In this document: one piece after another, positions 1 through 64,000 of the stretch
Numbering within the stretch: the first letter of the stretch is position 1
How the letters are laid out: each line of letters opens with the position of its first letter
IMG/VR virus record: IMGVR_UViG_3300046543_000266
Location: 124,001-188,000 of that record
Length of the DNA: 64,000 nt
Strand: one strand, 5' to 3'
The notes under the pieces: generated by a model
What the model saw: the letters and a program-made list of their open reading frames with translations, nothing else
What the model was told of the DNA's origin: nothing
The model's database searches: none
Translations under genes and position numbers: made by a program

Positions 1-1
1 T

Positions 2-508
2 CCGCGTTCAAACCAGTGGACGGTATTCGACGACATGTACTGCACGCTGGATGACGGCACAGGCACGGTTGGTCCGGTTGGTCCTTCATATATGGTGGTG
101 CGTCGCCCGACGTCGGATACTACGGCTCAGTGGACGAAAGACGGGGCAGAAGCGTCGAATGCAGCGGCTGTATCGGCGCTGGCATTGTCGTCGACCAATG
201 GTTACGTGCAGACGACTACCGACGGTGCGAAAGATGTGTACGCGTCGACGGATACGCTCCCAGCCTCGGGATACCGAGTCAAGGGTGTGGCAGTCGAAGG
301 TTACTTCGCCCGCATGAGCGCAGGTTCGCCGGTAGTTACGATTGGCGCTACGATCAGTGGGGTTGAAGTTGACAGTGCCAATATCACGGTGTCGTCTGCA
401 GCCTATACGTTCGCCCAGAAGATCCTGGAAAAGAATCCGAATGGCAACGTGAACTGGACAACCACTACGGCGGCGCAAGTCTCTTCGGTGATCAACAAAC
501 TGAGCTAA
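2..508 (+). CDS. Virion/tail-fibre-associated protein, 5'-truncated; paralog of the C-terminus of 859..3045
   Basis: Frame is open from the window edge (PRSNQWTVFDDMYCTLDDG). The C-terminus aligns with 859..3045 (DDMYxTxDxGTGxVGP, EKxPNGNVxWT, INKxS). Confidence 0.75.
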   Translation, partial: PRSNQWTVFDDMYCTLDDGTGTVGPVGPSYMVVRRPTSDTTAQWTKDGAEASNAAAVSALALSSTNGYVQTTTDGAKDVYASTDTLPASGYRVKGVAVEGYFARMSAGSPVVTIGATISGVEVDSANITVSSAAYTFAQKILEKNPNGNVNWTTTTAAQVSSVINKLS

Positions 509-518
509 GGAGAGACTA

Positions 519-848
519 ATGTCGAGCAGTAATCAACCGAAAGCTCGGGCGATAGCTCAGCAGGTGATGCTGGCTCCAGGCACTGATCCGGTGAACAAGG
601 CTGGAGCCACAGCAGTCGGGCTCCAGACCTTCCTCCAACCCGCACCGAACGTCCAAGACTTCGGTGTGAAGTTGGAGGTTCTGGGTCGAGGCCTGATTCC
701 GGTGCAGCTAGCCAAGGTGGTGATGGAAGTCATAAGCGGTGTGCCCTACGCTGTCCCTGACTCAAAGGTAACTATGGAAGTCGTGGCAGCAACCACTCAG
801 ACTCCCGCCAAACCCATGCAACGGATTGTGTGGTTCATGCCTAATTAG
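519..848 (+). CDS. Small virion protein; paralog of 3058..3426
   Basis: SD aaggagag upstream. Shares VxxEVISGVPY and the terminal PMQRIVWFMPN with 3058..3426. Confidence 0.75.
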   Translation: MSSSNQPKARAIAQQVMLAPGTDPVNKAGATAVGLQTFLQPAPNVQDFGVKLEVLGRGLIPVQLAKVVMEVISGVPYAVPDSKVTMEVVAATTQTPAKPMQRIVWFMPN

Positions 849-858
849 GAAAATACAA

Positions 859-3045
859 ATGACTCTCAAATACGCTCAGGGATTCGAGACCATGCGCGAT
901 GACACCGACCTGCGTGCGCAAGGCTGGGTCAATGGTCCGGTGTCCCGATCCTGCGGTTTCGTTCCGTCGGCGAATGGTAGCGGCACCGGATACGCGATGG
1001 CTCTTATGGGAGCAAATCGTGTAGGAACTTCAGGATACGCAGGGGGTTCCGGCGTTACTGACCCCGCGTATTTCAACCTCGGTGTTACCATCAACTCGTT
1101 GTGGAATGCGGGCGGGTTCACGCTTGGCGCCTCTGGTAAGCTCAATGCCGGGGCTGCGAATGCTCCAGGTGCTGGCTCGTCCAATCAGTTGGCCTTTGAC
1201 GGCACCAAGTACTGGACTATCCTGCGCAACTTGACGACAAGTTCGGCAAACGTTGCCACGTCGACCGACCTGATCAACTGGACGGTAACTCCGGCACAGC
1301 CGTCGAACGCAGGTGTCTACGCAGGATTGGCTGTTCTCGGTAGTGGACTGGTCGCAGTCATCGGTATCGACAGTTCGACAAGCGTCCAGTATTACTACTC
1401 CACGAACTCGGGTGCTACGTGGAACCAGAAGGTCCTGTACACGACGGCGTCAACCGCTGGCGCAGTTACAGGACACGTCATCAACACCGGCAACTCATCG
1501 TTCCCGCACGCGCTGATCATCTCCAGCAACTCCTCGGGAGCAACGGGTACGAACAACGGCGTCTGGATCGGTGACATCACAGGCACCATGACCAACGTCA
1601 CAGGTGCTGGCGCAGGCAACATCTACTTCTGCCCGTGGCGAATCACGAACGGCTATCTAAATGTGATTGGGAACGGCTTCGTCTATTCGGCGCTTGCCAA
1701 TAACGTAGCACTCAACACAGCGGGTGCGTGGTCGAAGTCAACAACCACGCTGACCGGCGGGGCCAGTGACTTCGTGTTCTTCCCGGCAGGCAATCTCTGG
1801 GTTGCGAGCACTCAGTCGGGTATCTCCACGACGCCGAACACCGGTACGGTAGGAGCTCCGATTCCTCCGACTGGATCGTTCACCTGGACCAGTCGTTACA
1901 GCACGCTTGCCGTCTATAGGTTGGCAGTTGACGGAAGCAACATCTACGCCTTCTGTGCGAACGGCACGGTGGTCACGTCAACCGATGGTCTTACGTGGAC
2001 GGTAACGGCTCAGCAGCACATGATGCCCGCAGTATCCGCGTCTAACTACTGGACGAACTGCATCTATGACGGCACGCGTTGGGTCATGTCGTCGTCTGGT
2101 CCATACGGACTGGTAGCTACAGCGCCGACTCTAGCATACGGCTGGCAGCTCGTGTCAACCGCAGAAGCGGCAGAAGCGAATCCGGGCCCGTATAGCGCGC
2201 TGTCAGTGCTGAGCTACACCGGTACATTCGGTTCGACGTTCACCATGCCGATCGTGCAAGGTTTCGGTATCGTGGTCGGATCGATCTCCGCAGGTAATCG
2301 GCCGGTGACACTGTACGGGTGGACGAACGCGACAACCAACGTCGCGGCGGTAACTGGTTCCATTCCGTCGGCGCCTAATGCGTGGCATAGCTACGAGCTC
2401 AAGGCAGTCAAGGACACGACGGTCAACACGTTCAAGCTTTCGCTCTACATTGACGGCGTCCTGATCGGAACATCGGCTGCGGCCTATGCAATCGGCGCAG
2501 GTACTAGTGATACGACGTCGCAGGCGTTCATCAACGTGCAAGCTAGCGGACAGATCACGCAGTACGATGATATGTATTTCACGATCGACAATGGTACTGG
2601 CGTGGTCGGCCCGCTCGGTGTTATCAACATCATGGCTATTCGTCCATCCGGCGATGTTCAAGCTCAATGGACTAAGGCCGGGTCTGCTGGTACGAACGCC
2701 GCATCGGCTCGTGTGGATGGATTGTCGCAAGCCAATCCGGCCAACTACGTGACCACCAACACGGACGGTGCACAGGACCAGTATTCGTTGGACGACATTC
2801 CGACTACCTACAAGGTCGCGGCAGTCATGTCCGAGGCGTACTTTGCCAAGATCGGAACTTCGGCACCGACGACTAGTGTGGGTGTGGTAAGCGGAGCAGT
2901 CGAGGCGGATTCGACTCAGGTTGCTATTGCGAGCACCAACTTCACCTACATGAGTTCGATCGTCGAGAAAGACCCGAACGGTAACGTAGCCTGGACTCCT
3001 TCGACAGTGAACGCGTTGAAGCTCGCCATCAACAAGGTTAGCTAA
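859..3045 (+). CDS. Large Gly/Ser/Thr-rich virion adhesin (BNR/beta-propeller-like centre, lectin-like C-terminal part)
   Basis: Start moved to ATG 859 (SD agga). Contains Asp-box-like motifs (STNSGATW, STDGLTW, STDLINW). Confidence 0.65.
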   Translation: MTLKYAQGFETMRDDTDLRAQGWVNGPVSRSCGFVPSANGSGTGYAMALMGANRVGTSGYAGGSGVTDPAYFNLGVTINSLWNAGGFTLGASGKLNAGAANAPGAGSSNQLAFDGTKYWTILRNLTTSSANVATSTDLINWTVTPAQPSNAGVYAGLAVLGSGLVAVIGIDSSTSVQYYYSTNSGATWNQKVLYTTASTAGAVTGHVINTGNSSFPHALIISSNSSGATGTNNGVWIGDITGTMTNVTGAGAGNIYFCPWRITNGYLNVIGNGFVYSALANNVALNTAGAWSKSTTTLTGGASDFVFFPAGNLWVASTQSGISTTPNTGTVGAPIPPTGSFTWTSRYSTLAVYRLAVDGSNIYAFCANGTVVTSTDGLTWTVTAQQHMMPAVSASNYWTNCIYDGTRWVMSSSGPYGLVATAPTLAYGWQLVSTAEAAEANPGPYSALSVLSYTGTFGSTFTMPIVQGFGIVVGSISAGNRPVTLYGWTNATTNVAAVTGSIPSAPNAWHSYELKAVKDTTVNTFKLSLYIDGVLIGTSAAAYAIGAGTSDTTSQAFINVQASGQITQYDDMYFTIDNGTGVVGPLGVINIMAIRPSGDVQAQWTKAGSAGTNAASARVDGLSQANPANYVTTNTDGAQDQYSLDDIPTTYKVAAVMSEAYFAKIGTSAPTTSVGVVSGAVEADSTQVAIASTNFTYMSSIVEKDPNGNVAWTPSTVNALKLAINKVS

Positions 3046-3057
3046 TGTGGGGTCCAC

Positions 3058-3426
3058 ATGTCCACAAGTAACGTAGCAAAATCAGTCGGAGGGGCGGTAT
3101 CGGTAGTCACTGTACCTAACGCAGTCGCTACTGCCAGAGCACCGGCAGTGACTGCGGTTCTGCAGACAGCCAGCAATGCGAAGGCCCTCGCCCCGGCGGT
3201 GATGGTCATCTCGCAGGTGATGAACACGGTGAACGTGAGCAAAACCAATCTCGAAGTGCTGGCTTCGGGCTACATTCCGAACAGCAATTCTAAGGTGGCA
3301 CTGGAGATCATCAGCGGCGTTCCGTACAGTGCGCCAGCCAAGCAAGTAACGCTTGAGGTGATTGCACAGACGACGCAGATACCGCAGAAGCCCATGCAAC
3401 GTATCGTATGGTTCATGCCTAACTAA
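3058..3426 (+). CDS. Small virion protein; paralog of 519..848
   Basis: Same C-terminal motif PMQRIVWFMPN and same position after a large paralogous gene. Confidence 0.75.
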   Translation: MSTSNVAKSVGGAVSVVTVPNAVATARAPAVTAVLQTASNAKALAPAVMVISQVMNTVNVSKTNLEVLASGYIPNSNSKVALEIISGVPYSAPAKQVTLEVIAQTTQIPQKPMQRIVWFMPN

Positions 3427-3438
3427 CAGGGAAATCAA

Positions 3439-3726
3439 ATGGAGATTCAACTGAACGACGTCCAGAAGCTCGTCCATGTGTTTGATCTGGATTTCAATGA
3501 CTTGGCTGAGTTCAACAGGCAGCGGTCTACGATACCTGACGACTACCTAGTGCAGTTCATCCCCACCGTCGAGGATGCGCGGGTGCCGGAACTGGGTCTC
3601 GCCGGACGAAATCTGTACTTCACCACACGCACAGTCTACGAGACGCGGTCTACGGGAAATGGTTTTGTATCACATCCGTCGACGGTGTATGACCAGTTCC
3701 TGTCGGCGGTGAAGGCTGGGGAGTGA
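3439..3726 (+). CDS. Hypothetical protein
   Basis: SD-like caggga upstream; overlaps the next gene (GTGA). Confidence 0.6.
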   Translation: MEIQLNDVQKLVHVFDLDFNDLAEFNRQRSTIPDDYLVQFIPTVEDARVPELGLAGRNLYFTTRTVYETRSTGNGFVSHPSTVYDQFLSAVKAGE

Positions 3727-4190
3727 TGATGAAACTCCACGCCAGTAAGCGGCTAATGGCCGATCAGAACAGTCGGTGGCAGGACGAGGTTGAGAAGGAC
3801 TACAAGGGCAAGCCTCGTCCGTATGGTGACAAGCTACCGGAAGGTACGTTCACGAACAAGTCGCCTGGAACTATCGCTAATGATCTGAAGCAACACTCGG
3901 AAGATCATGGTGAAGCCAGTTCCAAGCTCAACATGTACGTGAATCGGCAAGGTCGCAATCTACAAGGTGCAGACAAGGTTCGGATGCAACAGACCAAGGA
4001 TGCACTGGACCAAGCCTACGGCATGGAGCACAAGCCGGACAGCCCCAAGCCGACTACCGCAGACATGACCAGCATCTGCGCACCACGTGACGGATTCAAC
4101 CCGGATGCCCCGTCCTTGGAAACAGGGCTGGACGTCGACCCAGCAACGGAAACTCCGACGCTGAACGCATCCAACAGGTTGCTTGCGTGA
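3723..4190 (+). CDS. DUF3175-like protein
   Basis: EGTFT..PGTIANDLK...ASSKLNMYVNRQGRNL...KDALDQAYG resembles the DUF3175 pattern (GVF..DP..IA.SLK..AMSMLNFYINRAG.NL). Confidence 0.6.
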   Translation: MMMKLHASKRLMADQNSRWQDEVEKDYKGKPRPYGDKLPEGTFTNKSPGTIANDLKQHSEDHGEASSKLNMYVNRQGRNLQGADKVRMQQTKDALDQAYGMEHKPDSPKPTTADMTSICAPRDGFNPDAPSLETGLDVDPATETPTLNASNRLLA

Positions 4191-4194
4191 CCTC

Positions 4195-4247
4195 AAGATC
4201 CCCGCAATTTGACTCGGTACATACCCGGTCAGGTTGACGGGGATTTT
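4195..4247 (+). terminator. Long hairpin, probable intrinsic terminator after the DUF3175 gene
   Basis: AAGATCCCCG-CAATTTGAC-TCGG pairs with CCG-GTCAGGTTG-A-CGGGGATTTT, followed by a T-rich tract. Confidence 0.5.
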
Positions 4248-4291
4248 GCATTTTCCCTTCCCAATCCATAGCAGATAACACGAGATATGCG

Positions 4292-5593
4292 ATGACCACA
4301 GTGATACAGATACTGCGTAATTCCACCGCCGGGAAGGTTCCACTAGCCGCAGAAATGTCGCAAGGCCAGTTGGCAATCAATCTGGTGGACAAGAAGCTCT
4401 ATACCAAAGACAACACAAACACGATCGCGCAGATCGGTGTCGCTCGGTCTGAAATGTCCGCCGTCGCGTTCAGTGGCGCATACGGTGATTTGCTCGGTGC
4501 ACCCTCAGCATACGTGTTGCCGGTTGCTACCTCCAGCATTCTGGGTGGCGTGAAAGCCGGAACCGGAGTCACCATCGCCGGTGACGGTACCATCAGTGTG
4601 TCCGGTGGTGGATACACGCTGCCGACGGCAAGTGCCAGTGTGCTCGGTGGTATCAAGATCGGCACTGGATTGTCCATTGACGGAAGTGGTGTAGTATCGG
4701 TCAGTGGAAGCAGTTACACTCTTCCGGCGGCAACGACGTCTGTTCTGGGTGGCGTGATCGTCAAGACTGGCCTGACCGTAGACGCCTCGGGTAATCTGAG
4801 TGCCAACGTGACAAGCGTCGCTGGACGGACCGGCATAGTCACACTGTCGGCTAGTGACGTGAGTGGGTTGGCAACGGTAGCGACCACAGGTGCTTACGCA
4901 GATCTGAGTGGCAAGCCCACGATTCCGGCGGCTCAGGTCAATAGCGACTGGAACGCCGTATCTGGGGTAGCTCAGATACTCAACAAGCCGACTATCCCAG
5001 CCGCACAGGTCAGCAGCGATTGGAATGCCTCTTCTGGTGTGGCACAGATACTGAACAAGCCTACGACGTTCACTCCGCCGATTGCTACCGCTAGTGTCCT
5101 TGGTGGCGTGAAGATCGGTAGTGGTGTTACCGTCGCAGGTGATGGTACGATCAGCGTCACGGCCTATTCACTTCCGACTGCAAGTGCCAGCGTCTTGGGT
5201 GGTGTGAAAGTTGGTACAGGATTAGCCGTCGCTGGGGATGGGACGCTTAGTGTCAGCAATATCGATCTCGGTTCGTTCTTCCCGGGGATTCCGGCTAATA
5301 GTCAGCGAATGGCTCGTACCAAGATTATACGCACCATCATACTGAAGGCTGGATTGCCTTCCAGTCAGGCTGATGCCGATGCAGCAGCGACCGCGGCAAC
5401 CACGCTGACGATCAAGCAGAACGGCACTTCGATCGGCACAGTCAATTTCGCGGCCGGAGCAAGCATCGCAACGTTCACGTTCAGTGCCGATATCACGTTG
5501 GCCGCTGGTGACGTACTGGCTATCGATAATCAAGCAAGTGCCGACGCGACACTCGGCAACATCTCAATCACGTTGGCTGGGCTTCGAGGTTAA
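4292..5593 (+). CDS. Tail/head fibre protein with LPxAxxxxLGGVKIG repeats
   Basis: N-terminal NSTAGKVP..GQLAINLVDKKLY is shared with 15307..16557. Five LGG(V/I)K/V repeats and a tandem SDWNAxSGVAQILNKP repeat. Confidence 0.8.
   Translation: MTTVIQILRNSTAGKVPLAAEMSQGQLAINLVDKKLYTKDNTNTIAQIGVARSEMSAVAFSGAYGDLLGAPSAYVLPVATSSILGGVKAGTGVTIAGDGTISVSGGGYTLPTASASVLGGIKIGTGLSIDGSGVVSVSGSSYTLPAATTSVLGGVIVKTGLTVDASGNLSANVTSVAGRTGIVTLSASDVSGLATVATTGAYADLSGKPTIPAAQVNSDWNAVSGVAQILNKPTIPAAQVSSDWNASSGVAQILNKPTTFTPPIATASVLGGVKIGSGVTVAGDGTISVTAYSLPTASASVLGGVKVGTGLAVAGDGTLSVSNIDLGSFFPGIPANSQRMARTKIIRTIILKAGLPSSQADADAAATAATTLTIKQNGTSIGTVNFAAGASIATFTFSADITLAAGDVLAIDNQASADATLGNISITLAGLRG
4714..4762 (+). repeat. 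49-bp exact repeat, copy 1
   Basis: TTACACTCTTCCGGCGGCAACGACGTCTGTTCTGGGTGGCGTGATCGTC is identical to 13914..13962. Confidence 0.95.
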
Positions 5594-5595
5594 TA

Positions 5596-7626
5596 ATGAC
5601 AATCTGGTATCTTGATCCTGAAGGCGGTAACGATAGCAACAACGGCCAGTCGTTCGCTAATCGCAAATTAACCGTCCAGAGTATCACCGCCGCAGCAGTG
5701 GCGGCCGGGGATGAAATCCGATGCATCGCGTCAGTTGATCCGTGGAGTGTAGGCAACGCTACCTGGACAGACAACAGTGCCAGTATCACGCTGGCTGCCG
5801 CGCAGACCTTGACGTTGGATAACTGTGACGTCGTGTGGACGGCTGGAACGAATGTGACTGCAGCATTGACAACTCAGCGCCGCAAGCAAGGTACGAATGC
5901 GATGCAGTTCACGATGGGGGCTAGTTACGCTGGCGGACTGATTGGATACAAGGCGTTCGGCAGCACCCAGAACTTGAGCGCCTATAACTGCATTTCGTTC
6001 TGGTTCTATTCGTCAAACACGTTCGTAGCAGCAACCGGTATCAATCTACGGATAGCGCTGTGTTCGGATGCGGCAGGTGCCACGCCTATCGCCAGCTATC
6101 CGTTGTCCGCGGCATGGTTATCTCTACTGAACACCGCAAGTTTGCCGAACAACCCGTGGCCTATTCTGCTCAACGAAGGTGGGTCAGCGCTACCTAACGG
6201 TGTGAACTCGATTGCCATCTATGCCGATGCCCAACCGCGTTCCGGGTTAAACCTTGTGTTCGACAACATCATCGCAACGACGCCGTCCAATGCCGCTGGG
6301 CATTTGTCACACGGATGTCTCATCAGTAAGAACACTACTGGCGAGCCGGAGTTCTATCCGATCCAATACATCGACGGCACTACAGTCAACCTCGGGAGCA
6401 GCGCCGACTTTTCGCTAGCTTCCGGATCACGTCCGTACCGAGGCACTACTGCGACAGTCACCACGTATGCGTTGCTCGGCTTGCGTCCATTACCGTGGAC
6501 CACTACCCAGAGCACCACGTCCAAAAGTGGGGTGTTCGGTAATCCAATCAAGTGGACGGGTGGTTGGGATCGTACTACGATGACCACCCAAACCGGAAGG
6601 TCCTGGTTCAACGGATTCGCAGGCATGTTCACCAACGGACTTACGGTCTCGAATGACTTCCACCTGTTCGACGATCTGACCTTCGCGTTTACTGGCTACA
6701 CTAACGGAATTAACTTATCCATCGGCAAAGGTTCTAAGATACGAATCTATTCAGCAAGCAACTGCGGTCAGGCAGTATCAGGCGCTTCCGGGGCGAGCTG
6801 GTACTCGCGGTATATTGAGGTTAACTCAATAACGGCGTGTCTTGGTCAGGACGTTGCAACAGCGATTTCCACCGAATCTGGATTCTACAAGGCGCGGCGG
6901 ATACATCACGGCACAGCGGGCGGGATCCAAACTAGTTCAACACTTCCAAACATGCGACAAGCGGCACGCTGCGTCATTGGTCAGATTGATAACAACACGG
7001 GTTACGGAATTAACTTTGGGACGGCGGTGACGCTGACTATCGACGGGCTGACGCTGCAGAACAATAGTACAGCGTCTATCAGCACCGGGTCCAGTGGTCA
7101 GCTTACGCTGAACAGACCAATCCTGAACGATGCGACATTTGCGTCAATAAGTGCCACGGATGCGATGATCAAAGTCAATCAAGCGAACGGTAATCGATAT
7201 GACTATCGCATATACACGGCCTCGTACACGCTGCTCACTGATCAGGCTACGGTACACGCCCCGGCGACGCAGTCGTTGAAGTTCACGATGAACGACTTCA
7301 ACAGGTTCCCGGCCTATCTGCCTGCCCGCATTTCATTGTCCAAGATTGCCTGTTTCGCTAACAAGACGATCACGTTCAAGATATGGGTACAGCGTACGAC
7401 GCAGAACGTTCAGAACGGTATTGCCGTCTATGCAGGTCCGATCGCCGGGATGGTTGATACGTTTGTGCTAGGGACTGCGGCCAACGCAACGTGGGAACAG
7501 CTGACAGTCACGTTCACACCTACTGAAGACGGAGTGGCGGAAGTGTGGGGCACGGTTGCCGCATTGAATTCTAGTGCCAACACTTCCGTCAGTTACTTCA
7601 GTAATCCTACGGTGAGTTCAACATGA
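5596..7626 (+). CDS. Putative receptor-binding/adhesin protein, paralog 1 of 3
   Basis: MTIWYLDPEGGNDSN N-terminus, EPEFYPI core, beta-helix-like middle, C-terminal W.Q.TVTFTPTEDG..EVWG. Confidence 0.7.
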   Translation: MTIWYLDPEGGNDSNNGQSFANRKLTVQSITAAAVAAGDEIRCIASVDPWSVGNATWTDNSASITLAAAQTLTLDNCDVVWTAGTNVTAALTTQRRKQGTNAMQFTMGASYAGGLIGYKAFGSTQNLSAYNCISFWFYSSNTFVAATGINLRIALCSDAAGATPIASYPLSAAWLSLLNTASLPNNPWPILLNEGGSALPNGVNSIAIYADAQPRSGLNLVFDNIIATTPSNAAGHLSHGCLISKNTTGEPEFYPIQYIDGTTVNLGSSADFSLASGSRPYRGTTATVTTYALLGLRPLPWTTTQSTTSKSGVFGNPIKWTGGWDRTTMTTQTGRSWFNGFAGMFTNGLTVSNDFHLFDDLTFAFTGYTNGINLSIGKGSKIRIYSASNCGQAVSGASGASWYSRYIEVNSITACLGQDVATAISTESGFYKARRIHHGTAGGIQTSSTLPNMRQAARCVIGQIDNNTGYGINFGTAVTLTIDGLTLQNNSTASISTGSSGQLTLNRPILNDATFASISATDAMIKVNQANGNRYDYRIYTASYTLLTDQATVHAPATQSLKFTMNDFNRFPAYLPARISLSKIACFANKTITFKIWVQRTTQNVQNGIAVYAGPIAGMVDTFVLGTAANATWEQLTVTFTPTEDGVAEVWGTVAALNSSANTSVSYFSNPTVSST

Positions 7627-7829
7627 GTCTTCCAGTACAGTCTGATCTGTTGGGTCTGGGATGGGGCTTCGACGGGGAGCCCGCCGCTTGGGTTGCCCCG
7701 TCGCCGCTGTTCGCAGAGTACTCCATGCGTTGGGGATTCGACGGCGAGCCTATGAACGCGCTTCAATCGGCGTCGACCGGTGGAGTCCCTATCATCAGTG
7801 GCAGTGCCTCGATACAGATACTTATGTGA
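7623..7829 (+). CDS. Small fibre-associated protein
   Basis: ATGA coupling to 5596..7626; internal duplicated WGFDGEP motif. Confidence 0.6.
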   Translation: MSLPVQSDLLGLGWGFDGEPAAWVAPSPLFAEYSMRWGFDGEPMNALQSASTGGVPIISGSASIQILM

Positions 7830-7879
7830 AGAGGCCGTAATTTTATGTCATCGGCACCACACACTACACGAGATAAACT

Positions 7880-9955
7880 ATGACGATCTGGTACGTTGAC
7901 CCGGAAGGCGGGAACGATAGCAACGCGGGTACGAGCTTCGCGCTGCGCAAGAGGACGATGAACAGCATCGCCAGCCCTCAAGCCGGGGATCAAGTCCGTG
8001 TGATCGCGAGCCGTCCACGGCAGCAGCCGATGAACGTGACGTGGACGGATGGTTCGTCGGTGCTTACAATGGCAAACGGCGCAGTCACCAAGACGATCGA
8101 CACGTGTGACGTGGTATGGTCGATCACAGGTGGGAATCCGAGTGCTGCCACCAACGTGCAGACGGTGGGCAGTCGTCGGGAAGGGACGGCTTCTGTTCAG
8201 TTATCAATTCCGGTTGGAACGTTTACCGGCAAGATCGCATATCACAATCTTGGGACGCCGGTTGACTTGAGTGGATATAAGGGTGTATCCATGGCGTTCA
8301 TCCCGCCTAGCAATATTCCGGCGGGTAACACACTGGTCCTGGACCTCTGCTCCGATACTACCGGTGACGTGCCGATCCTCTCTATCCCGATGAACTACGG
8401 TAGCACGTCCAACGCCGCGTTCTCCAGCCCATCTGCTCAAGCCTGGACTGCAGTGGCATACGACACGGGAGCCGCGCTTCCGGCAGTCGTGCAGTCGATA
8501 GCGATTCGGATCGCGACGTCGCTGGTTGTGGGAGGCACTGGCGTTCTTATGTACATCGATAACATCCTCGCAACCTTGGGTTGGGACGATCCGAATCACG
8601 TATCTCACCTGTCGGTGATCTCGAAGGACACAGTGGCTGAGCCTGAGTATTACCCGGTCATGGCTATCAGCGGCACCTCACTGCGTATCGGAAGCGTGTC
8701 GGACACCACGACGTCGGCGCGTCCGTACAAAGGAACCACCGAGACGGTCCCCACGTACTTCCGGCTAGCAACTCGTAGCTGGGTCGGTACGGATAACCGG
8801 CTGAACAACGGCGGGACTGTAGGTAATCGCATTGTTGTCAGCGGAGGGTGGGATCGCACAGCAATGTCTACCCAGTCCGACTACACGGTGCTCACTGGAA
8901 TGGGCGCGCTCGGGACGGCTATTGATATCGGGAGCTGGTTCTCTTCGGCGTTCAACTCCGTGGAGGTGTCAGGCTTCGGCTACGCTAACTTCCCCGGAAC
9001 GCTCATTCAGATCGCACAAGGGACGGGCGATCACAAGTTCGTGTATGAATTCGTGATCGGCGGGTACTTCACGAGCCTCACCTATGTAGGGTCGGCGTCC
9101 AACGCTGGATTGCCCTATGAACTGACGGTCAAGCGCAACTACGGGTTCAACAACGGAAGTGGTCCGCTCGCGTCCGCCACAACGCTGTGGGCTATTGGAT
9201 TCACGATGGCTCCGGTCAAGCTGTACATCCGACGCGTTCACGGCCGATCCGACGGTAGCGGTATGGTGCTTCCGAGTGGCAACCGCGAGACCATGGACGT
9301 CACGATCGACCGGATCGACAACAACAGCGGCGCAGCACTGGCGGTCGCCAGCTTCTACACCAACTTCCAGTATCTGCGTGGGTGTACGCTTCAGAACAAC
9401 GACAGCGGTGACTTTGCCAACGGAAGTATCCAGCACACGCTGCATCTTGATCGCTGCTTCTTCTCCACGACGCCCTCAGTCAACGCCTTCTCGGATGACG
9501 GCTGGTCCGGCAAGCTCTTGGTGACTGCAGCCAACGGCAACGCATGGGACAACCGTGAGTATTCGAAATACTACACGTGGATATCAGATCAGGCTACCCG
9601 ACATTCGGCGGATGGAGTAGCTTGGAAGATCTCGATCCGGAACGCCAGCTTCTTCACGGCAGATGCGCCAGTTAAGAAGTCGCTGGTGAAGATCCCGTGT
9701 AAAGCGAATAGTCCGAAGACGGTCAACATGTGGATGCAGCGCGACAACGTCGGGTTGAACATGGGGCTAATGACCATGAGTGGATACGTCGCAGGGGTGG
9801 TTGATCAGCAAGTGGCAATGACCGCGGGTGCTGGAACATGGCAACTGGTGACGCTGAATTTTACACCAATAGAGGACGGACTAGTCGAGGTGTGGGGTTA
9901 CGCCTACGGCGGTACGACGTACAATGGCTGGTTTAGCGATGTGTCCGTGACGTAA
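7880..9955 (+). CDS. Putative receptor-binding/adhesin protein, paralog 2 of 3
   Basis: MTIWYVDPEGGNDSN N-terminus, EPEYYP core, ends GGTTYNGWFSDVSVT. Confidence 0.7.
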   Translation: MTIWYVDPEGGNDSNAGTSFALRKRTMNSIASPQAGDQVRVIASRPRQQPMNVTWTDGSSVLTMANGAVTKTIDTCDVVWSITGGNPSAATNVQTVGSRREGTASVQLSIPVGTFTGKIAYHNLGTPVDLSGYKGVSMAFIPPSNIPAGNTLVLDLCSDTTGDVPILSIPMNYGSTSNAAFSSPSAQAWTAVAYDTGAALPAVVQSIAIRIATSLVVGGTGVLMYIDNILATLGWDDPNHVSHLSVISKDTVAEPEYYPVMAISGTSLRIGSVSDTTTSARPYKGTTETVPTYFRLATRSWVGTDNRLNNGGTVGNRIVVSGGWDRTAMSTQSDYTVLTGMGALGTAIDIGSWFSSAFNSVEVSGFGYANFPGTLIQIAQGTGDHKFVYEFVIGGYFTSLTYVGSASNAGLPYELTVKRNYGFNNGSGPLASATTLWAIGFTMAPVKLYIRRVHGRSDGSGMVLPSGNRETMDVTIDRIDNNSGAALAVASFYTNFQYLRGCTLQNNDSGDFANGSIQHTLHLDRCFFSTTPSVNAFSDDGWSGKLLVTAANGNAWDNREYSKYYTWISDQATRHSADGVAWKISIRNASFFTADAPVKKSLVKIPCKANSPKTVNMWMQRDNVGLNMGLMTMSGYVAGVVDQQVAMTAGAGTWQLVTLNFTPIEDGLVEVWGYAYGGTTYNGWFSDVSVT

Positions 9956-9963
9956 GAACACGT

Positions 9964-9981
9964 GGAGGGACTAGTCCCTCC
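9964..9981. promoter_or_regulatory. Perfect 18-bp palindrome / stable hairpin upstream of adhesin paralog 3
   Basis: GGAGGGACTAGTCCCTCC is intergenic, lies 19 nt before ATG 10001, and has no U-tract. Confidence 0.45.
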
Positions 9982-10000
9982 GCATCTCACAGAGAACAAT

Positions 10001-12736
10001 ATGGCTATTGGATTTAACACCGCGAACAAGACGTCGGGCATGACCATATCGCCAGACGGGCGGACTGCCACGAACTCTGCGGCAAATGGTGTAGCAAGCG
10101 GAGTTCAGGGGCTTCTGGCGTTGACGACTCGGTGCTACATCGAGTTCACTGTAATCGCCAACGCAAACACCAACTCCGCAACCTCCGGCGTAGGTATCGG
10201 TCCGGTTGGTATCGACCTGACACAGATGGCTGGTAGTGTGGCAACCCATTCGGCGGCCGCACTGTTCACTACGCTGACCGGCATCTACTTCAACGGCAGT
10301 ACTCTGCGTAACATCGGCGGAGCTACTCCCGCTGGAACCACTATCGGGATGGCGTGGGATCCGGCCACGCGGAAGGTGTGGTTCCGCAGCACGTTCAACA
10401 CGAATGGGACAACCACTTACTGGAATGCATCCGACGTATCCGGTATCACTGAGAATCCGGCAACTGGACAGGGTGGTTACGTAATCGCTGGTGCCGAAAC
10501 CATGTATGCAGTGTTCCAGTCCACAGTCAACGGGATGTCGCTGCTGATGAACAGTGGTGAGTCGCCGTACGTGATGATACCGCCCGACATGTCACCAGCC
10601 GGTTCGAAGGTCTGGTATGTGGATCCGGAAGGTGGACAAGATACCGGCACTGGTCTGTCGTTTATTCAACGCAAGCGTGTGATTGGTGGTCCTACTGGTA
10701 TCCCGTCTTCGCTGGCGGGTGGCGATGTTATCCGTGTGATGGCGAGCCGACCGAAGAGCTTGGTGGGCAACGCAACGTGGACGGACAACAGCGGTACTGT
10801 CACGCTGGATGCGTCACTGTCGGGGCTCACGCAGGTGGTAGACAACTGTGAAGTCGCGTGGCTTCGCACTGGAGGCGCAGCCAGCATTTCCACGGCGTCG
10901 ACTGTGATCGTCAACAGCCGCGAAGGGAACAACGCGATCTCGATCGACATTCCGGCGAGCGGCACAGGCAAGCTCGCGTATAAGACGTTGGGCGCGGCGT
11001 TGGACTTGAGTGCGTTCACAGGCGTTTCGATGAGCGCATGGTACACGGGCAGCACGGCGACTCCTGCACCCGGAGTCTTGGTCCTGGATCTGTGCTCGGA
11101 CGCCACTGGTGACGTACCGCTGAAGACTATTCCGTTGAACTACGGGAACAGCGCGTCTCTGACGCTGCCTACCACGAACGGTTCCACCATCCTGATTGGT
11201 GATACGCAAGTAGCCCTCCCGTCAGGTGTCAACTCAGTGGCTCTGCGATTGACTGCCGCCTATGGGACGACGCAAACCATAATAGTGGACAACATCATTG
11301 CGACGAAGAGTTGGAGCGATCCCAACCACATTTCGCACATGAGCCTGATATCGAAGGACAATGCTGCAGAACCTGAGTATTATCCTATCATGTCGATCAG
11401 CGGTACGACGGTGGTGATCGGTGGTATTGCCGAGCGAGTGCGTGGGGCCAGCGTTCCCCAACCGCGCCCCTATCGTGGAACTACCGAAACAGTGCCTACG
11501 TACTTCCGCACACCGACGCGATACAACTGGACTACCGCACAGAGCGCCATTGTCACCGGCGGGACTGTCGGTAATCGAGTGGTGGTGAGCGGAGGCTGGA
11601 GTCGTACCGATATGAGCACTCAGACTGACATCACGGTGTTCAGCGCTGTGGGTGCATACAGTCAGGTGTTCAGCGTAGGACCCGGTATCAGCTCAGTAGA
11701 GGTGTCGAGCTTTGCGTACGCACACTTCAACAACGGCAATCTGTTCCAGACCAGTTTCTTGGCGAGCGGGGACTTCAAGCATCACGTGTCGTTTGTGGCC
11801 GGATGTTGGAATACGCCGTTCATTCGCACCGACACGTCACCGGCCAATGGTCAGCTGTACGATCTGCGCATTTCGCGCGGGTGGACCTTCAACTCCGGCG
11901 CGCTGGTCCTGGACAATGCGAATATCTGGAAGGTCAACGGGATGCAAACTCCGTTGAAAGCGTACTTCCGACGGCTGCACGGGCGCTCAGAAGGCTCAGC
12001 GATAACGCTTCCCAACGGAAGCCGTGAGTTGATCAATATGCGTATCGACATGATCGACAACAACTCGGCTTTTGCGCTGACTGACAGCACGACGTATTAC
12101 CTTCAGAACTGCTACCTGCGGAATTGCGTGATGCAGAACAACGCACAGGGCGACTTCGCACCGGGTCTGGTGCAGCTCAACCTGTTCTTGGAACGATGCA
12201 CGTTTCAGGGTCCAGTCATTAGCGGTAATCCCAACACTGGTCTAGGTTCACCGTTCAATAACGGCGGATGGGCCGGTAAGATTCTGGTCAACGCGTTCGG
12301 CGGCGTGACGTGGGACAACCGCGAATACTCCATGTGGTATCGGTGGGTATCGGACAACGCGAATAGGCATATCCCAGCAGGTCCGCCATCGCAAGGTGCC
12401 AGCTGGAAAGTGTCGCTGTACAACTCCACGCTGTTCACGGCCGATTTCCCGGCTCGCAAGTCGCTGGTCAAAGTCGCGTGTAAAGCCAACGAAGCGCGCA
12501 CCGTCAGCGTGTGGTTGATGCGTGACGATCCTGGATTAACTCTGGGTCTGATGACGCTGTCCAGCTACGTCGCGGGTGTGACGCGACAGCAAGTGCCGAT
12601 GACCGCAGGTGCTTCGACGTGGCAGCAAGTATCGATCTCGTTCACGCCGACGGAAGACGGTCTGGTAGACATCTGGGGTTACGCCTTCGGCGGCACTACG
12701 TTCAACGGCTGGTTCAGTGATGTATCAGTCACCTAG
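10001..12736 (+). CDS. Putative receptor-binding/adhesin protein, paralog 3 of 3, with extra N-terminal SPRY/concanavalin-like domain
   Basis: Start moved to ATG 10001. About 200 extra N-terminal residues (YIEFTV, TIGMAWDPATRKVWFR) precede WYVDPEGG; ends GGTTFNGWFSDVSVT. Confidence 0.7.
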   Translation: MAIGFNTANKTSGMTISPDGRTATNSAANGVASGVQGLLALTTRCYIEFTVIANANTNSATSGVGIGPVGIDLTQMAGSVATHSAAALFTTLTGIYFNGSTLRNIGGATPAGTTIGMAWDPATRKVWFRSTFNTNGTTTYWNASDVSGITENPATGQGGYVIAGAETMYAVFQSTVNGMSLLMNSGESPYVMIPPDMSPAGSKVWYVDPEGGQDTGTGLSFIQRKRVIGGPTGIPSSLAGGDVIRVMASRPKSLVGNATWTDNSGTVTLDASLSGLTQVVDNCEVAWLRTGGAASISTASTVIVNSREGNNAISIDIPASGTGKLAYKTLGAALDLSAFTGVSMSAWYTGSTATPAPGVLVLDLCSDATGDVPLKTIPLNYGNSASLTLPTTNGSTILIGDTQVALPSGVNSVALRLTAAYGTTQTIIVDNIIATKSWSDPNHISHMSLISKDNAAEPEYYPIMSISGTTVVIGGIAERVRGASVPQPRPYRGTTETVPTYFRTPTRYNWTTAQSAIVTGGTVGNRVVVSGGWSRTDMSTQTDITVFSAVGAYSQVFSVGPGISSVEVSSFAYAHFNNGNLFQTSFLASGDFKHHVSFVAGCWNTPFIRTDTSPANGQLYDLRISRGWTFNSGALVLDNANIWKVNGMQTPLKAYFRRLHGRSEGSAITLPNGSRELINMRIDMIDNNSAFALTDSTTYYLQNCYLRNCVMQNNAQGDFAPGLVQLNLFLERCTFQGPVISGNPNTGLGSPFNNGGWAGKILVNAFGGVTWDNREYSMWYRWVSDNANRHIPAGPPSQGASWKVSLYNSTLFTADFPARKSLVKVACKANEARTVSVWLMRDDPGLTLGLMTLSSYVAGVTRQQVPMTAGASTWQQVSISFTPTEDGLVDIWGYAFGGTTFNGWFSDVSVT

Positions 12737-12744
12737 GAGATAGC

Positions 12745-12945
12745 ATGTCCCAGCCAGTAGCAGACGGGGTGGCCCAATTCGCGTTCGCGTGTCTTGGGGA
12801 CCCCTATGTGGTGATTCCAGCCAGTGCCGCGACCCCGAAGTACAACAGCTTCCCGTTCGCTGTAGAGGGTGAAGTGTACAACGACGGGTCCGTGGGATTG
12901 TCTGCCAACAGTCAGCAGCAGCCGATCGTCATGATCTGTATGTAA
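12745..12945 (+). CDS. Small fibre-associated protein
   Basis: SD aggag. Similar size and position to 7623..7829. Confidence 0.55.
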   Translation: MSQPVADGVAQFAFACLGDPYVVIPASAATPKYNSFPFAVEGEVYNDGSVGLSANSQQQPIVMICM

Positions 12946-12966
12946 CGCATTCAAAAAGAGAACCAT

Positions 12967-14529
12967 ATGAATTTTCAAATCACACAAGCGGCACTCGATG
13001 CGTTGGCGGTCACTCCGGGATTGAGGCCCACCCTGTATCGCCTCGGTAGCGGCACTGGCTACACACCGGTTCCCGGCGATATCGCTATCCACGGTGGTCT
13101 GATCTATCAGGGATCGCTGACCACACAAGACGTCGTCAGTGGTAACATCATCCGCCAATCGGTGGTGCTGCCGTATGACTTGGGTCCCTTCGATTTCGGT
13201 GAAGTCGGCCTGTACACCGAGAGCGGTATGCTGTTTGCATTGGGCGTGTGTGACGTGCTCATGCACAAGACGGTGAACAGCGACACCACGAAAGCCAATT
13301 CCATTCGCTTCGACGCGTATCTGTCGAGCGTCGGCTCCATGTACAATATGTGGCTGGACGTTGCGGAAACTAGCAACGCCTTCCAGATGGCAGTGCTGGA
13401 TTCGGTTGATCAGTTGCCGATGGCGGCTAACAGTGTTCCGGCTGCGTACATCATTCGCGGCCGCAATCTGGCAGACAGCTTCCGTGCCTACACCGATGGT
13501 TACGGTCTGTGGAACTTCGACGAGTACGTGGTAACGCCGACTCCGAGCACGGTAGTGTCGGCAGACATGAACAGCATAACGCTGCCGATCTCGGATTACT
13601 ACGGATACACGAGTGTCACGTCGGATGGTGACCTGATCGTAGAGTTTATCACGGGCGCTTGCTACTCGACGCCGCGTATCGTCCACCAAGCTGTCATCAG
13701 CGGGGCGAACATCACGCTGATCTATAAGACCCCGCTGCAAGTATCACCGCAGCCGGGCGACCAGTTCCTGATCTTCAAGCGACGCACGGGCACGCAGTAC
13801 GTGTTGCCCATCGCGAGCTCGACGATTCTGGGTGGTGTGAAGATTGGTTCTGGTATCACCATCTCGGCAGACGGCACGATCAGCGCAGCAGGTGGTGGCG
13901 GAGGCGGCTCGGATTACACTCTTCCGGCGGCAACGACGTCTGTTCTGGGTGGCGTGATCGTCGGCGCTGGATTGGCTGTGCAGCTCAATGGTCTGATCAA
14001 CGTGAAGGCCGCAACGTCGGCGCAGATCGGTGGTGTGAAAGCCGGAACCTCGATGACCATCGCAGGTGACGGAACGATCGACTACAATCTTCCGAAAGCG
14101 ACTGCCGTGGTATTGGGTGGTATCAAGGTAGGTACGGGCTTGACAGTCGCCGCAGACGGTACGCTGTCAGCAGTGGCTACGACCAATCCGTACGACATGC
14201 CGATTGGATACATCGGGGCAATGCCCGCCAACAATGCGCTGATGGCGCGTGTGATGTTCGCACGTCAAGTTCAGTTCCCGAATAACTTCACAGGTTCGGT
14301 GGCGAGTGCAGCGACGGCGGCGACGGGTACGGTTGTCCTGTCCGTGCGTAAGAACGGTACGGAAGTCGCACAGGTGACGTTCTCAGCTGGACAAGCGACT
14401 GGTGCAGTAACCGGTGCCAGCGTCACGTTCAACGCTGGTGACGTGCTTACTCTGTACACGACCCAAACGATTGCCGATGCCACGTTGGCGAACATGAGCG
14501 TCACGCTGACGGGTACGCGCCTGTCCTAA
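12967..14529 (+). CDS. Baseplate-anchored tail fibre (tail-collar-like N-terminus, LGGVKIG repeats)
   Basis: N-terminus is paralogous to 18418..19896 (GPFDFGEV.L....G.LFA). C-terminal domain resembles that of 4292..5593. Confidence 0.8.
   Translation: MNFQITQAALDALAVTPGLRPTLYRLGSGTGYTPVPGDIAIHGGLIYQGSLTTQDVVSGNIIRQSVVLPYDLGPFDFGEVGLYTESGMLFALGVCDVLMHKTVNSDTTKANSIRFDAYLSSVGSMYNMWLDVAETSNAFQMAVLDSVDQLPMAANSVPAAYIIRGRNLADSFRAYTDGYGLWNFDEYVVTPTPSTVVSADMNSITLPISDYYGYTSVTSDGDLIVEFITGACYSTPRIVHQAVISGANITLIYKTPLQVSPQPGDQFLIFKRRTGTQYVLPIASSTILGGVKIGSGITISADGTISAAGGGGGGSDYTLPAATTSVLGGVIVGAGLAVQLNGLINVKAATSAQIGGVKAGTSMTIAGDGTIDYNLPKATAVVLGGIKVGTGLTVAADGTLSAVATTNPYDMPIGYIGAMPANNALMARVMFARQVQFPNNFTGSVASAATAATGTVVLSVRKNGTEVAQVTFSAGQATGAVTGASVTFNAGDVLTLYTTQTIADATLANMSVTLTGTRLS
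13914..13962 (+). repeat. 49-bp exact repeat, copy 2
   Basis: Identical to 4714..4762. Confidence 0.95.
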
Positions 14530-14542
14530 GGAGTGCCGGGCC

Positions 14543-14731
14543 ATGGAATTTTATAAGGTAGCGGCACGTAACGGCGGCATTCGCACCGACCTCATTCTGT
14601 ACAAGGACGACAACGGTGTGAAGTGGAATGTGCCGAGCGTACATCGGATCTGGCGTGAAATCTATCTGCCTTGGCTGGCAGCAGGTAACACGCCGAAGGA
14701 GCCAGACACGTCAGATAACGCCAGAGGTTAG
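14543..14731 (+). CDS. Small tail-fibre-associated protein
   Basis: YLPWLAAGNTP motif is typical of short ORFs that follow phage fibre genes; SD aaggag. Confidence 0.65.
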   Translation: MEFYKVAARNGGIRTDLILYKDDNGVKWNVPSVHRIWREIYLPWLAAGNTPKEPDTSDNARG

Positions 14732-14733
14732 TA

Positions 14734-15306
14734 ATGATAGAGCAACTGAACTTCCCGTACACTGCGGTGAAGGCGGACGGGCAGATGATCATCGCACAGT
14801 CCCCGTCGGTCGATGCACTACCGTCCAGCGCGACGGTAGTGGATCAGGTTGGTCACAACAACGTGGTGCTGACAGCAGACCTCAACGATAGTTATCGATT
14901 GGGGATGTACCAATACACGACGATCCGCAATCGGTGGCAGATGGTGCTCCCGTACGAGGTCATCTGTTCGGAGCTGTTCGGCATCTCCACGATGTACGTG
15001 TGTCTTCCCAACGATGGGGACAATCTGCTGCCGATAGGCGATACGGGGCAAGCACTGCTGACCGTAACGCGGAACGGCGTGTCGATCTCCAACTACGATC
15101 GCACGAACACCGGATTGGCGTTGCAGTTACCGGCAGTCCGTGGTGATGTGTACGGTATCCTGTGTGCGTCTCCGATCACCGCAGCAACCGTAATACCGGC
15201 TGGAATAGCAGACGCACCGTTTGATAGCAGTCCCTACGTCCGCACTAACGGGATGTGGGACACGCTTCAAGATCACCTCAACGAAGGCGAATTCACAGGT
15301 TCCTAA
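14734..15306 (+). CDS. Hypothetical virion protein
   Basis: Sits in the operon; ends LNEGEF, similar to the LDEGTY end of the next gene. Confidence 0.6.
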   Translation: MIEQLNFPYTAVKADGQMIIAQSPSVDALPSSATVVDQVGHNNVVLTADLNDSYRLGMYQYTTIRNRWQMVLPYEVICSELFGISTMYVCLPNDGDNLLPIGDTGQALLTVTRNGVSISNYDRTNTGLALQLPAVRGDVYGILCASPITAATVIPAGIADAPFDSSPYVRTNGMWDTLQDHLNEGEFTGS

Positions 15307-16557
15307 ATGGCTACGAAATTAATTCATCTACACAATAGCACGGCCGGGAAGGTTCCGCTGCCTTCGGAGTTGGTTGCAGGACAGATCGCAATCAATACCG
15401 CGGATAAGAAGATCTTCATTCTGGCCGCCGATGGTACGGTAGCATCTATCGCTGGCGGAGGTGGTGCTGGATCAGTAACCAGTGTGAACGGCGTGGCTCC
15501 TGACGGAGGCGGTAACGTCGCACTCACAGCATTCAATCTCGGTGCGTCTACCGTAGGGAACTCGATATTCACAGCGGTGACCGCGGCAGCAGCGCGCACT
15601 GCTCTGGGGGCAACTACGGTAGGATCGTCGGTGTTCACAGCAGCGACTGCAGCAGCAGCGCAATCCGCAATCGGCGCGACTTCAGTTGGTAGCGCAGTGC
15701 TGAGTGCGACGGATGCTCCGACTGCAGTCAGTGCCTTGGGTGCGTCATCGGTAGGAGCCGCAGTCTTTACGGCGAACAATACTGCGACTGCGCAATCAGC
15801 TCTCGGTGCTACGGCGATTGGTAAGTCGATCTTCACGGCAACGGATGCACCGACTGTCGTGTCGTTGCTGCAAGTAGTTCCGTCCGGCTCAGTAGGCGCA
15901 GCCAACGGCGTAGCTCCGCTGGATGTCAACGGTAAGGTGCCGGTCGCCAATCTGCCGTCGTCTATCCTGGGGTCGGTGAACTACCAAGGCACGTTCACTC
16001 CCGGATCGTCCACGCTCCCCATCGCAGGTGTTGGTAACAAGGGATGGTACTACGTCACGACGTCAGGCGGCACGTACACTCCGCCGGGTGGAACGCTTAT
16101 CACGTTCAGCCAAGGCGACTGGCTGATATCGGATGCTTCCAAGTGGTCAGTGCTCGACTCGCAGGATGCAGTCACTGCGGTGAACGGCAAGACGGGTACA
16201 GTCACATTGGTTGCTGGTGACATCACGAGCGGAACGTTCGGTGCTGCTCAGTTGGGTTCCAATCCGGCTACAGGTATCCGTGTGCTGACTACGGATGCTG
16301 GCGGAAGCCCAACATGGTTGACCGTTGCACCGTCGGGTGTTCTGGGTGCGAATCCGGGTACGACCAAGGTGTTGACGACAGACGTTGCAGGGAACCCGAC
16401 ATGGGTGACGGCGATTCCGTATGCAAATCTTCCGGTAGCAACTGCTTCTTCGCTGGGACTGGCACAAGCTGGATCCGGTTTGTCGGTGGTCTCCGGTGTG
16501 ATGAGTGTGAACACATCAGCTTTGACACTGGACGAAGGAACCTACGTCGGAGCGTAA
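15307..16557 (+). CDS. Fibre protein with Ala/Thr-rich heptad-like repeats
   Basis: NSTAGKVP N-terminus, five xGxxxFTAxxAxxAxxALGA-type repeats, GSVNYQGTF..GDWLISD..W..LDSQDAVTAVNG motif. Confidence 0.8.
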   Translation: MATKLIHLHNSTAGKVPLPSELVAGQIAINTADKKIFILAADGTVASIAGGGGAGSVTSVNGVAPDGGGNVALTAFNLGASTVGNSIFTAVTAAAARTALGATTVGSSVFTAATAAAAQSAIGATSVGSAVLSATDAPTAVSALGASSVGAAVFTANNTATAQSALGATAIGKSIFTATDAPTVVSLLQVVPSGSVGAANGVAPLDVNGKVPVANLPSSILGSVNYQGTFTPGSSTLPIAGVGNKGWYYVTTSGGTYTPPGGTLITFSQGDWLISDASKWSVLDSQDAVTAVNGKTGTVTLVAGDITSGTFGAAQLGSNPATGIRVLTTDAGGSPTWLTVAPSGVLGANPGTTKVLTTDVAGNPTWVTAIPYANLPVATASSLGLAQAGSGLSVVSGVMSVNTSALTLDEGTYVGA

Positions 16558-16584
16558 CCCTTGGCTTCGTCGTGTAATTTTATG

Positions 16585-16603
16585 CTGTAACACTTTGTTA
16601 CAG
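16585..16603. promoter_or_regulatory. Operator-like inverted repeat
   Basis: CTGTAACA-ctt-TGTTACAG in an AT-rich intergenic gap. Confidence 0.35.
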
Positions 16604-16629
16604 AACGATCTTGCGCGACGGGGCCAACG

Positions 16630-16845
16630 ATGTGCACAACAGATAAAGCAATTGAATCACAAGAAGTACTCACTGAGTATGCAATCGCGGCGATCCGCAG
16701 GAACGCTAAGCGAACGCTACTTTATTCTGGACACTGTTACTACTGTGACGAGACGGTACGTTCGCCGCATCTTTTCTGCGATCTCGATTGCCGCGATGAC
16801 TGGGAACGAGAGAAACGGTTGAAGGAGATCGCTGGTAAGAAATAA
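16630..16845 (+). CDS. Small zinc-finger protein (CxxC-x9-CxxxC)
   Basis: GHCYYCDETVRSPHLFCDLDCRDDWE, a common phage DksA/TraR- or DUF2116-like pattern. Confidence 0.7.
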   Translation: MCTTDKAIESQEVLTEYAIAAIRRNAKRTLLYSGHCYYCDETVRSPHLFCDLDCRDDWEREKRLKEIAGKK

Positions 16846-16848
16846 CCA

Positions 16849-16883
16849 AAGGGTCCGCACGAGTGCTTGCTCTGCGGACCCTT
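16849..16883 (+). terminator. Hairpin after the Zn-finger gene, possible terminator
   Basis: AAGGGTCCGCA...TGCGGACCCTT stem with a weak T-tract. Confidence 0.4.
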
Positions 16884-16922
16884 GACTCATTGAATGGCAC
16901 ATCCCCTCACGCACGGTATCCT

Positions 16923-17261
16923 ATGTATCCATCCAACGCGGTAGTACGTCGGCAGGCGGTCGTAGAAGCCACGCCGGTGACAATCGGTGACGCAGGTGCG
17001 GTCTACAAGCCGGGTCAAGTCATCAACCATTCCATTGTGCTGAACCCTGGACACAGCTTCGACAGTCCGACAGGGTTTTCGGCCGTCTCGATGTCCGTGA
17101 ACAATACGGTATTGTTCGTGTCGACGGTCGACGGTGTCAGCACCGAACAGAAGGTCAACAGTACCCTGTCGATGAACGAAAGTGTGGATTCGTTCAACAT
17201 CCGTAACCTGAGCTATGCCGTGGTCGGGGTCCTACTCACGTTCATCACAAAGGAGGCTTAA
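16923..17261 (+). CDS. Hypothetical beta-rich virion protein
   Basis: Start set at ATG 16923 (uncertain); abuts the next gene. Confidence 0.55.
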   Translation: MYPSNAVVRRQAVVEATPVTIGDAGAVYKPGQVINHSIVLNPGHSFDSPTGFSAVSMSVNNTVLFVSTVDGVSTEQKVNSTLSMNESVDSFNIRNLSYAVVGVLLTFITKEA

Positions 17262-17657
17262 ATGCCCACTCCCGTCGTAGGCGATTGCGCAGATTGCATT
17301 GTCGCACTGCCGCAGACTCCACCCAAAGCTCTGAAGCTCGAGACTTACGTATCCACAGGGAATCGTCTGGTGATTCAGCGTGTCGGCACGTTCACCGGAT
17401 ACTATCCCTCCAATTCGGACCCGATGGTCCACGCAGGGCCAATGGCACCGGCGAGCAGCTATACCGTGCCTTCACCCGTTTCTGGTCTGTTTGTAGCTAC
17501 AAATCAGCCTCTTAGCGTGACTGTGACGAAGGCTTCGGTCTCCATGACGTTCATTGTGAACCGTATGCTAGTTCTCGATGATACGTATGATTCGGTATCA
17601 GTGGTCAATACCGGAACCAATACGGCAGACGCCACTATCAGTTACGTGACTCCGTAA
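17262..17657 (+). CDS. Hypothetical beta-rich virion protein
   Basis: SD aaggagg; last + strand gene before the terminator. Confidence 0.65.
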   Translation: MPTPVVGDCADCIVALPQTPPKALKLETYVSTGNRLVIQRVGTFTGYYPSNSDPMVHAGPMAPASSYTVPSPVSGLFVATNQPLSVTVTKASVSMTFIVNRMLVLDDTYDSVSVVNTGTNTADATISYVTP

Positions 17658-17661
17658 CGTC

Positions 17662-17699
17662 AAAAGCCCCATCCGAGTGTGATATCGGATGGGGCTTTT
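17662..17699. terminator. Bidirectional Rho-independent terminator
   Basis: AAAAGCCCCATCCGA-gtgtgata-TCGGATGGGGCTTTT lies between convergent operons. Confidence 0.9.
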
Positions 17700-17713
17700 C
17701 TCATTCTGCGCGC

Positions 17714-17881
17714 TTACAGGCTGGAGAACGGCTTGTTTAACCAAGCAGAATACTCACCGGGTTTCCACCCACGAGCTTGCTGTTCCTGGTCAACCTTTTC
17801 GCATGTGGCAACCAGCCGCCTGACATCTTCGGCAGTTGGTTTGAAGCGCTTCGCTGCGGCAATAAGTTCAGTAACCGTCAC
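17714..17881 (-). CDS. 55-aa hypothetical protein, absent from the ORF track
   Basis: SD GAGGA then GTG; MTVTELIAAAKRFKPTAEDVRRLVATCEKVDQEQQARGWKPGEYSAWLNKPFSSL fills the gap between acb1 and the terminator. Confidence 0.6.
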   Translation of the reverse strand: MTVTELIAAAKRFKPTAEDVRRLVATCEKVDQEQQARGWKPGEYSAWLNKPFSSL

Positions 17882-17898
17882 GTGCAGTTCCTCAGTGA

Positions 17899-18408
17899 TT
17901 ACTTCAGCGAACAGGCTTTCAGCGACTTATCGAATTCGACCGGAATCGGATTCTCCTTCAAGAAGCTGTTGGCTTCTTCCAGCCATGTACGCACTTCAGC
18001 AGTGAGCTCGACTTTCTTACCCACACTGATGTGCGGAGTGTAGTCGTCGAAGCTGTGCTTGAATTGCTGGCCGATCAGCTCGTAGTGCAAGCTCATCAAC
18101 TGCGGACTGTTGATCAACGCAACGATGATCTTCTCACCGTCTCGCTCTTCCCACACCACGAACTCCGTGAGCTCACCGCTACACGTCCGATCCTTTGGCA
18201 CGTTGACTTCGGTGGGGATATCACCCGCATGGTACAGCACGGTAGTATGGAACTCCGTGCTGTTGCGGGTTTTGAACGGCGCGTTCTTCAGGATGCGGCT
18301 GAGCAACACGACGGTGCTTTCCGTAGGATCGACCCACACGTAGAAACCACCCGTGGGGTCGCTGCCCGCGATTTCGTCGTACAAGATTCTTGCTGTGACT
18401 TTGTTCAC
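17899..18408 (-). CDS. acb1: 2H phosphoesterase, Acb1 (T4 57B)-like anti-CBASS nuclease
   Basis: Two HxT/S motifs (FHTTVLY, YTPHISV). G.YV N-terminus, VW....DG...V..L.S..L...H and HSFDDYTPH closely match T4 Acb1 (HDFDDYTPHITL). Confidence 0.75.
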   Translation of the reverse strand: MNKVTARILYDEIAGSDPTGGFYVWVDPTESTVVLLSRILKNAPFKTRNSTEFHTTVLYHAGDIPTEVNVPKDRTCSGELTEFVVWEERDGEKIIVALINSPQLMSLHYELIGQQFKHSFDDYTPHISVGKKVELTAEVRTWLEEANSFLKENPIPVEFDKSLKACSLK

Positions 18409-18417
18409 GGGCTATCC

Positions 18418-19896
18418 TTACGTGTTGAAGTTGCAAAGCTGAAGCGTGATGACGGCACCAACGTTGGCGGAGTATATGATTTCATCGCCGGGCAAGAACA
18501 TTGCAGTGTCATGGTGACGTCGACCATAACCACCACCGCCGTCCTTAGTGTTGCGCGAGACCATAGCACCATTGACGGACATGGAAGTGTTGCGCGACTG
18601 GTCGTCGACCACCCATGTATGGCAGACACCCTGCTTGAATGTCCGAATCGCATTGTTGCTGGTATATCCAGGAACTGTGTTGCCGCCACCATTGATGACG
18701 ATGTTGGGTGCCGTCATGGTGAACGAGATCATCGCGTTGTTACCACCGCTCGGAGTATAGCTGTAGGGCGGAACGCTGATGGTACCGTCACCCGCTTCGT
18801 TGATTCCCGAACCGATCTTCACACCGCCGAGCTGTCCGCCGTTAGCTATCGGCAGCACATACGGAGGAGGCGGGCTGTACGGCGGATTGGCACTGATACG
18901 TCCGTTGCCATCTACAGTCAGGTAATCACCGACGATCACACCACCGAGGCTACCCGTCGTTGCTTTCGGCAGCACATACTGAGCCGGGATCACGGGCGGA
19001 TCTACGATCTGGCCGTAGTAGACAGTACCGCCGCGCTGATCGTCGCGATAGATACGCATCTGCGAGCCAATGGTCGGCGCACTCAACAGCGGATTGGCAT
19101 TCAGGTAGAATCGGTAGTTGCCGCCCGACACCACCACTTGCGATACCGAACGGAAGAACTGGTCGGCAGTCTTGATGACGAAACGTCGGTTCACAGTAGT
19201 CAGATCCGACGGGCGGAACTGTGCAGCCGGGAACTCGATCCACGTAGTCGTGCTGTTGGCAACGGTGAACGCTGAACCGTTTGCCGACGCGTATTCCATA
19301 TAGCCAGTGGATTCGAGGGACCACGTAGCATCGCTGGTGTTGGTCAGCAACGAGCTGTCCCCATGCGAGTTCAGTTCACGCACCAGAACCAGAGGGATAT
19401 CCGGATTGGCCGACAGTACCGGCGGATACACATCGCTCCAGTTGTAGACTTCCCATACCGCCGGAGGGCCGTTCATAGTGTCGATCTGGAAGACTGCCGT
19501 GGACTGTTGCAGCTTCAGCAGCGCGTGGAACGTATAGCTCGACACGACGTTGGTTCCCAGCGAGCTGTACTTCGTCTGCGGAGTTTCGAACACAGCCTTC
19601 GCGAACATCGTGCCGTCTTGCAGGAACACTGCGACCTCACCGAAGTCGAAGGGGCCAGCGTCCGGCGGGATCTCCAGAACGATGTCGATAGTGTTGTTGC
19701 CGATATTGTTGTACGTGGTGGGGACGCCGGTGTACAGCAGATTGCCGTTGATCCCAGCGTCGGTAGTCTGCGGGTCGTACCCGTAACCACTGCCGATCTG
19801 AAAGCTGGTGATGTGGATGTACGGTCCAGTCGGGGTTGCGACACTGGCAACCGCCAGCCCCCGATCGGTGATGAGAAACAGTGGAGTACCTGCCAT
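18418..19896 (-). CDS. Baseplate-anchored tail fibre
   Basis: LITDRGLAVA..GPFDFGEV N-terminus and LPxAxxGxLGGVKIG repeats. Confidence 0.75.
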   Translation of the reverse strand: MAGTPLFLITDRGLAVASVATPTGPYIHITSFQIGSGYGYDPQTTDAGINGNLLYTGVPTTYNNIGNNTIDIVLEIPPDAGPFDFGEVAVFLQDGTMFAKAVFETPQTKYSSLGTNVVSSYTFHALLKLQQSTAVFQIDTMNGPPAVWEVYNWSDVYPPVLSANPDIPLVLVRELNSHGDSSLLTNTSDATWSLESTGYMEYASANGSAFTVANSTTTWIEFPAAQFRPSDLTTVNRRFVIKTADQFFRSVSQVVVSGGNYRFYLNANPLLSAPTIGSQMRIYRDDQRGGTVYYGQIVDPPVIPAQYVLPKATTGSLGGVIVGDYLTVDGNGRISANPPYSPPPPYVLPIANGGQLGGVKIGSGINEAGDGTISVPPYSYTPSGGNNAMISFTMTAPNIVINGGGNTVPGYTSNNAIRTFKQGVCHTWVVDDQSRNTSMSVNGAMVSRNTKDGGGGYGRRHHDTAMFLPGDEIIYSANVGAVITLQLCNFNT

Positions 19897-19922
19897 GATA
19901 TGCCTTGAACGTTATACGTTGG

Positions 19923-21038
19923 TTAGATGAGGCGCGGGCTGATAACGTTCAGCGGACGCGACTGCTGATCCTTCTGCAACCCGAAGAAGTAGTTGCGGAT
20001 ACCATAGCTAAGGTCGAAGTTCGCCGGGAATGTTCCCAGATTGGTCTTGCCCGTGGTCACAGTCAGCGCTTCGGTATCCGTCCAACTCAAATTAAGGATG
20101 CCGCTGCCGCTGCTACTGTTCGCACTGGTAGGGCTCAACACACTCGTCGTAGTGTTGCCCGGGATGTCGGCGTACAGCTTGATGAAGTACTGACGCGCCA
20201 GAAGCTGAGCTGCTGACGGGCCCGACGCCGCGTTCATCAGCAGACCGTTGATCTGGAACTGCGATGCGAACTGCGTGAGGTTGAGGCCTAGGGCACGAGC
20301 TTGCACACCCAAGAAGCCGAAGTACGCATTGGTGTCCGTCATGTTGACGATACTACCAACCAACTGAACGTATCCAGCGTCTGCCAGCGAAGGGCTGCGC
20401 ACAACGTCGATGTTCTGCGAGTACAAGCCGATGGAAGGAGTAGCAGGTGCCGCCGGAAGGTTGAGTTTCACGCCGCGGATGATGACGGTGCCACCCAGAC
20501 GATTGATACCGTTCATGTACCACTGCGCGCTGATGTTCTGCACAGCGAACGTGATGACTGGACGGTTCAGATCAGCCATCCATGCGGGAGCCGCACCTGT
20601 GCCGATTGGAGCGCCGTTGAAGTCACCGTACTGAGCATCGCCGTAGAACGTCAGGGTTACACGTCCACCGTAGATGTTGAAGTCGGCGTTCATCGAGAAC
20701 GACTGTCCGGCTTGCAGTGCGATCGTGGTATCCGCCGCGCGATATTGACCGAAGGGGCTTTGCGACGACAGGTAGGCCAGCGCATAGTCCAGCGAGCGGA
20801 ACGGTGCGGCTTTCGTGCCGTGTGCCGGATCGTCGACTCCAGTGCTGGAGTTCACGTAGTAAGCAGTCGAACCGAGCTGACCGCCGACGTACAGTCCGTC
20901 ACCAACGCTCTGAATGGTATTGCCAGCACGCGCAGACAACGGGACCAGCGCCGGGTTCACAGCCTCGACGCCCGAAGTCATGGGTCGATGGACCTTCGCG
21001 GTCGCATCATACACATCAGGGTTTAAAAAGTTTGCCAT
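19923..21038 (-). CDS. Hypothetical virion/baseplate protein
   Basis: In the baseplate operon; YYVNSSTGVDD..GTKAAPFRSL motif is common to adhesin N-termini. Confidence 0.6.
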   Translation of the reverse strand: MANFLNPDVYDATAKVHRPMTSGVEAVNPALVPLSARAGNTIQSVGDGLYVGGQLGSTAYYVNSSTGVDDPAHGTKAAPFRSLDYALAYLSSQSPFGQYRAADTTIALQAGQSFSMNADFNIYGGRVTLTFYGDAQYGDFNGAPIGTGAAPAWMADLNRPVITFAVQNISAQWYMNGINRLGGTVIIRGVKLNLPAAPATPSIGLYSQNIDVVRSPSLADAGYVQLVGSIVNMTDTNAYFGFLGVQARALGLNLTQFASQFQINGLLMNAASGPSAAQLLARQYFIKLYADIPGNTTTSVLSPTSANSSSGSGILNLSWTDTEALTVTTGKTNLGTFPANFDLSYGIRNYFFGLQKDQQSRPLNVISPRLI

Positions 21039-21045
21039 GTCTTAT

Positions 21046-22299
21046 TTACCAATATGGGGTGAACTGGCCGCTGCCCGGGACGACTTCCTTGAAGCCCTTC
21101 GGATTCACGAGCAGATTAGCGCGTTGATTGCCTACGACCTGTGACGGTATCCAGTCCGGGTGTGTACCCGTCCGTGCGGTAGGTATCACGGTGTAGACCG
21201 GGAGTCGAGCATCCGACCGACTGCTGCCCGGTACTGGAATCCAACCTACGGGTCCGTACAGAACCTTGTATCCGTCAGGCGTACCAGTCGTGGACGCGCC
21301 ACCACACAGAGTGGTTGGCAACGTCGGCGTGTTGCTAACTGCCTGATCATGCAGAGTGTACGCGGGGAGCTTGTTGCCGGACTGGTCCTGAATCCAGGCA
21401 GTCGGCTGGCTCAGCATGTAGATGCTGGTGTAGTCGGTCGCCGCCGGATTGGACATCAACGCACCTGACGGGACGTTCGGAGCCGTGTCGTAAATCGGCG
21501 GACTATCCACACCCATACGCATGGTATTGGACAGCACGATTGCCGAGTCGCCCCACAGACCGATGGCTACGACCTTGGCGTCGGTGTATCCAGCTTCCAG
21601 GTGGTCAACCACCGGGATCTTGTAGTCGAGCCTGACAGACTCAAGAACCAGATTGTAGTTGGCGATTTCATAGAAGAAAGACACCAGAGTCTTGATGTCC
21701 AGCTTCTCCAAACCACCGGATGCAATCACAGCTACGTGCGTAGTCGGATACCATGTGCCGCCGTCCCAGATCGCGGTGCCGATAGTCTGGTCACCTTCGT
21801 CGTAGAAGTTCACATAGTCCTGCGTCCACTGCTTGCGCACGTCGAGGCTGGTGGACAGGCAGTAGTTGATGAAGTTGATGAACGACTCGGTGCCTTTGCC
21901 GAACCAGTATTGCCCGACCCATCGACTGATCGTCTGATAGTTGTCGCTGGTTACAACTCCGGCGTTCTGCAGCTTCATCCCCAACGCGTTCACTTGCTTG
22001 ACCAGCAAGTCCCGCTCAGGCTGCGACCACGCCTCGAACGGGATGAGCTGGCTCTCGTTGATGTACGTAGCTTCCATCTCCGGATTGGTCACCCACATAT
22101 TACGCAGGTTGCCCAAGATCTCCGTCTTCTTGTCCACAGTCGTTTCGAACACTTCGTCGACCGCGTCCATGAAGTCCGTGAAGTACGGGTTGATCTCCAG
22201 ATACGGCGGCAGCAGGATTGACCGCGGTGTGCGATAACCAAGCCGCCGATTCTCAGCAGGATCGTTAGACGGTGGATCCGTCGTGTATTGGTAGCTCAT
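21046..22299 (-). CDS. Baseplate wedge subunit (P2 gpI / T4 gp7-like)
   Basis: LLPPYL..NP, KGTESFINF motifs; follows the gp6/J-like gene. Confidence 0.6.
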   Translation of the reverse strand: MSYQYTTDPPSNDPAENRRLGYRTPRSILLPPYLEINPYFTDFMDAVDEVFETTVDKKTEILGNLRNMWVTNPEMEATYINESQLIPFEAWSQPERDLLVKQVNALGMKLQNAGVVTSDNYQTISRWVGQYWFGKGTESFINFINYCLSTSLDVRKQWTQDYVNFYDEGDQTIGTAIWDGGTWYPTTHVAVIASGGLEKLDIKTLVSFFYEIANYNLVLESVRLDYKIPVVDHLEAGYTDAKVVAIGLWGDSAIVLSNTMRMGVDSPPIYDTAPNVPSGALMSNPAATDYTSIYMLSQPTAWIQDQSGNKLPAYTLHDQAVSNTPTLPTTLCGGASTTGTPDGYKVLYGPVGWIPVPGSSRSDARLPVYTVIPTARTGTHPDWIPSQVVGNQRANLLVNPKGFKEVVPGSGQFTPYW

Positions 22300-22302
22300 G
22301 GT

Positions 22303-24087
22303 TTATCCGTTTGACAGACGCGTCGGATTGTTGCTGTCGATACGCTGCTGACGTTCCGCGTAGAACACGTTGATGGTCAAGCTGTTCAGCGAGTTGTAGC
22401 GAATCGGCGTGTTAGCGATCGTGGTAGGCGCACCACCCGTCGGCGTTATCGTACCGTTGTCCGTGAAGGTCAGCGGCGACGCAGCCGATACGTTAGCCAG
22501 AATACCTAGCTGGCCGCTCTTGCGACCCCAGACTTGATACGAGGCAGCGTTCACGACGGCGGGCCAATCAAGCTTGACCGCATAGCTATTTGTCACACTG
22601 ACGATCTGCGGGAATGTCCAGTTGGTCGGAACACCGACTTCGCCCGTGGTAAGCGTGGTGCTGACTGCGTATGCGTATACTGACGAACCCAAACCACCAC
22701 CGCCCGGAATCAGAGTGTACGTGGCATCAGGACTTTCCGGGCTGGTGACGACCATCGAACCAGTAGGAGCATTCGGGATGATGTACGATATCTGACCGGG
22801 AGCCGCAGCCGTTGCCACGTCGATCAAGTCGGACACGTAGAAGTTGGTCATCAACAAACCGGGGCGCGGAGCAAACAGCTTGGTGATCGCGCTGGTCACT
22901 GCGGTCTGCACTTGGGACGGAATAGCCGTGTTGAACACGTACACGTCCAGCGCCACGTCGCGCGGTACAGCGATCGGATCCTGCCACAGGAAGTACGGAG
23001 CGTACATCGTGACTGATTGGCAGTAGTCCGTGAAGCTCCTCTTCTGCGCCTGTGTCCACGGACTGCTGGTCAACCCGGCTACGCGGATAACGTTCATCCA
23101 GCGATAGTCCGAGGGGTTGATCTCACGCTGTGCCTGCGTCACTGCATCCAGGATACCGGGATACGTGGCGATGGTTGCTTGATACTGCGACTTGGTGACC
23201 GCCGACTGGTAAGTCCCGAATCCACCGGCTGCCACGTTCTTGTAGGCGACCACAGGCTTGTCGTTGGAACCACCGGTCGGATTGGCGTTGAACGTGCCGG
23301 TGATCTGCGGGAAGCCAGTGACGCTCACTGCCTTGTTGATGGTTACGACGTTGTTCCCGTTCGAACCCTGAGTAACCGGGTACGAGATGACAACCGCGTC
23401 GTTGACCTGCGGGATGGTGCCGAACTGGCCGTTCAACCCACCCAGATTACCGAACTGAATGAGCAACCGTCCGTCAGACATAGACAGGTCAGCGTAACCG
23501 GGCACACCGTCGAAGTTCCACAAGACGCCGAACGACTTGGGAATGATGGTGCCGTTCACCTGCACGATAACGTCCTGATCCGAGATCACGAACCCGTCTT
23601 GCGAGGACACGAACGTCTGCCGTTCAGTACCCAGACCGTTCATGGCGTAGCTGTAGACCTTGCCTTCATACAACGTTACTGCCAATGGCACGCCCGCCAT
23701 GATGGTGATCTGCGAGCGGTTGAAGAAGTACGCGCCGCCACATGAGAACTGTGTCAGTGGCGGAAGGCTGACTGATACCGGGCTGTTGAGCGTACCGGTC
23801 ACACCGGCCGGCAGATAGCGGGCGATACGCAGTCCCTGCATCTGCGTGATGGACAGGATCGAATCGTCAGCCTGTGCCGTTTCCGAGAACACGTCCTCGA
23901 CTTCGCGCATGATACGGCCTTGCGCAAAGGCACCAACAGCGCTGATAAGTTCGATCAGGGTTTGCGATGTCTGCGTTGTGAGGTTGCCTACCCAAGTAGG
24001 CTTGTTCGCCAACGCCTGTTGGAACTGTGCGACGAACTGGTCAACGTCCGCGGTCAGGTCCGACAAAACGAGATTGGTGGTTGCCAT
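22303..24087 (-). CDS. Baseplate wedge protein (T4 gp6 / baseplate J-like)
   Basis: D.DQ..AQ..Q.L, ETAQ..DSIL, TQGSNGN, PTGGSND, SAVTKSQY; follows the gp25-like gene. Confidence 0.75.
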   Translation of the reverse strand: MATTNLVLSDLTADVDQFVAQFQQALANKPTWVGNLTTQTSQTLIELISAVGAFAQGRIMREVEDVFSETAQADDSILSITQMQGLRIARYLPAGVTGTLNSPVSVSLPPLTQFSCGGAYFFNRSQITIMAGVPLAVTLYEGKVYSYAMNGLGTERQTFVSSQDGFVISDQDVIVQVNGTIIPKSFGVLWNFDGVPGYADLSMSDGRLLIQFGNLGGLNGQFGTIPQVNDAVVISYPVTQGSNGNNVVTINKAVSVTGFPQITGTFNANPTGGSNDKPVVAYKNVAAGGFGTYQSAVTKSQYQATIATYPGILDAVTQAQREINPSDYRWMNVIRVAGLTSSPWTQAQKRSFTDYCQSVTMYAPYFLWQDPIAVPRDVALDVYVFNTAIPSQVQTAVTSAITKLFAPRPGLLMTNFYVSDLIDVATAAAPGQISYIIPNAPTGSMVVTSPESPDATYTLIPGGGGLGSSVYAYAVSTTLTTGEVGVPTNWTFPQIVSVTNSYAVKLDWPAVVNAASYQVWGRKSGQLGILANVSAASPLTFTDNGTITPTGGAPTTIANTPIRYNSLNSLTINVFYAERQQRIDSNNPTRLSNG

Positions 24088-24095
24088 CTATTTCT

Positions 24096-24515
24096 CTACT
24101 GAGTGATCGTGAAGTTAATGGCCTGTCTTGCACTCGTGAGTCCTACACCAAACGCCAGCCTCACGTTGTAACCGGGGAGCGTCAGGTCAGGTGTGATAAA
24201 CGAGTTAGACATGTCGAGGTTGATGCGCGGTTCCCAGCGAGCGATAGCCTGGATCATCGCGATCTGCATCTTGTTGGCGGTTGTCTGATCGATCGGTTCC
24301 TGCAAGAACTGATACCACATCGAGCCGTACTCCGGCTGGAAGATGCGGGACCGGGAACCTATGGGGCAGTTGAACAGATTGAAGAGGCTACACAACTGGA
24401 TAGCCTGTGCGTCAGGCAAACGATCCGGTAGATTGTTCATACCGAACTGAGTATTTACGTCGATCCAGGTTGCGCCGTCCAACGACGTCTGGTACGAAGT
24501 GAGTTGAGCGGCCAT
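24096..24515 (-). CDS. Baseplate wedge gp25/GPW-like protein
   Basis: LFNCPIGSRSRIFQPEYGS...QEPID...AIARWEPRI is the GPW_gp25 signature. Confidence 0.85.
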   Translation of the reverse strand: MAAQLTSYQTSLDGATWIDVNTQFGMNNLPDRLPDAQAIQLCSLFNLFNCPIGSRSRIFQPEYGSMWYQFLQEPIDQTTANKMQIAMIQAIARWEPRINLDMSNSFITPDLTLPGYNVRLAFGVGLTSARQAINFTITQ

Positions 24516-24541
24516 TGCTATACCCTGTAAAATTCGGATTG

Positions 24542-25357
24542 TTAGATCGGCTGATTCGGCTTGCCAGTCGTGCGCTCGTTGCCGTCGTCAGTGTATTCGT
24601 GATCGTGATTGTCGTAGGTGCTGCGCATGTTCCCGACGGTCTTGGAGTTACCCGAACTCGTCAAGTCGGTAATGTCACCACCGGCCGCGATCGTGGAATC
24701 CGCAACGATGGGGCCGTGGAAGTTATGTGCCGACGCAGTGTACGTAGCGGTTCCACCTGCCTGAACCGTGATGTTACTACTGGCGTGGACCGCGGCATTG
24801 CCACTAGCGGTGATAGACGCGTTCCCAGTAACGTTGACAGTCCAGTCGCCATTGGAATTCGTGACGTCCCCGTTGACCTGCGTGATGCGCTTGCCGTTAG
24901 CGTCGATATTGATTTGCGCGCCGCCCTTCGTGATGAAGGTATAGGTATGGTTCGTCATATCGTACTTGACGATGTTACCATCCGGGTCCTTGAAGCCCCA
25001 CACGTTCGGATCGCTGAAGTCCGCGTTCACATCGGCCTTGACTTGCACCGGCGAGTACAGAGCGTTGTGCTCATCACCGTTCTGCAACTCGATCTTGATC
25101 TTGCTGCCAACCGCCGGACTGCCGTAGGTTCCGTACTGTCCGTTAGCGCCAGTACCGAAGCCGAACGGGCTGTCCTTGTGCGGACCAATCCAGGGCACTT
25201 CACCGGCAGCGCTGTCATACAGACCGGGCACGTCGGCCTGTACTCGATGGAGGCCTAACGGATCTTGATTGTTGGTCACGGTTCCCAAGTAATAGCCGGA
25301 GCCGTACTCCTCGGAATGTGATACTGTGTCGTTGGCTGTGTGGAAGGCCATGATCAA
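24542..25357 (-). CDS. Baseplate spike (gpV/gp5 OB-fold plus beta-helix)
   Basis: GTVTNNQDPLGLHRVQADVP, P.VGSKI.I.L.NGD; beta-helical repeats with a terminal HDHEY metal-binding tip. Confidence 0.8.
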   Translation of the reverse strand: MIMAFHTANDTVSHSEEYGSGYYLGTVTNNQDPLGLHRVQADVPGLYDSAAGEVPWIGPHKDSPFGFGTGANGQYGTYGSPAVGSKIKIELQNGDEHNALYSPVQVKADVNADFSDPNVWGFKDPDGNIVKYDMTNHTYTFITKGGAQINIDANGKRITQVNGDVTNSNGDWTVNVTGNASITASGNAAVHASSNITVQAGGTATYTASAHNFHGPIVADSTIAAGGDITDLTSSGNSKTVGNMRSTYDNHDHEYTDDGNERTTGKPNQPI

Positions 25358-26478
25358 CCCGATGTGTAATTAGAATTCGTGCCCTGACGTACTCCCAGCA
25401 ACTTCTCAGCGTAGTTGGCACCGACAATCAGAAAGGCTTTGGCTGAGATGATATACGTCCCGGCGTAGGCCACATCCTGCTTCTGGTTCTCGGTATCCAC
25501 TGCGAAGGTGAAGGTATCGAACAGTTGCAACGTTGTCGGCGTGGAGATGTTGAACTCAACACTCAGACTGTACGTGTTGGCAAACCGCATGTTCTGATAG
25601 ACTGCGCGCTCGTAGTTCGTGTGGACGTTGCCAACGTCGATAGCGCTGAAGGTACGGTAGCCCTGCTGGATCTTGTCTTTGATAGCTACGTTGAACAGCG
25701 GACTATTGCTGTCCGGCGTGAACGTCACCTGATCGTGCATAGTGTGCGTGTCGTCGCCAATCATCGACTGCTGGACCCGGGTATTCTGGTAGCCAGTCAT
25801 CTTGTTGTTAAGCCCAGACTTGGCTTGCGGCTGGTAGTCAGTAGCTGTGAACGCGCCGATGAGGTACTGGCCCAGAACAATCTTGGCAGACGGATCAGGC
25901 AACGTGTTCACATCCTTGTACTTCATTCCCCCGACAGGATCCACACCCAGAACCATGTATGATCCATCGTTTGCGTATCCGCGCTTCGCCACTTGCTTGG
26001 CGAACTCACCGTAGGTTCGGTTGCGAGGCATCCACAGTTGCGAATCGTTTGTGGCGGTGCCGCTATACGGGATACCGCACGTCGAAGCAATCTGAGACAG
26101 GACGTCGTCGCTTGTACCACGAACACCTCCAGTAGCAGTGCCCGTCCAGTAGCGAGGGGCGTCGTAGTAACCGTCCACCTCGTACTCAAACGACGAGCCG
26201 TTGAACTGCTTCACGTGATGGAACTTGCGGAAGTTATACGTGACTGTGGCAGCGGCTGACGGCTTGACCACCACGCGGATCGGAATGGCATCCTGCAACT
26301 CTAGCTGGTCCAGAGAGTGGATTACGTCGATGAGCTTGAAGTGCACGGTCGGAAGGAACGTCTTGGTCGAATAACCAACGTGCAGAAAGGCCAGCGTGTT
26401 AGTACCCGGATCCAGCGGATACTCCACGTTGTTGATGAAGATTGCTACTTCCAACCTTCCGTTTACGTTATAGCCCAT
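25354..26478 (-). CDS. Baseplate hub (gp27/GpD-like)
   Basis: Directly upstream of the spike; GTSDDVLSQIA..CG, WMPRNRTYGEFAKQVA pattern. Confidence 0.55.
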   Translation of the reverse strand: MGYNVNGRLEVAIFINNVEYPLDPGTNTLAFLHVGYSTKTFLPTVHFKLIDVIHSLDQLELQDAIPIRVVVKPSAAATVTYNFRKFHHVKQFNGSSFEYEVDGYYDAPRYWTGTATGGVRGTSDDVLSQIASTCGIPYSGTATNDSQLWMPRNRTYGEFAKQVAKRGYANDGSYMVLGVDPVGGMKYKDVNTLPDPSAKIVLGQYLIGAFTATDYQPQAKSGLNNKMTGYQNTRVQQSMIGDDTHTMHDQVTFTPDSNSPLFNVAIKDKIQQGYRTFSAIDVGNVHTNYERAVYQNMRFANTYSLSVEFNISTPTTLQLFDTFTFAVDTENQKQDVAYAGTYIISAKAFLIVGANYAEKLLGVRQGTNSNYTSG

Positions 26479-26485
26479 GCTATCC

Positions 26486-26827
26486 TCAGATGGTCAATGT
26501 CTGCTGCTGATTGTTCTGCTGCTTCGACAGATACGCGATAACGTCTGCCTTGGTTGGCACACGAAGCACCAATCCGACAGCAAGATCCGAGATCGGGTCG
26601 GACAGACCGTTGTATGCCAGAAGGGCGCGCCACAGTGACGTGTCCCCGAACAAGCGGAAGGCCAGACCCGGCAGATTAGCGACGTCGGTGGACTTCAGCT
26701 GGATCTGCGTGTTAGGCTGCACGTTGAAGCGCAGATTCTTGTAACCCGATTTGAACTTGTCGTAGTTGCCACTGTTATCCAGCGGCGTGTAGCGACTCCA
26801 GTTGTAATCGCCGGTGTAACCGTCCAT
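26486..26827 (-). CDS. Baseplate wedge gp53/tail-X (LysM-like) protein
   Basis: LPGLAFRLFGDTSLWRALLAYNGLSDP..L..GLVLRVP. Confidence 0.75.
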   Translation of the reverse strand: MDGYTGDYNWSRYTPLDNSGNYDKFKSGYKNLRFNVQPNTQIQLKSTDVANLPGLAFRLFGDTSLWRALLAYNGLSDPISDLAVGLVLRVPTKADVIAYLSKQQNNQQQTLTI

Positions 26828-26837
26828 GATCTATCTC

Positions 26838-27833
26838 CTACAGGTGGAAGCCGAATGAACTGGCGGCTTTCGAGGCAGCGCCAGATGCGGCTTGGAATGC
26901 GTTCTGACCGACGCTGGAAATTGCGTTCGGAATGCTGAACCCGAAGTTGTCGGCACCGCTGGTGGTCCCACCGTTAGGATTCAGGAACAACTGATCCAAG
27001 TCCGACTGGACCAGCATGAAGAGTGGCTTGAATCCGACCATCACCTTCGCGTGGTGCGGCAAGCCAGTCTGCGCATCGAAGTTGGAACTGAACGTCTGCT
27101 GCACGTTCGTGATGACCACGCTATCGAAGAACATGTAGTTACCGATGCGGATGCTGATCTGATTCTTGATACGCGACTTCCAGTAAGCGGACGTACCGAG
27201 ACTGGGGTTCTGCTGCAAGCTCGACTGAATGGTCGAGTTAGCCCCGTCGTTAGACGTCGTTGCACTGTTACTCAACGTGCCTAGTTGCGGGGACACACCG
27301 ATAGCGCTGCCTACTTGGTTGACGACATCCTTGCCAAGATTCGTCGCGGTGTTCCACAGACCTTTGGCAACCGTACCGAACGTGGTGCCAGCGCTTTTGA
27401 TACCGTCAGCGGCGGTCCCCACCAACTGCGACAAGTCCATGGACGGGCCGGGCTGTTGCAGCAATCCGAACGTGGAGTTGATTGAAGGCATCGTCAACTT
27501 CAACAGGTTCAGAATCGGCTGCCGCACGTCGGCATCCGGATCCGTTTCGGTGTGGAACTCCAATTCGATCGACAGGTCCGAGTCCTGATTACCAGACCAG
27601 ATCTGAGCCGTAAGCGCTTGCACCGACAGCTTGGTGCCGAACAACGCCATCGCGTCGTTCAGCTTCTTGTTGCCTGAGAGCCCTTGTGCGAACGGTGTGT
27701 CGTAAGTGGCACGAGCATCGAACGCGAAGCTATCAGGCATCGGTGCAGTCACGACGATAGGCTGTCCGCCGTTGCTCGGCTGCGTCTGTTGAATGACGCA
27801 CAGATAATTCGTATTTGCCATTGTAAACCCCAA
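26838..27833 (-). CDS. Tail-tube initiator / baseplate protein (gp48/gp54-like)
   Basis: IWSG...LSIELEF, IRIGNYMFFDSVVITNVQQTF; synteny. Confidence 0.5.
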   Translation of the reverse strand: MGFTMANTNYLCVIQQTQPSNGGQPIVVTAPMPDSFAFDARATYDTPFAQGLSGNKKLNDAMALFGTKLSVQALTAQIWSGNQDSDLSIELEFHTETDPDADVRQPILNLLKLTMPSINSTFGLLQQPGPSMDLSQLVGTAADGIKSAGTTFGTVAKGLWNTATNLGKDVVNQVGSAIGVSPQLGTLSNSATTSNDGANSTIQSSLQQNPSLGTSAYWKSRIKNQISIRIGNYMFFDSVVITNVQQTFSSNFDAQTGLPHHAKVMVGFKPLFMLVQSDLDQLFLNPNGGTTSGADNFGFSIPNAISSVGQNAFQAASGAASKAASSFGFHL

Positions 27834-27837
27834 TCAA

Positions 27838-29397
27838 TCAAGCGTTGACTGCTATGAGAACACCCTGCGGTCCGCGAATCACAGTGTTCCCGTTTGATCC
27901 GTCCTTCGAAGCGACGACGTTGCCGTTAGCCATCCGCTGACCAGGAGCTGACGCCGTGCCATTGTTAGGTTTCCCGTTGGGCTGCGTGGTCGCCCCGTTC
28001 TGCATCGCTACCTGTGCGTCTGGAAGTGACGACGTCGCACCCTGCGGATACTGCGTATTGTTTGCCAGCTGGACCAGCGATGCCTTTTCTGATTCGGCAC
28101 GCTTACGCAAACCTCCCCACAGCGTAGGGCTCTTCGAGAACAGCTTCTCGGTGTTCGCGTATTTGTAGTCCTGGATAGCAGCGACGATCTGAGCGTCTGT
28201 CCACTTCTGCCAGTCCTGACCAGCCAGCGCTCCCTGCACGACCTTCAGAGTTAGGCCACGCATCTGCACAGCCGTCGACCAGATGTTATCCTGTACCGCT
28301 GGACCACGGTCGCTGAAGTCGAAGCCCGCCTGTTTCAAGCGGCGCATCTGCACATCGTAATACTGACCCTTGATGAAGTCGTGCTGTGCCTGTCCAAACG
28401 CTGGATCCTTTGCCAGTTCCTTCCACTTGGCATTAAACGCATCCGTGGCTGGAACCAGACCTTCGAACTCCTTACCGTATGGCGTGTTCTTCAGGAACTC
28501 CTGCACACCACCGGTCTTCGAGCTGAACTGATAGATACCGTAGGACACACCACCCAAGTCGCCAGCGCCGGACGAGATAGTGCCAGCACCACCTGAACCA
28601 GACTCGAAGCGCTTGGACGTCTGACCGAGACTCCAGGCACCACTCTGCGTGATTGCACGAATAGGAGCACCCGCTTCGCCTGGAGCTCCGGCCGCGATAG
28701 GGGCTCCGGCCATGCCTTCCATGCGAACAGGACTTTCCAGCAGTGCATCCGCTTGATCAGCGAGATTGCTCTTATCCGCATTGGCATCTTTCAGTGAATC
28801 CTTGTTACCCTTGAAGAACATGTCCCATGCCGCGTAACCAAGGACCGCAGCACCACCCAAGACTACGATAACCGGCCACAGTTCAGGGTTCAGGCCGATG
28901 AAGCCCAACACTTCCATGAGCACTGGACGCACCAACCATTCGACCATACCCATCATGCCGCGTACGATAACCTCTTTGACTATCCACTTCACGAAGCGAA
29001 ACACTGCGCGCACTGCCGTCTTGACCACCCATTTCACGATCTTCTTCAGCGCCCACTTGGTAACGCGTTTCAGCAGACTGTCGCCTTGGCGTACTCGCTT
29101 GGCTTCAGCTTCATCAGCATCGGCCTCTTCGTCCAATCGCGACTGGATGAACGCTTCCTTGGCTGCTGCCTGTACTCGTTCCCAGTCAGCTTGCTCGTCA
29201 TCGTGATTAGCGAAGTGCGTAACCACACCCTGGAAGGTCCAGGCCATGTAGTCACGCTTCTCCTGCTCGCGAGGTACGATAACCTTGTCGATAAATGACG
29301 ACAGGTCCATAAACGACTTGGGGTTATCGACCGCAGTGCTGTCTTCCTTCGGTTCTCTGAAGGGCACCAGAGCCGTTGCGTCCGTCAGAGTAACCAT
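27838..29397 (-). CDS. Tail-associated peptidoglycan hydrolase (VgrG3-C-terminal-like lysozyme) with hydrophobic N-terminal region
   Basis: LGQTSKRFESG..GAGTISSG.GD.GGVSYGIYQFSSKTG, AQHDFIK..YY, WSTAVQ. Confidence 0.7.
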   Translation of the reverse strand: MVTLTDATALVPFREPKEDSTAVDNPKSFMDLSSFIDKVIVPREQEKRDYMAWTFQGVVTHFANHDDEQADWERVQAAAKEAFIQSRLDEEADADEAEAKRVRQGDSLLKRVTKWALKKIVKWVVKTAVRAVFRFVKWIVKEVIVRGMMGMVEWLVRPVLMEVLGFIGLNPELWPVIVVLGGAAVLGYAAWDMFFKGNKDSLKDANADKSNLADQADALLESPVRMEGMAGAPIAAGAPGEAGAPIRAITQSGAWSLGQTSKRFESGSGGAGTISSGAGDLGGVSYGIYQFSSKTGGVQEFLKNTPYGKEFEGLVPATDAFNAKWKELAKDPAFGQAQHDFIKGQYYDVQMRRLKQAGFDFSDRGPAVQDNIWSTAVQMRGLTLKVVQGALAGQDWQKWTDAQIVAAIQDYKYANTEKLFSKSPTLWGGLRKRAESEKASLVQLANNTQYPQGATSSLPDAQVAMQNGATTQPNGKPNNGTASAPGQRMANGNVVASKDGSNGNTVIRGPQGVLIAVNA

Positions 29398-29398
29398 A

Positions 29399-31315
29399 TT
29401 AGTTCACGAGGAAAGTAGAGTTCATCAACGGCAGACTATCATCAATGCCTGACTGGAAGCCGAAGCTTGACCCACCAATCTTCGGTGAGCCTACACCCGG
29501 AGCGTTGCTACCAGTTCCAGCCGGACCACTCGGCGAGCTGGCTCCCGGTGGGGGAGTGGATGTTCCCGGATTTACCTTGACGGTAGTGCCCGGATTCGAC
29601 ACCGTCGAGTTGGTGATGCTACCGGCATTGGCCTGATTGTTGACGGTCGAGCGGTTGCCTCCGACGTTAGCACTCGACGACGCGGTCACCGTAGTGTTGG
29701 CGTTGACGCTGGTAGTGTTGGAGTTGCCACCCTTGTTCGCATAGTAGCTCGGATTGCTCGTGGCGTTGGCTACGTCGCTCTTCACCACGTTCTCATCACC
29801 GAGCTTGATGCCAAAGAAGTTGCCGATCTTCGACTGCCACGACTGATGCGCACCCGGATCTTTGGCTTCCGGTAGCTTGGCTCCAGGATGCTGGTCCTTC
29901 AAGCCCGCGTCCATCTTTGCCAGTTCAGCCTGTACCTTCGGATCTTGTAAGCGCTGCGCGTTGGACTTGGTGAGCTTGGCACCACCGTGATCCTTGGCTG
30001 CGTCTACTTCAGGCTGCTCGATCTTCTTGTTGAGCCCGAGCTTCTCGAGAACCCAATCAATGATCGTCTTGCCCTGATCCTTCATGTACTCCCACGAAGA
30101 GACCGCCATCTTCTTGATGTTATCCCATGTGAGGATCTTCTGAACCGTTTCCGCCAATCCAGTGAACAACTGCGGGTCCATGATCATGGCGGCCAACACA
30201 CCACCCAGACCCTTCAGCCATGAACTAGTGTCGTCCTTCTCCTTCTTGGACTTCTTGCCTGAAGACTTATCGCCGAACTCATTCTTCAGGGCGCGGGCGA
30301 CGGCGTTGGCATTCTCTTCAGCCTTATCCGACTCACCACTCTTGTGACCGTTCGGGTTAGCCAGGAAGTCCATCAGCTGTTTGTACAGCGACGTCTGGTC
30401 GTTAGCCGCAGTGGTGATCGCAGCTTCCGTATTCGGAGACAGCGACACCACGTCTGCACCCTTGACGGTACTGCCCTGAGTAGCAGTGTTGCCCGTCGGC
30501 ATATCGATGACGTCGGCTGCCGGAGCACGATCACTTTCGCGATTGCCGCCAACCAACGACATCGCACGATTCAGCACCGAAGGCTGTTCTGCTAGGTGCC
30601 AGTCGTTGCTCTGATACGGGACCAGCGAGTTACCACCCGAAGGTCCCGACAGAAGCGGGGTATTGGCGTGATGTCCAATCTCGCCGTTCCCCATCGCAGT
30701 GCGTTCCCGCTTGATGGACGCCGCCAGATCGCGCAACGTGTGTTGAAACACGTCGGCAATGCTTTCCAGCAGATCCTTCTTGCGAGTAACCCATCGAGCG
30801 TCGTCGCGCGCCATCAGCTCGTCGACCATAATGTCCTGCGCAGTCAGAACATCATCCACACTTGCCGGATCTGCCTGTTTGCGCGGGGCCACCATGTTCT
30901 GGAAGTCCGTGAGCTTCGTGCCGATCACGCGCTCGATCTCTTCGGACTGTTCCAGGTTACTGAGCTCGACCACATCCTGGATCTGATGCAACAGATCAGG
31001 GAATGCGTCGGCAAGCGCCTTGTTCAGGGCTTGCTCGTAGGCCGTGAGTTGCGCGCCGCCACCGTCGTCAGCGCCGTGAAGCTTTTCATACTGTGCTTCG
31101 AACTTCTTGGCACTGACTTCGGCAGCGCTGATCGCCTGATCGAACACCTGCTTCGCCAGTCCACTCAACCCGTTGAGCGCGGTACTAACCGCCTTCACAT
31201 CGGATGCGCTGGCAACTCCCTTTGCGATGTTCTGCAACGAGAGGCCCGCCTTGTGTTCCAGCGAAGCCCACTTCTTTTTCTCTGCGTCACTACGAAAAGC
31301 GGCCATAGTAATCAA
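29399..31315 (-). CDS. Tape-measure-like / tail-associated coiled-coil protein
   Basis: Helical N-terminus, hydrophobic segment, low-complexity C-terminus; lies between the chaperone and lysozyme genes. Confidence 0.4.
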   Translation of the reverse strand: MITMAAFRSDAEKKKWASLEHKAGLSLQNIAKGVASASDVKAVSTALNGLSGLAKQVFDQAISAAEVSAKKFEAQYEKLHGADDGGGAQLTAYEQALNKALADAFPDLLHQIQDVVELSNLEQSEEIERVIGTKLTDFQNMVAPRKQADPASVDDVLTAQDIMVDELMARDDARWVTRKKDLLESIADVFQHTLRDLAASIKRERTAMGNGEIGHHANTPLLSGPSGGNSLVPYQSNDWHLAEQPSVLNRAMSLVGGNRESDRAPAADVIDMPTGNTATQGSTVKGADVVSLSPNTEAAITTAANDQTSLYKQLMDFLANPNGHKSGESDKAEENANAVARALKNEFGDKSSGKKSKKEKDDTSSWLKGLGGVLAAMIMDPQLFTGLAETVQKILTWDNIKKMAVSSWEYMKDQGKTIIDWVLEKLGLNKKIEQPEVDAAKDHGGAKLTKSNAQRLQDPKVQAELAKMDAGLKDQHPGAKLPEAKDPGAHQSWQSKIGNFFGIKLGDENVVKSDVANATSNPSYYANKGGNSNTTSVNANTTVTASSSANVGGNRSTVNNQANAGSITNSTVSNPGTTVKVNPGTSTPPPGASSPSGPAGTGSNAPGVGSPKIGGSSFGFQSGIDDSLPLMNSTFLVN

Positions 31316-31506
31316 CCTGTGTAGATCATTCCATTGCGTGCAGCATCGATGCGCTCGTCACGACGTTTCTGAGCATACTCCGAATACTGCTGGAACCGAT
31401 AAAGCGGCATTTCGTCAGATGGATCAAAACCGAATTCCGAAGCTATCAGAAAGTAGCGGTCCTTGACGTCAGCCGCGCTTGTCAGGGGAAAGAAACGAGA
31501 ACGCAT
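31312..31506 (-). CDS. Short tail/baseplate assembly chaperone segment (gp51-like or frameshift extension)
   Basis: KDRYFLIASEFGFDPSDEMPLYRFQQYSEYAQKRRDE; +1 frame overlap with 31469..32734 and ATGA coupling to the next gene. Confidence 0.55.
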   Translation of the reverse strand: MRSRFFPLTSAADVKDRYFLIASEFGFDPSDEMPLYRFQQYSEYAQKRRDERIDAARNGMIYTG

Positions 31507-32734
31507 CGAGGATGAGCTTACTCTTCCTCGATGCGCCACACCCCTTGCACGTAACAACGACTTCTTCATCAACACCGTAAGTGCCAATGGCCTGTTCATA
31601 GTCTTGCAGCAGCTGAACTTGGTCTGCGGTTGCTTCCCCGACGATATCCACGCGCACGGCCAGCGTGAGCAGGAGTTCCTGATGCTGGATATGCGACGCC
31701 ATCTGAGCCAGATACGCAAACTCGGTACGGGTAGCCTTGTCCTGCATCTGCGGCGCATCCTGGAACTCGATGACATCGCGCATGGTAGGCGGGCGGAAGA
31801 ACATCGCCGAGGTATCGCTGAAGTGGTAGTGTTCCGGATTCGGGATTTCTTCCAGCTCCTTAACTACCATCGTGGATTGACGAATGATCTCGGCAATCTG
31901 CAGCGAGTCTTCCGGCAGGACTTGCGACTGGATGAGGTCGAACTGCTCCTGGGACATTTCGCCAGCAGCGACCGCGGCAGCGTACTGTTCCAGCTTGTAG
32001 CCGTCCTCGACGCGCTTCATGTGCGCTTCGTTGTTACACGTCGTCTTGTGCGTGTAGTTCGACTTCGTGAAGCTATTCAGACGCAGCCAATACAGCACGA
32101 AGTAGAAGTCCGGCAGGGTCAGGTCGAATGCGACAGCCGAATGTCCAGGCGTGGTCGTCATCAGAATCGATGACACGGCTTCCACCAGCGGAAGCAGTGA
32201 CTGTTCACGGTGCGCGCGTTGCAGCTTCGCCAGATGCTTGGCACGAAACGGCGAGGCGTACAGATCCTTGAAGTTGTAGAAGGCGAAGCGCGAAGGCAGT
32301 GCCAGCGACGTACCTTCCGGTTCAGCGATCGCGTTCGTGAATCCAGGCATTTCCACCGGAACCGTCGGCGCGCTCACTTGAGCTTGTCCAGCAGGGACGC
32401 CGTTGAACGACATTCCCATCGGATTGGGTTGCGGAGCCTGACGAGGAGCTTGCGGCTGATCGTCAAGCACCGGCTGCATCATCGGGCGACGTTGCAGCTG
32501 CGGCGCGTGTTGCGCTTGCGGGGCTGCCTGAGGTTGCGGCTGTGCCGTAGGTTGATGCGGCGTCTGACCTACCTTCGTCATCTGCTGAGGTGCCTGAGGA
32601 TGTGCCTTGGGCGGCGTCATGAAGTGAGCAGTCGACGCAGAACGCGCATCGACCTTCTTCTGGATCGCTTCCTGCCGCTCACGTGGGAACTCCATCGTGG
32701 TGGTGGAATGGATCGTGGTGTTGTTACCACTCAT
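31469..32734 (-). CDS. Baseplate hub assembly / tail assembly chaperone (T4 gp26/gp51-like)
   Basis: LALPSR..FY, DLTLPDFYFVLYWLRLNSF, terminal CKGCG; Gln/Pro-rich disordered N-terminus. Confidence 0.6.
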   Translation of the reverse strand: MSGNNTTIHSTTTMEFPRERQEAIQKKVDARSASTAHFMTPPKAHPQAPQQMTKVGQTPHQPTAQPQPQAAPQAQHAPQLQRRPMMQPVLDDQPQAPRQAPQPNPMGMSFNGVPAGQAQVSAPTVPVEMPGFTNAIAEPEGTSLALPSRFAFYNFKDLYASPFRAKHLAKLQRAHREQSLLPLVEAVSSILMTTTPGHSAVAFDLTLPDFYFVLYWLRLNSFTKSNYTHKTTCNNEAHMKRVEDGYKLEQYAAAVAAGEMSQEQFDLIQSQVLPEDSLQIAEIIRQSTMVVKELEEIPNPEHYHFSDTSAMFFRPPTMRDVIEFQDAPQMQDKATRTEFAYLAQMASHIQHQELLLTLAVRVDIVGEATADQVQLLQDYEQAIGTYGVDEEVVVTCKGCGASRKSKLILDAFSFLSPDKRG

Positions 32735-32771
32735 CGTTTACTCCTAGGTTGGGAAGGGTATTGCTTTGTGT

Positions 32772-33971
32772 TTATATCGTCGGTTGATACAGCGACGACG
32801 AGCCGGGCAACGGCAGATTATTGGCAAGGAAGTCAGTAGCACTGGACAGCATATGCGAACCGCTGCTGATCAGATCACCGACGTTACCAACTCCACTACC
32901 GATTAGATTCGTCAGCGCGTTGCTACTAAGGTTGGACGCAATCGCCGAAGTGAGGTCCGGGTTGACATCCATGACATTGATGAACACGTCGCCAACACTG
33001 AACGTCACGTGGTTGACTAGGCGCTCGCTGCTGTTGCTACCCATCTGGTAGGTGTCTACCGAGATAGGCCAGCACTCGGTGTACTGCACGATGGCGATAA
33101 CGCTCTTGGTGACATCCAGCAAGTAGATATAGATCGGCTTCTTGTAGTCAGACGGGCGACCCCATCCACCAGCGAGCTGTCCAGCAGTTGCCGCGCTGAA
33201 TGGCGTGAGCACTGCGTTGTTCCAGGCTTGCAGGTACTTCAACGAAGTGTTGGAGCTGTCCGCGTAGACCGCCAGACGAAGCGTATCCACAGAATACTTA
33301 TCCGGGTAGTTGCGGTCGCGACCTTCACGGAAGATGGCCTTCGACGCGAACTGGCGGAAAGGCATAGTAGCCTCTTCCACGAAGTACCACGGAAGTTGCG
33401 CTGCTTGGCTAGTGGACACAGCGCCGCCCATAGCCGAAGACAGAGCGCCACCGACACCGCTGAGTGCGCTGCTCGCAAGACTAGCCAGCACTCCAGCGCT
33501 CGCGCCAGATGCGGTCTGCGTCGTGCCGGGGCTGATGACTGGGAGCTGAGCGTACCATGTGAACGACATCAGCGGATCTGGACGTGCGGAGATACCAGCC
33601 AACGGATTGCCGGGGTCTGCGCCACCGATGCTGCTCATAGCACTGAAAGTGCCAGGACTCTGCAGAGTTGCTGACGGGGCGAAGCCACCTAGGCCAGACA
33701 ATGCTGAATCGAAAATCTTGGAGGGTGCGTTGAGTATGGAACCAACTGCACCGCTGACGTTGCCTGTGAGTAAGCTACCGACTGCACCTGTTACGGCGCC
33801 AATACCGGTCTTAACCACATTATTTACTGTGCCGCTGACTGCGGAACTAGCGTTGTTCTTGACGTTGGTGACAGCGCCTTTGACGCCCTGCTTGAGCGCG
33901 TTGACCTGCCCCTTCGTGTTCACGTGAATCTGTTGCTCGGCGTTGGATATTGCGTCGGAAAGAAAGCTCAT
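32772..33971 (-). CDS. Tail-tube-fold protein (gp19/gp54-like)
   Basis: Start moved to ATG 33971. DPLMSFTW, EATMPF, L.AW...V, YKK.I.IYLLD, Y..CWPISV. Confidence 0.6.
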   Translation of the reverse strand: MSFLSDAISNAEQQIHVNTKGQVNALKQGVKGAVTNVKNNASSAVSGTVNNVVKTGIGAVTGAVGSLLTGNVSGAVGSILNAPSKIFDSALSGLGGFAPSATLQSPGTFSAMSSIGGADPGNPLAGISARPDPLMSFTWYAQLPVISPGTTQTASGASAGVLASLASSALSGVGGALSSAMGGAVSTSQAAQLPWYFVEEATMPFRQFASKAIFREGRDRNYPDKYSVDTLRLAVYADSSNTSLKYLQAWNNAVLTPFSAATAGQLAGGWGRPSDYKKPIYIYLLDVTKSVIAIVQYTECWPISVDTYQMGSNSSERLVNHVTFSVGDVFINVMDVNPDLTSAIASNLSSNALTNLIGSGVGNVGDLISSGSHMLSSATDFLANNLPLPGSSSLYQPTI

Positions 33972-34210
33972 GATTGGCACGCCCGTAAGGAGGCACCAAG
34001 AGTGGATTAGCTGACGGTTGAACCTCAAGAGTCAGCTGAACTCTTGGGTAAAGAGGAAAAGAGGAAAAGAGGGGACGCGAGACTCGAACTCGTTTTGATC
34101 GTCCCCCAAACCACAATGCAGTGTGTCACCCTTCCCACAAGTTTGAACCCACTGCACGTCGTCGAGTATGCGATACTGATGCTATTAAATTGGGGCTACT
34201 GGTGCCGTGC

Positions 34211-34906
34211 TTAGATCAGATGCACGTCATCGACAGTGAACGCCGGGAGGTCCGCAGTCTTCGTAGCGTTGCCAATCTGATCACGGAGCTTCTGGTATGC
34301 GGCAAGCAACGTCGCGTATTTGTCGTTGTACGCGTTCGACTTGGCGATGATCGAAGCCGCCAGATAGGAGACTTCGATACCGCGTGCGGTTGCCAGCGTG
34401 GACAACAGATGCGAAGCGGGTTGTCCGTCGATGACTGCGTGTGCGTCGACGACTTGCTGCTTCCACGAGGCTTGCTCGGACTTCGTGTAACCTGACGACA
34501 GCGCGTAGACTGCTTCGTCGAAGTCCATGGCGGCACGCGCATACGCTGCAGACTGCTGACTGGCGATCGGTGCGTTGATCAGGTCAGCACCGACTTGCCA
34601 CGCGTTGCCAGTCCAGTAAACTACCAGTCCGGTGCCGAGTACCATCGGCGGTTCCCACGGCGTGCTGTTGTCGGGTTGCGCTGCGTCGGCGTCGAGCTCG
34701 ACACTGGTATCGTACACGGTCAGTGCGCCAACGCCCGAAGCCTTGAACAGATACCACGTTTTCTTGGCGGGCGCTGCCGGAGTTTCTTCGACAGTCGGAG
34801 CGGGTTCTTCAGCAGGAACGCCGGTCTGGATGTTGATGGTTGCATCCGGCTCGATCGTTTCAACCGTCGTCGGTTGTTCAGGAAGGGTGTCTTGAGTGTC
34901 GGACAT
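34211..34906 (-). CDS. Tail fibre assembly-like protein
   Basis: STPWEPP....LVVYWTGNAWQ, YT..EQASW.QQ..DA, LA.ARGI....LA..II.K pattern. Confidence 0.6.
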   Translation of the reverse strand: MSDTQDTLPEQPTTVETIEPDATINIQTGVPAEEPAPTVEETPAAPAKKTWYLFKASGVGALTVYDTSVELDADAAQPDNSTPWEPPMVLGTGLVVYWTGNAWQVGADLINAPIASQQSAAYARAAMDFDEAVYALSSGYTKSEQASWKQQVVDAHAVIDGQPASHLLSTLATARGIEVSYLAASIIAKSNAYNDKYATLLAAYQKLRDQIGNATKTADLPAFTVDDVHLI

Positions 34907-34910
34907 GTTG

Positions 34911-35399
34911 TTAAGACCAGATGAGTGTGAGTGCGGGGTCGACCGGGATGTAGCCGTTAGGAGCCGGCCGATCGAGCGAGATGGTATCCGGACACGGACG
35001 ACCCTGCTCTGGCAGGTAATAGCCGTTGTCGTGAGCCTCGTCGGGAGCGATCATCTGCACGTTCTTCGTCGCAACGTACAGATCGCGCTGAACTTCCAGT
35101 GTCGTGCCTTCGGGAGCTACCGGCCAGTCCGCGTTCGTGCGGTACACCAACCATTCAGTGGTCAGCGTCGGGATCATCACACGACGCATACCAATGGCTT
35201 CCAGCAGTTGATCCGGTTTGTCGCTTTGACACACCAGAACAACCTCGTCGTACCGTTCCTTGCGCGCCACATCCATAAGCATGATGCAGTCACGCAGGAG
35301 TTGCGCTTCGACTTGCGGCGTGTACTCGTCGAAAAGCGCACCAAAATATTTACGCTTCGGTGCGGTCACTGGTTGATCGTTCGGGATATGCGTATCCAC
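34911..35399 (-). CDS. Hypothetical protein
   Basis: SD ggagt; fits the operon. Confidence 0.55.
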   Translation of the reverse strand: MDTHIPNDQPVTAPKRKYFGALFDEYTPQVEAQLLRDCIMLMDVARKERYDEVVLVCQSDKPDQLLEAIGMRRVMIPTLTTEWLVYRTNADWPVAPEGTTLEVQRDLYVATKNVQMIAPDEAHDNGYYLPEQGRPCPDTISLDRPAPNGYIPVDPALTLIWS

Positions 35400-35400
35400 G

Positions 35401-35658
35401 TCAGACTCCCTTAGCGAGCTTGTCGGCTTGCTGCTTGGTTAGGGTGTGAACCTTGGTAGGTTCACCCTTGAAGATAAGCCGGATGTCCGTGCCGTTGACG
35501 GAAGGGCGCACGCCGAAGCGCATACCCTTTTCAACGACTACCGTCTTGCCACGGAAATCCAACTTGACCGGACGAGCTCCCTTGTAAGAAAACCACTGAT
35601 AGGCCGTTTCGGGCTTGATTGCGGCAGTAACAGGTTTGCTGATCAGGAATGAATACAT
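35401..35658 (-). CDS. Small basic hypothetical protein
   Basis: SD aagga; operon-packed. Confidence 0.6.
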   Translation of the reverse strand: MYSFLISKPVTAAIKPETAYQWFSYKGARPVKLDFRGKTVVVEKGMRFGVRPSVNGTDIRLIFKGEPTKVHTLTKQQADKLAKGV

Positions 35659-35667
35659 AGAGCATCC

Positions 35668-37572
35668 TTACATCGGGAGTGTTGTACGACCGAGCTTTTC
35701 TTTGTTGCGCTTCGCCAGTTCCAGGCGATAGTTCGGATCGCGGTCGGCTTTCGCTGCGATCTTGATGATCCGGCTGTTTGCTTCTGCCTTGGCACGCGGC
35801 TGGCTGATAGACGGGATGTGCTTGATCTTACCCGTCTTCGACAACGTCCAGCTGTCACCACTGTCGCCAAAGTCACGAGACAGCAACGGCTTCCGGTATC
35901 CACGTGAATGCGAAGCCGATTGTGTGGTCAGTTGACCAGCACTAGCACGTTCCAACAAGCGTGCGTGTTCCTGCTTGGCTTCTTCACGTGCGTCGACGCT
36001 ACCACCGAAGTCATCGTCGAACTCGTCAGTGCCGAAGTCGTCTTCACCTTCGTGGCTGGTGTCCTTGCCCGTGTACTTCTCGAGCTTCTTGCGGAGCTCG
36101 GCGTCTTCGTCCAAGTCACGCATCAGCGCATCCGGATCGATCTTCGCAGCAGCCATCCACATCTTCAGCGGGATAGGTACACCCTTGTCGGATGCTTGCT
36201 GAAGCAGTTCCGCCATGTTCTCTTCACCCTTCGCTTCCAACTCCTTATGCCAGTGAAGCTGCGGCATCTTCAGGTTGTTGCGATTGGTGCGGTTGAACAG
36301 GAAGTCAACAACACGGCCAGCCTCTGCGCGTTTGCTCGGATCCTTGTACAGATTGTTGGTAACGGCGACCAGCGGGAAGATCTTCGAGTAGAACACCCGT
36401 TCCGTCATGTCGGTACGGAAGCTGTTCATCGATTCCAGGAACGTGGAGTACGCCGACTCAGCCGAAGCGTAGCTGGCATCACCCGAAAGGAACGACTCCG
36501 AGATACCGAGTGCCCGCAGCTTGTAGGCAACCAGAATGTCGGCCATGTCGGTCCACTTCCAGAAGTCACCACCAGGACGCAGATCGGTTGCTTGCACGGC
36601 GTTACGTGTGGATACCCATCCGCCAAGCGGATCCATTTCCGCGCTCTGGAACTCCTGCACCAATGCGCCGAGCTCTTCGCCTGTCGGTGTCCACTGATCG
36701 TCACCTGCGGTCAAGTGGGTCATCGCGCGCTGACGACGTTGCGATTCAACCAACGTACCGCGGAACAGCGTCTTCTCGATGAGGTACATCGGGAGGATGC
36801 GGTGCAGGTACGAGGTGAAGGCCCGGTCCGTTGTCGAACGGCGCGGCACGAACAGCGTAGTCACCGGGTCTAGAGTGAATGCACCCGACTTCAGCATGTC
36901 AACGAACTGCGACGGCATCTGCTGCAGATAGCGGCGTGCGTACTCCGAGGTATCGTTGAGGAACTGCTGCGTTGACTGTCCAACCCGCACGTTGATCGTG
37001 GGGTCGATGTTGAAGAACGGCGAAGGCATCACGCTGCAGGACAGTGCGTCGTGCAGCAGAGTGTCCATGAACACCTTAGCCTTCGGATCGAACACCAAGC
37101 TTCCGGCGAAGAAGCCGTCCACAAGGTGCGTTGTCGAGATCAACGGCATCATCTGCTGAACGTTGAGGCGCTCCAGCGTTTCATTGAACGGGCGCAGTTC
37201 CTTTTCTTCCAGACCCCGCAGTTCCCAGCTTGAGAACGGGAAGTGCGCCTGAATGTCCACTGCGCTACCTGCCGTGTTATCGAACAGGTAGATGTCCCGA
37301 TACATCAGGGCCAGCGTGGAGGTGTCGACCAGATGCGGATCCGCCGGGATCAGGCCAGTCATGTAATACTGGTAGTTCGATTGCCAGAAGCCGTTGACGG
37401 ACATCGAGGCACCACCGGCACCGCTTCCACCACCGAACATCGACATGTTAGCGCTGACCTCTGACTTGCTGGCTTTACGCGAAGCGCGTGCGCTGATACC
37501 ATTTCCCTGGGAAGGAGGGGCCATGTTGAAGTTCTTGCCGTTCACACCCAGAATCTTTTGTTTGGCGAACAT
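35668..37572 (-). CDS. Putative portal protein
   Basis: 634 aa, near terL, helical with an acidic C-terminal tail. The call rests mainly on size and synteny. Confidence 0.5.
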   Translation of the reverse strand: MFAKQKILGVNGKNFNMAPPSQGNGISARASRKASKSEVSANMSMFGGGSGAGGASMSVNGFWQSNYQYYMTGLIPADPHLVDTSTLALMYRDIYLFDNTAGSAVDIQAHFPFSSWELRGLEEKELRPFNETLERLNVQQMMPLISTTHLVDGFFAGSLVFDPKAKVFMDTLLHDALSCSVMPSPFFNIDPTINVRVGQSTQQFLNDTSEYARRYLQQMPSQFVDMLKSGAFTLDPVTTLFVPRRSTTDRAFTSYLHRILPMYLIEKTLFRGTLVESQRRQRAMTHLTAGDDQWTPTGEELGALVQEFQSAEMDPLGGWVSTRNAVQATDLRPGGDFWKWTDMADILVAYKLRALGISESFLSGDASYASAESAYSTFLESMNSFRTDMTERVFYSKIFPLVAVTNNLYKDPSKRAEAGRVVDFLFNRTNRNNLKMPQLHWHKELEAKGEENMAELLQQASDKGVPIPLKMWMAAAKIDPDALMRDLDEDAELRKKLEKYTGKDTSHEGEDDFGTDEFDDDFGGSVDAREEAKQEHARLLERASAGQLTTQSASHSRGYRKPLLSRDFGDSGDSWTLSKTGKIKHIPSISQPRAKAEANSRIIKIAAKADRDPNYRLELAKRNKEKLGRTTLPM

Positions 37573-37581
37573 GTTGTTCCT

Positions 37582-38055
37582 TTATTTGGCCTTGCGATGT
37601 TTCGCAAACCGATTGAACTGCGCGTTGCGAAACGCCAGCCGGATTATCAGGTCGAGGTTGACTACGGCGTCGAGCTCACGGCGGAACGCGTACTTGGCAA
37701 CCTTGGACTTCAGCAGATTACGACCCATTCGATCAGTAGCCCGGCTGACCAGCAACACACCGACTCCGCGTGGAATGTCGTCCTTCACCTTAGCGTACAC
37801 GGCGGGCGACATGGCGAAGTAGAAGCGATTGCTCAACTCGACATAGTTGTGCCACTTCTTGTCTGCACGAAAATCGGCGACGCTCGACTTGACTTCTACG
37901 ATAGTAACATCGCCGGAGAAGCTCAAGCACAGCAGGTCAGCACGGAAACGACCGCCTCGACACAAGCCCATCTCTTCGTTGACTGCCATGCGCTTCTTGA
38001 CGAAGTATCGCGTGGCCGCAGTCTTGATCTCTGATGCAACCAGTGGTGTGCTCAT
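37582..38055 (-). CDS. mmcB: MmcB-family PD-(D/E)xK DNA repair endonuclease
   Basis: RADLLCL...GDVTIVEVKSSVADFRADKKWHNY....NRFYFA. Confidence 0.85.
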   Translation of the reverse strand: MSTPLVASEIKTAATRYFVKKRMAVNEEMGLCRGGRFRADLLCLSFSGDVTIVEVKSSVADFRADKKWHNYVELSNRFYFAMSPAVYAKVKDDIPRGVGVLLVSRATDRMGRNLLKSKVAKYAFRRELDAVVNLDLIIRLAFRNAQFNRFAKHRKAK

Positions 38056-38897
38056 CGCTGCATCGCCTGAATGATTTCCGTCTTCATCTTGTCGTGCTGC
38101 TCTTGCATGACTGTACCAAGCCGAGTACGACTCTGCACCATGCGCTCCCGGAATTCCTTCATGTTGGATTCGGGCAGCCCCAAGGTCTTGGCGTCATCGG
38201 TGATAAGCGCTAGCTCCTTCATGATCGCCATACCGATGTCCAGCATACCCGGACGCAGCACCTTCTCGACCAGCATCATGCCGACGGCACCGCGGTCTTG
38301 CGTGGACTGCAGGTCGATCATCAGCTCACGGATCGACTGGACCAAGCCGTTGAACGAGTGAACGCCGTAGCGGCCCTTCGACTCACGAATACCAGCTTCT
38401 ACTTCCGAGATCAAGTCGATGGACGTTTGGATAAGCCGCTTGTTCAGCTGGGACAATGCGTTGTCCGCTTCACCAGCTTCCAGCATCTGTTGCAGTGCTT
38501 CTGCGTCATCACCGAGGATAGAGTTCAGACCCTTCTTGTTGAGGCGCGAAATACGACCCGGCTTCTGCGGTTCCAGCACCATGAGCTCAGTCCCCGGTTT
38601 ATTCGGGGACGGGGCGGCTTTAGCTTTCTCAGCCTTGGGTGCCAGATGACGCTTGGCCTTCTTTGCTTTCGGAGGACGCGGCCGGAAGTCATTCTCGAAA
38701 TCCGCGTCGTCCGGTTCATCTGTGTGGCGCGCCTTCTCAGGCTGTGCTGCCGACTTGTTCTTCCCCTTGCGCAACGGTTGCTCGTCGCCGTCTGCACCTT
38801 TCTTCTTGGATGGCTTTGGACTGGGGGACTGGGAAGGGTTGCTACCGGGACCCGAAATGTTGAACGAAAAGTCCCGTGTTTTAGTTTTCTTCAACAT
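38052..38897 (-). CDS. Hypothetical protein (Lys/Pro-rich N-terminus, helical C-terminus; terminase small subunit candidate)
   Basis: ORF is clear; function suggested only by position. Confidence 0.45.
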   Translation of the reverse strand: MLKKTKTRDFSFNISGPGSNPSQSPSPKPSKKKGADGDEQPLRKGKNKSAAQPEKARHTDEPDDADFENDFRPRPPKAKKAKRHLAPKAEKAKAAPSPNKPGTELMVLEPQKPGRISRLNKKGLNSILGDDAEALQQMLEAGEADNALSQLNKRLIQTSIDLISEVEAGIRESKGRYGVHSFNGLVQSIRELMIDLQSTQDRGAVGMMLVEKVLRPGMLDIGMAIMKELALITDDAKTLGLPESNMKEFRERMVQSRTRLGTVMQEQHDKMKTEIIQAMQR

Positions 38898-38922
38898 CAG
38901 CTACTCCTTTCGTGCGTGCTGG

Positions 38923-39177
38923 TCACTCGCTGTCAGCAACCGGAAGGGCGATACGGTGGTCTTCGCACACGAGAACCGGAATGCCGTTGGCGTGGCTGGC
39001 AGTCATCGGTTGACGGCATTCGGGACACAGACCCTTGCCTGCGACTTCGGCGCTCATGTCGATGCGCGCAGTCAGCTTCTTCTGGGTGGTAGCGGCAGCC
39101 GCGCCAATCTTCTTCGCGACCGCTTCGCTTTTGGTGGACGATGCTTCGAGATACGCTTTCGGGAATTGCATTGCCAT
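38923..39177 (-). CDS. Zn-ribbon small protein
   Basis: CPECRQPM...VLVCEDHR. Confidence 0.6.
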   Translation of the reverse strand: MAMQFPKAYLEASSTKSEAVAKKIGAAAATTQKKLTARIDMSAEVAGKGLCPECRQPMTASHANGIPVLVCEDHRIALPVADSE

Positions 39178-39179
39178 GA

Positions 39180-39794
39180 TTACACTCGCTTGTTGATTAA
39201 GGGCATACGGCTACTGTCTTCGACCATCTTGACGATGCCCATCGGCTGGTAGTCAAGGTATTTACCAAGACCGGCTTCCAGACCATACAGACCGATGAAG
39301 CTGCAGTCCAGTTGGTGCGGAGGCGTCCGACAGACACGGTACAGCTGATCAAGAGTGTAGCCTTCGAACCGCCGATGGAACTCGTTCTTCCACGTTGCCG
39401 CGGTGATGTACTTGACAGGAACGTTGTAGCGGCCAGCCAGCAGACCGTTCATCATCGAGACGCATTCAATGAGCGGACCCATCGAACTACCACCACGCGT
39501 CTGGAACCGTTCGGCGATGATGCCGTTCGGTTGATAAAGATCGATCCACCTACCAACCTCAGTCAAGAACAGATCGCGCTGCGGGCCGAACTTCGTCAGA
39601 TCGTAGATTGGATTGGTCAGGATGGCGTTAGCCAGAACCCCGACCTTTCCGTTCTCGTTCACGGCAACTACCGAGATTCCCATATTGCGACTTCCCGGGT
39701 CGAATGCCAGCACCCGCTTCGTTGTGGGCTTCAGCTTCACATTGTCCGGCAAGTCATATTCCCGATTGGGCTTTCGTATTTTTCTGCGGGCCAT
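39180..39794 (-). CDS. ruvC: RuvC-like Holliday junction resolvase
   Basis: VLAFDPGSRNMG, IIAERFQ, TAATWK, HQLDCSFIG: RNase H-fold catalytic acidic residues. Confidence 0.8.
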   Translation of the reverse strand: MARRKIRKPNREYDLPDNVKLKPTTKRVLAFDPGSRNMGISVVAVNENGKVGVLANAILTNPIYDLTKFGPQRDLFLTEVGRWIDLYQPNGIIAERFQTRGGSSMGPLIECVSMMNGLLAGRYNVPVKYITAATWKNEFHRRFEGYTLDQLYRVCRTPPHQLDCSFIGLYGLEAGLGKYLDYQPMGIVKMVEDSSRMPLINKRV

Positions 39795-39842
39795 CTCGTG
39801 TTACCTCGTATTCACATACGGTTAAATTGCGACAATCCGCAA

Positions 39843-42104
39843 TTAACGTAAGCCCCTGAATCCTCGGAAGGCGCCACCACTGCGTCCGGCACTGGCGGGC
39901 ATCGGCATGGTTGCACGACTCCCGTCGTACGTCCAGTCCTTGGCTTCGTTCAAGCGTTCCATGATTTTCGGATCGTGTAGCTTGGCACCCCACAGCACGA
40001 ATGCACGGAAGATGTCGTCTGTGAATCCGTCACCCTTCTCAGGGCAGCGCGCTTCGCCAACATCTTTCACGGTAACGATCTGGAGCATCAAGTGCGGGAC
40101 AGGCTTGCCGAACATATCCGTCTTGTAGTTCTCGACACGTCCGTCCAATATCATACGTTTCTCGGCGTCGTTGATGGTTGGGGCGACGATGTTCTTCTGT
40201 CCAAGCATTGCCACCACTGCGTTGAAATCCTTCCGACGCGGACTGTACTGACGCGCCAAACAACGCGGCTTCTGCGACGGGTTGTTACCCATGTCATCCT
40301 TCGCACGGTTCAGCAAGTCGATGGATTGCCACTGATCCGCCAGCAATGCCACAGCGTTGAGTTGCTTGAGCATCGGGAGGATCACGTGCTGATACATCAT
40401 ATTGTGATTGATGCGTCGGCCGTCATGTGGCATACACTCGATGACTGTAGTCAACACGCTCTTGCCTGAGTTGAAGTCGTAGTGACCGCCACACAGCGTG
40501 AACGAGTTATCTACTACTCCAGCGTCGATAGTTACCAGTGACGGCCAGCGGAAGCTACGAACACGATCCAGCTTGAGGTAGACCTCGTCGGCCTTGTCGT
40601 ACTGGTAGGTTGCGTTGTGGCTGTTCTGACCGTTAACGAAGATCTCCTCTTCAACAACCTTGGGCTGAATGAACCGCGAGTGTACCGACGGCGGATTAGC
40701 CCCGAAGTCTCGCTCAGCCTTTTCCGGATTGGAGTTGTAGGCCATAGCGATGATCGGATCGTCCTTTTCCATTTCCGGGTGCATTTCCCATGTCGGGAGA
40801 TTCACGCCCAGAATGTACTTGGATCCCACTTCGGTGCGCGACTCAGCCAGCAATCGCATCACCTTATCGCGCTTCGAGATCGGCGACGACACGCACATCA
40901 TCAGAGCAGATGGAGCACTGGAAAAGCCAGCGGCCAGCAACTTGCGGCTCACCTTCTGCACCGTAGTCAGACTGTTGGTCAGTGACTTGTGTGCTTCGTC
41001 AGCGTTGGCGCGCTCGGACTGTTCGTCCTCATCTTCGTTACCTTTCGGCAGCGGGAACAAACCCAATTCGTCAAGGGCAGCGCCGATGCGTGTGTCACCC
41101 CGGAGGGTAGTAGAGTTCGGCCCACTCGGGTAGAACTTCATGTTGCGGTGATGGAACGTCAGGTACATTGACGAGTCGCGATACAGTTCTGTGCCTGAAC
41201 GGGCCTTGGTATCGTCCAACACTTCGAAGTATGATTGGAACCAGGAACTGTTGTCAATCAGCTTCTTGAACGGAGTCCACAACACGCCGACGGCCTTGTT
41301 GAAGTTCAAGCTGACCATCGTACAGGTCAACTGCGTCGAGGCTTGCATCATAGTAGGAGCGAGCTCCGCGATGTTCGGAAACATCAAATACTGATGGGCC
41401 ATGTACGCAAAGTAGCCAGCGGCCGACGATGATTTGCCGGATCGCTGGCCCAGAACGTTGACTAACTGCTGATAGTGATGCAGACCGTGGTTCTTTATCA
41501 GATCCCACTTGTGACGCTTGCACTTCGGACATACACCGTGCTCCAGCATCACCACGCTCTTCTTCAGGCGATCTGGTTCCAGTGCCTTCGGAATGTTGTA
41601 GATGTCGAATACGCGCTTGTCCGAACAGCACGGGCAGATCTCGGCGAACAACATCAGGCCGATCCACATCTGGCGCGCCCACGGAACGCTGTACTTCGGA
41701 GCATCACGCGACAGCACATTCATAGTGAAGTCGTAGAAGTTCTTGGCATGAGTAAGCTGTCGTGTATCGATCTTCAGATCACGTAGCGTACCCGTTGCCG
41801 GATCCTCCGCGTCGTTCATGTAAGCCAGGATGTCGAAGTCATCGACGGCCATACCACCTTCTTCGAATCCACCATGCTTGATGATGTACTCGTCAGGCGA
41901 GATCTCCTTGAACTTGATCTTCTTGCCCTTCTTCTTGGCAAGTTTAGCCTTCAGCATCCGCTTCTCGTGGATGCGTTGCATGTCGTCGTCAGACAGCAAG
42001 CCCTTCAGGAAGACGTCGGCATCCGCGTCCATCAAGCTGTCGGTACGAGCCGTTGCCAAGCGATCACTCGCAGACTCCACGGCATTATAATCGATCTTCT
42101 GCAT
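39843..42104 (-). CDS. terL: Terminase large subunit
   Basis: Start at ATG 42104 (SD agga). Walker A GQRSGKS, Walker B AALDELG, motif III CVSSP, nuclease TIDAG and DDIF. Confidence 0.85.
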   Translation of the reverse strand: MQKIDYNAVESASDRLATARTDSLMDADADVFLKGLLSDDDMQRIHEKRMLKAKLAKKKGKKIKFKEISPDEYIIKHGGFEEGGMAVDDFDILAYMNDAEDPATGTLRDLKIDTRQLTHAKNFYDFTMNVLSRDAPKYSVPWARQMWIGLMLFAEICPCCSDKRVFDIYNIPKALEPDRLKKSVVMLEHGVCPKCKRHKWDLIKNHGLHHYQQLVNVLGQRSGKSSSAAGYFAYMAHQYLMFPNIAELAPTMMQASTQLTCTMVSLNFNKAVGVLWTPFKKLIDNSSWFQSYFEVLDDTKARSGTELYRDSSMYLTFHHRNMKFYPSGPNSTTLRGDTRIGAALDELGLFPLPKGNEDEDEQSERANADEAHKSLTNSLTTVQKVSRKLLAAGFSSAPSALMMCVSSPISKRDKVMRLLAESRTEVGSKYILGVNLPTWEMHPEMEKDDPIIAMAYNSNPEKAERDFGANPPSVHSRFIQPKVVEEEIFVNGQNSHNATYQYDKADEVYLKLDRVRSFRWPSLVTIDAGVVDNSFTLCGGHYDFNSGKSVLTTVIECMPHDGRRINHNMMYQHVILPMLKQLNAVALLADQWQSIDLLNRAKDDMGNNPSQKPRCLARQYSPRRKDFNAVVAMLGQKNIVAPTINDAEKRMILDGRVENYKTDMFGKPVPHLMLQIVTVKDVGEARCPEKGDGFTDDIFRAFVLWGAKLHDPKIMERLNEAKDWTYDGSRATMPMPASAGRSGGAFRGFRGLR

Positions 42105-42111
42105 GGCAATC

Positions 42112-42831
42112 CTATTCTTCAATTACCGGCGAACGTTTAGGTGTGGGTGTCTTGGGCGTGTCGTCGGAAGACGCTGCTGATTGGGCTTTCTCTTTCGGCC
42201 TACGACGTTCATCGTCGGAAAGCGCCGGGAAGATGATATTCGCTGGCTGCTTAGGCGTGATTGAGTTGATCAACGAGTCGACTGCAGACCGCGGCAATCC
42301 AAGATACTTTGCAATGTAGCGAGCCATCAACAATTGAGATCCGGTCGCTACCATGCGTTCAAATTGCGCGAATTGGGTATTGTCGACCTCAGCGTTCAAG
42401 GTACGCTGGACTACCTCACGTGCTTGCGAGGTGCCCGCCTGAACGGCCAGAGTAAGCGGTCCGAGGTCATTAAGGAAGAACTCTCGTACACGCTCGATGT
42501 TGGATTGGAGGGCGACTGGAAGCTCGTCAGAGTAGGCACTCTTACGGATCTCCACCTCCTCGGTGATGAGGGATAGTGCGTGCGGGGCCACCACCTTCTT
42601 GGTAGCATTCAACGACTCGTCGAAGGACTGGGTCGGACGGTAGAAGAAGCGGGAACGCCTGGACTTGGTGGTCTTTTTCTTTTTCTTGGGTGCTTCGGGA
42701 GCTTCCACTTCGGGTTGCTGCTGTGACTTCGGTGTCGGGTGGGCCATCACAGTCAGCGCACTGAGAAGATCGTCTGCCACGTCCTCCTGCTTCTTGGTGG
42801 ACAAACTCAGGTGGGATAAACGACTTGCCAT
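42112..42831 (-). CDS. Hypothetical protein
   Basis: Start moved to ATG 42831 because the track start overlaps recA. Confidence 0.6.
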   Translation of the reverse strand: MASRLSHLSLSTKKQEDVADDLLSALTVMAHPTPKSQQQPEVEAPEAPKKKKKTTKSRRSRFFYRPTQSFDESLNATKKVVAPHALSLITEEVEIRKSAYSDELPVALQSNIERVREFFLNDLGPLTLAVQAGTSQAREVVQRTLNAEVDNTQFAQFERMVATGSQLLMARYIAKYLGLPRSAVDSLINSITPKQPANIIFPALSDDERRRPKEKAQSAASSDDTPKTPTPKRSPVIEE

Positions 42832-42863
42832 TGCGGACCTCTGACTGTGATGGTTGATTACGA

Positions 42864-44417
42864 TTACTCTTCTGCGTCGTCGTCCATGGACTTCGACTTC
42901 TTCTGGTTGCGTTTCGCTACGTACAACTCTTCGCCAACGCCGGAAGCCAACTGGCGGAAGCACCACGAACGCAGATTCATAGGCTTGTAACCCATGCGGT
43001 TCGAATGCTCGGTCATCTTGGCCTTGTCGCCGAGGACCCATTCCTTGAGTTGCGCCCAGCTGATGACCTTCTTACCAGCGCCCAGACCCTTGAGGTCGAT
43101 ATACATATTTTTCCGATTCTTGCCGGTGAGCTGGCCCGTCTGGCGGAGATAGTACACCGTGTCGAAGAACGGGTCGAAACCGCGAGCTTCACCACTGCCG
43201 TCTTCTTCCCACAAGCGAACGAAGCCCATACGACCCGGCGTCCACAGCTTGTTCTTGATAGCCTTGAACCGGACGTAGCGATAACGGTCGGTGCCCTCTA
43301 CTTCTACCGACGGCTCGTGCTCGCGACGATCTTCCGCGTCGAACTTCGGATTGAACGGCAGGTTCGAGGCCAACGGCGTCCATTGGATACGCACGTCACT
43401 GTTGAAGCGCAGTGCCTGTCCACCCGGTTCTGCTTCCTTCGGACCGTACATCGCCATCGGAACAGCACGCAGCTGATTGATACCAATGACCGCGACCATC
43501 TTTGATGCCAGACGACCCTTCACGCGCGGCAGATGCTTCGAGAACATACGCGCTTGCAACGCCAGCGAGTTGTCGCCGTCTTCCTTGTCGTTCGACGTCG
43601 GGTTCATTGCCGGATACGAGTCGACCAAGATCAGAGCTTGCAGTGCTCCATCGGGTGCCGGGATCCAGATGCCCTTGCCGTACTTCTTGGACATCGTCTT
43701 GTCGGAATGGCTATCGAGCTTCGCCTTGTTTTCCTTCGTCTCGTCGAACACGAGCCACCACTTACCCGCGATGAACTTCTTGTCCGGCAGCTTCTGCAGC
43801 ATGTCGTGCAACCAGTCGAAGAACTTCTCGCCGATGGTTTCCGCACGATAACGCACACGCGGAGCCACCGTCCACTTGCCGGTTTGCGCGTCCTTCTTGC
43901 CGAACACTTCCTTGATCGAGATCTTCGCGCCGCAGGTACGCAGAATGTTGGCGACGTAGGGCTTGGAGTTCTTGGTCGAACCTTCGTAGTCCGCCAGCCC
44001 GATGATCGGGATGTTGGCGTTGATACCAGCGGCCATGATGTGCAGCGCGCCAGTAGTCTTACACGACTGTTCCGGGCCGAAGTGGGTGTACCATGCCGGG
44101 CGGATACCACCACCCTCGACGAGGTCCAGCGCCAGAATGCCGGTGGACATCGGCGGTACGTCTTCGAGCAAGTCGCTATCGAAGTCTTGACGGCGGCTGA
44201 CGTCGTCGAGCGTATCCGAGTACAGACCAGCGACGTCGAAGGTTACTTCACCCTTCGCACCCTTCTTGCCACGAGGTGCCTTACCTACGACCGCTTCGAT
44301 TGCTTCTTCGACTTCGTCTTGCTTGGCGCGGCGTGCTGGAGCTCGCTTGACTGCTGGCGCCTTCTTGGCTGCGACCTTACGGGCCGGAGCCTTAGCTACT
44401 GGCTTCTTTGTTGCCAT
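42864..44417 (-). CDS. recA: RecA/UvsX-like recombinase
   Basis: STGILALD, GPEQSCKTT (Walker A), LILVDSYPAM (Walker B), LQARMFS, INQLR, PGGQALRFNSDVRI, IKNKL. Start set at ATG 44417. Confidence 0.9.
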   Translation of the reverse strand: MATKKPVAKAPARKVAAKKAPAVKRAPARRAKQDEVEEAIEAVVGKAPRGKKGAKGEVTFDVAGLYSDTLDDVSRRQDFDSDLLEDVPPMSTGILALDLVEGGGIRPAWYTHFGPEQSCKTTGALHIMAAGINANIPIIGLADYEGSTKNSKPYVANILRTCGAKISIKEVFGKKDAQTGKWTVAPRVRYRAETIGEKFFDWLHDMLQKLPDKKFIAGKWWLVFDETKENKAKLDSHSDKTMSKKYGKGIWIPAPDGALQALILVDSYPAMNPTSNDKEDGDNSLALQARMFSKHLPRVKGRLASKMVAVIGINQLRAVPMAMYGPKEAEPGGQALRFNSDVRIQWTPLASNLPFNPKFDAEDRREHEPSVEVEGTDRYRYVRFKAIKNKLWTPGRMGFVRLWEEDGSGEARGFDPFFDTVYYLRQTGQLTGKNRKNMYIDLKGLGAGKKVISWAQLKEWVLGDKAKMTEHSNRMGYKPMNLRSWCFRQLASGVGEELYVAKRNQKKSKSMDDDAEE

Positions 44418-44443
44418 GAGTTCTGTTCCTGGGAAGGGCAAAT

Positions 44444-44483
44444 GAAAAGACCCGCCGCGAACGGTCATCTGTTCGGCGGCGGG
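44444..44483 (-). terminator. Intrinsic terminator/attenuator between ssb-like gene and recA
   Basis: CCCGCCGCCGAAC...GTTCGCGGCGGG followed by TCTTTTC on the - strand. Confidence 0.65.
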
Positions 44484-44529
44484 CCCGAGGCTTCACGATG
44501 AGTTACGTGAGCTATTTACTACTGACGCT

Positions 44530-46068
44530 TTAGCGACGTGCCTTCTTCACCGGAGCCTTCTTACGTGCGGGCGGCTCGTCGTCCTCGTCTTCATCTTCGT
44601 CGTCGAAGTCATCGTCATCTTCATCTTCTTCCTCGACGACCTTCTTGCTTTTGGCTGCCGTCTTCTTGGCGGGAGCCTTGGCTACCGGCTTCTTGGCACC
44701 CTTCTTGGGCGGCGGGGCTTCGTCTTCATCTTCGTCGTCGAAGTCATCTTCATCTTCGTCATCCGAATCTTCGTCCTCGTCCTCGTCTTCCTCGACGGCG
44801 GCCTTCTTGCCCTTGGCTACAGGCTTCTTCGCCGGGGCTTTCTTGGCACCCTTCTTCGGAGCCGGCTCGTCGTCTTCGTCTTCGTCTTCGTCCTCGTCGT
44901 CGAGATCGTCGTCTTCGTCTTCCGAGTCTTGATCATCCTCGTCGTCCGAATCTTCGTCCTCGTCTTCATCATCGCCGAAGTCGTCCTCGTCTTCTTCGTC
45001 TTCCTCGACCTTCTTGCCCTTCTTGGCCGGTGCAGCCTTACCCTTCTTGGGCGGCGGTGCATCGTCCTCGTCTTCATCTTCGTCGTCGAAGTCATCGGAC
45101 TCTTCGTCCTCGTCTTCTTCGTCTTCCTCAGCAGCCTTCTTGCCCTTGCCCTTTGCCGGAGCAGCCTTCTTGGCGGGAGCCGGTTTGCCCTTGCCCTTCT
45201 TCGGCGCCGGTTCGTCGTCCTCGTCCTCGTCTTCCTCGTCGAGGTCTTCGTCCTCTTCGTAGTCGTCTTCAGCAGCCTTCTTGCCCTTCGACTTCACCTT
45301 GATGCCCATGCGCTTTGCCCACGATTCGTAGTCACGCTTGGTTTCTTCTTCCGTCGATTCAGCAGCCAGATCCGACAGGTCCCACGTGAGGAATGCCAGT
45401 TCTTCTTCGGTCAGCGGCGAACGCTCGCCGATCTGCACGGAGTACTGCTCAGCCGGTGCCTTCGTGCTGTCGAACATGATACGCACGTCGCAACCGAACT
45501 TATCGTGGCTGACTGCGTAGGCCGTCGTGCTGCCAGTCTTCTTCGACGTTACCGTGTTGAGGGGCTTCAGTTCAGCCAGCTTGCGGATAGCGCCGCCCGG
45601 CAGTGCCAGAGCAACCCACGGTGTCCACGTTTCCGAGTCCTTGTCCTTGTGGCCCGACTTGCGTTCGGCAGCCGTCGGCTTCGGCAGACGCGACGGTTGC
45701 TGCTTCTGGGCAGCACGCGACAGAGCGTTGCAGTAGAACTTCTTTGCCACCTGAACCGTCTTCTTGTCGTTCTCGCGGATGTCTTCCTCTTCCTGCACGA
45801 TTGCATACCACGGATCGTACTTCGTGGTGTCGAACTGCTGCGTGTCCGGATCGTACGACGGGAAAGAGACCGGGAACTTCGTGGGCTTGCCGTCCTTCGT
45901 CTTCGTCTTGACCCAACCCGTTGCGTAGCTGAACGTCGGTCCGAAGAAGCGGAACGTCACCCACTTCTTTTCCGGGAACTTGAACAGGTTGATCTTGTCG
46001 GTGATCTTCGGTTTGTCCGAACGGTTGCCAGTGCGGACGTTATCGAAATCTGTACCCTTTTGAGCCAT
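44530..46068 (-). CDS. gp32-like single-stranded DNA-binding protein with long acidic/basic low-complexity tail
   Basis: KWVTFRFFGP, KFYCNAL, FGCDVRI..D.TK.....YSV..GERSPLTEEE fit the phage SSB OB-fold pattern; adjacent to recA. Confidence 0.6.
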   Translation of the reverse strand: MAQKGTDFDNVRTGNRSDKPKITDKINLFKFPEKKWVTFRFFGPTFSYATGWVKTKTKDGKPTKFPVSFPSYDPDTQQFDTTKYDPWYAIVQEEEDIRENDKKTVQVAKKFYCNALSRAAQKQQPSRLPKPTAAERKSGHKDKDSETWTPWVALALPGGAIRKLAELKPLNTVTSKKTGSTTAYAVSHDKFGCDVRIMFDSTKAPAEQYSVQIGERSPLTEEELAFLTWDLSDLAAESTEEETKRDYESWAKRMGIKVKSKGKKAAEDDYEEDEDLDEEDEDEDDEPAPKKGKGKPAPAKKAAPAKGKGKKAAEEDEEDEDEESDDFDDEDEDEDDAPPPKKGKAAPAKKGKKVEEDEEDEDDFGDDEDEDEDSDDEDDQDSEDEDDDLDDEDEDEDEDDEPAPKKGAKKAPAKKPVAKGKKAAVEEDEDEDEDSDDEDEDDFDDEDEDEAPPPKKGAKKPVAKAPAKKTAAKSKKVVEEEDEDDDDFDDEDEDEDDEPPARKKAPVKKARR

Positions 46069-46075
46069 GCTGGTG

Positions 46076-46468
46076 TTACTCCTGTGTGGGATGAGTTGGT
46101 CTCGACGCGCGCCCTTGTGATTGGTTCATCTGGGCGAGCGACATGGTAAGTGCCTTCTGAATACTATTTACTGTGTGCCGCAGAGTTGCATCGTCGAGCG
46201 GCGCAGCGCTATTCAGGGCAACCAGAGTGGTTTGTAGCAATGCCTGTTGATGCACAGCCAGCTGATTGGCACGCGATTCCAAGTGAGCGGCGACGAGCGT
46301 AGCAAACTTCTCAATGCCGTCAGCGTCCATCTTCTCGCGCATCATCAACGATACCGCTTGTTCTGCCTGTTGAGTGCGCTGCGAATACTCAGCAAGCAAT
46401 CCCTTGTGGGCCTGAAGGGATAGTTCGAGACTGGCCTCCCGATTGGCGTTACGGCTAACGTGCGTCAT
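46076..46468 (-). CDS. Hypothetical helical protein
   Basis: TAATG coupling to the upstream gene. Confidence 0.55.
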   Translation of the reverse strand: MTHVSRNANREASLELSLQAHKGLLAEYSQRTQQAEQAVSLMMREKMDADGIEKFATLVAAHLESRANQLAVHQQALLQTTLVALNSAAPLDDATLRHTVNSIQKALTMSLAQMNQSQGRASRPTHPTQE

Positions 46469-47439
46469 TAAATTTCCAATGCGAACGAGCGCAGTAAGTC
46501 ACGGTTCTTGCGGCTCACATGCTCGGGGATTCCGAGACTGGCTCGGATATATCCGTGCGTGTCCGCCTGTTTGGCTACGAAGGCGATGTGTTCTTCGAGC
46601 TCACCACTGGTATCCGGCATTGTGAAGCCGAGGATATCAGAAGCCGCGTCGCCGTGCGCATCGGTCAGACTCTCGACAGACTGGTCCGATTGTCCACGCG
46701 CCATGTTGGCTACTTCAGAGCGCGCACTCTTGAACCAGTTCTGTATGAATGTGGTAAGAACACCTTGCCGCGCGTCACACCGATCAATCGCCCGCGACAC
46801 CACGATCATGTACGTCTGAGCGACGTCGTCCAATGGAACGTAGTGGTTGAAGTCCTTGTAGGTAGCTTGCGCTTGCATGATCGCCATCCGGGTGTACTTC
46901 TGGACAATCATCTCCTTGAACTCGCGAGCCTTGTCATACCAGTAACGCACCTGCTGGATTGCGCTATACAGACTACCACCCGGACGCAGTCCCATCTCGC
47001 GCTCGACCTGATGCATCCGTGAGTTGCGCACCACGTTGTCCACACGGGCAAACGGTGAATGCAACCACTCGTAGTGACGCAACTTCTTCAGGAACATCGA
47101 CAGGAAGCCGAACAGCAAGCCTCGGTTGATGTACATGGACTTGGCGTGCTCGTGCGCCTTGGTTATGTCCGGGGCGGTGATTACATTGAACAAGTGGATA
47201 GCCAGTTTGGCCCGGTCATCCGACGTGAACTTGGTACTAGCCTTCAGCGACTGGTGCGCCGTGATCTTCGCCAGATAGTTGTTGAACAGCGACGGGCACT
47301 CCGCGTGAATCGGTTCGAGGGCTTTCCAGAGAAACAGGTCGAGCGTCTGCAGATACTGGAGGCTCGTCAGATTGCCCGTGATACTTTCGGTGATACCCTT
47401 CAGCGAGTCGAAGGCGCGGCTGTGCTCGTAGCTTTTCAT
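46468..47439 (-). CDS. Phage-encoded sigma-70-like transcription factor
   Basis: AREFKEMIVQKYTRMAI..A..Y.....LDDVAQ...V.SRAIDRCDARQG.LTTFIQNWFK parallels sigma region 2 (LIEANLRLV..IA..Y..DLIQEG.GL..AVEKFD...G.FSTYATWWI). Confidence 0.65.
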   Translation of the reverse strand: MKSYEHSRAFDSLKGITESITGNLTSLQYLQTLDLFLWKALEPIHAECPSLFNNYLAKITAHQSLKASTKFTSDDRAKLAIHLFNVITAPDITKAHEHAKSMYINRGLLFGFLSMFLKKLRHYEWLHSPFARVDNVVRNSRMHQVEREMGLRPGGSLYSAIQQVRYWYDKAREFKEMIVQKYTRMAIMQAQATYKDFNHYVPLDDVAQTYMIVVSRAIDRCDARQGVLTTFIQNWFKSARSEVANMARGQSDQSVESLTDAHGDAASDILGFTMPDTSGELEEHIAFVAKQADTHGYIRASLGIPEHVSRKNRDLLRSFALEI

Positions 47440-47441
47440 GA

Positions 47442-47894
47442 TTACTTCTTACGTTGAGATACCGGCGAGGGTTTCTGAGGCGGCGGGAGTTTGGACTCGA
47501 TCTTGTTGAAGAGGGATACGACATGCTTGCACATCCCTGTGCGAAGCTCGGGATTGGTTTGGATCGGATACTCGCCGTTGGAGTACTCGATATCAGCGGC
47601 ACCCTTCTCGTGTAAGGCCGTTTCCCAACGGTACGTGAAGTCGGCGCAACTGCAAGACAGCTTGACGTGCAGTTGCTTGTCCAAGAACACAATCACAGTC
47701 ACGTACTTCTGTGGGTCTGGGTTCTTGACCGGACGGCCCTCGTTGTTGATGACGTGAGTGCTGTAGCTGGCACTCGCCACGTATCCTCGACCTTTAGAGT
47801 CGAAGCCCTTCTTCATATCGGTGATCCGCACGTACTTCGCACCCTCGTGGCGGAGGCGAGTGGTACGGCGGATGATTTGCGGCAATGTCAGCAT
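47442..47894 (-). CDS. SWIM zinc-finger protein
   Basis: CSCADF...GMCKHVVSL (CxC-xn-CxH). Confidence 0.75.
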   Translation of the reverse strand: MLTLPQIIRRTTRLRHEGAKYVRITDMKKGFDSKGRGYVASASYSTHVINNEGRPVKNPDPQKYVTVIVFLDKQLHVKLSCSCADFTYRWETALHEKGAADIEYSNGEYPIQTNPELRTGMCKHVVSLFNKIESKLPPPQKPSPVSQRKK

Positions 47895-47924
47895 GATGGA
47901 TCCTCGGTGAGCCGAGTAATCAAA

Positions 47925-48053
47925 TTACGTGAAGCTGATGTGCAGGTGTTGGAACAGGTGGATTAGCCAGCCGAACTCCGTGTAGACGCCGATCACCAGC
48001 AGAGTTGCCACCCATAATAACAGTAGGCCAATCCAGAATTCACTCTTGTTCAT
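47925..48053 (-). CDS. 42-aa membrane protein, absent from the ORF track
   Basis: MNKSEFWIGLLLLWVATLLVIGVYTEFGWLIHLFQHLHISFT; ATGA-coupled to the GntR gene. Confidence 0.55.
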   Translation of the reverse strand: MNKSEFWIGLLLLWVATLLVIGVYTEFGWLIHLFQHLHISFT

Positions 48054-48325
48054 GGGTATGCAACTCCGGCACGCTCTTGCCATGCAATCACTTCGGGATT
48101 GCGCGTCTTCCAGCGGCCAGCCGGATTTACCTTAGTGCCAGCGCGCGGACGCATGGTTATCACGTTCAGCAGCGTGAGTCGGCTGAGCGCTTCACGCAGA
48201 ACGGTACGGCTCACCCCCAACTGCACAGCCAGATCCAGCTGATCCGGAAGCATACCGCCGGGGCCGACTTTGACTACGAGGTCAACCAACGATTCGAGCG
48301 TCTTATCTACTTTGCTGACTGCCAT
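48050..48325 (-). CDS. GntR-family winged-HTH regulator (stand-alone DNA-binding domain)
   Basis: PGGMLPDQLDLAVQLGVSRTVLREALSRL....ITMRPRAGTKV. Confidence 0.85.
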   Translation of the reverse strand: MAVSKVDKTLESLVDLVVKVGPGGMLPDQLDLAVQLGVSRTVLREALSRLTLLNVITMRPRAGTKVNPAGRWKTRNPEVIAWQERAGVAYP

Positions 48326-48349
48326 GATGCACCTCTTAAGATGGGTGGT

Positions 48350-48823
48350 TTAATAGTCGGCTACTGCGGTGTGATAGCAAACGATGCCGCGTGCGCGCCA
48401 CATATCGACTACGCATTGACGATCGTCGAACGCCATGAACACGTCGGCCAAGTCGAAGCCCGCTTGCTGCACGATCCACGGCTTGTAGTCTTCGTCCGAC
48501 ATCTTCGCAAGACCGTGGAGGCCGGGCGGACGCATCAGCAGTTGATCGTTGGTGATCTTCGGGCCAACGTACTCGTGAATCTGGTGGAGCGTCATACCCC
48601 GATACTCAGGACCGTCGCCACGGCTGGTAACGAACAGCATGTGGAACGCCGGATTGTCGTAGAAGGCGCGGTAGACGTGTGCTCCTTGTGGGATCACCGT
48701 GTCATTGACCGTTGCCTTGATGTAGGCTTCACGATCACCCTTGAAGTAGTGGGCCGTGCGATGGCTGGAGTTGATGAGGCAGCCGTCCAGATCACAGATG
48801 ACCAGCTTGATTGGTGCTTGCAT
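48350..48823 (-). CDS. HAD phosphatase (T4 PNK 3'-phosphatase-like)
   Basis: ICDLDGCL, FVTSR, LLMRP, FDDRQCVVDMWRARG. Confidence 0.85.
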   Translation of the reverse strand: MQAPIKLVICDLDGCLINSSHRTAHYFKGDREAYIKATVNDTVIPQGAHVYRAFYDNPAFHMLFVTSRGDGPEYRGMTLHQIHEYVGPKITNDQLLMRPPGLHGLAKMSDEDYKPWIVQQAGFDLADVFMAFDDRQCVVDMWRARGIVCYHTAVADY

Positions 48824-48856
48824 GAGGGAACCTCGTTGGGTTGGTTGTGGAGATGA

Positions 48857-49309
48857 TCAGTTGGCGGCTGCGGTTTCCGGCGACGCGAGCAGCAGTGCGC
48901 GCTCAGCGATCATGCGTTGCTTGGTGCGACGCTTCTCCAACAGCAGCGCGAAGTAGAAGATCGCGTCGAGAAGCGTTTCGTCCAGCGACTCGGTGGCATT
49001 CGCATCACCTTCAACGTTGAACACGTCGTAGTTCAGCAGTTCGCACTGCGTCTCGAGGCGGTCGATCTTGCGCCAGATCGTGAAGAAGGCACCCGGTCCC
49101 ACACGCTTGCACCACGACGCGCCGTACTCGCTGTCCTTCTTGATGCCGAGGTCGACCAGTTCGTTCATCATCTGGCGGATGTTCTCGAAGTTGGTATGCG
49201 GCAGGTCACGGTCTTGAATCAGCGAGTTGGGGAAAAAGGACACGCCGAAGTCCGGATGCAGCATCGACTGTTGTTTGGGTTGTTGGGGTTGTTTGGGTTG
49301 GTTGCTCAT
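48857..49309 (-). CDS. Nmad1/DUF1599-like all-alpha nucleotide pyrophosphatase
   Basis: KKDSEYGASW.....G.FFTIWRKIDRL...ESLDETLLDAIFY. Confidence 0.7.
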   Translation of the reverse strand: MSNQPKQPQQPKQQSMLHPDFGVSFFPNSLIQDRDLPHTNFENIRQMMNELVDLGIKKDSEYGASWCKRVGPGAFFTIWRKIDRLETQCELLNYDVFNVEGDANATESLDETLLDAIFYFALLLEKRRTKQRMIAERALLLASPETAAAN

Positions 49310-49506
49310 GTTGGTTCCTTGGGTTGGAAGCGGTTCAATACTACGGCGGTTCCGTCAGCGCTAATACGTTGCCACACTAGCGCTTTCTCTTCGACGCTGA
49401 GGAATACCCAATTGTCTACTTCGAATTGGGTACGACCGCAGCCTTTGCATTTGGCGTCGAAGAGCGTGGAACACACGCCGATACATGGGGTGTCGAGTCC
49501 GTGCAT
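49306..49506 (-). CDS. DUF1289-family small Cys-rich (predicted Fe-S) protein
   Basis: TPCIGVCST...KCKGCGRTQFEVDNW...S.EEK..VWQRI; TAATG-coupled start at 49506. Confidence 0.8.
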   Translation of the reverse strand: MHGLDTPCIGVCSTLFDAKCKGCGRTQFEVDNWVFLSVEEKALVWQRISADGTAVVLNRFQPKEPT

Positions 49507-50606
49507 TACTTCATCCGGCGGCCGAGCCACATGATACCGGCGGTCAGCCAGTCGTTGCCGAGCTTGGTGTCGAGGTCAAGCTGGAGGCACTGCTTGTTGT
49601 ACGTGAGCAGAGCCAGACCGCTCGCCGTGTCGCCGGCCTTGTGCATGTTGTAAGCCCGAGCCATCGGCATTGCCACGTAGTCCAGGAACTGGTTCTCGTA
49701 GTCACGGGGGTTCACCTGCTCGGTACACACCGTGACGAAGTCGCGCAGTTCGTCTTCGAATTCATCGCTGTCAGCTTGCAGCGGCAGCGGTGCCACGTCT
49801 TCGTCATACCGACCTGGATAGGCCAGACCACCCTCGACCCCACGGAAGCCGTTGCCCGCGCGCTCGATGAACCGCTTTGTTACGTCGAACTCCGTGTAGA
49901 TGTGCAGGTTGTTGGACACCTGATAGTAGTTGCCAACTTCGACGCCGATCTTGTTCGCCAGATATTCATGGAGGAACGCGAAGTGAACGGCGTTGGCGCC
50001 GTAGGCACCCCAGATCATGTCGTTGCTACGGTTCGTCACCGTGATATTGAGCTTGCCCTGACAGATGTCGACGTAGACCGCGGTATTGCACGGCAGGTCC
50101 TTCGACGTCTGGTTCAGCAGATCCGACGGCTTATACTCGTTGTACATGCCGATGCCGCTTTCGTGCTCGACATCTTCGCCCTTGCCGTCCCACATGCTGA
50201 TCACACAGCGACGGCTGCCCGGATTCTTGCGCAGTTCGGCGATCACGGCGTCCAGCTGATCGTAGCCGAAGTGGTTGCGCCAGCGGAAGCCATACGCGCC
50301 GTTGAGCGTCTCACCGTCGTCGGTGTACTGGAGCATCTGCTTGGCATAGTAGCCGATGGTCGCCACGTCGTTGTTGCCATTCAGCATCCACATGCTTTCG
50401 ATCAGGTGGAGGAACGGGTTGGCGTCGCGAGCCTTGCTGAACGACACACGGTGCATCGGGCTCGACCACATGGTCGTCACCGGACGGGGGAAGCGCAGGA
50501 CCGGACCGTTGCGGCTGTCGGTGACAACACCGTTGGCGAGGATCTGGGGGATGCCAATGCTGAGGGCATGGTCCGGGTTAGCTGCATGAATCACAAACAT
50601 GAACAA
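49506..50606 (-). CDS. Thymidylate-synthase-fold enzyme, probable dUMP hydroxymethylase
   Basis: SRNG, GAYGFRWR, SRRCVISMWD, catalytic DLPCN, NRSNDMIWGAYGANAVHF (Asn at the dUMP-specificity position), NNLHIY. Confidence 0.8.
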   Translation of the reverse strand: MFMFVIHAANPDHALSIGIPQILANGVVTDSRNGPVLRFPRPVTTMWSSPMHRVSFSKARDANPFLHLIESMWMLNGNNDVATIGYYAKQMLQYTDDGETLNGAYGFRWRNHFGYDQLDAVIAELRKNPGSRRCVISMWDGKGEDVEHESGIGMYNEYKPSDLLNQTSKDLPCNTAVYVDICQGKLNITVTNRSNDMIWGAYGANAVHFAFLHEYLANKIGVEVGNYYQVSNNLHIYTEFDVTKRFIERAGNGFRGVEGGLAYPGRYDEDVAPLPLQADSDEFEDELRDFVTVCTEQVNPRDYENQFLDYVAMPMARAYNMHKAGDTASGLALLTYNKQCLQLDLDTKLGNDWLTAGIMWLGRRMK

Positions 50607-50671
50607 CTCCTATGAGAAGGGTTTGATTGGTTGCATACACCAGCTTATTTACGCGCTGGCTTAGAGTTGGA

Positions 50672-51676
50672 TTAGGAGCCTTTGTAGCCGCTGCGAGGCT
50701 CGCCTTCACCGCTGATGACGCGGCAGTATTTGTCGTACTCGCACAGACAGTTGCTGAGGTTCGCTGCGCTCAGGTCGACGAAGCCCGTCTCGAAGCTACC
50801 GGACCACCACTTCGGAGGCACGATCGTCTTCGCCAACTTGTTCATGTCGCGGCGCAGCTTGACCATCGGCTCGTTGAGAGCATTGCCGCGGACGTCGGCT
50901 TTACGACCGCCGCTCATCACTCGGTTCATACCCCGCGTAGTGCCCGGTCCAGGACTAGTGAACGTCTCGATGTCCGTGGCATTCATCAGCCACTTCTGGC
51001 TGTACGTCAGGTCGACGATAACCTGATATGCCATGAACGGTCCCCAACCTTGATACTCACGAAGGGTGGATACGGCCTCTTCCTGGGACTCCTTGAACTT
51101 ACTGCGCAATTCCTTGCGATCCTTCCACAGCGGATCCAGCCCAAAGTACGGGATGTAGTAAGCCTTGCTGTTGTCCGGCGGGTTCGTGCCCTTCGGGAAC
51201 ACGCTGTTGACGATGTAGGCACCGGTGATCAGCTTCTGCTTCTCGTTCTTGATAGCGTTGAACGTGGCGTAGGCTTTCTTGGCACTCCAGCCGTCGACTG
51301 GGAAGCTACCTTCGTCCATCATGCGTTGCAGCGTATCCGGCCAGTTGATGATACGAGCCAGCGCCAGCATGAACCACAGGTCCGGATGGTTCTGGTACGG
51401 CGTGATGATGTTGTCGATTATCCACTTGCTGACCGTGTCGAGCTCACGGTAGATGTTGCAGAAGCGGTAAGCGCGCAGCACTGGATCGTTGGTCCACGGC
51501 TTGGCCTTGCCTACGTGATAGCGCTTCAGGTAGATAGAGTGGCGCTCGATCCAGAACTTCGTGATCGACTCTACCTTGTTTTGATCTTCGGGCTGGAACA
51601 GATAGGGCAGCTTCTTCGGAGCCGCCGCTGGCTGATCAAACAGACTGCCTTGACTGGCGTTTGTTTTGCGCTTCAT
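50672..51676 (-). CDS. aGPT-Pplase1 / 5-hmdU DNA kinase helical-domain family protein
   Basis: ERHSIYLKR...PWTNDPVLRAYRFCNIYRELD, GWGPFMAYQVIVDLTY, GPGTTRG, NCLCEYDKY.R. Start moved to ATG 51676. Confidence 0.8.
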   Translation of the reverse strand: MKRKTNASQGSLFDQPAAAPKKLPYLFQPEDQNKVESITKFWIERHSIYLKRYHVGKAKPWTNDPVLRAYRFCNIYRELDTVSKWIIDNIITPYQNHPDLWFMLALARIINWPDTLQRMMDEGSFPVDGWSAKKAYATFNAIKNEKQKLITGAYIVNSVFPKGTNPPDNSKAYYIPYFGLDPLWKDRKELRSKFKESQEEAVSTLREYQGWGPFMAYQVIVDLTYSQKWLMNATDIETFTSPGPGTTRGMNRVMSGGRKADVRGNALNEPMVKLRRDMNKLAKTIVPPKWWSGSFETGFVDLSAANLSNCLCEYDKYCRVISGEGEPRSGYKGS

Positions 51677-51981
51677 TTGAATAAGCCTCGTGTTCTTTGA
51701 TTGGCAATCGTTGCCAGATACGTACCGTGACAGCGCTTGGGATTGCACCAACATCCGAGACGCTGTCCTTTTAAATCACGGCGGATCTCGTCTCGGGTTG
51801 GTGGCGTTTCTCCGTTAGGTGCTTCGAGCAATCCGTCTAGCCACTTCATGTGCTTGTCGCAGCATTCGGTACGCGTGCCGTGAACGCCGACCACAAAGGG
51901 ATTGCCGTACTTCTGAGGCCTCCCGATGTAGACGTCGTATTCGGATCGCTCGCAGTGGACAACCAACGGATGGTTCGTCAT
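51673..51981 (-). CDS. DUF4326 protein
   Basis: YDVYIGRP..YGNPF...LKGQRLGCWCNPKRCHG; start at ATG 51981. Confidence 0.85.
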   Translation of the reverse strand: MTNHPLVVHCERSEYDVYIGRPQKYGNPFVVGVHGTRTECCDKHMKWLDGLLEAPNGETPPTRDEIRRDLKGQRLGCWCNPKRCHGTYLATIANQRTRGLFK

Positions 51982-52772
51982 AGCAGGAAGTGTTCGGCTT
52001 CGATTGCACGAGTGCGCCAGTACATGCACTGGTCACCGAGCGACATGTTGCGAATGTCGTCTTCGGAATAGTACCCGAGCACCTTGCGCGCCAGCGTGTC
52101 CACGGTATGTGCGTGGGTTGTACCCCTATTTACGCTGCCGACCATTTCGTAGCCGAAGAGCTTGAAATCGCGCTCGTACAGACGGTTGATCAGGCCCAGA
52201 ACATCTTCGTCCAGTTCTTCGATTTTCAGCTTCGGACCAGTCGGATACTTCGTCTGATCCTTCGAGTGGCCGAACTCTTCGGTTTCCACGCCGATCATTT
52301 CACGCACCGTTTTCCAGTCGGCATCAAGGCGCTCGTAGCGGCCGATGAAGTCAGCGTAGCACTTGTTGCCTTGATAGAAGAAGTAATGCTGCGGGCAGAA
52401 GTGCGTGTACTTCCAGTCGAAGCGCACACTTACTTCGTTCAGATTGCGGCGCGCGAATTCGTTGAAGTCGGCATCGGCCGGCAGATTGTGTTGGCGCTTG
52501 TGCTCGGCCCACGAACTGATGAGACGAGTGTACGGATCACGCACGAAGCCGAACTTGAAGTACTCCTCGAAGTAGTGATGGGGCCACACTGCCGGGATGT
52601 CGGCAACGCACACGTGGAACACTTCGATCACACGTTCGAGCTTGGGAATGAACGACTGGTAGTCCAGCTTCAGCGGGTTGCTGTCATACTGGAAGAGGGT
52701 GCGGCGAATCGACGTTCCTGCAACCTTTGGGTTGTGCAAAAACATGAACTTGTTTTGGTCACTGATGATCAT
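51978..52772 (-). CDS. PAPS-dependent sulfotransferase (Sulfotransfer_2 family)
   Basis: 5'-PSB loop FLHNPKVAGTS, 3'-PB motif FVRDPYTRLISSW, HFCPQ, DFIGRYERL. Confidence 0.85.
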   Translation of the reverse strand: MIISDQNKFMFLHNPKVAGTSIRRTLFQYDSNPLKLDYQSFIPKLERVIEVFHVCVADIPAVWPHHYFEEYFKFGFVRDPYTRLISSWAEHKRQHNLPADADFNEFARRNLNEVSVRFDWKYTHFCPQHYFFYQGNKCYADFIGRYERLDADWKTVREMIGVETEEFGHSKDQTKYPTGPKLKIEELDEDVLGLINRLYERDFKLFGYEMVGSVNRGTTHAHTVDTLARKVLGYYSEDDIRNMSLGDQCMYWRTRAIEAEHFLL

Positions 52773-53682
52773 TGAGCAGTCTCTTGAGGTATTCGCGGTC
52801 TTTGTTTTGAAACGCCAGTTCGGCCTTCAGTAGTAATTTACCCTTCTCGCGGAACTTGGCGCGCTTTTCTTTGTCTTTGAACAGGCCCGGTGCGTTCATG
52901 AAGTCGACGCGCAGGAAGGACGCAACGTGCTGAGCTTGCTTGCCGCGCTTGATCAAACCTGGGAACATCACCATCTGGCGCAGGAACGAGTCGTGGACAT
53001 GCTGGACCTTGCGCTCGCTGCCTGCACCACCTTGATCTTTCGGGTCGAAGGTGGTGTTCCACAGCATGTGATAGTCGACGACCGAACGATAGCCGTTGCA
53101 CAGCACCGCCAGATTGTGAACTGTGTCGATGCCCCACAGATCGCGCGTTTCCTTCTTGTCGATGCAGTGCAGCAGGATGTTCACATCGTAGCCCGCGACG
53201 TTGGTACACTTGTGATTCTTGCGCTCCAGTCCCCAACGTTCGATGATGTTCTTGTGCATGAAGTAAGCGCCAGCGCCGACCAGCGCGTTACCCTTGCGGA
53301 ACAGTTGCGGAGCCCTCTTCAGGAACCACTCGTCCGCAGCGCTGATGTCTTTGGTTGCGCCCACGTACTTGTCACCACGACGACCGTAGAACAGCATGTC
53401 GTCCTCTATCACCATTGCGAACTTGGCCCCCTGCTTGCGATGATGATCGAACACCGAGTAGCGCTTGTTCGGCAGCAGGATGTCGTCCTTGGTGCGCAAG
53501 AAGTCCACGTGCTTGGCGTAGGCTTCCTTCTTGTGGGCCGCATGCTCTGAGGCCGGGCACACCACTGTGATGTGCTTCTGCACTTCAGGGGACAGGTAGG
53601 ACAGCGTCTTCTGCCGTCCTACTCGCCCCTTGGTCAGCAGGTAGATGTGGTAGTCTTTATCCATATGATACGTAGGTTCCAA
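52759..53682 (-). CDS. TAGT/JGT-like GT-A glycosyltransferase, paralog A (divergent)
   Basis: IYLLTKGR, KR..V, AMVIEDDM metal-binding motif, C-terminal QGG; the usual ED motif reads GID. Confidence 0.6.
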   Translation of the reverse strand: MEPTYHMDKDYHIYLLTKGRVGRQKTLSYLSPEVQKHITVVCPASEHAAHKKEAYAKHVDFLRTKDDILLPNKRYSVFDHHRKQGAKFAMVIEDDMLFYGRRGDKYVGATKDISAADEWFLKRAPQLFRKGNALVGAGAYFMHKNIIERWGLERKNHKCTNVAGYDVNILLHCIDKKETRDLWGIDTVHNLAVLCNGYRSVVDYHMLWNTTFDPKDQGGAGSERKVQHVHDSFLRQMVMFPGLIKRGKQAQHVASFLRVDFMNAPGLFKDKEKRAKFREKGKLLLKAELAFQNKDREYLKRLLNDHQ

Positions 53683-54175
53683 CCCACCCTTTATGGTGTT
53701 CTTTTATACCGCCGCAGACGGCCTTCATGCAAGAGTAGTCTAGACCGTGAATGCGGCATAGACCCCTGAGATTGTTTCCAATGTAGCTCACCCAACGTGG
53801 AGAAGTCACGTGGTAGCCGCGCGCCAGCTTGTTGCCAATCTCCACATCACCGCCGTTGAGGGCGCGCTCCGACAAGTTCTGAGCGGTTGTGATGAACCGG
53901 CAGTTACCCCAGACGTAATCACCGACGTCACCGAGGCGACCCATCTGGAATTCGGATACTGCCTTTCCGATCTGATCGGGGTGTTTTATACCGGCACGTT
54001 TCGCGAGCTTCATGTACTGGCGGAAGGTCAGCAAACAGACGCAACCACGACGACTAGCATTTCCGCGTAGATCGCGCCATTTCCTTCGCCATTGAAACCA
54101 GTAGCTCTGATCGAAGCTGAGCTTCTGCAGCACACCACAAGCTTCCTCTTCAGTTAGAACACGATCCCGAGTCAT
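53657..54175 (-). CDS. HNH-like (beta-beta-alpha-Me) free-standing endonuclease
   Basis: NASRRG...LLTF, MGRLGDVGDYVWGNCRFITTAQN; C-terminal NUMOD-like HHKGW. Confidence 0.55.
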   Translation of the reverse strand: MTRDRVLTEEEACGVLQKLSFDQSYWFQWRRKWRDLRGNASRRGCVCLLTFRQYMKLAKRAGIKHPDQIGKAVSEFQMGRLGDVGDYVWGNCRFITTAQNLSERALNGGDVEIGNKLARGYHVTSPRWVSYIGNNLRGLCRIHGLDYSCMKAVCGGIKEHHKGWVGTYVSYG

Positions 54176-54942
54176 TAGACCAGCCCTCCGATTTTAGCAG
54201 CACCCCTCCAACTGATGCGAGTGTTGGAATCCGGGTGTTGGGCCGATGGCGGCTTTTCCTTCACGACATCGGGGTGCAGCTTGAGCAGCTTCTGCAGCGC
54301 AGCCTTCGCCATATCACGGGTACGTTCACCTTCTAGCCCACCTGGAGCGTCGGCCTTACGCTGCGCCACCGCCATGTCGTACGTGAGGGCGATTCGCGTT
54401 CCACCCTTGAGTAGTTGGAGCGTGTAGTCTATGTCCTCGTACGGAAATAAACGATCCCACACGATCTTCTTTACGGTGCCGCGGGACATGCCGAAGGCGA
54501 ATCCTAGATGGCTGTTCTCTTTGATACCACCCTTCGGCGCGAAAGCCTTGGTCCCGAGCCCGACGCACTTGTAGCGCGAGCACAGGTCCGGAAGCACCTT
54601 GGTCCAGAAGCCCTTGGTCACTTCGGGAACCGTCGACGCCACGACGTGCTTGTCCTGCTCCTTATCGAAGGCATACAGGTACAGATCGTCGTCGAACATG
54701 AACGCGTACTTGTGCGGGCTGTTCTCCATGATCCACTGGCGCTTGGCACTCAGCGTCTGGATGGACTTCGGCTGCGCCAGCACGTTGACCTTCGGGTAGT
54801 TGGCCTTGAGGATAACGACTTCATCCTTGGGGCATACCAGAGTGACGTGACCGTGCATTCCCTTAGGCAACCGCTCGACCGTCAGCTGGTTGGCAGTACG
54901 GCCCCGCGTTGGGATGTAGATATGATAGTTGATCTTGGACAT
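54175..54942 (-). CDS. TAGT/JGT-like GT-A glycosyltransferase, paralog B
   Basis: IYIPTRGR, LSAKRQWI, FMFDDDL, YEDIDYTLQLL..G, PGG. Confidence 0.75.
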   Translation of the reverse strand: MSKINYHIYIPTRGRTANQLTVERLPKGMHGHVTLVCPKDEVVILKANYPKVNVLAQPKSIQTLSAKRQWIMENSPHKYAFMFDDDLYLYAFDKEQDKHVVASTVPEVTKGFWTKVLPDLCSRYKCVGLGTKAFAPKGGIKENSHLGFAFGMSRGTVKKIVWDRLFPYEDIDYTLQLLKGGTRIALTYDMAVAQRKADAPGGLEGERTRDMAKAALQKLLKLHPDVVKEKPPSAQHPDSNTRISWRGAAKIGGLV

Positions 54943-55676
54943 CAGAAGCGAGCCTCGTTTCTGCGTTGGAATTCCGCCAGATGCTCAGGCGTACCCAGAT
55001 TGGTGAACTGACGGGTCTCGAAGTACCGCAGCGGCAGTCGTGTGATCCCGTTGATGACGGCGCTCAGTGGCAGTTCGGCATAAGGCTTTCTGTTGCGCTC
55101 GGCTTCAAGGAACGCATCCGCCATGTCGTCCACGTTACGGAACCAGTAGCAGCCAGTGTTGATGTAGTCGGAGATCCGCAGCTTCTCGGACAGACCATGG
55201 AACACGGCAGTCTTACGCCACGCCGAATGATACTTGGCTGGATTGTTCAGGAAAGAGTACTCTTCCGACCCGCTCTTGTCTTCGTAGGCAATGACGCCGG
55301 AGCTGCCCTCGATGACTGCTTCGGTCATGGTGTACTTGAGGTCGACGTGTGCCGAGCAGTCACAGTCGAAGATGATGACCGGTCCTTCACGCGGTGGATC
55401 GCACATCAACGCCAGAGCCATCGCGCTGAATGCCGGACCCGGCGAAACGTCTTCGAGATAGTGGACGGCCTTGAAGGTATCCCCGTACTGTGCGAGCAGC
55501 TCCTCGTCCTTGCGCAGGATCAGGATCTCGACGTCCGACGGTTCCAGCCCATACGAGTCGATAACCCATCGGTACATCGGGACGCCCGGAAGTACTTCGA
55601 TGAACGGCTTGCTGACCGGGAATCCCTGCTCCCGGAAGCGTGAGCCCATTCCGGCGGCGGACATTAGATAGCGCAT
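54942..55676 (-). CDS. Sugar-phosphate nucleotidyltransferase (NTP_transferase fold)
   Basis: SAAGMGSRF...GFPVSKPFIEV, IFDCD, SEKLRISDYINTGCYWF, LGTPE. Confidence 0.8.
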   Translation of the reverse strand: MRYLMSAAGMGSRFREQGFPVSKPFIEVLPGVPMYRWVIDSYGLEPSDVEILILRKDEELLAQYGDTFKAVHYLEDVSPGPAFSAMALALMCDPPREGPVIIFDCDCSAHVDLKYTMTEAVIEGSSGVIAYEDKSGSEEYSFLNNPAKYHSAWRKTAVFHGLSEKLRISDYINTGCYWFRNVDDMADAFLEAERNRKPYAELPLSAVINGITRLPLRYFETRQFTNLGTPEHLAEFQRRNEARF

Positions 55677-57202
55677 GATTGCTGTTCCATGAGTTGGTAT
55701 ATTTCTTGGCCCTTCTTGAACAGAGCCAGTTGTCGTTGCAGCGAATCGCTGTGTAGCGGCAGCATTGAGAAGAACAGCAGCGCAGTCATCGCCAGCACTT
55801 CTTGGAAGTCGATACCGAAGCGCTCCCGAACTACGACGCTGAAGTAACTAATGACCTCACGGTTCAGCGGAGGCGGGTTGATTGCCGAGACACTGTAGTG
55901 CCCGGCGATAATCGAGTCGTAGCCAACCATCGAGTGCAGCAGCTTTGCCAACTCGTAGCGGACGTCGCCGTATATGGAGCGCTCGTCGAATCCGTTGAGG
56001 CCGCGCGGGTCAAACACCTTGATGCTATTAGTGCGATGGTCATACGCGATGTTGCTGAAGCACAGGTCACCATGAACTACCGAGATACGGTCAGGGCGAT
56101 CGGGTATCTGTGCGATGCAGTGCTCGGACAATGCCGTAAGCTCAGGCACAATCTCCGAGAAGGTGTCGGACTGGCCGCTGGACTGACCACTGAGTTGTAG
56201 CTGCTGGATGCGCTGGCGAGTCTTACCTTCGATGAGCTCACGGAACGCCGCCGCTTCATGCAGGACGGTCTCTGAGTCGATATGGTGTCCCGGGTCACCA
56301 CCAATGAAGTCGAGGCACTTGTCGATGATGGTGTGCCACACACCAAACTCTTGATTGCCGAACACGTACAGTTCAGCCAGCGTCGGCAGCGGCAGGTACT
56401 CGATCTCGTAGGATCCGTAGCAGTCGTACGACAGCAGGGCCGGAGTGTACTTACGCAGCTTGACTGGGAGGTTGCTGTACCAATCGAACTCAGCGTGGAT
56501 CTTGGCTGGAGTACCACTCTTACTCACCACGTTGTCTTCGATGCGAAGTTGGTTGAAATGCCGCGACGTCAGGAAGTTCTGCTTGGACAGGAAGTAGGTA
56601 GCAGCGTGTCCGAAGTCAAACCAGTCGACGCCGTCCGTATAGTCCTGATAGGTTACGGCGACTTCGTCGTGAATCCAATCCAGGGCTTCACTGATATCGT
56701 CGTCAGGTGCTATCACACGCGCTACCGTGTTGAGCGGAGCCATGAAGTATCCGATGAACACAGCATTGCGGCCGTTATCCAAGCGTATATCCAACCAGTT
56801 GAAGTTACCCGGACGGGTCGCAGCCACCCCGATGCACGGAGTGGTCGCCCACTTGCTGATCAGTGTATCGCCCCACAGAACGTGTAGTTCCACACCCTCA
56901 CAGTTTCGAGCACCGTTCAAGTGGTTCACTATCCTGGTCACCGCATAGTACAGAACGTGCGACAACGGACGTGGGTGCTTGGACGAGTACTCACTTAACA
57001 TGGTCACGCGATCATCGCACGGCGGCATCGGGAAATCTTCCGGATGTGTGACAAATACCTTGTCGAAGTCTGCACCCATCTTCAGCTGATGTTGGATCAA
57101 CGACTTGCCAGCTACCGGAATGCGTGAGGCGGGCAGCTTACCGAACATGAACTGAAGCTCGGGGTTGCACAGCGCTGAAGACAGGATAAGCAGGACCTTC
57201 AT
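55664..57202 (-). CDS. Nucleotidyltransferase-like / APH-choline-kinase-like phosphotransferase fusion (sugar kinase candidate)
   Basis: FGKLP..RIPVAGK, WFDFGH..TY, VVHGDLCFSNI, FDPRG, GDVRYELAKL.HS. Same architecture as so-called capsular biosynthesis proteins. Start at ATG 57202. Confidence 0.75.
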   Translation of the reverse strand: MKVLLILSSALCNPELQFMFGKLPASRIPVAGKSLIQHQLKMGADFDKVFVTHPEDFPMPPCDDRVTMLSEYSSKHPRPLSHVLYYAVTRIVNHLNGARNCEGVELHVLWGDTLISKWATTPCIGVAATRPGNFNWLDIRLDNGRNAVFIGYFMAPLNTVARVIAPDDDISEALDWIHDEVAVTYQDYTDGVDWFDFGHAATYFLSKQNFLTSRHFNQLRIEDNVVSKSGTPAKIHAEFDWYSNLPVKLRKYTPALLSYDCYGSYEIEYLPLPTLAELYVFGNQEFGVWHTIIDKCLDFIGGDPGHHIDSETVLHEAAAFRELIEGKTRQRIQQLQLSGQSSGQSDTFSEIVPELTALSEHCIAQIPDRPDRISVVHGDLCFSNIAYDHRTNSIKVFDPRGLNGFDERSIYGDVRYELAKLLHSMVGYDSIIAGHYSVSAINPPPLNREVISYFSVVVRERFGIDFQEVLAMTALLFFSMLPLHSDSLQRQLALFKKGQEIYQLMEQQSCAI

Positions 57203-57237
57203 TATGACCTCGGATTGTTGTGGGCGTACTACCCTAT

Positions 57238-58116
57238 TTACTTCTGGCTGGCAGCATAGCATTTCTGCCAGTAGATGATGACTTCCTTGCGGGAGATGCT
57301 CTCTTTGTACTTACGGTCCACCACCTTGACGAACGGCTCGTGCGCACGCGCCAGCTTGACCGCAGCGATGTCCGAGCGCTTGATCGTCCGCTCTTCGAAT
57401 GCCCCACCCTTTGCCCCGTAGGACAGCGGGTTGACTACGAAGTTGTTCATGATTAGATTGGGGATGCCGCGCTTGAGCAGATGCAAGGTCACGTTGAAGT
57501 CTTCGCGGAACTTGATCTCGTCGAAGCGGATGTCGTTGTCGAGTAGCGTGCGGCGGTGATGACCCATCGCGTGCATGGCGCGACCGGCTTCCATGGTTTC
57601 CTTGCGCTGCCGATTGTTGTTCTGCCGTGAAGCAATGCAGGTATGCCGATACTCACGTTCGAGCATGGCATCACGGATGAAGTCGAAGCGGCGGATCTTC
57701 TGCTCGTCGGTGAAGCCGTCCTTGAACAGGAACAGCACACCCTTCTTCTTGTACTCAGGCAGCACATCCCACTGCACCTTCTTGGGGTCGAAGGCTCGAT
57801 ACTTCTTGTTGCAGCGCCGGAAGAAGTACATGTCGTCGTCCATCTGGAAGATGTTGTCCGACTTGACGTTCTCGATGATCCACTGGCGCTTCTTGGCGAT
57901 GCCGTCCACCGTCGGATCGTCGATAGCGTACACCAGATCGTGTTTATACTTCTTCTTTAAGGCCCGCGCATCTTCGAGGGTCGAAGTAATGAGCAGTACC
58001 TTGGCACGCAGTTCTTCGGGGATGCCCAAGAACGTCACTTGGCGATCCACCCGTTGATGCGTTGGTATGACCAGCTGAAAGTCTTTATCAGCCACGAGGA
58101 GTCTGTTCTTGAACAT
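57238..58116 (-). CDS. TAGT/JGT-like GT-A glycosyltransferase, paralog C
   Basis: VIPTHQR, GIAKKRQWI, FQMDDDM, FREDFNVTLHLL..G, KGG. Confidence 0.75.
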   Translation of the reverse strand: MFKNRLLVADKDFQLVIPTHQRVDRQVTFLGIPEELRAKVLLITSTLEDARALKKKYKHDLVYAIDDPTVDGIAKKRQWIIENVKSDNIFQMDDDMYFFRRCNKKYRAFDPKKVQWDVLPEYKKKGVLFLFKDGFTDEQKIRRFDFIRDAMLEREYRHTCIASRQNNNRQRKETMEAGRAMHAMGHHRRTLLDNDIRFDEIKFREDFNVTLHLLKRGIPNLIMNNFVVNPLSYGAKGGAFEERTIKRSDIAAVKLARAHEPFVKVVDRKYKESISRKEVIIYWQKCYAASQK

Positions 58117-58127
58117 GCCCGAGCCTG

Positions 58128-58832
58128 TTAGTAGGTGAGAACGAACTTGCGGAATCCGTCAGGTGTGTTCTCGATGGAAGGGTAGCCAGTGGCCTCGACG
58201 TTGTACTTGGTGACGCCGTGCTCGACCGTGGTGGCGGGAACCATCAGACCACGCAGTTCGAAGTCGTCGAACAGATACTCTTCCATCGTGGCTGCGTTGA
58301 TAACGCGCCACTGATTGGTGTGGCCGTCCGAATGCGTGTTGTACCGGATGTAGTACTTCTTGTGACCGGTCGTCACCACCTTGGCGATCTGACGTGCTTC
58401 CTTGTCGAACTCTTCGGCGCTCTCCAGATAGTTGCCGATCTGATAGTCCACCTCATCGTACTTGGGCGGCACGTACATCTTGTTCGTGTCCTCGAAGCGG
58501 CCCTTGTCGATGGTGTTCATCCACACCTTGAACACGTCGTCTGTGTGATCGAGGAACTGTTCTTGGAACGCGTTGCGCGTGGTTGCCAGCGGACACACGA
58601 AGTCGACGATAACCCAATGGCCTTGGAAGTGCAGCATCCGAGCCAACTGACCGAGAGTGGTTGCTTGCTTGACGCGGTCCAGGTTGGAGAAGCCCAGATG
58701 CGACGTGATGGTGCTACGCGCCCAGTCAGCGTTGACGTGGATGGCGTTCAGCTTCTGTTGGAGAACCTTTGCCAACGTGGTCTTGCCGCTGCCGGGCAAA
58801 CCCTGAATGAAGATGACTTTGTTTTGGCTCAT
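58128..58832 (-). CDS. Adenylylsulfate (APS) kinase-like P-loop kinase
   Basis: QGLPGSGKTTLA, NAD.AR, LGFS..DR..Q, VIVDFVCP...R, GRFEDTN; C-terminal extension of unknown fold. Confidence 0.7.
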   Translation of the reverse strand: MSQNKVIFIQGLPGSGKTTLAKVLQQKLNAIHVNADWARSTITSHLGFSNLDRVKQATTLGQLARMLHFQGHWVIVDFVCPLATTRNAFQEQFLDHTDDVFKVWMNTIDKGRFEDTNKMYVPPKYDEVDYQIGNYLESAEEFDKEARQIAKVVTTGHKKYYIRYNTHSDGHTNQWRVINAATMEEYLFDDFELRGLMVPATTVEHGVTKYNVEATGYPSIENTPDGFRKFVLTY

Positions 58833-58887
58833 GATGGTTTGTTGTGTGTAGAGAGGGAAGAGCAGTAAAACTAGGAAGAGCGATTTT

Positions 58888-59280
58888 TCAGGCGGTGCGA
58901 GCCGAGGCTTGGTACGGCTTCATGCGCGTGTGGTGGACGATGATGTACTGCGACCGGCCGCCACGCGACATGTGATCAGCGTTGACCCATTGCCGTTCGC
59001 GCGGAAGGAACGCATCGGTGAACACGTAAATGTTGCTGTCGATACGGCACAGGAACCCTTCTGCCTTCTGAGCCGCAGTTGCCAGCAACGTCCGGTCCTG
59101 GATCTCCTCGTAGTTACGGCCGAGATGCTCGTACGTCGAGGGGTCCACGATGACGTGGGTGGTGAGCCGCGGATCGATGGTCACCAAGAAGTCCGGGATG
59201 GTCGTGAACTCCTGACGGGCCAGACCCATCGGGAAGTCCTTGTTCTTGTACACCTGGACAGGCTTGATCGGATTAGTCAC
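58888..59280 (-). CDS. Hypothetical protein
   Basis: SD GGAG plus GTG at 59280; the track ORF is 5'-overextended. Confidence 0.55.
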   Translation of the reverse strand: MTNPIKPVQVYKNKDFPMGLARQEFTTIPDFLVTIDPRLTTHVIVDPSTYEHLGRNYEEIQDRTLLATAAQKAEGFLCRIDSNIYVFTDAFLPRERQWVNADHMSRGGRSQYIIVHHTRMKPYQASARTA

Positions 59281-59413
59281 GAGTGTTCTCCAGTGCTTTA
59301 CGGCGACGCATTGCACGCACGTCATGAGCAACCTGACGTAACGTGTGAATGATGACTGCTAATGCCACGACGCCGAGCGCCAACATTATAGCGGATTGCA
59401 GCCGGGGTTCCAT
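59273..59413 (-). CDS. 46-aa single-pass membrane protein, absent from the ORF track
   Basis: SD GAAGGA; MEPRLQSAIMLALGVVALAVIIHTLRQVAHDVRAMRRRKALENTRD. Confidence 0.55.
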   Translation of the reverse strand: MEPRLQSAIMLALGVVALAVIIHTLRQVAHDVRAMRRRKALENTRD

Positions 59414-59437
59414 AGTGAAGATCCTTCAAATTGACTA

Positions 59438-59590
59438 TTACAGATTGGCCTTCTCTTTCGGGTCGCAGCACGTTGCTTCGATTGGGATAACGAAGCAGCA
59501 CCACCAACAGCGTTTGGTATCCGGACCAACTACAAACGGGAAGGGGTGCGGCGACGGCGGTTCGGTGTTCTCCCCCACGTCGTTTTCCAT
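59438..59590 (-). CDS. 50-aa Cys-rich protein, absent from the ORF track
   Basis: ATG 1 nt after the upstream stop; contains CWWCC-x8-CC. Confidence 0.45.
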   Translation of the reverse strand: MENDVGENTEPPSPHPFPFVVGPDTKRCWWCCFVIPIEATCCDPKEKANL

Positions 59591-59591
59591 G

Positions 59592-59876
59592 TTAGCGGCG
59601 ACCCTTCGTATTGAACTTGGCCTGTTGCCGCTGCTGGAAACGCTTCTGGTCTTGACGCTGGATCTTCAGTTCGTGACGCTTGTTCGCTTCGTCGTGGTTG
59701 AAGTCGGATGCAGGTGCCTGACACGGCGTATCGTCATAGTCATGTAGCTCGCGACGTTTACGCTGTTCGATGCTCGGTGTGCTCTCGTGAACGGCGCCCT
59801 GACTGGCGAGCATAGCCATTGCTGCGACTGCCGAAATGCTGGAGCGACCACCAAGTCCAATGCGACGCTGTGTCAT
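59592..59876 (-). CDS. Small basic hypothetical protein
   Basis: ATGA-coupled; ends KGRR. Confidence 0.6.
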   Translation of the reverse strand: MTQRRIGLGGRSSISAVAAMAMLASQGAVHESTPSIEQRKRRELHDYDDTPCQAPASDFNHDEANKRHELKIQRQDQKRFQQRQQAKFNTKGRR

Positions 59877-60064
59877 TTGCGACGTCTCCCTGTTCTAGCG
59901 CGGCGCTGTGCCTTGCGTTTGTGGTGTAGCTTGCGTAGCGCCCGGACGCGGTTGACTTCATACGCCATAAGACGTAGCTGTGAGTCAGTCAGAATACGAT
60001 AGTCAACCGCCCCCGGAACCTCGACCCATGTGAACTTCAATGGTTGTGGAAAGTAGAGGCCCAT
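59873..60064 (-). CDS. 63-aa Arg-rich protein
   Basis: TGATG-coupled start at 60064; ends KRKAQRRARTGRRRK. Confidence 0.6.
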   Translation of the reverse strand: MGLYFPQPLKFTWVEVPGAVDYRILTDSQLRLMAYEVNRVRALRKLHHKRKAQRRARTGRRRK

Positions 60065-60240
60065 CAACGCCTTCCGGTGCGTGCGCGCTTCTGGCGCTTG
60101 CGCTTGTTGAGCTTGAGTCTGTGTTGGCGATACAAAGCCCACAGAGTACCGAAGATCCGCCGGTTCTCAATTTCCTCGATCTGGTTAGCAAACTCTACGG
60201 CCAGTGGATCATCCAAATCGTTCATTGTCAAAGTAGGCAT
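60064..60240 (-). CDS. 58-aa Arg-rich protein, absent from the ORF track
   Basis: TGATG-coupled at both ends; ends KRKRQKRARTGRR. Confidence 0.6.
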   Translation of the reverse strand: MPTLTMNDLDDPLAVEFANQIEEIENRRIFGTLWALYRQHRLKLNKRKRQKRARTGRR

Positions 60241-61259
60241 CAACGTTTCTCCGAATTGGCCTTCGCATACGAGAACGTCTTGTCCACCAGCGACTCGACG
60301 TTCTTGGGCAGTTGCTTGCCGACCAACCGGAAGGCGATGGCCTCGGCGATCAGTTCGTTGACGTGCTTGGTGGCATACTCGGTGACGATGGGTTCAAGGT
60401 CACGCTTGGATACACCACGCGTAGGCCACAGCGCCCGGATGTCGTCCTTGAAGTCAGCCTCGAACAGCAGGTCCAGTTCCTTCACCGACAGGGAGTGGCG
60501 CTGGCTGATACTGCGCAGTATCCACTTGTAGGTGATGGTGTCCTCTTCCGACAGGATGGACCGGAAGTCTGACGGCATGTCTTCTTGACTCAGCAGCATG
60601 TCCAGCAGCTCCTGGGACTTGTCGCGCTTGATGTCCTCGACCTTGATGCTGGTATTGTACGCCCGGATCCACGCGGCATTGAGCTTCTTGCCGGTAGCGT
60701 ATTCCTTGTGGAGGTGATGGCCGAGCTCGTGGTAGATCACGTACGGATACTCCGAGAACGGCATGATCTCCGGGCGGATCTGGAACGTATGCGGCCGCAC
60801 TTCGGGCTTCTTACTGCGCTTGTAGAGGCCCGCGTACTTCTCGCCGTTGAACGGGATGACTTCCCACACGCAGGTGGAGGGGTCGATGATGAAGTCGAGG
60901 CCGTGTTGCTTCAGCACCTTGGCACACTTGTCGAACGCCGCGAACAGCTTCTTGCCGAGTTCAGCTTCGGGCTTGTAGAAGAAGTGGATGGTGCCGAAGT
61001 TGTCGTGTACCTTGCGGCCCGTATGCAGGATCGACGTATCGCAGCCGTACACCTTACCCGGAACCGGCGTCGGCCCCAGATTGACGACGATGTCCTTTGT
61101 GGACACTTCGACTGTGGACCGCAGGTTCGCGAAGTGGCAGTCCTTCTCTACTACACCAGTCACTTGATTGTTGGTCTTGCCAGTGACCTTGAACAGGAAG
61201 AGCTTGGCCTTCGTGTTGTTGGATTGGGTTCGTCCTACAGCGTAATCGCCTTTCTGCAT
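60240..61259 (-). CDS. Zinc metallopeptidase (HExxH)
   Basis: VIYHELGHHLH with distal YATKHVNELIAE; start moved to ATG 61259. Confidence 0.65.
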   Translation of the reverse strand: MQKGDYAVGRTQSNNTKAKLFLFKVTGKTNNQVTGVVEKDCHFANLRSTVEVSTKDIVVNLGPTPVPGKVYGCDTSILHTGRKVHDNFGTIHFFYKPEAELGKKLFAAFDKCAKVLKQHGLDFIIDPSTCVWEVIPFNGEKYAGLYKRSKKPEVRPHTFQIRPEIMPFSEYPYVIYHELGHHLHKEYATGKKLNAAWIRAYNTSIKVEDIKRDKSQELLDMLLSQEDMPSDFRSILSEEDTITYKWILRSISQRHSLSVKELDLLFEADFKDDIRALWPTRGVSKRDLEPIVTEYATKHVNELIAEAIAFRLVGKQLPKNVESLVDKTFSYAKANSEKR

Positions 61260-61300
61260 GGTGCCTTCCTGTTCGTGGATAGAGATATGGTCTGGAAACG

Positions 61301-61335
61301 AAAAATGCCCGACCCTGAGTAACAAGGCCGGGCAT
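61301..61335 (-). terminator. Intrinsic terminator
   Basis: ATGCCCGGCC...GGTCGGGCAT followed by TTTT on the - strand. Confidence 0.7.
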
Positions 61336-61354
61336 CCGTTACTGTACAGCTTAT

Positions 61355-62437
61355 TTACTGCGGATCGGCAGGTTGCACCGGGGCGACCACAACGGGTTCA
61401 GCCGGAGCCGGCGTCACAGTCAGCGTGACTGCGGGTTGCTCGGCGGGCACTTGCTGGATGGCTTCTTCGAACACAGCAGCCGGAGTAGGCGATGCCGTAA
61501 CCTCTTGCGCGTTGAGGTCGGGCGGCAAGCCAGCGCTCGTGGTGGTGACCGAGCCGTCTTCGTGCTGCACGCTGGCGACGTCTTGATGTTCAGACACGTC
61601 CGACTCTTCGACGCGGAAGTCCGACTCGTCAGTGCTCGGGTTGTCTTCGGTGCCGACCAAGACGCTGGCGTACAGGCCGTTGGTGCTGAACTCCGGGTAC
61701 ACACCGATGAAGTGCGTCCAGTACACGAGATCCGTGCCGAGCTTGGTGCGAACTTCGAAGGCGTCGACCGTGGAGTTGGTTTCCGACGGGGCGAATGCTG
61801 TGCGCAGGTTGTCGATCGTGACCTTTTCCGACAGTTCGAACAGCAGACGGTGTTGCGTGAGGTTGAACGTGCCGTTCGGATCTTGGCTGTACACCACCAG
61901 AGAATCCGTGAGTTCGCGCGCCGACAGCGGCGAATCGACCAGACCTTCTTCGACTGCGAATGCGAAGCCGACGTGCACGCCGTCGTTGCTGTTGCTGGCT
62001 GCGACAACCGGCTCGTTGTCACCGGAGAGCTCCGCCATGAGCTGTTCTGCGAGCGTGCCTTCGTTTGCGCTTTGCGGAACTTCGTCCGTGACCAGCAGAT
62101 CGACAGCGGCTTGCTCGACGGCTTCGGAGGCTTCTGCCGTTTCGGCTTCGTCGTCCGACGCGTAATCCGCCTCGTTGAATACGAACAGATTGTTGAGCTT
62201 GAGTTCGAGTTCGCCGTCGACGTTGTAGAACTTGTACATTTCGAGGAAACCGTCGATGTCGCGGTTGTACACCTTGCCGTCGTTGTCCGCGTACACGACT
62301 TGCGGCGGATGTTGCAACTGCGTCTTGGCTTTCAGCGCAGTGTTCGTGATGAACAGGAACTTCGCGGTGCGCCCGTCTTTGCGCATCCACACAGAACCGG
62401 GCGACAGGAATTCGAGTTGGGAAGCAGGAGTTGCCAT
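61355..62437 (-). CDS. Acidic hypothetical protein
   Basis: Strong host-like codon bias; N-terminal PGSVW.RKDG..A.FLFITN SH3-like segment and low-complexity linkers. Confidence 0.65.
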   Translation of the reverse strand: MATPASQLEFLSPGSVWMRKDGRTAKFLFITNTALKAKTQLQHPPQVVYADNDGKVYNRDIDGFLEMYKFYNVDGELELKLNNLFVFNEADYASDDEAETAEASEAVEQAAVDLLVTDEVPQSANEGTLAEQLMAELSGDNEPVVAASNSNDGVHVGFAFAVEEGLVDSPLSARELTDSLVVYSQDPNGTFNLTQHRLLFELSEKVTIDNLRTAFAPSETNSTVDAFEVRTKLGTDLVYWTHFIGVYPEFSTNGLYASVLVGTEDNPSTDESDFRVEESDVSEHQDVASVQHEDGSVTTTSAGLPPDLNAQEVTASPTPAAVFEEAIQQVPAEQPAVTLTVTPAPAEPVVVAPVQPADPQ

Positions 62438-62545
62438 TTGAATGGGATCCTTTGTAGGAAGGGTTATAGGTCGGCCGACCTTGGCGTCTATTGGGTTGCT
62501 TTACGCAGTTTATTTACTATGGTCGGCCGAGTTGCTTTTTGGCGC

Positions 62546-62866
62546 TTATTTCACGGGTTTTGCCGCTGGGACCGGCGTCTTCGTGATGTCGAATGCTTCC
62601 GCAGTCAGGTCCGAGAGTTTGGCTTGCTTGTTCGCACAGGCAGTGTACATGTCTTGCCACGTCTGCGCGGTAACGAGCGTTTCGCCCTGCGCGTATTTCC
62701 GCACCGGAAGTGTTTTCATGGGCGGACATTTCTCCAGAAGTTCTGGCGGAATATTGACCTCCTCCTTCGGTGCTACGATCGGCAGCGGCGTTGCAGTGAT
62801 CGTGGGCTGACTTCCACATCCGTACAGGAGTGTGAAGACATACGACATCGCGAGATATCTTTTCAT
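62546..62866 (-). CDS. Rz1: o-spanin (Rz1-like lipoprotein)
   Basis: Signal peptide with lipobox LYGC, Pro-rich IPPELLEKCP, Y.AC..KQ..L. Confidence 0.75.
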   Translation of the reverse strand: MKRYLAMSYVFTLLYGCGSQPTITATPLPIVAPKEEVNIPPELLEKCPPMKTLPVRKYAQGETLVTAQTWQDMYTACANKQAKLSDLTAEAFDITKTPVPAAKPVK

Positions 62867-63312
62867 TTCGTAACTCCGGTTGGTGCCGACGCTTCGTCGG
62901 GATGTGCGGCCTCGTAAGCGTTTGCTGCGGCGTTGACAGGATCCGCGTCGATGATCTCGTTAATCGCAGACACGGTTGCTTCATCCCACCCGCACGACTT
63001 GGTTACGACGTCGGGAACCAGCAGCTGATACTTGGTAACTACGGAGGCGCGCGTTGACGCCGCTTTGGCGTTAGCCGTAAAAATGTCACCAGCCGCCTTC
63101 ATGGCCTTCTGCTCCAAGTCGCTGATCCGAGCGTTCTGCGCAGTGGTTTGCGCATTCTGCTGATCGACCATCTTTTGAATGGTCTTCTGCTGCTCGTTCC
63201 AGCCAGCGGTGTGTCCGCTGTCGTAGCCATTGCTGTGTCCGTAGCTGTACACTCCGAACAACGCGCCGAGTATTGCAACGGTCATGAGACCGTACTTCAC
63301 CAACGTTGACAT
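62863..63312 (-). CDS. Rz: i-spanin (Rz-like)
   Basis: N-terminal TM, GY..G..AGW, coiled coil, CGW near C-terminus; ATGA overlap with the lipoprotein. Confidence 0.75.
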   Translation of the reverse strand: MSTLVKYGLMTVAILGALFGVYSYGHSNGYDSGHTAGWNEQQKTIQKMVDQQNAQTTAQNARISDLEQKAMKAAGDIFTANAKAASTRASVVTKYQLLVPDVVTKSCGWDEATVSAINEIIDADPVNAAANAYEAAHPDEASAPTGVTK

Positions 63313-63323
63313 GGTCTAACCTC

Positions 63324-64000
63324 TTAGTAGAATTTCTTTTTGATCTTTTCGAGGATCTGTTGCGGAAGATTGCCCGGATCCCAGAGCGTTACTCCTGCGG
63401 CCTTTGCTGCTTTGGACGGCTCTTCCTCGTCCTTGAAGGGAATATACGGCGACCCCTTTACCGCCCACAACCGGATGACCGACAGCTTGAACATCCGCTT
63501 GATCAGTGGCCGCAATCTCTCAGTGGCATCGATACCTGCATCGTCACCATCCATGAGCAGCACTACTTGATCGACCCCTGCGATCTCAAGTAGCTTGGCC
63601 TTGTTATCCGTCCACGACTGTGTACCGAAGATACACATAGCCGGGATGCCGTTCATGAGCAAGCGGAGTGCATCCCGCTGCCCCTCCACCAGAACAATAG
63701 TGCGACTCTTCTTCTGCACCATCATGTCGATAGCGTAGTCGAAGGGCCAGAGTCCGTGGGTAAGCGCCCATTTGCTGCCACCTTCCGCAGCCGCCAGCAG
63801 ATAGGAGGGTGCCTCCCCTGTAGGGTCTTTCTTCAAGCGCGCACGGAAGAAGCCCTGCTGCTCGCCGTTTATAATAACCGGCATGTAGATATGCTTCGTG
63901 GTTCCCCACTTCTCCCACTCGTCATTCCACTTCAGACACATACGTCCACCCAACTCGATCAGCATGTCGGTTGGGATAGTACGCCACTTCTTTCCCTTCG
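63324..64000 (-). CDS. dnaG: DNA primase TOPRIM domain, 5'-truncated by window edge
   Basis: IVLVEGQRDALRL..NGIPA.CIFGT, LLMDGDDAG; frame is open to position 64000. Confidence 0.85.
   Translation of the reverse strand, partial: KGKKWRTIPTDMLIELGGRMCLKWNDEWEKWGTTKHIYMPVIINGEQQGFFRARLKKDPTGEAPSYLLAAAEGGSKWALTHGLWPFDYAIDMMVQKKSRTIVLVEGQRDALRLLMNGIPAMCIFGTQSWTDNKAKLLEIAGVDQVVLLMDGDDAGIDATERLRPLIKRMFKLSVIRLWAVKGSPYIPFKDEEEPSKAAKAAGVTLWDPGNLPQQILEKIKKKFY

What the first reader, a model, noticed from the sequence alone, without database searches (positions are those of the whole stretch)
48350..58832. Candidate undescribed DNA hypermodification pathway: hydroxymethyl-uracil, then glycosylation, then sulfation
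Seen: about 10.5 kb of co-oriented, mostly overlap-coupled genes: APS-kinase-like, GT-C, sugar-kinase fusion, nucleotidyltransferase, GT-B, HNH, GT-A, sulfotransferase, DUF4326, aGPT-Pplase1/HMUDK-helical, TS-fold enzyme, DUF1289, Nmad1 and HAD phosphatase. Established: TS-fold dUMP hydroxymethylases with aGPT-Pplase/HMUDK proteins underlie thymidine hypermodification (phiW-14, ViI, M6), and TAGT/JGT-type enzymes glycosylate hydroxymethyl-pyrimidines (trypanosome base J). Inference: the locus supplies the base handle, purges dTTP/dUTP, makes its own NDP-sugar and PAPS, and builds a sulfated (oligo)glycosyl base. I know of no characterised phage base like this. Alternative: the glycan/sulfate genes decorate virion proteins or the host surface.
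Basis: partly seen in the sequence, partly recalled or inferred. Interest (0 to 1): 0.92.

Follow-up and report, generated by a model that had tools for sequence, protein, structure and literature searches.

The report
Phage gene cluster for sulfated, glycosylated thymine
A jumbo phage related to Ralstonia phage RSL1 carries a conserved gene set that most likely replaces thymine with hydroxymethyluracil, attaches sugars to it on the DNA and then sulfates the sugars, which would be the first sulfated base known in any DNA.

Summary
The gene run is real: 14 co-oriented, mostly overlapping minus-strand ORFs at 48350-58832, inside the replication/recombination module of a 217-kb phiRSL1-like phage contig.

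**Corrected labels**
- All three glycosyltransferases are TAGT (JGT-like GT-A) paralogs, not GT-C/GT-B/GT-A.
- "Nmad1" is unconfirmed.
- The HNH gene is an insertion absent from RSL1.

**Confirmed parts**
- A thymidylate-synthase homolog with the dUMP-hydroxymethylase signature.
- aGPT-Pplase clade 1.
- A Sulfotransfer_2 enzyme with intact PAPS motifs.
- A divergent APS-kinase-like protein.
- A KfoE/AfhE-like kinase plus nucleotidyltransferase fusion, with a KfoH-like nucleotidyltransferase.

**Comparative evidence**
- At least 15 divergent phage contigs keep hydroxymethylase, Pplase1, glycosyltransferases, sulfotransferase and (in all but one) the APS-kinase-like gene together, in shuffled order.
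- Among 80 viral Pplase1 loci, 36 carry glycosyltransferases and 24 carry the canonical 5-hmdU kinase/Pplase2. None carries both.
- All 10 sulfotransferase loci fall in the glycosyltransferase set.

**Verdict:** a glycosylating branch of thymidine hypermodification with a sulfation add-on. It is a new variant of a known kind. No chemistry has been measured, and I found no report of sulfated DNA. RSL1 is cultured, so LC-MS can test this directly.

The parts
58128..58832 (-). APS-kinase-like P-loop kinase (234 aa), the proposed PAPS supplier. Belongs to a phage-specific clade with NADWAR in place of LDGDxxR and an extra ~90-aa C-terminal domain.
   Evidence: Pfam APS_kinase 3.9e-15, 56.6 bits against a cut-off of 21.1. 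Best PDB matches are all APS kinases. NCBIfam apsK scores 52 bits, far below the equivalog cut-off of 138.7. It does not hit PF18748, which the true 5-hmdU kinases M6 gp54 and SP10 gp186 do hit. Motifs GLPGSGKTT, NADWAR and GFSNLDR are present.
57238..58116 (-). TAGT paralog B (292 aa), a JGT-like GT-A DNA glycosyltransferase.
   Evidence: Pfam TAGT 2.4e-11 and PHROG 842 6e-48. Motifs R22, DDD93-95 and ED-F205-207. Orthologs in RSL1 ORF237 and L003. Net basic and soluble.
55664..57262 (-). KfoE/AfhE-like two-domain protein with an N-terminal nucleotidyltransferase-like fold and a C-terminal APH-type kinase. Proposed sugar-phosphate 1-kinase for making an NDP-sugar donor. The true start is probably about 20 codons downstream.
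   Evidence: 33% identity over 95% of its length to the 546-aa protein at the kfoE position of a capsule locus whose gene order matches my recollection of E. coli K4 region 2. AlphaFold pLDDT 90. Foldseek matches 1wvc, MurU 4y7t and RmlA for the N half, and 3dxq and choline kinases for the C half. HGDLCFSN and DPRG are present, with no GxGTR in the N domain. The 512-aa database version is P0109.
54942..55676 (-). KfoH-like small nucleotidyltransferase (244 aa). Proposed to convert sugar-1-P to NDP-sugar.
   Evidence: GMGSRF..KP signature. Weak matches to GMPPA, NF041313 UDPGP and the 241-aa protein that follows the KfoE-like gene in E. coli (E 3e-4). RSL1 ORF235 is annotated as a nucleotidyl transferase.
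54175..54942 (-). TAGT paralog A (255 aa), the best family match. Candidate base-directed glycosyltransferase.
   Evidence: Pfam TAGT 8.4e-38 over the full profile. Motifs R15, DDD84-86 and EDIDY169-173. 78% identical to RSL1 ORF234.
53657..54175 (-). HNH-like ORF (172 aa). Probably a homing-endonuclease insertion and not a pathway step.
   Evidence: PHROG 2081 HNH endonuclease 1.5e-7, no Pfam hit. Absent from RSL1, where ORF233 and ORF234 abut.
52759..53682 (-). TAGT paralog C (307 aa), with divergent motifs (EDD, and ID instead of ED).
   Evidence: Pfam TAGT 2.7e-10 and PHROG 842 2.6e-41. The motif deviation is conserved in the RSL1 and L003 orthologs.
51978..52772 (-). PAPS-dependent sulfotransferase (264 aa), the proposed glycan O-sulfotransferase.
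   Evidence: Pfam Sulfotransfer_2 6e-24. Invariant 5'-PSB motif PKVAGTS and 3'-PB motif RDPYTRLIS. Nearest cellular relative (47%) lies in a Pantoea O-antigen locus. In phages it is linked to Pplase1, the TS homolog and glycosyltransferases.
51673..52029 (-). DUF4326 protein of unknown role. Recurs in some related clusters.
   Evidence: Pfam DUF4326 1e-21. Also present in L010, L011 and L034/L102.
50672..51754 (-). aGPT-Pplase clade 1 / HMUDK_hel protein with no kinase domain. A DNA-glycosylase-like fold, and the conserved partner of hmU pathways. The likely start is at 51676.
   Evidence: Pfam HMUDK_hel 3.8e-48. 38-40% identical to M6-type gp55. No P-loop. Model pLDDT 86. Foldseek top hit is the PaMx11 gp46 5-PmdU glycinyltransferase 8z2n, followed by OGG glycosylases. 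Invariant D222 and C312-E313-K316.
49506..50606 (-). Thymidylate-synthase homolog, predicted dUMP hydroxymethylase that makes 5-hmdUMP.
   Evidence: Pfam 1.3e-21. 46% identical to the M6 homolog, 29% to SP10 and 27% to SH-Ab 15599 dUMP HMase. Signature in E. coli ThyA numbering: C146=C173, L143->D170, D169=D196 retained, N177=N205.
49306..49530 (-). DUF1289 small cysteine-rich protein of unknown role.
   Evidence: Pfam DUF1289 4e-13.
48857..49309 (-).
   Evidence: 70% identical to the L005 homolog, 50% to L011 and 56% to RSL1 ORF229, always next to the TS homolog. No Pfam or PDB match. Not similar to the SH-Ab 15599 gp18 dTTPase/dUTPase.
48350..48823 (-). HAD phosphatase of the T4-PNKP 3'-phosphatase type. 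Substrate unknown; candidates are dTMP/dUMP, the distal phosphate of a sugar bisphosphate, or PAP.
   Evidence: Pfam HAD_PNKP 7e-12 and PHROG 415 4e-26. Recurs in RSL1, L005, L011, L034 and L029/L031.
48050..48325 (-). A possible regulator.
   Evidence: Pfam GntR 3.9e-12.

Best explanation
The cluster is a phage pathway that hypermodifies thymine in the phage's own DNA.

**Step 1 (inferred from signature and homology).** The TS homolog converts dUMP to 5-hydroxymethyl-dUMP. This is phosphorylated and incorporated in place of dT.

**Step 2 (inferred from family and context).** On the DNA, JGT-like GT-A glycosyltransferases of the TAGT family O-glycosylate the hydroxymethyl group. With three paralogs present, they probably extend it to a short glycan.

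**Step 3 (inferred).** The phage makes at least one sugar donor itself. A KfoE/AfhE-like kinase with a nucleotidyltransferase-like domain, together with a KfoH-like nucleotidyltransferase, supplies it. Related phages swap this module for UDP-galactopyranose mutase.

**Step 4 (inferred).** A PAPS-dependent Sulfotransfer_2 enzyme sulfates a sugar hydroxyl. PAPS comes from host APS through the phage APS-kinase-like protein.

**Unassigned parts.** aGPT-Pplase1 has a DNA-glycosylase-like, base-flipping fold. It is a constant partner of hmU pathways, and its exact step is unknown. The canonical 5-hmdU DNA kinase and Pplase2 are absent, so this is a glycosylating branch of thymidine hypermodification, not the phospho/amino-transfer branch.

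**Likely purpose.** Shielding the DNA from host nucleases. This is an inference from what other hypermodifications do.
For: **Base handle**
- The TS homolog is 46% identical to the M6 homolog and shares its C-terminal extension.
- It carries D at the L143 position, D at D169 and N at N177. According to PMC13326640 this marks hydroxymethylation of dUMP and rules out the 5-hydroxy synthase type.

**Glycosyltransferases**
- Three TAGT hits are above the Pfam threshold.
- They carry the R...DDD...EDY/F motif that bioRxiv 10.1101/2023.12.21.572611 describes for phage GT-A enzymes. That preprint shows these enzymes glycosylate DNA and resemble trypanosome JGT.
- The TAGTs and Pplase1 are net basic, while the metabolic enzymes are net acidic.

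**Sulfation**
- PAPS-binding motifs are invariant.
- The partner kinase matches only APS kinases.
- Sulfotransferase plus APS-kinase pairs also occur in bacteria.
- The sulfotransferase lies next to or within one small ORF of UDP-galactopyranose mutase in most mutase-carrying phage loci, and shares a Pantoea O-antigen operon with it. This points to a sugar acceptor.

**Linkage**
- Of 13 IMG/VR loci with a sulfotransferase at least 33% identical, 10 carry Pplase1, the TS homolog, TAGT and the APS kinase within 10 kb, in shuffled gene order. None of 65 more distant loci do.
- Four further contigs from other collections agree on Pplase1, the TS homolog, glycosyltransferases and the sulfotransferase. 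One of them, L007, shows no recognisable TAGT or APS-kinase gene in its listing and carries two GT4-type glycosyltransferases instead.
- Of 80 Pplase1 loci, 36 have glycosyltransferases and 24 have 5-HMUDK/Pplase2, with no overlap (Fisher p 1e-8). All 10 sulfotransferase loci fall within the glycosyltransferase set (p 1.5e-4).

**Genomic setting**
- The cluster sits between sigma factor/SSB/UvsX/terminase and peptidase/primase.
- It contains no membrane protein, transporter or polymerase.
Against: - No chemical measurement exists for this phage or for RSL1.
- The nearest cellular relatives of the sulfotransferase and of the KfoE/KfoH-like pair work on surface polysaccharides.
- Three viral loci keep the sulfotransferase without any hmU or glycosyltransferase gene within 10 kb. 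Two of them also keep the mutase (L029, L031, L032).
- The APS-kinase-like protein has Asn-Ala-Asp where APS kinases have Asp-Gly-Asp. It scores far below the NCBIfam equivalog cut-off.
- The sulfotransferase is net acidic and shows no sign of DNA binding. It could act on a sugar nucleotide or on something unrelated.
- TAGT-C has a deviant third motif.
- HPLC found no modified nucleosides in the related Burkholderia jumbo phage Matilda. Whether that phage has the cluster is unknown.
- The locus counts include near-duplicate contigs and contig-end truncations.
Confidence: 0.55

Rival explanations
1. DNA is glycosylated on hmU as above, but the sulfotransferase and APS-kinase pair does not act on DNA-linked sugar. 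It would sulfate a sugar nucleotide before transfer, or a small molecule, or a host or virion component. The final base would then be a plain glycosyl-hmU, or would carry a sugar that was sulfated before transfer.
For: - The sulfotransferase is net acidic, unlike the basic TAGTs and Pplase1.
- L029/L031 keep mutase plus sulfotransferase without nearby hmU or glycosyltransferase genes.
- The closest homologs act in O-antigen synthesis.
- 26 Pplase1+TAGT loci function without any sulfotransferase.
Against: - All 10 sulfotransferase-bearing Pplase1 loci also have glycosyltransferases. The sulfotransferase clade at least 33% identical is found almost only inside these clusters.
- If sulfation occurs on the donor sugar and the sugar is then transferred, the DNA still ends up sulfated.
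Confidence: 0.17
2. Sulfate is a leaving group and not the final decoration. The sulfotransferase would take the role of the missing 5-hmdU DNA kinase and make 5-sulfooxymethyl-dU. Pplase1 would then displace the sulfate with a nucleophile that is later glycosylated.
For: - The canonical kinase and Pplase2 are absent from the window, from related loci and from the complete RSL1 genome.
- The sulfotransferase lies beside Pplase1 in RSL1, L003 and L007. That is the position the kinase occupies in M6 and SP10.
- Pplase1 keeps an invariant Cys/Glu/Lys/Asp set and resembles the 5-PmdU transferase fold.
Against: - 26 loci have Pplase1 and TAGT with neither kinase nor sulfotransferase, so glycosylation does not need sulfate activation.
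- In mutase-type loci the sulfotransferase sits beside the mutase, not beside Pplase1.
- The family and its nearest homologs are carbohydrate sulfotransferases.
Confidence: 0.08
3. The glycosyltransferases, sugar-activation genes and sulfation genes decorate virion proteins or the host cell surface, and only the TS homolog and Pplase1 concern DNA.
For: The cellular homologs of the sulfotransferase, the KfoE/KfoH-like pair and the mutase all work on capsule, O-antigen or LPS core.
Against: - The glycosyltransferases are TAGT, a family tied to DNA base modification.
- There is tight, order-shuffled linkage to the hydroxymethylase and Pplase1 in at least 15 contigs, inside replication modules.
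- Glycosyltransferases and the kinase/Pplase2 pair are mutually exclusive, as expected for alternative fates of the same hmU.
- There is no lipid-carrier glycosyltransferase, flippase, polymerase or exporter, and all proteins are soluble.
Confidence: 0.07
4. The 'APS kinase' and 'sulfotransferase' use a PAPS-like donor that is not sulfate. The Campylobacter pathway is the model, recalled from memory: there an APS-kinase homolog (Cj1415) 3'-phosphorylates CDP-phosphoramidate. The group added would then be a phosphoryl-type group, not sulfate.
For: - The kinase is divergent, with NAD in place of DGD, an extra C-terminal domain, and a score well below equivalog cut-offs.
- A kinase and two nucleotidyltransferase-like proteins are in the same cluster.
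Against: - The transferase has canonical sulfotransferase PAPS motifs and clusters with bona fide sulfotransferase family members.
- The KfoE/KfoH-like pair and the sulfotransferase/kinase pair occur independently of each other in bacteria and in phage loci.
- The GFSxxDR APS-binding segment is retained.
Confidence: 0.06

Closest known systems
Thymidine hypermodification pathways of phages M6, ViI, PhiW-14, SP10, PaMx11 and SH-Ab 15599 (PMC8989533, PMC13458397)
   Same: - A TS-homolog dUMP hydroxymethylase supplies 5hmdU.
- An aGPT-Pplase clade 1 gene lies next to it, in the same order (Pplase1 then hydroxymethylase) as in SH-Ab 15599 and M6.
- The cluster lies among replication genes.
   Different: - No 5-hmdU DNA kinase (PF18748) and no Pplase2 amino-acid/polyamine transferase.
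- Glycosyltransferases, sugar-nucleotide genes and a sulfotransferase take their place.
- The two gene sets never co-occur in 80 loci.
Base J of kinetoplastids (JBP dioxygenase plus JGT glucosyltransferase)
   Same: hmU in DNA is O-glycosylated by a GT-A enzyme. Phage TAGT-type enzymes are structural relatives of JGT.
   Different: - Here hmU would be made before replication by a TS homolog, not by oxidising T in DNA.
- There are three glycosyltransferases instead of one.
- The phage supplies its own sugar donor.
- Sulfation is added.
Phage 5hmC glycan hypermodification by TET/5mYOX-associated GT-A and GT-B enzymes, and T-even glucosyl-hmC (PMC8256090; bioRxiv 10.1101/2023.12.21.572611)
   Same: - The same glycosyltransferase family and motif.
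- Stepwise glycan building on a hydroxymethylpyrimidine in DNA.
- That preprint already noted GT-A genes near thymidylate-synthase homologs and APH phosphotransferases in metagenomes.
   Different: - The predicted base is uracil-derived.
- No methyltransferase or dioxygenase is present.
- That preprint never mentions sulfotransferases (0 occurrences of 'sulf').
Arabinosyl-5-hydroxycytosine pathway of RB69, DLP3 and HY126 (AfhE/AfhF; PMC13326640)
   Same: - A TS homolog makes the handle.
- The phage makes its own NDP-sugar with a protein of the same architecture, a nucleotidyltransferase N domain plus a kinase C domain. The C-terminal half has weak tblastn hits to Mosigvirus/Dhakavirus/Marfavirus-type phages.
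- Several glycosyltransferases act in series.
   Different: - Different base (5-hydroxy-C) and a different TS signature (D169N, N177D).
- The window protein is closer to bacterial KfoE-like proteins (33%), lacks the GxGTR motif in its N domain, and has a separate small nucleotidyltransferase.
- That pathway has no sulfation.
SP-15 and YerA41 glycosylated thymidine derivatives (PMC13697223)
   Same: - Sugars, including an anionic phosphoglucuronate in SP-15, hang from C5 of a thymine-derived base.
- The related phage RP13 has Pplase1 without a detectable 5-hmdU kinase.
   Different: - Those bases use a dihydroxypentyl-type carbon linker.
- The anionic group is phosphate or uronate, not sulfate.
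Bacterial glycan sulfation, such as sulfated O-antigens, and sulfotransferase plus APS-kinase gene pairs
   Same: The same sulfotransferase family (47% identity to a Pantoea O-antigen enzyme) and the same pairing with an APS kinase.
   Different: - The target there is a lipid-linked surface glycan with export machinery.
- Here the genes sit in a DNA-modification cluster with no export genes.

Membership tests
5hmdU-derived thymidine hypermodification system (Lee/Weigele type) | TS-homolog dUMP hydroxymethylase (catalytic Cys; Asn at the N177 position; acidic residue at the L143 position; Asp kept at D169) | tested here: met
   C173, D170, D196 and N205 are invariant in 7 homologs including M6 and SP10.
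5hmdU-derived thymidine hypermodification system (Lee/Weigele type) | 5-hmdU DNA kinase (P-loop, PF18748 HMUDK_HMUD1) | tested here: not met
   The controls M6 gp54 and SP10 gp186 hit PF18748. The window P-loop protein hits APS_kinase only. tblastn finds no kinase homolog in the window, in related loci or in the full RSL1 genome. BLAST sensitivity is limited.
5hmdU-derived thymidine hypermodification system (Lee/Weigele type) | aGPT-Pplase clade 2 (amino-acid/polyamine:DNA transferase) | tested here: not met
   No tblastn hit to M6 gp51 in the window, related loci or RSL1. Absent from all 36 glycosyltransferase-bearing Pplase1 loci.
5hmdU-derived thymidine hypermodification system (Lee/Weigele type) | aGPT-Pplase clade 1 / HMUDK_hel protein adjacent to the hydroxymethylase | tested here: met
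   Pfam 3.8e-48; 38-40% identity to M6-type gp55; the fold resembles 8z2n and OGG glycosylases.
5hmdU-derived thymidine hypermodification system (Lee/Weigele type) | Thymidine replaced by a modified nucleoside in virion DNA | not testable with these tools
   Needs LC-MS of virion DNA.
TAGT / JGT-like GT-A DNA glycosyltransferases | Match to PF20691 above the gathering score | tested here: met
   44.4, 130.8 and 40.9 bits against a cut-off of 27.5.
TAGT / JGT-like GT-A DNA glycosyltransferases | Active-site motif R...DDD...EDY/F | tested here: met
   Complete in paralogs A and B. Paralog C has EDD and ID instead.
TAGT / JGT-like GT-A DNA glycosyltransferases | Genomic association with an enzyme that makes a hydroxymethylpyrimidine | tested here: met
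   TS-homolog hydroxymethylase within 8 kb here. 33 of the 36 glycosyltransferase-bearing Pplase1 loci show TAGT, all with a TS homolog.
TAGT / JGT-like GT-A DNA glycosyltransferases | Sugar transfer to hmU (or to a sugar) on DNA | not testable with these tools
   Needs an enzyme assay on 5hmdU-DNA.
PAPS-dependent sulfotransferase (Sulfotransfer_2) | Family match plus 5'-phosphosulfate and 3'-phosphate binding motifs | tested here: met
   85.9 bits against a cut-off of 22. PKVAGTS and RDPYTRLIS are invariant across 10 homologs.
PAPS-dependent sulfotransferase (Sulfotransfer_2) | Identity of the acceptor | not testable with these tools
   Only context is available: the mutase link and O-antigen homologs suggest a sugar.
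APS kinase (CysC) | Family match, Walker A motif and APS-binding GF(S/T)xxDR segment | tested here: met
   Pfam 56.6 bits against 21.1. All PDB hits are APS kinases. GLPGSGKTT and GFSNLDR are present.
APS kinase (CysC) | Asp-Gly-Asp motif and equivalog-level score | tested here: not met
   NADWAR in all phage members. TIGR00455 scores 52 bits against a cut-off of 138.7.
AfhE/KfoE-type kinase plus nucleotidyltransferase sugar-activating enzyme | Two-domain architecture (NDP-sugar pyrophosphorylase fold plus APH-type kinase fold) with intact kinase catalytic loop | tested here: met
   Model pLDDT 90. Foldseek hits both fold classes. HGDLCFSN and DPRG are invariant in 40 homologs.
AfhE/KfoE-type kinase plus nucleotidyltransferase sugar-activating enzyme | Catalytic GxGTR-type signature in the nucleotidyltransferase domain | tested here: not met
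   The motif is absent from the N domain of the whole KfoE-like family. It is present (GMGSRF) in the separate 244-aa protein.
AfhE/KfoE-type kinase plus nucleotidyltransferase sugar-activating enzyme | Partner HAD phosphatase that removes the distal phosphate | tested here: inconclusive
   A HAD_PNKP gene is in the cluster. It is not similar to the small HAD-like protein beside bacterial KfoE-like genes, and it also occurs in mutase-type loci that lack the KfoE-like gene.
GT-B: two Rossmann domains, no DxD motif. | tested here: not met
   The proteins are 255-307 aa and soluble, with DxD motifs, and all hit TAGT.
   No Pfam hit at E up to 10 for the protein or three homologs, and no PDB hit with a profile.

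The most novel reading that the evidence does not exclude
Virion DNA of this phage and of cultured phage phiRSL1 contains a sulfated (oligo)glycosyl-5-hydroxymethyluracil. This would be the first sulfate ester found on a natural DNA base. The sugars may be furanoses: a KfoE-type donor in this clade and galactofuranose in the sister clade. The wider finding is a glycosylating branch of thymidine hypermodification in which aGPT-Pplase1 works with JGT-like glycosyltransferases instead of the 5-hmdU kinase and Pplase2.
Probability: 0.5. Interest if true: 0.9.

Novelty: new variant of a known kind. Interest (0 to 1): 0.82.

Why it matters
**Chemistry.** Sulfate esters are common on glycans, lipids, steroids and proteins. 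In the literature I could search they have not been reported on DNA. A sulfated glycosyl base would add a new chemical class to natural nucleic acids and roughly double the negative charge at each modified T. That has consequences for DNA packaging (RSL1 encodes a functional homospermidine synthase), for nuclease and CRISPR evasion, and for nanopore and other sequencing.

**Pathway logic.** The survey separates two mutually exclusive fates of phage hmU, glycosylation and phospho/amino transfer. Both keep the uncharacterised aGPT-Pplase1. This narrows what that protein can be doing.

**Side lead.** The work links the bacterial KfoE/KfoH-like pair to the AfhE type of sugar activation. By the review's account, kfoE is needed for fructosylation of the E. 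coli K4 capsule.

**Testability.** RSL1 is in culture, so the central claim can be tested with one nucleoside LC-MS experiment.

Tried and rejected
1. **Is the P-loop protein the missing 5-hmdU DNA kinase?** Rejected. Known kinases hit PF18748, whereas this protein hits only APS_kinase, and BLAST shares only the Walker A motif.
2. **Is a canonical kinase or Pplase2 hiding elsewhere?** None was found in the window, the related loci or the whole RSL1 genome. RSL1 was fetched in pieces for this.
3. **Is the TS homolog a dCMP hydroxymethylase or 5-hydroxy synthase?** The best PDB hit was the CMP hydroxymethylase MilA. Rejected on signature residues.
4. **Is the 150-aa protein an Nmad1 or dTTPase?** No family, PDB or gp18 similarity.
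5. **Megablast and tblastn of the cluster, sulfotransferase and TAGT-A against 50,697 phage records.** Only RSL1 matched.
6. **Locus search with the 12-sequence TAGT alignment.** It failed because no block was conserved enough. I repeated it with three closer sequences.
7. **Literature searches for sulfated DNA or RSL1 DNA modification.** Nothing found. One search was too broad to be useful. Iyer et al. 2013 (NAR) is not held.
8. **Sequence search of PDB with Pplase1, the 532-aa protein and TAGT-A.** No hits.
9. **tRNA scan of the window.** None found.
10. A structure model of a TAGT paralog and of the APS-kinase C-terminal domain.

Full report
**What is there**

The window is part of IMG/VR contig IMGVR_UViG_3300046543_000266 (217,605 bp). 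Its only relative among 50,697 phage records is Ralstonia jumbo phage phiRSL1, which matches at 73% nucleotide identity over parts of the cluster and is syntenic at ORF230-238.

Between 48350 and 58832 there are 14 minus-strand ORFs, mostly overlapping or a few bases apart. On one side lie the terminase, Holliday-junction resolvase, UvsX-like recombinase, SSB and sigma factor. On the other lie a peptidase and the primase. The cluster therefore sits in the replication/recombination part of the genome.

**Gene by gene, in transcription order**

| Coordinates | Assignment |
|---|---|
| 58128-58832 | APS-kinase-like |
| 57238-58116 | TAGT paralog B |
| 55664-57262 | 532-aa two-domain protein |
| 54942-55676 | small nucleotidyltransferase-like protein |
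| 54175-54942 | TAGT paralog A |
| 53657-54175 | HNH-like ORF, absent from RSL1, so probably an insertion |
| 52759-53682 | TAGT paralog C |
| 51978-52772 | Sulfotransfer_2 |
| 51673-52029 | DUF4326 |
| 50672-51754 | HMUDK_hel / aGPT-Pplase clade 1 |
| 49506-50606 | TS homolog |
| 49306-49530 | DUF1289 |
| 48857-49309 | conserved 150-aa protein of unknown family |
| 48350-48823 | HAD_PNKP phosphatase |

All three glycosyltransferases belong to the one family TAGT, and no cluster protein has a membrane-grade hydrophobic segment. 'Nmad1' could not be confirmed.

**The base handle**

- The TS homolog is 55% identical to RSL1 ORF230 and 46% to the M6 homolog. It is 29% identical to the SP10 homolog and 27% to the SH-Ab 15599 dUMP hydroxymethylase. 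It shares their C-terminal extension.
- PMC13326640 gives diagnostic positions in E. coli ThyA numbering. N177 versus D selects dUMP versus dCMP. An acidic residue at L143 goes with hydroxymethylation. D169N marks 5-hydroxycytosine synthases.
- The window protein has C173 (=C146), D170 (=L143), D196 (=D169) and N205 (=N177). All are invariant across seven homologs. That is the dUMP-hydroxymethylase pattern.
- RSL1 also encodes a dCMP deaminase and NUDIX enzymes elsewhere in its genome.

**What is missing**

- In known thymidine hypermodification, a P-loop 5-hmdU DNA kinase phosphorylates hmU, and Pplase2 then replaces the phosphate with an amine (PMC8989533).
- As controls, M6 gp54 and SP10 gp186 hit Pfam PF18748. 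The window's P-loop protein does not, and it matches only APS kinases.
- tblastn with M6 gp54, the SP10 kinase domain and M6 gp51 found nothing in the window or in seven related loci. It also found nothing in the complete RSL1 genome.
- The Pplase1 protein itself has no P-loop.
- Its AlphaFold model (pLDDT 86) most resembles the PaMx11 5-PmdU glycinyltransferase, weakly (E 8e-3), and then 8-oxoguanine DNA glycosylases.
- It keeps invariant Asp, Cys, Glu and Lys residues. It therefore looks like an enzyme that handles a flipped-out DNA base, but its reaction is unknown.

**The glycosylation module**

- The TAGT paralogs fall into three orthologous groups shared with RSL1 and contig L003.
- Paralogs A and B carry the full R...DDD...EDY/F motif. 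Paralog C has EDD and ID.
- bioRxiv 10.1101/2023.12.21.572611 reports that phage GT-A enzymes with this motif put diverse glycans on 5hmC in DNA. It also reports that their closest structural relative is the trypanosome base-J glucosyltransferase, and that such genes occur near thymidylate-synthase homologs and APH phosphotransferases in metagenomes.
- The three TAGTs and Pplase1 are net basic, as DNA-binding enzymes tend to be. The metabolic enzymes are net acidic.

**The sugar-donor module**

- The 532-aa protein modelled at pLDDT 90. Its N half matches sugar-1-phosphate nucleotidylyltransferases such as 1wvc, RmlA and MurU. Its C half matches choline/ethanolamine-kinase and APH folds.
- The kinase motifs HGDLCFSN and DPRG are invariant in 40 homologs. 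The N domain lacks the GxGTR signature, whereas the neighbouring 244-aa protein has GMGSRF.
- Its cellular homologs (33% identity, full length) are 'capsular biosynthesis proteins'. They are flanked by a small HAD-like gene and a ~240-aa gene, and are found in an E. coli group-2 capsule locus and in a Photobacterium LPS-core locus.
- The gene order of that E. coli locus matches my recollection of K4 region 2, which would place this homolog at kfoE. That identification is from memory of the published order, not a database label. A review states that kfoE deletion abolishes fructosylation of K4 chondroitin (PMC8858990).
- The architecture equals that of phage HY126 AfhE and RB69 gp52:53. Those proteins phosphorylate arabinose-5-P at C1 and then make UDP-arabinose, with a HAD phosphatase acting in between (PMC13326640).
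- The window protein has weak tblastn hits to exactly those T4-like phage groups.
- I infer a phage-made NDP-sugar. Its identity is open, and fructofuranose is only a lead.
- Sister clusters replace this module with UDP-galactopyranose mutase.

**The sulfation module**

- The sulfotransferase keeps the 5'-phosphosulfate motif PKVAGTS and the 3'-phosphate motif RDPYTRLIS. Both are invariant in ten homologs.
- Its nearest cellular relative (47%) lies in a Pantoea O-antigen operon with the mutase, glycosyltransferases and an ABC transporter.
- A more distant bacterial homolog is followed directly by an APS kinase.
- The phage kinase aligns with solved APS kinases through the P-loop and the GFSxxDR segment. 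All phage members, however, have NADWAR instead of LDGDxxR and an added C-terminal domain, and the score is far below the equivalog cut-off.
- PAPS synthesis is therefore likely but not secure.

**Comparative test 1: starting from the sulfotransferase**

- Contigs from Logan, JGI, ENA and NCBI with sulfotransferases 32-54% identical all carry Pplase1, the TS homolog and glycosyltransferases within replication modules. The glycosyltransferases are one to three TAGTs and/or GT4 enzymes.
- Most also carry the APS-kinase-like gene. L007 and L010 show no Pfam APS_kinase gene, and L007 shows no TAGT.
- In IMG/VR, 10 of 13 loci with a sulfotransferase at least 33% identical carry Pplase1, the TS homolog, TAGT and the kinase within 10 kb. 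None of 65 loci with more distant sulfotransferases do.
- Gene order differs from locus to locus, so the linkage is not just inherited synteny.
- The exceptions are L029/L031 (mutase, sulfotransferase and HAD only, on the same primase-to-SSB backbone) and L032.

**Comparative test 2: starting from Pplase1**

| Content of the 80 best IMG/VR loci | Number |
|---|---|
| Glycosyltransferase present | 36 |
| 5-hmdU kinase and/or Pplase2 present | 24 |
| Both | 0 |
| Neither (many are short) | 20 |

- The exclusion of glycosyltransferases and kinase/Pplase2 gives Fisher p 1e-8.
- All 10 sulfotransferase loci lie within the glycosyltransferase group (p 1.5e-4).
- Glycosylation and phospho/amino transfer are therefore alternative fates of hmU, both accompanied by Pplase1. 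Sulfation is an add-on in about a quarter of the glycosylating clusters.
- This also argues against sulfate serving as the leaving group, since 26 glycosyltransferase clusters have neither kinase nor sulfotransferase.
- Caveats: retrieval is pattern-based and capped at 80 loci. Some contigs are near-duplicates or truncated. Presence was called by tblastn at 1e-4.

**Literature**

- Full-text searches found no report of a sulfotransferase in DNA hypermodification, of sulfated DNA, or of RSL1 DNA modification.
- Neither the GT-A mining preprint nor the 2021 pathway paper mentions sulfotransferases.
- Glycosylated thymidine derivatives are known in SP-15 and YerA41. The related RP13 has Pplase1 without a detectable kinase (PMC13697223).
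- Iyer et al. 2013, which defined TAGT and aGPT-Pplase, is not in the held library. I could not check whether it mentions RSL1.

**Verdict**

My estimates:
- About 0.8 that this is a DNA hmU-glycosylation cluster.
- About 0.5-0.55 that the mature base carries sulfate.

It is a new variant of a known kind of system. Its chemistry would be unprecedented if confirmed, and RSL1, a cultured phage, is available to test it.

Noticed in passing
window 53657-54175 (-): An HNH-like ORF sits between TAGT-A and TAGT-C, overlapping both. RSL1 has no gene there, because ORF233 and ORF234 abut. It is probably a homing-endonuclease insertion, possibly degenerate, since only the NxRxxTxxQN part of the motif is visible.
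   Followed up: partly
loci L117, L122, L126, L128, L129, L134, L136 and others (26 of the 80): Many viral contigs have aGPT-Pplase1, a TS homolog and TAGT with no sulfotransferase, no 5-hmdU kinase and no Pplase2. These look like plain glycosyl-hmU (base-J-like) phages, and they are more common than the sulfated type.
   Followed up: partly
L029 and L031 (IMG/VR contigs 3300031964_000005 and 3300029993_000005), about 8.7-12.5 kb: Only UDP-galactopyranose mutase, the sulfotransferase and the HAD phosphatase remain at the syntenic position. There is no glycosyltransferase, Pplase1 or TS homolog within 10 kb. This is either a split cluster or a remnant, and it is unexplained.
   Followed up: partly
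L013 9001-11290 (E. coli) and L015 7630-10333 (Photobacterium): The bacterial triad of a small HAD-like gene, a KfoE-like two-domain protein and a ~240-aa nucleotidyltransferase-like protein has the same logic as the phage AfhE/AfhF arabinose pathway. KfoE, usually called a fructosyltransferase, may instead make an activated sugar donor.
   Followed up: partly
window 58128-58832 (-), residues ~145-234; alignment A2: The phage APS-kinase-like proteins share an extra C-terminal domain (YYIRYNTHSDG...WRVI...) that is absent from cellular APS kinases and from the L003 homolog. Its function is unknown.
   Followed up: no
L026 10786-11205 and 11607-12368: One related contig seems to carry a second sulfotransferase-like segment and a fourth TAGT-like gene. 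This suggests further elaboration of the glycan.
   Followed up: no
RSL1 genome: L019 8761-10203 (ORF110) and L018 24276-25397 (ORF052): RSL1 encodes a homospermidine synthase, shown to be functional in PMC9992855, and a glutathionylspermidine synthase homolog. Extra polyamine could help neutralise DNA that carries additional sulfate charges. This is speculation.
   Followed up: no
window 48050-48325 (-): A 91-aa GntR-type winged-helix protein lies directly downstream of the cluster. It is not obviously present at that position in RSL1.
   Followed up: no
window 1-17657 (+) versus 17899-63965 (-): There is a strand switch near 17.7 kb. The left arm holds large plus-strand ORFs that I did not annotate. 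The portal (35668-37572) and large terminase (39843-42122) lie on the minus strand, upstream of the recombination genes. There are no tRNA genes in the window.
   Followed up: partly

Follow-up and report, generated by a model that had tools for sequence, protein, structure and literature searches.

A jumbo phage related to Ralstonia phage RSL1 carries a conserved gene cluster that, in our best reading (probability about 0.5), replaces thymine with 5-hydroxymethyluracil (hmU) and then decorates it with sugars and probably sulfate, which would be a kind of DNA modification not described before. The stretch of DNA analyzed, referred to here as the window, spans 64,000 nucleotides, positions 124,001 to 188,000 of the IMG/VR record IMGVR_UViG_3300046543_000266. 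A preliminary description, made from the sequence alone, had pointed to a thymidylate-synthase (TS) homolog with a catalytic Cys and a uracil-selecting Asn beside an aGPT-Pplase1 gene, in the absence of the known amino-acid-transfer partners. We found that this observation is correct: both ORFs lie where the description placed them, and its end coordinate 51676 is the ATG of Met27, the likely true start of the aGPT-Pplase1 gene. The two genes end a ten-gene minus-strand cluster (48350-58832) that is syntenic with RSL1 ORF230-238. The genes of this region are as follows (window coordinates).

48350..48823 (-), HAD phosphatase of the PNKP type, downstream of the TS homolog; possibly works on the nucleotide pool, with uncertain membership in the pathway.
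49506..50606 (-), TS homolog, predicted dUMP hydroxymethylase; likely start ATG at 50600, catalytic Cys173 codon at 50088-50090, uracil-selecting Asn205 codon at 49992-49994.
50672..51754 (-), stand-alone clade-1 aGPT-Pplase (Pfam HMUDK_hel); likely start ATG at 51676 (Met27), invariant Cys338-Glu339 codons at 50738-50743.
51978..52772 (-), PAPS-type sulfotransferase (Sulfotransfer_2).
52759..53682 (-), TAGT-like DNA glycosyltransferase 1.
53657..54175 (-), HNH-endonuclease-like ORF inserted between two glycosyltransferase genes; probably a homing endonuclease and not part of the pathway.
54175..54942 (-), TAGT DNA glycosyltransferase 2.
54942..55676 (-), nucleotidyltransferase-like protein (243 aa).
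55664..57262 (-), bifunctional nucleotidyltransferase plus APH-type kinase, predicted to make an NDP-sugar from a free sugar.
57238..58116 (-), TAGT-like DNA glycosyltransferase 3.
58128..58832 (-), divergent APS-kinase-like P-loop kinase, predicted to supply PAPS for the sulfotransferase.

The TS homolog matched PF00303 (E 1.2e-21; 77.5 bits against a cut-off of 24.3) and phrog_5131 (E 1.7e-111), with DLPCN at residues 170-174 (window 50085-50099) and GANAVHF at residues 203-209 (49980-50000). In alignments to PDB thymidylate synthases, the Asn of GANAVHF fell on the Asn of the TS motif P-F-N-I-A-S, which is N177 in E. coli. In a 12-sequence alignment, Cys173 lay in an invariant column, and the Asn205 column held Asn in the dUMP enzymes (M6-like, ViI, SH-Ab 15599 and a Bacillus phage ThyA) but Asp in the two dCMP-type controls (Xp12 and a Bacteroides phage protein annotated as dCMP hydroxymethylase). 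The best PDB match by sequence was MilA CMP hydroxymethylase (2e-16), against about 5e-8 for E. coli-type TS. The protein is 55% identical to RSL1 ORF230, and by tblastn it most resembles the TS homologs of phages shown to build their DNA from hmdU: 42% over its full length for M6-like, 33% for ViI-like and 27% for SH-Ab 15599 phages (PMC5889632, PMC8989533, PMC13458397). It also shares with these enzymes a one-residue insertion before the Asn and a long C-terminal extension. These similarities bear only indirectly on whether the product is hmdUMP rather than dTMP, which is inferred here. The HAD phosphatase gene (PF25109, E 7.1e-12) is conserved beside the TS homolog in RSL1 and in the phage loci L010, L131 and L078.

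The neighboring protein matched PF18723 HMUDK_hel over residues 60-347 (E 3.8e-48; 164.7 bits against a cut-off of 25, profile positions 4-276 of 281) and phrog_2396 (E 2.4e-74), as a single domain without a P-loop. PF18723 is the present Pfam name of aGPT-Pplase1, as shown with an M6-like control locus and by source names. C338, E339 and K342 were invariant in 57 and in 79 homologs. An AlphaFold2 model (pLDDT 88) gave as its best PDB fold match the AADT PUGT (8z2n_B, Z 10.8), tied with HhH 8-oxoG glycosylases (Z 10.3-10.6); the predicted fold is thus helix-hairpin-helix and DNA-glycosylase-like, although these values are moderate for an all-helical protein.

The lack of classical partners, which the preliminary description could state only for the window and had named as a point to check, held for the complete genome (217,605 bp, direct terminal repeats). 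Profile searches of the genome returned no PF18748 5-hmdU DNA kinase (5-HMUDK), PF18724 amino acid:DNA transferase (AADT), PF18757 Nmad5 or PF04055 radical SAM (rSAM) gene, whereas the control locus L005 scored 65 bits for the kinase and 160 bits for the AADT. HMMs that we built for the M6-type AADT, PLP enzyme, rSAM enzyme and Nmad5 also found nothing. The genome contains no other TS homolog and no ThyX, but it does contain one dCMP deaminase, outside the window (G000 C1:65629-65985, in the coordinates of the complete genome).

In place of these partners, the cluster holds three glycosyltransferases of the TET-associated family PF20691 (41, 130.8 and 44.4 bits against a cut-off of 27.5), with E 2.7e-10, 8.3e-38 and 2.4e-11 for glycosyltransferases 1, 2 and 3, respectively. 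All three matched phrog_842 (E 2.6e-41, 1.3e-46 and 6.3e-48). No TET/5mYOX dioxygenase was found among the cluster proteins scanned; in our reading the TS homolog supplies the hydroxymethyl base instead. The HNH-like ORF matched phrog_2081 (E 1.5e-7), has no counterpart in RSL1 and is present in phage locus L013. The bifunctional protein gave weak APH and fructosamine-kinase Pfam hits in its C-terminal half; in the ESM Atlas it matched (TM 0.85-0.89, feature score 0.98-0.99) clusters with the NTP_transferase + APH architecture, some of them named capsular biosynthesis proteins, and RSL1 ORF236 is annotated as NDP-sugar pyrophosphorylase-like. The 243-aa protein has no Pfam match of its own, but the syntenic RSL1 ORF235 is annotated as a nucleotidyl transferase, the gene at the same position in phage locus L132 has a weak NTP_transf_3 hit, and it co-occurs with the glycosyltransferases in 6 of 80 loci (see below).

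The sulfotransferase matched PF03567 (E 1.1e-23; 85 bits against a cut-off of 22) and phrog_3347 (E 2.8e-47). The HNPKxAGTS and RDPxxRxxS columns, which correspond to the 5'-phosphosulfate and 3'-phosphate binding motifs, were invariant or nearly so in 27 sequences. All of its best fold matches were PAPS sulfotransferases, with heparan-sulfate enzymes first, though weakly. Its nearest bacterial relatives (40-47% identical) lie in O-antigen/polysaccharide clusters with GLF and glycosyltransferases, and GLF also sits beside the sulfotransferase gene in phage loci L010, L131 and L132. The APS-kinase-like protein scored 56.6 bits against PF01583 (E 3.9e-15, cut-off 21.1) but 52 bits against TIGR00455, below the equivalog cut-off of 138.7. 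The P-loop GLPGSGKTT and LGFSNLDR are present, whereas DGD reads NAD, FISP reads FVCP, and the C-terminal half differs from canonical CysC. Its best PDB matches were all APS kinases. No ATP sulfurylase was found in the phage, so that only the APS-to-PAPS step would be supplied by the phage.

We next asked whether these genes travel together. The sulfotransferase recurs with HMUDK_hel and the TS homolog in about 15 distinct phage contigs, nearly all of which also hold glycosyltransferases and the APS kinase. Among the 80 nearest HMUDK_hel loci of IMG/VR, 46 have the 5-hmdU DNA kinase and 34 of those also the AADT, eight have sulfotransferase, TAGT and APS kinase, and seven have a TAGT only. No locus holds a glycosyltransferase together with the kinase or the AADT. 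However, the sulfotransferase-linked HMUDK_hel proteins form one clade, so part of the co-occurrence is shared ancestry. Complete genomes with a TAGT, HMUDK_hel and the TS homolog but neither sulfotransferase nor kinase were also found; in this view, glycosylation of hmU would need no leaving-group activation.

Taken together, these results suggest a thymidine hypermodification pathway of a glyco-sulfo type. The genes, their motifs, the missing partners, the synteny and the co-occurrence are observed, whereas every enzymatic step is inferred. From homology and context, the dCMP deaminase would feed dUMP to the TS homolog, which would make 5-hmdUMP, and hmdU would enter phage DNA in place of T. 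From family membership, one TAGT-type enzyme would place a sugar on the 5-hydroxymethyl group after replication and the other two would extend or vary the glycan, using NDP-sugars made by the phage's kinase/nucleotidyltransferase pair. From motifs, co-occurrence and bacterial relatives, the sulfotransferase would sulfate the DNA-bound glycan with PAPS made from host APS by the APS-kinase-like enzyme, although its acceptor is predicted from context alone. No chemical data on the DNA of this phage or of RSL1 were found in the library searched. HMUDK_hel, a predicted base-flipping HhH-fold protein with a Cys-Glu pair like the AADT nucleophile, accompanies the TS homolog in every branch (kinase/AADT, glycosyltransferase only, glycosyltransferase plus sulfotransferase, or neither). 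It may perform a step on hmU DNA that all branches share, such as processing or reading the hmU left unmodified, without needing a phosphorylated substrate. The expected benefit is protection of phage DNA from host nucleases.

The interpretation in the preliminary description is thus only partly supported. The dUMP type of the TS homolog, its aGPT-Pplase1 neighbor, the absence of the amino-acid branch and sugar chemistry as the most likely fate of hmU all agree with our results; for the last, three TAGT/phrog_842 glycosyltransferases and NDP-sugar synthesis genes lie in the same operon-like cluster. In contrast, the idea that hmU activation is diverted is not supported, as no activating kinase exists here and TAGT-type enzymes glycosylate a hydroxymethyl group directly. 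Nor is the suggestion that the APS-kinase-like gene is a nucleotide or DNA kinase supported, in part because the gene travels with a sulfotransferase that was not weighed. The alternative that two modifications coexist at different T contexts is beyond what sequence can judge.

Other explanations appear less likely. The strongest, though still unlikely, is that only the TS homolog, HMUDK_hel and perhaps the TAGTs act on DNA, while the sulfotransferase, APS kinase and sugar-nucleotide genes modify a non-DNA glycan (host LPS or EPS, or a virion glycoprotein) and share the same early or middle operon by chance. The O-antigen affinities of the sulfotransferase favor this view. Moreover, a 97%-complete RSL1-like phage (G002, locus L019) keeps the GLF-sulfotransferase pair with no TS homolog, TAGT or HMUDK_hel, so the sulfotransferase can work outside an hmU pathway, and genome G011 (locus L078) keeps the TS and HMUDK_hel core with no sulfotransferase, so the two sets can be separated. 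Yet in the roughly 15 contigs the sulfotransferase lies within a few kb of HMUDK_hel and the TS homolog, often next to or overlapping them (L007, L009), and all 8 sulfotransferase-bearing loci among the 80 also carry a TAGT and the APS kinase. In addition, the surrounding glycosyltransferases are of the DNA-glycan family rather than polysaccharide polymerases, and no flippase, polymerase or lipid-carrier genes were seen in the cluster. An ordinary dTMP synthase in a phage with normal T, and a cluster that has nothing to do with DNA bases, is the least likely reading. Cys173 and Asn205 are also what a true thymidylate synthase has, and this is the only TS/ThyX in the genome, but the protein is far closer to the hmdU-phage enzymes than to ThyA and is always paired with HMUDK_hel, a family otherwise seen only in hmU hypermodification clusters, and TAGT glycosyltransferases need a hydroxymethyl acceptor.

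It is similarly doubtful that the APS-kinase-like protein is the missing hmU DNA kinase or a nucleotide kinase, with a pathway that starts like the classical one. It is the only P-loop kinase in the cluster, is divergent and gave a marginal hit (E 1e-3) to our HMUDK HMM, and HMUDK_hel normally goes with a kinase. However, it matched PF01583 over the cut-off and not PF18748, its APS-kinase motif equivalents are conserved across the phage clade and absent from the M6-type kinase, and there is no AADT to use a phosphorylated base. It is also present in all 8 sulfotransferase-bearing loci and absent from the 7 with only a glycosyltransferase. Finally, sulfate could take the place of phosphate as the leaving group: the sulfotransferase would sulfate the 5-hydroxymethyl group of hmU, or its first sugar, and HMUDK_hel would attack C6 with its Cys, expel the sulfate and install another group. 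The sulfotransferase gene is next to, or overlaps, HMUDK_hel in the window, L007 and L009, just as the kinase gene is next to it in M6-like phages; the kinase and the sulfotransferase never occur together among the 80 loci; and HMUDK_hel has the invariant Cys-Glu pair and an AADT-like predicted fold. This radical reading is nevertheless improbable, because the relatives of the sulfotransferase go with GLF and sugar genes, which points to a carbohydrate acceptor, HMUDK_hel works in genomes with neither kinase nor sulfotransferase, its near-invariant residues are the same in all contexts (only positions 329 and 332 differ), and the two genes are not adjacent in several loci.

That the DNA of RSL1-like phages carries sulfate esters at some stage, whether as a stable decoration on an hmU-linked glycan or as a leaving group, seems slightly more likely than not. 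Either way it would be the first sulfated natural nucleic acid, and would show that a phage encodes its own PAPS supply for DNA chemistry. Known phage DNA hypermodifications add sugars, amino acids, polyamines or deazapurines; no sulfate ester on DNA turned up in the library searched, and we know of none. Because the cluster is present in a cultured phage (RSL1), this possible new chemical class is directly accessible to nucleoside mass spectrometry. The comparison also splits hmU phages into two exclusive branches, kinase/AADT and glycosyltransferase, and shows that the uncharacterized clade-1 aGPT-Pplase is the one constant partner of the hydroxymethylase, even in complete genomes that have neither branch. 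This narrows its possible roles, one of which is the still unknown step that turns leftover hmU into T (PMC5889632). Strongly anionic, bulky DNA adducts would bear on restriction and CRISPR evasion, on DNA packaging and on enzyme tools for labelling DNA.

The closest known systems are the thymidine hypermodification pathways of phages M6, ViI, PhiW-14, SP10, PaMx11 and SH-Ab 15599 (dUMP hydroxymethylase, 5-HMUDK and AADT, with or without PLP, rSAM or FAD enzymes). They share a TS homolog of the same subfamily, a clade-1 aGPT-Pplase gene beside it, a dCMP deaminase in the genome and post-replicative chemistry on hmU in DNA (PMC8989533), but here the kinase, AADT, PLP, rSAM and Nmad5 genes give way to three glycosyltransferases, NDP-sugar enzymes, a sulfotransferase and an APS kinase. 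PUGT (PaMx11 gp46; clade-2 aGPT-Pplase, PDB 8z2n) is the best structural match of the HMUDK_hel model, with 214 residues aligned, an HhH-glycosylase-like helical fold and a Cys near the C-terminal helix; the aligned ranges place C338 at the position of Cys247 (PMC11472151). However, the two are only 8% identical, hhalign against a single AADT sequence found nothing, the motif is LCExDK rather than ETxLCK, and the clade-1 protein M6 gp55 was dispensable for glycinyl-T formation (PMC8989533). The glycosylated 5-hydroxymethylcytosine of T-even phages and of TET/5mYOX phages (bioRxiv 10.1101/2023.12.21.572611) involves several paralogous glycosyltransferases of the same family, accessory sugar enzymes including an APH-type kinase, and a hydroxymethylpyrimidine, as is predicted here for the acceptor. 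In our case the base is predicted to be uracil, made before replication by a TS homolog rather than by TET, and HMUDK_hel, a sulfotransferase and an APS kinase are present; that preprint contains no word beginning with 'sulf'. Base J of kinetoplastids (beta-D-glucosyl-hydroxymethyluracil) resembles the predicted core product, a sugar on the hydroxymethyl group of hmU in DNA (PMC13229309), but it is eukaryotic, is made by JBP dioxygenases acting on T in DNA and by a different glucosyltransferase, and carries one glucose and no sulfate. Finally, the O-antigen/polysaccharide clusters of Pantoea and Burkholderia share the Sulfotransfer_2 enzyme and its pairing with GLF, but they have ABC transporter or flippase genes and lipid-carrier glycosyltransferases, whereas the phage loci instead have the TS homolog, HMUDK_hel and TAGT genes among the replication genes.

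The window comprises bases 124001-188000 of a 217,605-bp IMG/VR virus record that has direct terminal repeats and is rated 100% complete. At the DNA level, its only relative among 50,697 cultured-phage records is the jumbo Ralstonia phage RSL1, with 72.8% identity over parts of the cluster, and the region is syntenic with RSL1 ORF221-254. A tblastn search of the same 50,697 phage records with the sulfotransferase likewise found only RSL1. The thymidylate-synthase (TS) homolog and its neighbor HMUDK_hel form the downstream end of a tight minus-strand gene cluster, which reads as follows in order of transcription.

58128-58832 (-), an APS-kinase-like protein
57238-58116 (-), a TAGT-like glycosyltransferase
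55664-57262 (-), a 531-aa protein
54942-55676 (-), a 243-aa protein
54175-54942 (-), a TAGT
53657-54175 (-), an HNH-like insert
52759-53682 (-), a TAGT-like glycosyltransferase
51978-52772 (-), a Sulfotransfer_2 protein
50672-51754 (-), HMUDK_hel, with its likely start at the ATG at 51676
49506-50606 (-), the TS homolog, followed by a 150-aa ORF
48350-48823 (-), a HAD/PNKP-type phosphatase

The preliminary description of a TS homolog that keeps Cys and Asn and sits beside an aGPT-Pplase1/HMUDK-helical gene, without the known amino-acid-transfer partners, was correct. The ORF at 49506-50606 matches PF00303 (E 1.2e-21) and phrog_5131 (E 1.7e-111), with DLPCN at residues 170-174 and GANAVHF at residues 203-209. 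Against solved structures, its best sequence match is the CMP hydroxymethylase MilA (2e-16), whereas E. coli-type thymidylate synthases score about 5e-8; in those alignments, the Asn of GANAVHF falls on the Asn of the TS motif P-F-N-I-A-S. In an alignment of 12 sequences, this column is Asn in the window protein, RSL1, four metagenomic relatives, an M6-like phage, ViI, SH-Ab 15599 and a Bacillus phage ThyA, but Asp in Xp12 (a 5-methylcytosine phage) and in a Bacteroides phage protein annotated as dCMP hydroxymethylase. Thus, the Asn/Asp rule behaves as expected on controls. The window protein also shares a one-residue insertion before the Asn and a long C-terminal extension with the enzymes of the hmdU phages. 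By tblastn, it is 55% identical to RSL1 ORF230 (annotated as deoxyuridylate hydroxymethyltransferase in AB366653), 42% identical over its full length to M6-like phages, 33% to ViI-like phages and 27% to SH-Ab 15599. The DNA of those phages has been shown by experiment to be built from hmdU (PMC5889632, PMC8989533, PMC13458397).

The neighboring ORF is a single-domain PF18723 protein (E 3.8e-48). Scanning an M6-like control locus showed that PF18723 'HMUDK_hel' is the present Pfam name of the former aGPT-Pplase1, that PF18724 'ADDT' is the former aGPT-Pplase2 (the AADT), and that PF18748 is the kinase. The absence of the classical partners, described beforehand for the window, holds for the whole genome: PF18748, PF18724, PF18757 and PF04055 gave nothing, and HMMs that we built from 130 loci for the M6-type AADT, PLP enzyme, rSAM enzyme and Nmad5 also gave nothing. 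The genome has one TS homolog, no ThyX, and a single dCMP deaminase, which lies outside the window at 65629-65985 of the complete genome, about 108 kb from the TS homolog. It is therefore not clustered with the TS homolog as it is in Xp12 or the M6-like phages.

The three glycosyltransferases all belong to PF20691 and to phrog_842, annotated as beta-glucosyl-HMC-alpha-glucosyltransferase; these are the families of enzymes that put sugars on hydroxymethylpyrimidines in DNA. NCBIfam named neither the 531-aa nor the 243-aa protein. The 531-aa protein, however, has the NTP_transferase + APH-kinase architecture (TM 0.85-0.89 to such clusters), and we read it as a predicted sugar-1-kinase/nucleotidyltransferase that makes an NDP-sugar, while the 243-aa protein is nucleotidyltransferase-like. 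The 171-aa ORF between two TAGT genes has an HNH-endonuclease-like C-terminus (phrog_2081, E 1.5e-7). It has no counterpart in RSL1 but does have one in the phage contig L013, and is probably a homing endonuclease insert. The HAD phosphatase of the PNKP type just downstream of the TS homolog is conserved there in RSL1-like phages, including one with no sulfotransferase, which has two copies; it could conceivably deplete dTMP, or remove the 3'-phosphate of PAP. A scan for promoters and terminators found fewer sites than chance, so it says nothing about operon structure. Elsewhere in the window, a strongly negative AT skew (−0.36) at 44001-46000 lies over the 511-aa ORF 44530-46068, whose RSL1 counterpart is annotated as a single-strand DNA-binding protein, and looks like a low-complexity stretch.

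The sulfotransferase has invariant HNPKxAGTS and RDPxxRxxS columns, which we read as the two PAPS-binding motifs. All its fold matches are PAPS sulfotransferases, with heparan-sulfate enzymes first, though the matches are weak (Foldseek E 0.014). The P-loop kinase scores over the cut-off for PF01583, and every PDB match is an APS kinase. Across the phage clade it keeps the P-loop, NAD in place of DGD, L(G)F..DR, and VDFVxP in place of FISP, none of which is found in the M6-type hmU kinase. Because it falls below the NCBIfam equivalog cut-off, we call it a divergent APS kinase, not CysC. The phage has no ATP sulfurylase.

We next asked how these genes are distributed among other phages. Scanning IMG/VR with the sulfotransferase alone found nothing, and an alignment was needed. 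Among IMG/VR and metagenome contigs, the close relatives of the sulfotransferase nearly always lie within a few kb of HMUDK_hel, the TS homolog and glycosyltransferases, and usually the APS kinase. This is seen in the window, in RSL1, and in the loci that we labeled L007, L009, L010/18, L013, L014, L015/16, L021, L022, L023, L026, L029, L058, L131 and L132. The sugar part varies, and may be a set of TAGTs with the kinase/nucleotidyltransferase pair, GT-B enzymes (L009), or UDP-galactopyranose mutase plus a 430-438-aa protein (L010, L131, L132). Starting instead from HMUDK_hel, we classed the 80 nearest IMG/VR loci by their partners.

Partners found within 10 kb of HMUDK_hel in the 80 nearest IMG/VR loci, with the number of loci in each class.
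5-HMUDK kinase (34 of these also have the AADT): 46
Sulfotransferase + TAGT + APS kinase: 8
TAGT only: 7
None of these: 18
APS kinase only: 1

None of the 80 loci combines a glycosyltransferase with the kinase or the AADT. These counts are not independent events, since the sulfotransferase-linked HMUDK_hel proteins form one clade, and the ranges searched were 10 kb on each side, except where whole records were checked. The single APS-kinase-only locus (L126), which also has the TS homolog, seemed to pair an APS kinase with HMUDK_hel without a sulfotransferase, but it turned out to hold a canonical CysC-type APS kinase (DGD, LGFT..DR, FISP and KGLY motifs) 9 kb away at 19652-20227, with no sulfotransferase inside the 10-kb flanks searched. 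Two complete genomes of the TAGT-only class have no sulfotransferase and no kinase anywhere. A complete 243-kb RSL1-like genome (L078; IMGVR_UViG_3300017565_000017) has only the HMUDK_hel + TS pair (9893-12025), a minimal core, with two HAD_PNKP genes (12600-13064 and 13465-13917) and a dUTPase_2 gene nearby; it has no sulfotransferase, and no glycosyltransferase or kinase within 10 kb. In contrast, a 97%-complete 230-kb jumbo phage (L019; IMGVR_UViG_3300029993_000005) carries adjacent UDP-galactopyranose mutase (GLF) and sulfotransferase genes (8698-10891), but no TS homolog, TAGT or HMUDK_hel anywhere. Finally, the nearest bacterial homologs of the sulfotransferase (Pantoea and Burkholderia, 40-47% identical; L138:8001-9005 and L139:8001-9068) lie in O-antigen/polysaccharide loci with GLF and several glycosyltransferases, which suggests sulfated galactofuranose-containing glycans in those bacteria.

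HMUDK_hel is the constant partner of the hydroxymethylase in all branches. Twenty-six residues are at least 95% conserved across 79 distinct sequences from all contexts, including GPG (269-271) and C338-E339-K342. Only positions 329 and 332, just before the Cys338 helix, clearly separate the sulfotransferase-linked clade, which has Ser/Asn, from the kinase-linked proteins, which have Glu/Asp. The AF2 model (pLDDT 88) is an HhH-glycosylase-like helical fold, and its best PDB match is the AADT PUGT (8z2n_B; Foldseek rank 1 with probability 0.93 but a weak E-value of 0.036; Z 10.8 over 214 residues). This Z is moderate for an all-helical fold, and the match is tied with 8-oxoG glycosylases. The aligned ranges (model 49-347, chain 4-256) would put C338 on the catalytic Cys247 of PUGT if the last helix aligns without gaps, which we infer from the end points of the alignment only. 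An hhalign comparison of the HMUDK_hel profile with one AADT sequence gave no significant match, so that the link between clade 1 and clade 2 rests only on the fold match and on local motif likeness. We conclude from these predictions that HMUDK_hel is probably an enzyme that flips hmU out of the helix and attacks C6, and that its task does not depend on which decoration a phage makes. M6 gp55, which by gene order in M6-like phages is the clade-1 protein, was not needed for glycinyl-T formation (PMC8989533). One candidate role is the still unidentified step by which leftover hmU becomes T (PMC5889632).

In our reading, the sulfotransferase comes from a lineage of carbohydrate sulfotransferases and goes with sugar genes, and glycosylation of hmU needs neither kinase nor sulfotransferase. 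The most economical pathway is therefore dCMP to dUMP to hmdUMP, then hmdU DNA, then glycosyl-hmdU DNA, then sulfated glycosyl-hmdU DNA, with PAPS made by the phage kinase from host APS. Whereas the genes, their motifs and their co-occurrence were observed in the sequences, every step of this pathway, from the hydroxymethylase activity to the sulfation, is inferred from homology and context, and none is shown chemically. We regard the hydroxymethylase as likely, DNA glycosylation as probable, and sulfation of the DNA glycan as only slightly more likely than not, and we put a probability of about 0.5 on the whole.

The interpretation offered in the preliminary description, that hmU activation is diverted to sugar chemistry, or that two modifications coexist at different T contexts, and that the APS-kinase-like gene could instead be a nucleotide or DNA kinase, was supported in part: sugar chemistry is the most likely fate of hmU, but a diverted activation was not supported. 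We considered whether this gene is the hmU kinase, but given its APS-kinase matches and motifs and the absence of PF18748, we ranked this idea low. That the sulfotransferase acts on a non-DNA glycan is unlikely but remains alive, because L019 shows that the sulfotransferase can act outside an hmU pathway. A link between polyamines and the pathway was also entertained, as homospermidine synthase is functional in RSL1 (PMC9992855), but this genome has no match to it.

Full-text literature searches found no paper on RSL1 DNA modification or on sulfated DNA, and the jumbo-phage review does not mention this system. The literature searched links no sulfotransferase or APS kinase to DNA hypermodification, and reports neither the exclusive kinase and glycosyltransferase branches nor a kinase-free clade-1 aGPT-Pplase. 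The gene families themselves are known: RSL1's genes carry generic annotations, and glycosyltransferases next to thymidylate-synthase homologs have been noted in metaviromes (bioRxiv 10.1101/2023.12.21.572611). Although the system is built from these known families, its predicted product, sulfated DNA, would be chemically unprecedented.

Follow-up and report, generated by a model that had tools for sequence, protein, structure and literature searches.

A putative DNA-sugar sulfation cassette in a jumbo phage related to Ralstonia phage RSL1

An intact sulfotransferase and a divergent APS-kinase homologue were identified in a jumbo phage related to Ralstonia phage RSL1, inside its gene cluster for decorating thymine-derived DNA bases with sugars. 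The best explanation, held at about even confidence, is that the two enzymes together put sulfate on the DNA-linked sugar, a kind of DNA modification of which no report was found. The sequence analysed (the window) was a stretch of 64,000 nucleotides, positions 124,001 to 188,000 of IMG/VR record IMGVR_UViG_3300046543_000266. [quoted passage not shown]

Gene content of the cassette

The genes of the run and its flank, all on the minus strand, were as follows.

58128..58832 (-), two-domain kinase of 234 aa heading the run; N-domain (about residues 1-155) with a predicted APS-kinase fold and a new, predicted all-beta C-domain (about residues 158-234) without a Pfam match; proposed to perform the PAPS synthase step (APS + ATP to PAPS).
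57238..58116 (-), TAGT-family glycosyltransferase, a divergent paralogue and likely chain-extending sugar transferase (Pfam TAGT E 2.4e-11; PHROG 842 E 6e-48).
55664..57262 (-), 532-aa proposed bifunctional sugar-activation protein, a probable sugar-1-kinase plus NDP-sugar pyrophosphorylase, with the true start probably at the ATG at 57202 (PHROG 24015 E 3e-96; no PDB sequence hit). The N-terminal half is called NDP-sugar pyrophosphorylase-like only on the name of the RSL1 orthologue, and the C-terminal half is weakly APH/fructosamine-kinase-like (weak Pfam APH and Fructosamin_kin hits over residues 350-444).
54942..55676 (-), 244-aa nucleotidyltransferase-like protein, a putative sugar-1-phosphate nucleotidylyltransferase (PHROG 3980 E 1e-16; weak PDB matches to mannose-1-P guanylyltransferase and an NDP-sugar pyrophosphorylase; the RSL1 ORF235 orthologue is annotated 'nucleotidyl transferase').
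54175..54942 (-), canonical TAGT glycosyltransferase, the likely base-proximal (initiating) DNA glycosyltransferase (Pfam TAGT E 8.4e-38 over the full length), and the paralogue best matched by the single TAGT of the GLF-type cassettes.
53657..54175 (-), HNH-like ORF inserted between two TAGT genes (PHROG 2081 HNH endonuclease E 1.5e-7), without counterpart in RSL1 or the other cassettes; probably a homing endonuclease and not part of the pathway.
52759..53682 (-), TAGT-family glycosyltransferase, a divergent paralogue (Pfam TAGT E 2.7e-10; PHROG 842 E 2.6e-41).
51978..52772 (-), PAPS-dependent sulfotransferase (Sulfotransfer_2) of 264 aa, apparently soluble, with a phage-specific C-terminal tail of about 55 aa.
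51673..52029 (-), DUF4326 protein (Pfam E 1e-21), also present in one related cassette (locus L094).
50672..51754 (-), 5-HMUDK homologue (Pfam HMUDK_hel E 3.8e-48), which marks the DNA base being modified as 5-hydroxymethyl-dU; the role of the family is described in PMC5889632.
49506..50606 (-), TS-family enzyme (Pfam Thymidylat_synt E 1.3e-21), the candidate dUMP hydroxymethylase supplying 5-hmdU; 5-HMUDK co-associates with dUMP hydroxymethyltransferase in hypermodifying phages (PMC5889632).
48350..48823 (-), HAD phosphatase of the PNKP type (Pfam HAD_PNKP E 7e-12), which recurs beside both kinds of modification cassette (hmU and 7-deazaguanine); the same family was seen in three related loci (L006, L187 and L189).

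The sulfotransferase contained both PAPS-binding motifs, PKVAGTS (residues 15-21) and RDPYTRLISSW (residues 78-88), and matched Pfam Sulfotransfer_2 over the whole domain (E 6.2e-24, 85.9 bits against a cut-off of 22) and PHROG 3347 (E 2.8e-47). In an alignment of 29 homologues, K16, G19, H53, R78 and P80 were invariant and S86 nearly so, these being the 5'-PSB lysine, a candidate catalytic His, and the 3'-PB Arg and Ser. The start of this ORF overlapped the stop of the upstream TAGT gene (52759-53682) by 14 nt. Its closest cellular relatives (38-47% identity over about 80% of the protein), from Pantoea, Burkholderia and Vibrio, were all located in ABC-transporter O-antigen clusters with GLF and glycosyltransferases, so a sugar acceptor is likely.

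The kinase matched Pfam APS_kinase (E 3.9e-15, 56.6 bits against a cut-off of 21.1) over residues 4-120 only. The top 20 of its 21 PDB sequence hits were APS kinases, and APS kinases dominated the fold hits of its AF2 model (pLDDT 91; 4rfv TM 0.83), although gluconate kinase and a sugar kinase also appeared among the top fold hits. N34-A35-D36, R39, F48 and R53 were invariant in the family, and D36, R39, F48 and R53 aligned with M. tuberculosis CysC Asp480 (proposed catalytic base), Arg483 and Arg497 (phosphosulfate binding) and Phe492 (which stacks on the APS adenine). However, the kinase deviates from the APS-kinase signature, with VNAD in place of LDGD (the Mg-water Asp is Asn) and no alignable counterpart of the lid residues Lys562, Arg559 and Phe576. 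It scored 52 bits, far below the NCBIfam cut-offs (138.7 for TIGR00455, and 127-244 for the stand-alone kinase models).

A regex scan of all six frames, which is a crude test, revealed no signature motifs of ATP sulfurylase, CysD, CysN, CysQ or CysH in the window. No sulfurylase was found in about 96% of the RSL1 genome either, so reliance on host APS is reasonable. The observation underlying the original prediction, that a sulfotransferase with intact PAPS-binding motifs and an APS-kinase-like gene bracket the glycosylation genes without an ATP sulfurylase in the window, was thus confirmed in all coordinates and motifs.

Conservation of the cassette and related systems

The arrangement is not chance, since it recurred in RSL1 and in at least seven other phage lineages at 35-74% protein identity and with different gene orders. 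In Ralstonia phage phiRSL1, ORF230-ORF238 (NC_010811 / AB366653) showed the same cassette in the same gene order, TS-family gene, 5-HMUDK homologue, sulfotransferase, TAGT, TAGT, nucleotidyltransferase, pyrophosphorylase-like gene, TAGT and 'adenosine 5'-phosphosulfate kinase', with the HNH-like ORF and the DUF4326 gene being extra in the window. Nucleotide identity was 72.8% over the aligned parts, and protein identity was 58-60% for the kinase and sulfotransferase. Both genes already carry these names in the GenBank and RefSeq records of RSL1, of which the original prediction was not aware, but the RSL1 genes are named only by similarity, and no study of the chemistry of RSL1-type DNA was found in the literature.

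All 12 distinct loci examined that carry a full-length kinase had a sulfotransferase or sulfotransferase-fold gene on the same strand within 0-5.5 kb. Nine of them were hmU cassettes with TAGT, most also with HMUDK and a TS-family gene, in at least three gene orders, and several phage cassettes read kinase-GLF-sulfotransferase. The other three were 7-deazaguanine DNA-modification clusters, in which the kinase lay between QueD and QueC-type genes and the adjacent gene encoded an unrelated protein with an N-terminal QRTGSK loop, whose AF2 model (pLDDT 95) had Stf0 sulfotransferase as its only significant PDB fold match (E 2e-4, TM 0.44-0.49). Among 80 loci of distant relatives of the kinase (about 50% identical N-domain, actinophage-like contigs), 14 also had a Sulfotransfer_2-like gene 1-3.5 kb upstream, while 66 had no recognisable sulfotransferase within 10 kb; restricted to loci with adequate upstream sequence, 41 of 52 lacked one. 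In the opposite direction, 71 of 78 viral Sulfotransfer_2 loci lacked the kinase within 10 kb.

Other known systems share parts of this design. In the 5-HMUDK-dependent thymidine hypermodification of phages ViI, M6, PhiW-14 and SP10 (PMC5889632, PMC8989533), a TS-family hydroxymethylase and a 5-hmdU DNA kinase are likewise present, with post-replicative elaboration of 5-hmdU in DNA, but those phages share a DNA-glycosylase-like aGPT-Pplase and add amino-acid- or polyamine-derived groups. No aGPT-Pplase was seen in the annotated genes from 48050 to 63965, where three TAGT glycosyltransferases, sugar-activation genes, a sulfotransferase and an APS-kinase homologue were found instead. T-even phage hmC glucosylation and the TET-associated glycosyltransferase (TAGT) family also use GT-A-type enzymes to glycosylate a hydroxymethyl-pyrimidine in DNA, with successive transferases building a di- or oligosaccharide, and PHROG 842 is named after the beta-glucosyl-HMC alpha-glucosyltransferase. 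Here the base is hmU rather than hmC, as implied by 5-HMUDK and the TS-family gene, there is no TET/JBP dioxygenase, and predicted dedicated NDP-sugar synthesis and a proposed sulfation arm are added.

The oligosaccharide/phosphate thymidine hypermodifications of SP-15, YerA41 and Carin-5 (PMC12686479) are thymidine derivatives carrying several sugars and an anionic group, with gene blocks of nucleotide-sugar enzymes and glycosyltransferases; those carry a pentyl-type linker and phosphate, no sulfotransferase or APS kinase is described for them, and the gene families differ. In bacteria, an APS-kinase gene is co-located with a carbohydrate sulfotransferase and glycan-building genes in rhizobial NodPQ/NodH and in the Vibrio O-antigen locus (L195), where a canonical APS-kinase gene and a CysN-like GTPase gene adjoin the GLF/GT2/ABC-transporter cluster containing the sulfotransferase relative. 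The bacterial systems also encode the sulfurylase step and act on secreted or surface glycans, while the phage appears to encode only the proposed kinase step, in a divergent two-domain form, and its glycan is predicted to be on DNA. Compared with canonical CysC of M. tuberculosis (PDB 4BZP/4BZQ/4RFV; PMC4373884), the phage kinase shares the fold (as predicted), the P-loop, the catalytic Asp and the Arg/Arg/Phe APS-binding core, but it has NAD in place of DGD, a lid that is not conserved and an extra beta-domain of about 75 aa, and is only 25-26% identical in the fold alignment.

Proposed pathway and alternatives

Several other readings were considered. The sulfotransferase may be real while the kinase is not an APS kinase but phosphorylates another nucleotide-linked or DNA-linked substrate, for example the 3'-OH of a different NDP-X cofactor or an intermediate of the modification, with host PAPS feeding the sulfotransferase. 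This is unlikely but is the strongest of the alternatives, given the altered DGD motif, the lack of an alignable lid Lys or Phe, the extra C-domain, the low NCBIfam scores, the other kinases among the fold hits, the distant relatives without a nearby sulfotransferase and the 7-deazaguanine loci. In addition, Campylobacter Cj1415, an APS-kinase homologue, phosphorylates CDP-amidate rather than APS. On the other hand, the residues that grip the phosphosulfate and adenine of APS are invariant in the family, every full-length member examined has a sulfotransferase or Stf0-like neighbour, including those in the 7-deazaguanine loci, and a sulfotransferase with an intact 3'-phosphate-binding motif needs a 3'-phosphorylated donor.

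It is less likely that the glycosyltransferases and the sulfotransferase act on a non-DNA acceptor, such as a host envelope glycan or virion protein, and lie near the hmU genes only by synteny. The O-antigen-type relatives of the sulfotransferase would fit this, and on one related contig the sulfotransferase lay 20 kb from the kinase, with no glycosyltransferase among the ten neighbouring genes scanned. However, the three glycosyltransferases belong to TAGT, the family that PHROGs names after the phage hmC-glucose transferase, they are interleaved with 5-HMUDK and the TS-family gene in at least eight lineages despite reshuffling, no signal peptide or membrane anchor was noticed by eye in the sulfotransferase sequence, and the cassette sits in the replication module. 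Least likely, the sulfotransferase could sulfate the 5-hydroxymethyl group of hmU itself, giving either a leaving group, like the phosphate added by 5-HMUDK, or the final 5-sulfooxymethyl-dU. Sulfate esters of benzylic-type alcohols are good leaving groups, the cassette has no aGPT-Pplase and the chemistry downstream of 5-HMUDK is open, but the cassette already has a dedicated hmU kinase, and the sulfotransferase clade is nested among sugar-modifying O-antigen enzymes and travels with GLF in several phages.

The interpretation given in the original prediction, that host APS is diverted to PAPS to O-sulfate a DNA-linked sugar and that the added charge and bulk could defeat GmrSD, Type IV or CRISPR defences, was partly supported. 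Its PAPS supply-and-use reading is the best explanation, with an intact sulfotransferase of the carbohydrate type, a kinase homologous to APS kinase, and linkage of the two across phage lineages even where the sulfotransferase belongs to a different family. The anti-defence role is speculation, on which nothing in the sequence bears. What the analysis established was the domain identities, the intact PAPS-binding motifs, the conservation of the APS-contacting core residues, and the recurrent linkage of kinase, sulfotransferase, TAGT and HMUDK across phage lineages, while every substrate, including APS for the kinase, the order of steps, and DNA as the acceptor were inferred only. The DNA target rests on context alone, since TAGT and 5-HMUDK are DNA-base-modification families and the cassette lies between the primase and the TS/HAD genes of the replication module; with no aGPT-Pplase seen in the annotated genes from 48050 to 63965, the role of the 5-hmdU kinase beside glycosyltransferases is unexplained.

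In this view, the run 58832..49506 on the minus strand would be a thymidine-hypermodification cassette with a built-in sulfation arm. The TS-family enzyme would make 5-hm-dUMP, which is incorporated into phage DNA, while the 532-aa kinase/pyrophosphorylase-like protein and the 244-aa nucleotidyltransferase would make the NDP-sugar donor(s). The canonical TAGT (54175-54942) would then attach a first sugar at the hydroxymethyl group, possibly after or in competition with phosphorylation by 5-HMUDK, and the two divergent TAGTs would extend the chain. Finally, the phage kinase (58128-58832) would phosphorylate the 3'-OH of host-made APS to give PAPS, which would be used by the Sulfotransfer_2 enzyme (51978-52772) to O-sulfate the DNA-linked sugar, probably the terminal one.

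Gene content of the cassette and its relation to phage RSL1

The genes in question were located in a tightly packed minus-strand run from 58832 to about 48350, and scans against Pfam and PHROG gave the following assignments in transcription order.

Genes of the run, with the evidence for each

58128-58832 (-), P-loop kinase of 234 aa, APS_kinase E 3.9e-15 over residues 4-120 only
57238-58116 (-), TAGT glycosyltransferase, E 2.4e-11
55664-57262 (-), 532-aa protein with the C-terminal half weakly APH/fructosamine-kinase-like, PHROG 24015 E 3e-96
54942-55676 (-), 244-aa nucleotidyltransferase-like protein, PHROG 3980 E 1.2e-16
54175-54942 (-), canonical TAGT, E 8.4e-38
53657-54175 (-), HNH-like ORF, PHROG 2081 E 1.5e-7
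52759-53682 (-), third TAGT, E 2.7e-10
51978-52772 (-), sulfotransferase, Sulfotransfer_2 E 6.2e-24
51673-52029 (-), DUF4326 protein, E 9.9e-22
50672-51754 (-), 5-hmdU DNA kinase, HMUDK_hel E 3.8e-48
49506-50606 (-), thymidylate-synthase-family enzyme, Thymidylat_synt E 1.3e-21
49306-49530 (-), DUF1289 protein, E 4.3e-13
48857-49309 (-), 150-aa ORF, no Pfam match
48350-48823 (-), HAD_PNKP phosphatase, E 7.2e-12

The observation of the original prediction was confirmed, and the coordinates it had given, the two PAPS-binding motifs it had read in the sulfotransferase and the 14-nt overlap of the sulfotransferase start with the preceding TAGT gene were all correct. All genes of the cassette are intact and of orthologue-like length. 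A Toprim primase fragment (63324-63965) and an ORF without Pfam match (60240-61325) were found upstream, therefore the cassette sits in the replication and nucleotide-metabolism module. The promoter and terminator scan showed nothing informative inside the run, while the strongest terminator-like hairpin of the region (61303-61337, minus strand, 15 pairs followed by a T-run) lies just downstream of the 61355-62437 gene and may mark the start of the transcription unit that includes the cassette.

The three TAGT paralogues (PF20691) scored 130.8, 44.4 and 40.9 bits against a cut-off of 27.5. No TET/JBP dioxygenase, with which this family is associated, was hit among the cassette genes, and the hydroxymethyl base would be supplied instead by the thymidylate-synthase-family (TS-family) route. 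As in the 5-HMUDK thymidine hypermodification systems (Lee et al. 2018), the 5-hmdU DNA kinase is next to a TS-family gene, the candidate dUMP hydroxymethylase. However, the DNA-glycosylase-like aGPT-Pplase shared by all four characterised groups of those systems was not matched by any of the annotated genes from 48050 to 63965. The HNH-like ORF of 172 aa was inserted between two TAGT genes and had no counterpart in RSL1 or in the other cassettes examined, so it is probably a mobile homing endonuclease. The DUF4326 gene, wedged between the sulfotransferase and 5-HMUDK, recurred in one other hmU cassette (locus L094/L113).

The window belongs to the 217.6-kb IMG/VR contig IMGVR_UViG_3300046543_000266, and its only match in the phage collection at megablast sensitivity was Ralstonia jumbo phage phiRSL1, with 72.8% nucleotide identity. 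ORF230-ORF238 of RSL1 are the same cassette in the same order, and the records already name ORF232 as 'sulfotransferase-like / galactose-3-O-sulfotransferase' and ORF238 as 'adenosine 5'-phosphosulfate kinase', so the gene names are not new. No statement of what these genes do together, no chemistry of RSL1 DNA and no paper on sulfated phage DNA were found in the literature searched, although prior mention cannot be excluded in Iyer et al. 2013 (PMC3763556), which defined TAGT and 5-HMUDK and may discuss RSL1.

The sulfotransferase and the APS-kinase-like protein

The sulfotransferase matched Sulfotransfer_2 (PF03567) with 85.9 bits against a cut-off of 22, covering profile positions 4-252 of 252. 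The 5'-PSB loop (PKVAGTS) and the 3'-PB motif (RDPYTRLISS) were both present. In an alignment of 29 homologues down to 27% identity, K16 and G19 of the PKxxGTS loop, H53, R78 and P80 were invariant, and S86 of RDPxxRxxS was conserved in at least 90%, which is the expected picture for an active PAPS-dependent enzyme. Sequence searches of the PDB gave nothing useful for this protein (one spurious hit only), nor for the 532-aa and 244-aa proteins.

The closest cellular relatives were found in Pantoea dispersa (47% over about 80% of the protein), Burkholderia cenocepacia (40%) and a Vibrio (42%), and all three sit inside ABC-transporter-type O-antigen clusters with UDP-galactopyranose mutase (GLF) and several glycosyltransferases. 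The Vibrio cluster (L195) adjoins a canonical APS kinase gene and a CysN-like GTPase gene. Together with the glycosyltransferases flanking the phage gene, this supports a sugar acceptor, inferred from gene context alone, and gives a cellular precedent for co-locating PAPS supply with a glycan sulfotransferase. The bacterial relatives (loci L008/L009, L194 and L195) carry long C-terminal extensions that look coiled-coil, which, in clusters of this type, resembles chain-terminating enzymes of that pathway. Phage modules reading kinase-GLF-sulfotransferase may have been captured from such clusters.

For the kinase, twenty of 21 PDB sequence hits were APS kinases (best 2yvu at 3.8e-11, then M. tuberculosis CysC). 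The AF2 model was confident (pLDDT 91), its N-domain superposed best on APS kinases (4rfv, TM 0.83), and most of the top 50 fold hits were APS kinases, with gluconate kinase next. A P-loop GLPGSGKT was present at residues 11-18. The family-invariant residues were mapped through the CysC alignment onto the published CysC complexes (PMC4373884).

Residues of CysC, their roles and the aligned positions of the phage kinase

Asp480, proposed catalytic base: D36
Arg483 and Arg497, hold the phosphosulfate: R39 and R53
Phe492, stacks on the APS adenine: F48
Asp478, water-mediated Mg ligand: Asn
Lys562 (transition state), Arg559 (ATP adenine) and Phe576 (APS adenine), lid: no clear counterparts

R39, R53 and F48 were invariant in 21 family members. 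The LDGD motif, invariant in APS kinases (PF01583, TIGR00455), was not kept, since it becomes VNAD, with the family-invariant N34-A35-D36 retaining the catalytic Asp but changing the first Asp to Asn and Gly to Ala. The lid region has different invariants (T107, R112, F113, D115, T116 and N117), with no conserved Lys and no HFTG-type Phe, and judged by alignment alone R112 could substitute for Arg559. The protein scored 56.6 bits with the Pfam model (cut-off 21.1) and 52.2 bits with TIGR00455 (cut-off 138.7), and the NCBIfam CysC models gave about 52 bits against cut-offs of 127-244, all of them below cut-off.

The kinase domain is followed by a conserved all-beta domain of about 75 residues (58131-58385, minus strand, kinase residues about 150-234) with the motifs YIRYNT and WRVI, then EHxVxKxNV. 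It has no Pfam match and in BFVD resembled only small uncharacterised or DUF2061 phage proteins, and it might replace the missing APS-kinase lid. The protein is therefore a divergent member of the APS-kinase superfamily with an APS-like core binding site, and it is not a canonical CysC.

Signature-motif scans revealed no ATP sulfurylase (Sat or CysD/CysN), CysQ or CysH in the window, as the original prediction had stated for ATP sulfurylase, nor in the roughly 96% of the RSL1 genome that was read, and the annotation of RSL1 lists none either. The kinase was the only sulfate-activation gene found, so dependence on host APS is the simplest reading. Many beta-proteobacteria assimilate sulfate through APS reductase without needing PAPS, and if this applies to the host, the phage would need to bring its own kinase.

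Distribution of the kinase among phage loci

Scans of viral contigs with single proteins found only the window's own contig, and alignments were needed to reach relatives. The first scan with an alignment of the whole kinase returned only N-domain relatives from actinophage-like contigs, while a scan with the C-domain alone recovered the full-length clade. The full-length relatives (43-75% identity, both domains) fall into two contexts.

The first context, the hmU cassette, comprised the window, RSL1 and the loci L004, L006/L091, L094/L113, L095, L110/L111, L187 and L188. Each has the kinase, a Sulfotransfer_2 gene and TAGT, and most also have 5-HMUDK and a TS-family gene, in at least three different orders, with several reading kinase-GLF-sulfotransferase. 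The second context, found in three phage contigs (L092:9560-11079, L096:9536-11058 and L189:10001-11565), is a 7-deazaguanine (QueD/QueC/QueE/FolE) DNA-modification cluster, which reads QueD, kinase, an unannotated protein of 274-294 aa, a PRT-like gene, QueC, radical SAM and GTP cyclohydrolase I.

The unannotated protein immediately after the kinase starts with a QRTGSK loop and had no Pfam, PHROG or PDB sequence match. An hhalign comparison of its family with the Sulfotransfer_2 alignment also gave no significant match. Its AF2 model (pLDDT 95) had the Stf0 sulfotransferase as its only significant PDB fold matches (E 2e-4, TM 0.44-0.49), with the Teg12 and Teg14 sulfotransferases further down, and two of 28 family members hit Sulfotransfer_4 weakly. 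Only this fold comparison, the PSB-like loop and the weak Sulfotransfer_4 hits suggest a sulfotransferase, and in the three phage copies the usual 3'-PB Arg position is Pro. This gives a hint of a PAPS-dependent step on a deazaguanine base.

In all 12 distinct full-length loci, a sulfotransferase or sulfotransferase-fold gene lies on the same strand within 0-5.5 kb of the kinase, and the L092 contig carries a Sulfotransfer_2 gene as well, 20 kb away. This recurrence with two unrelated sulfotransferase types is the strongest argument that the kinase supplies the cofactor of the sulfotransferase, although it is guilt by association only. It was also considered that the kinase could be a backbone gene merely adjacent to interchangeable modification cassettes. 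This was rejected as the main reading, because the kinase changes position within cassettes (L004, L110) and always keeps a sulfotransferase-type neighbour.

The pairing is tight in the RSL1-type clade but not universal. The kinase family is very large, with 5,801 database hits and more than 460 viral loci, and the bulk are two-domain proteins of about 252 aa carrying the NADWAR motif from actinophage-like contigs (with WhiB, and with CHAP endolysin neighbours). They lie in variable islands with carbamoyltransferase, tryptophan halogenase, Asp/Arg hydroxylase, 2OG-Fe oxygenase and HSP20 genes. Only 14 of 80 such IMG/VR loci (L010-L089) have a Sulfotransfer_2-like gene nearby, or 11 of the 52 with at least 4 kb of upstream sequence. 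Conversely, 71 of 78 viral Sulfotransfer_2 loci have no such kinase within 10 kb. Some viral contigs (IMG/VR loci L118, L131 and L133) carry 6-8 tandem Sulfotransfer_2-like paralogues, and L118 also has a kinase homologue within 1.3 kb of one of them. Another phage contig (IMGVR_UViG_3300013296_000018, L112:983-6681) encodes a PrkA / DUF444 / SpoVR trio, the bacterial yeaG-yeaH-ycgB type stress module, about 2 kb upstream of its lone sulfotransferase gene.

Inferred pathway and its meaning

The gene assignments, the conserved motifs and the recurrent pairing come from the analysis itself, while the pathway, including the conversion of APS and ATP to PAPS by the kinase, is inferred throughout. 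In this view, 5-hm-dUMP would be made by the TS-family enzyme and incorporated into DNA, and NDP-sugars would be made by the 532-aa and 244-aa proteins. The canonical TAGT, which is the paralogue retained in the single-TAGT cassettes, would initiate on hmU, and the two divergent TAGTs would extend the chain. PAPS from the phage kinase would then be used by the sulfotransferase to sulfate the sugar, plausibly as a terminal cap. The role of 5-HMUDK beside glycosyltransferases is not explained by this pathway, because the aGPT-Pplase partner found in all characterised 5-HMUDK phages is not in the cassette, and a phosphate-bridged glycan, or a TAGT that displaces the (pyro)phosphate, are possibilities.

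The original prediction had proposed that host APS is diverted to PAPS in order to sulfate a DNA-linked sugar, which could defeat modification-dependent nucleases and CRISPR effectors, and this interpretation was supported in part. The PAPS supply-and-use arm is the best-supported explanation, but the full chain is only about as likely as not, with DNA as the acceptor being inferred from context and the anti-defence purpose being speculation. Among the rivals, a kinase with another substrate is unlikely but the strongest of them, a non-DNA acceptor is less likely still, and direct sulfation of hmU is very unlikely.

The further-reaching reading, that RSL1-type phages carry a sulfated oligosaccharide on 5-hydroxymethyluracil made with PAPS from a phage-specific two-domain APS kinase, is possible but rated somewhat below even. 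Since the same kinase also pairs with an unrelated Stf0-like (predicted) sulfotransferase inside 7-deazaguanine cassettes, PAPS-dependent tailoring would in this case be a recurrent add-on module of phage DNA hypermodification. The cassette belongs with the known thymidine-hypermodification and DNA-glycosylation systems, and it would be chemically unprecedented if the sulfate is really on DNA. Known phage DNA hypermodifications add sugars, amino acids, polyamines or phosphate, no description of sulfate in natural DNA was found in full-text searches, and to the best of present knowledge this would be the first sulfate ester found in natural DNA.

The analysis also defines a large phage family (about 5,800 database hits) of APS-kinase-like two-domain kinases that annotation pipelines name CysC-like, suggests where that name is probably right, and points to a second, unrecognised family with a predicted sulfotransferase fold inside 7-deazaguanine clusters. 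RSL1, which is a cultured phage, encodes glutathionylspermidine synthase and homospermidine synthase (NC_010811, ORF052, 24276-25397, and ORF110, 58761-60203), and as pure speculation phage-made polyamines could serve as counter-ions if the DNA carries extra negative charge from sulfate. A sulfated glycan would add fixed negative charge and bulk in the major groove, which would affect packaging, counter-ion demand, nuclease and CRISPR recognition, and sequencing behaviour.
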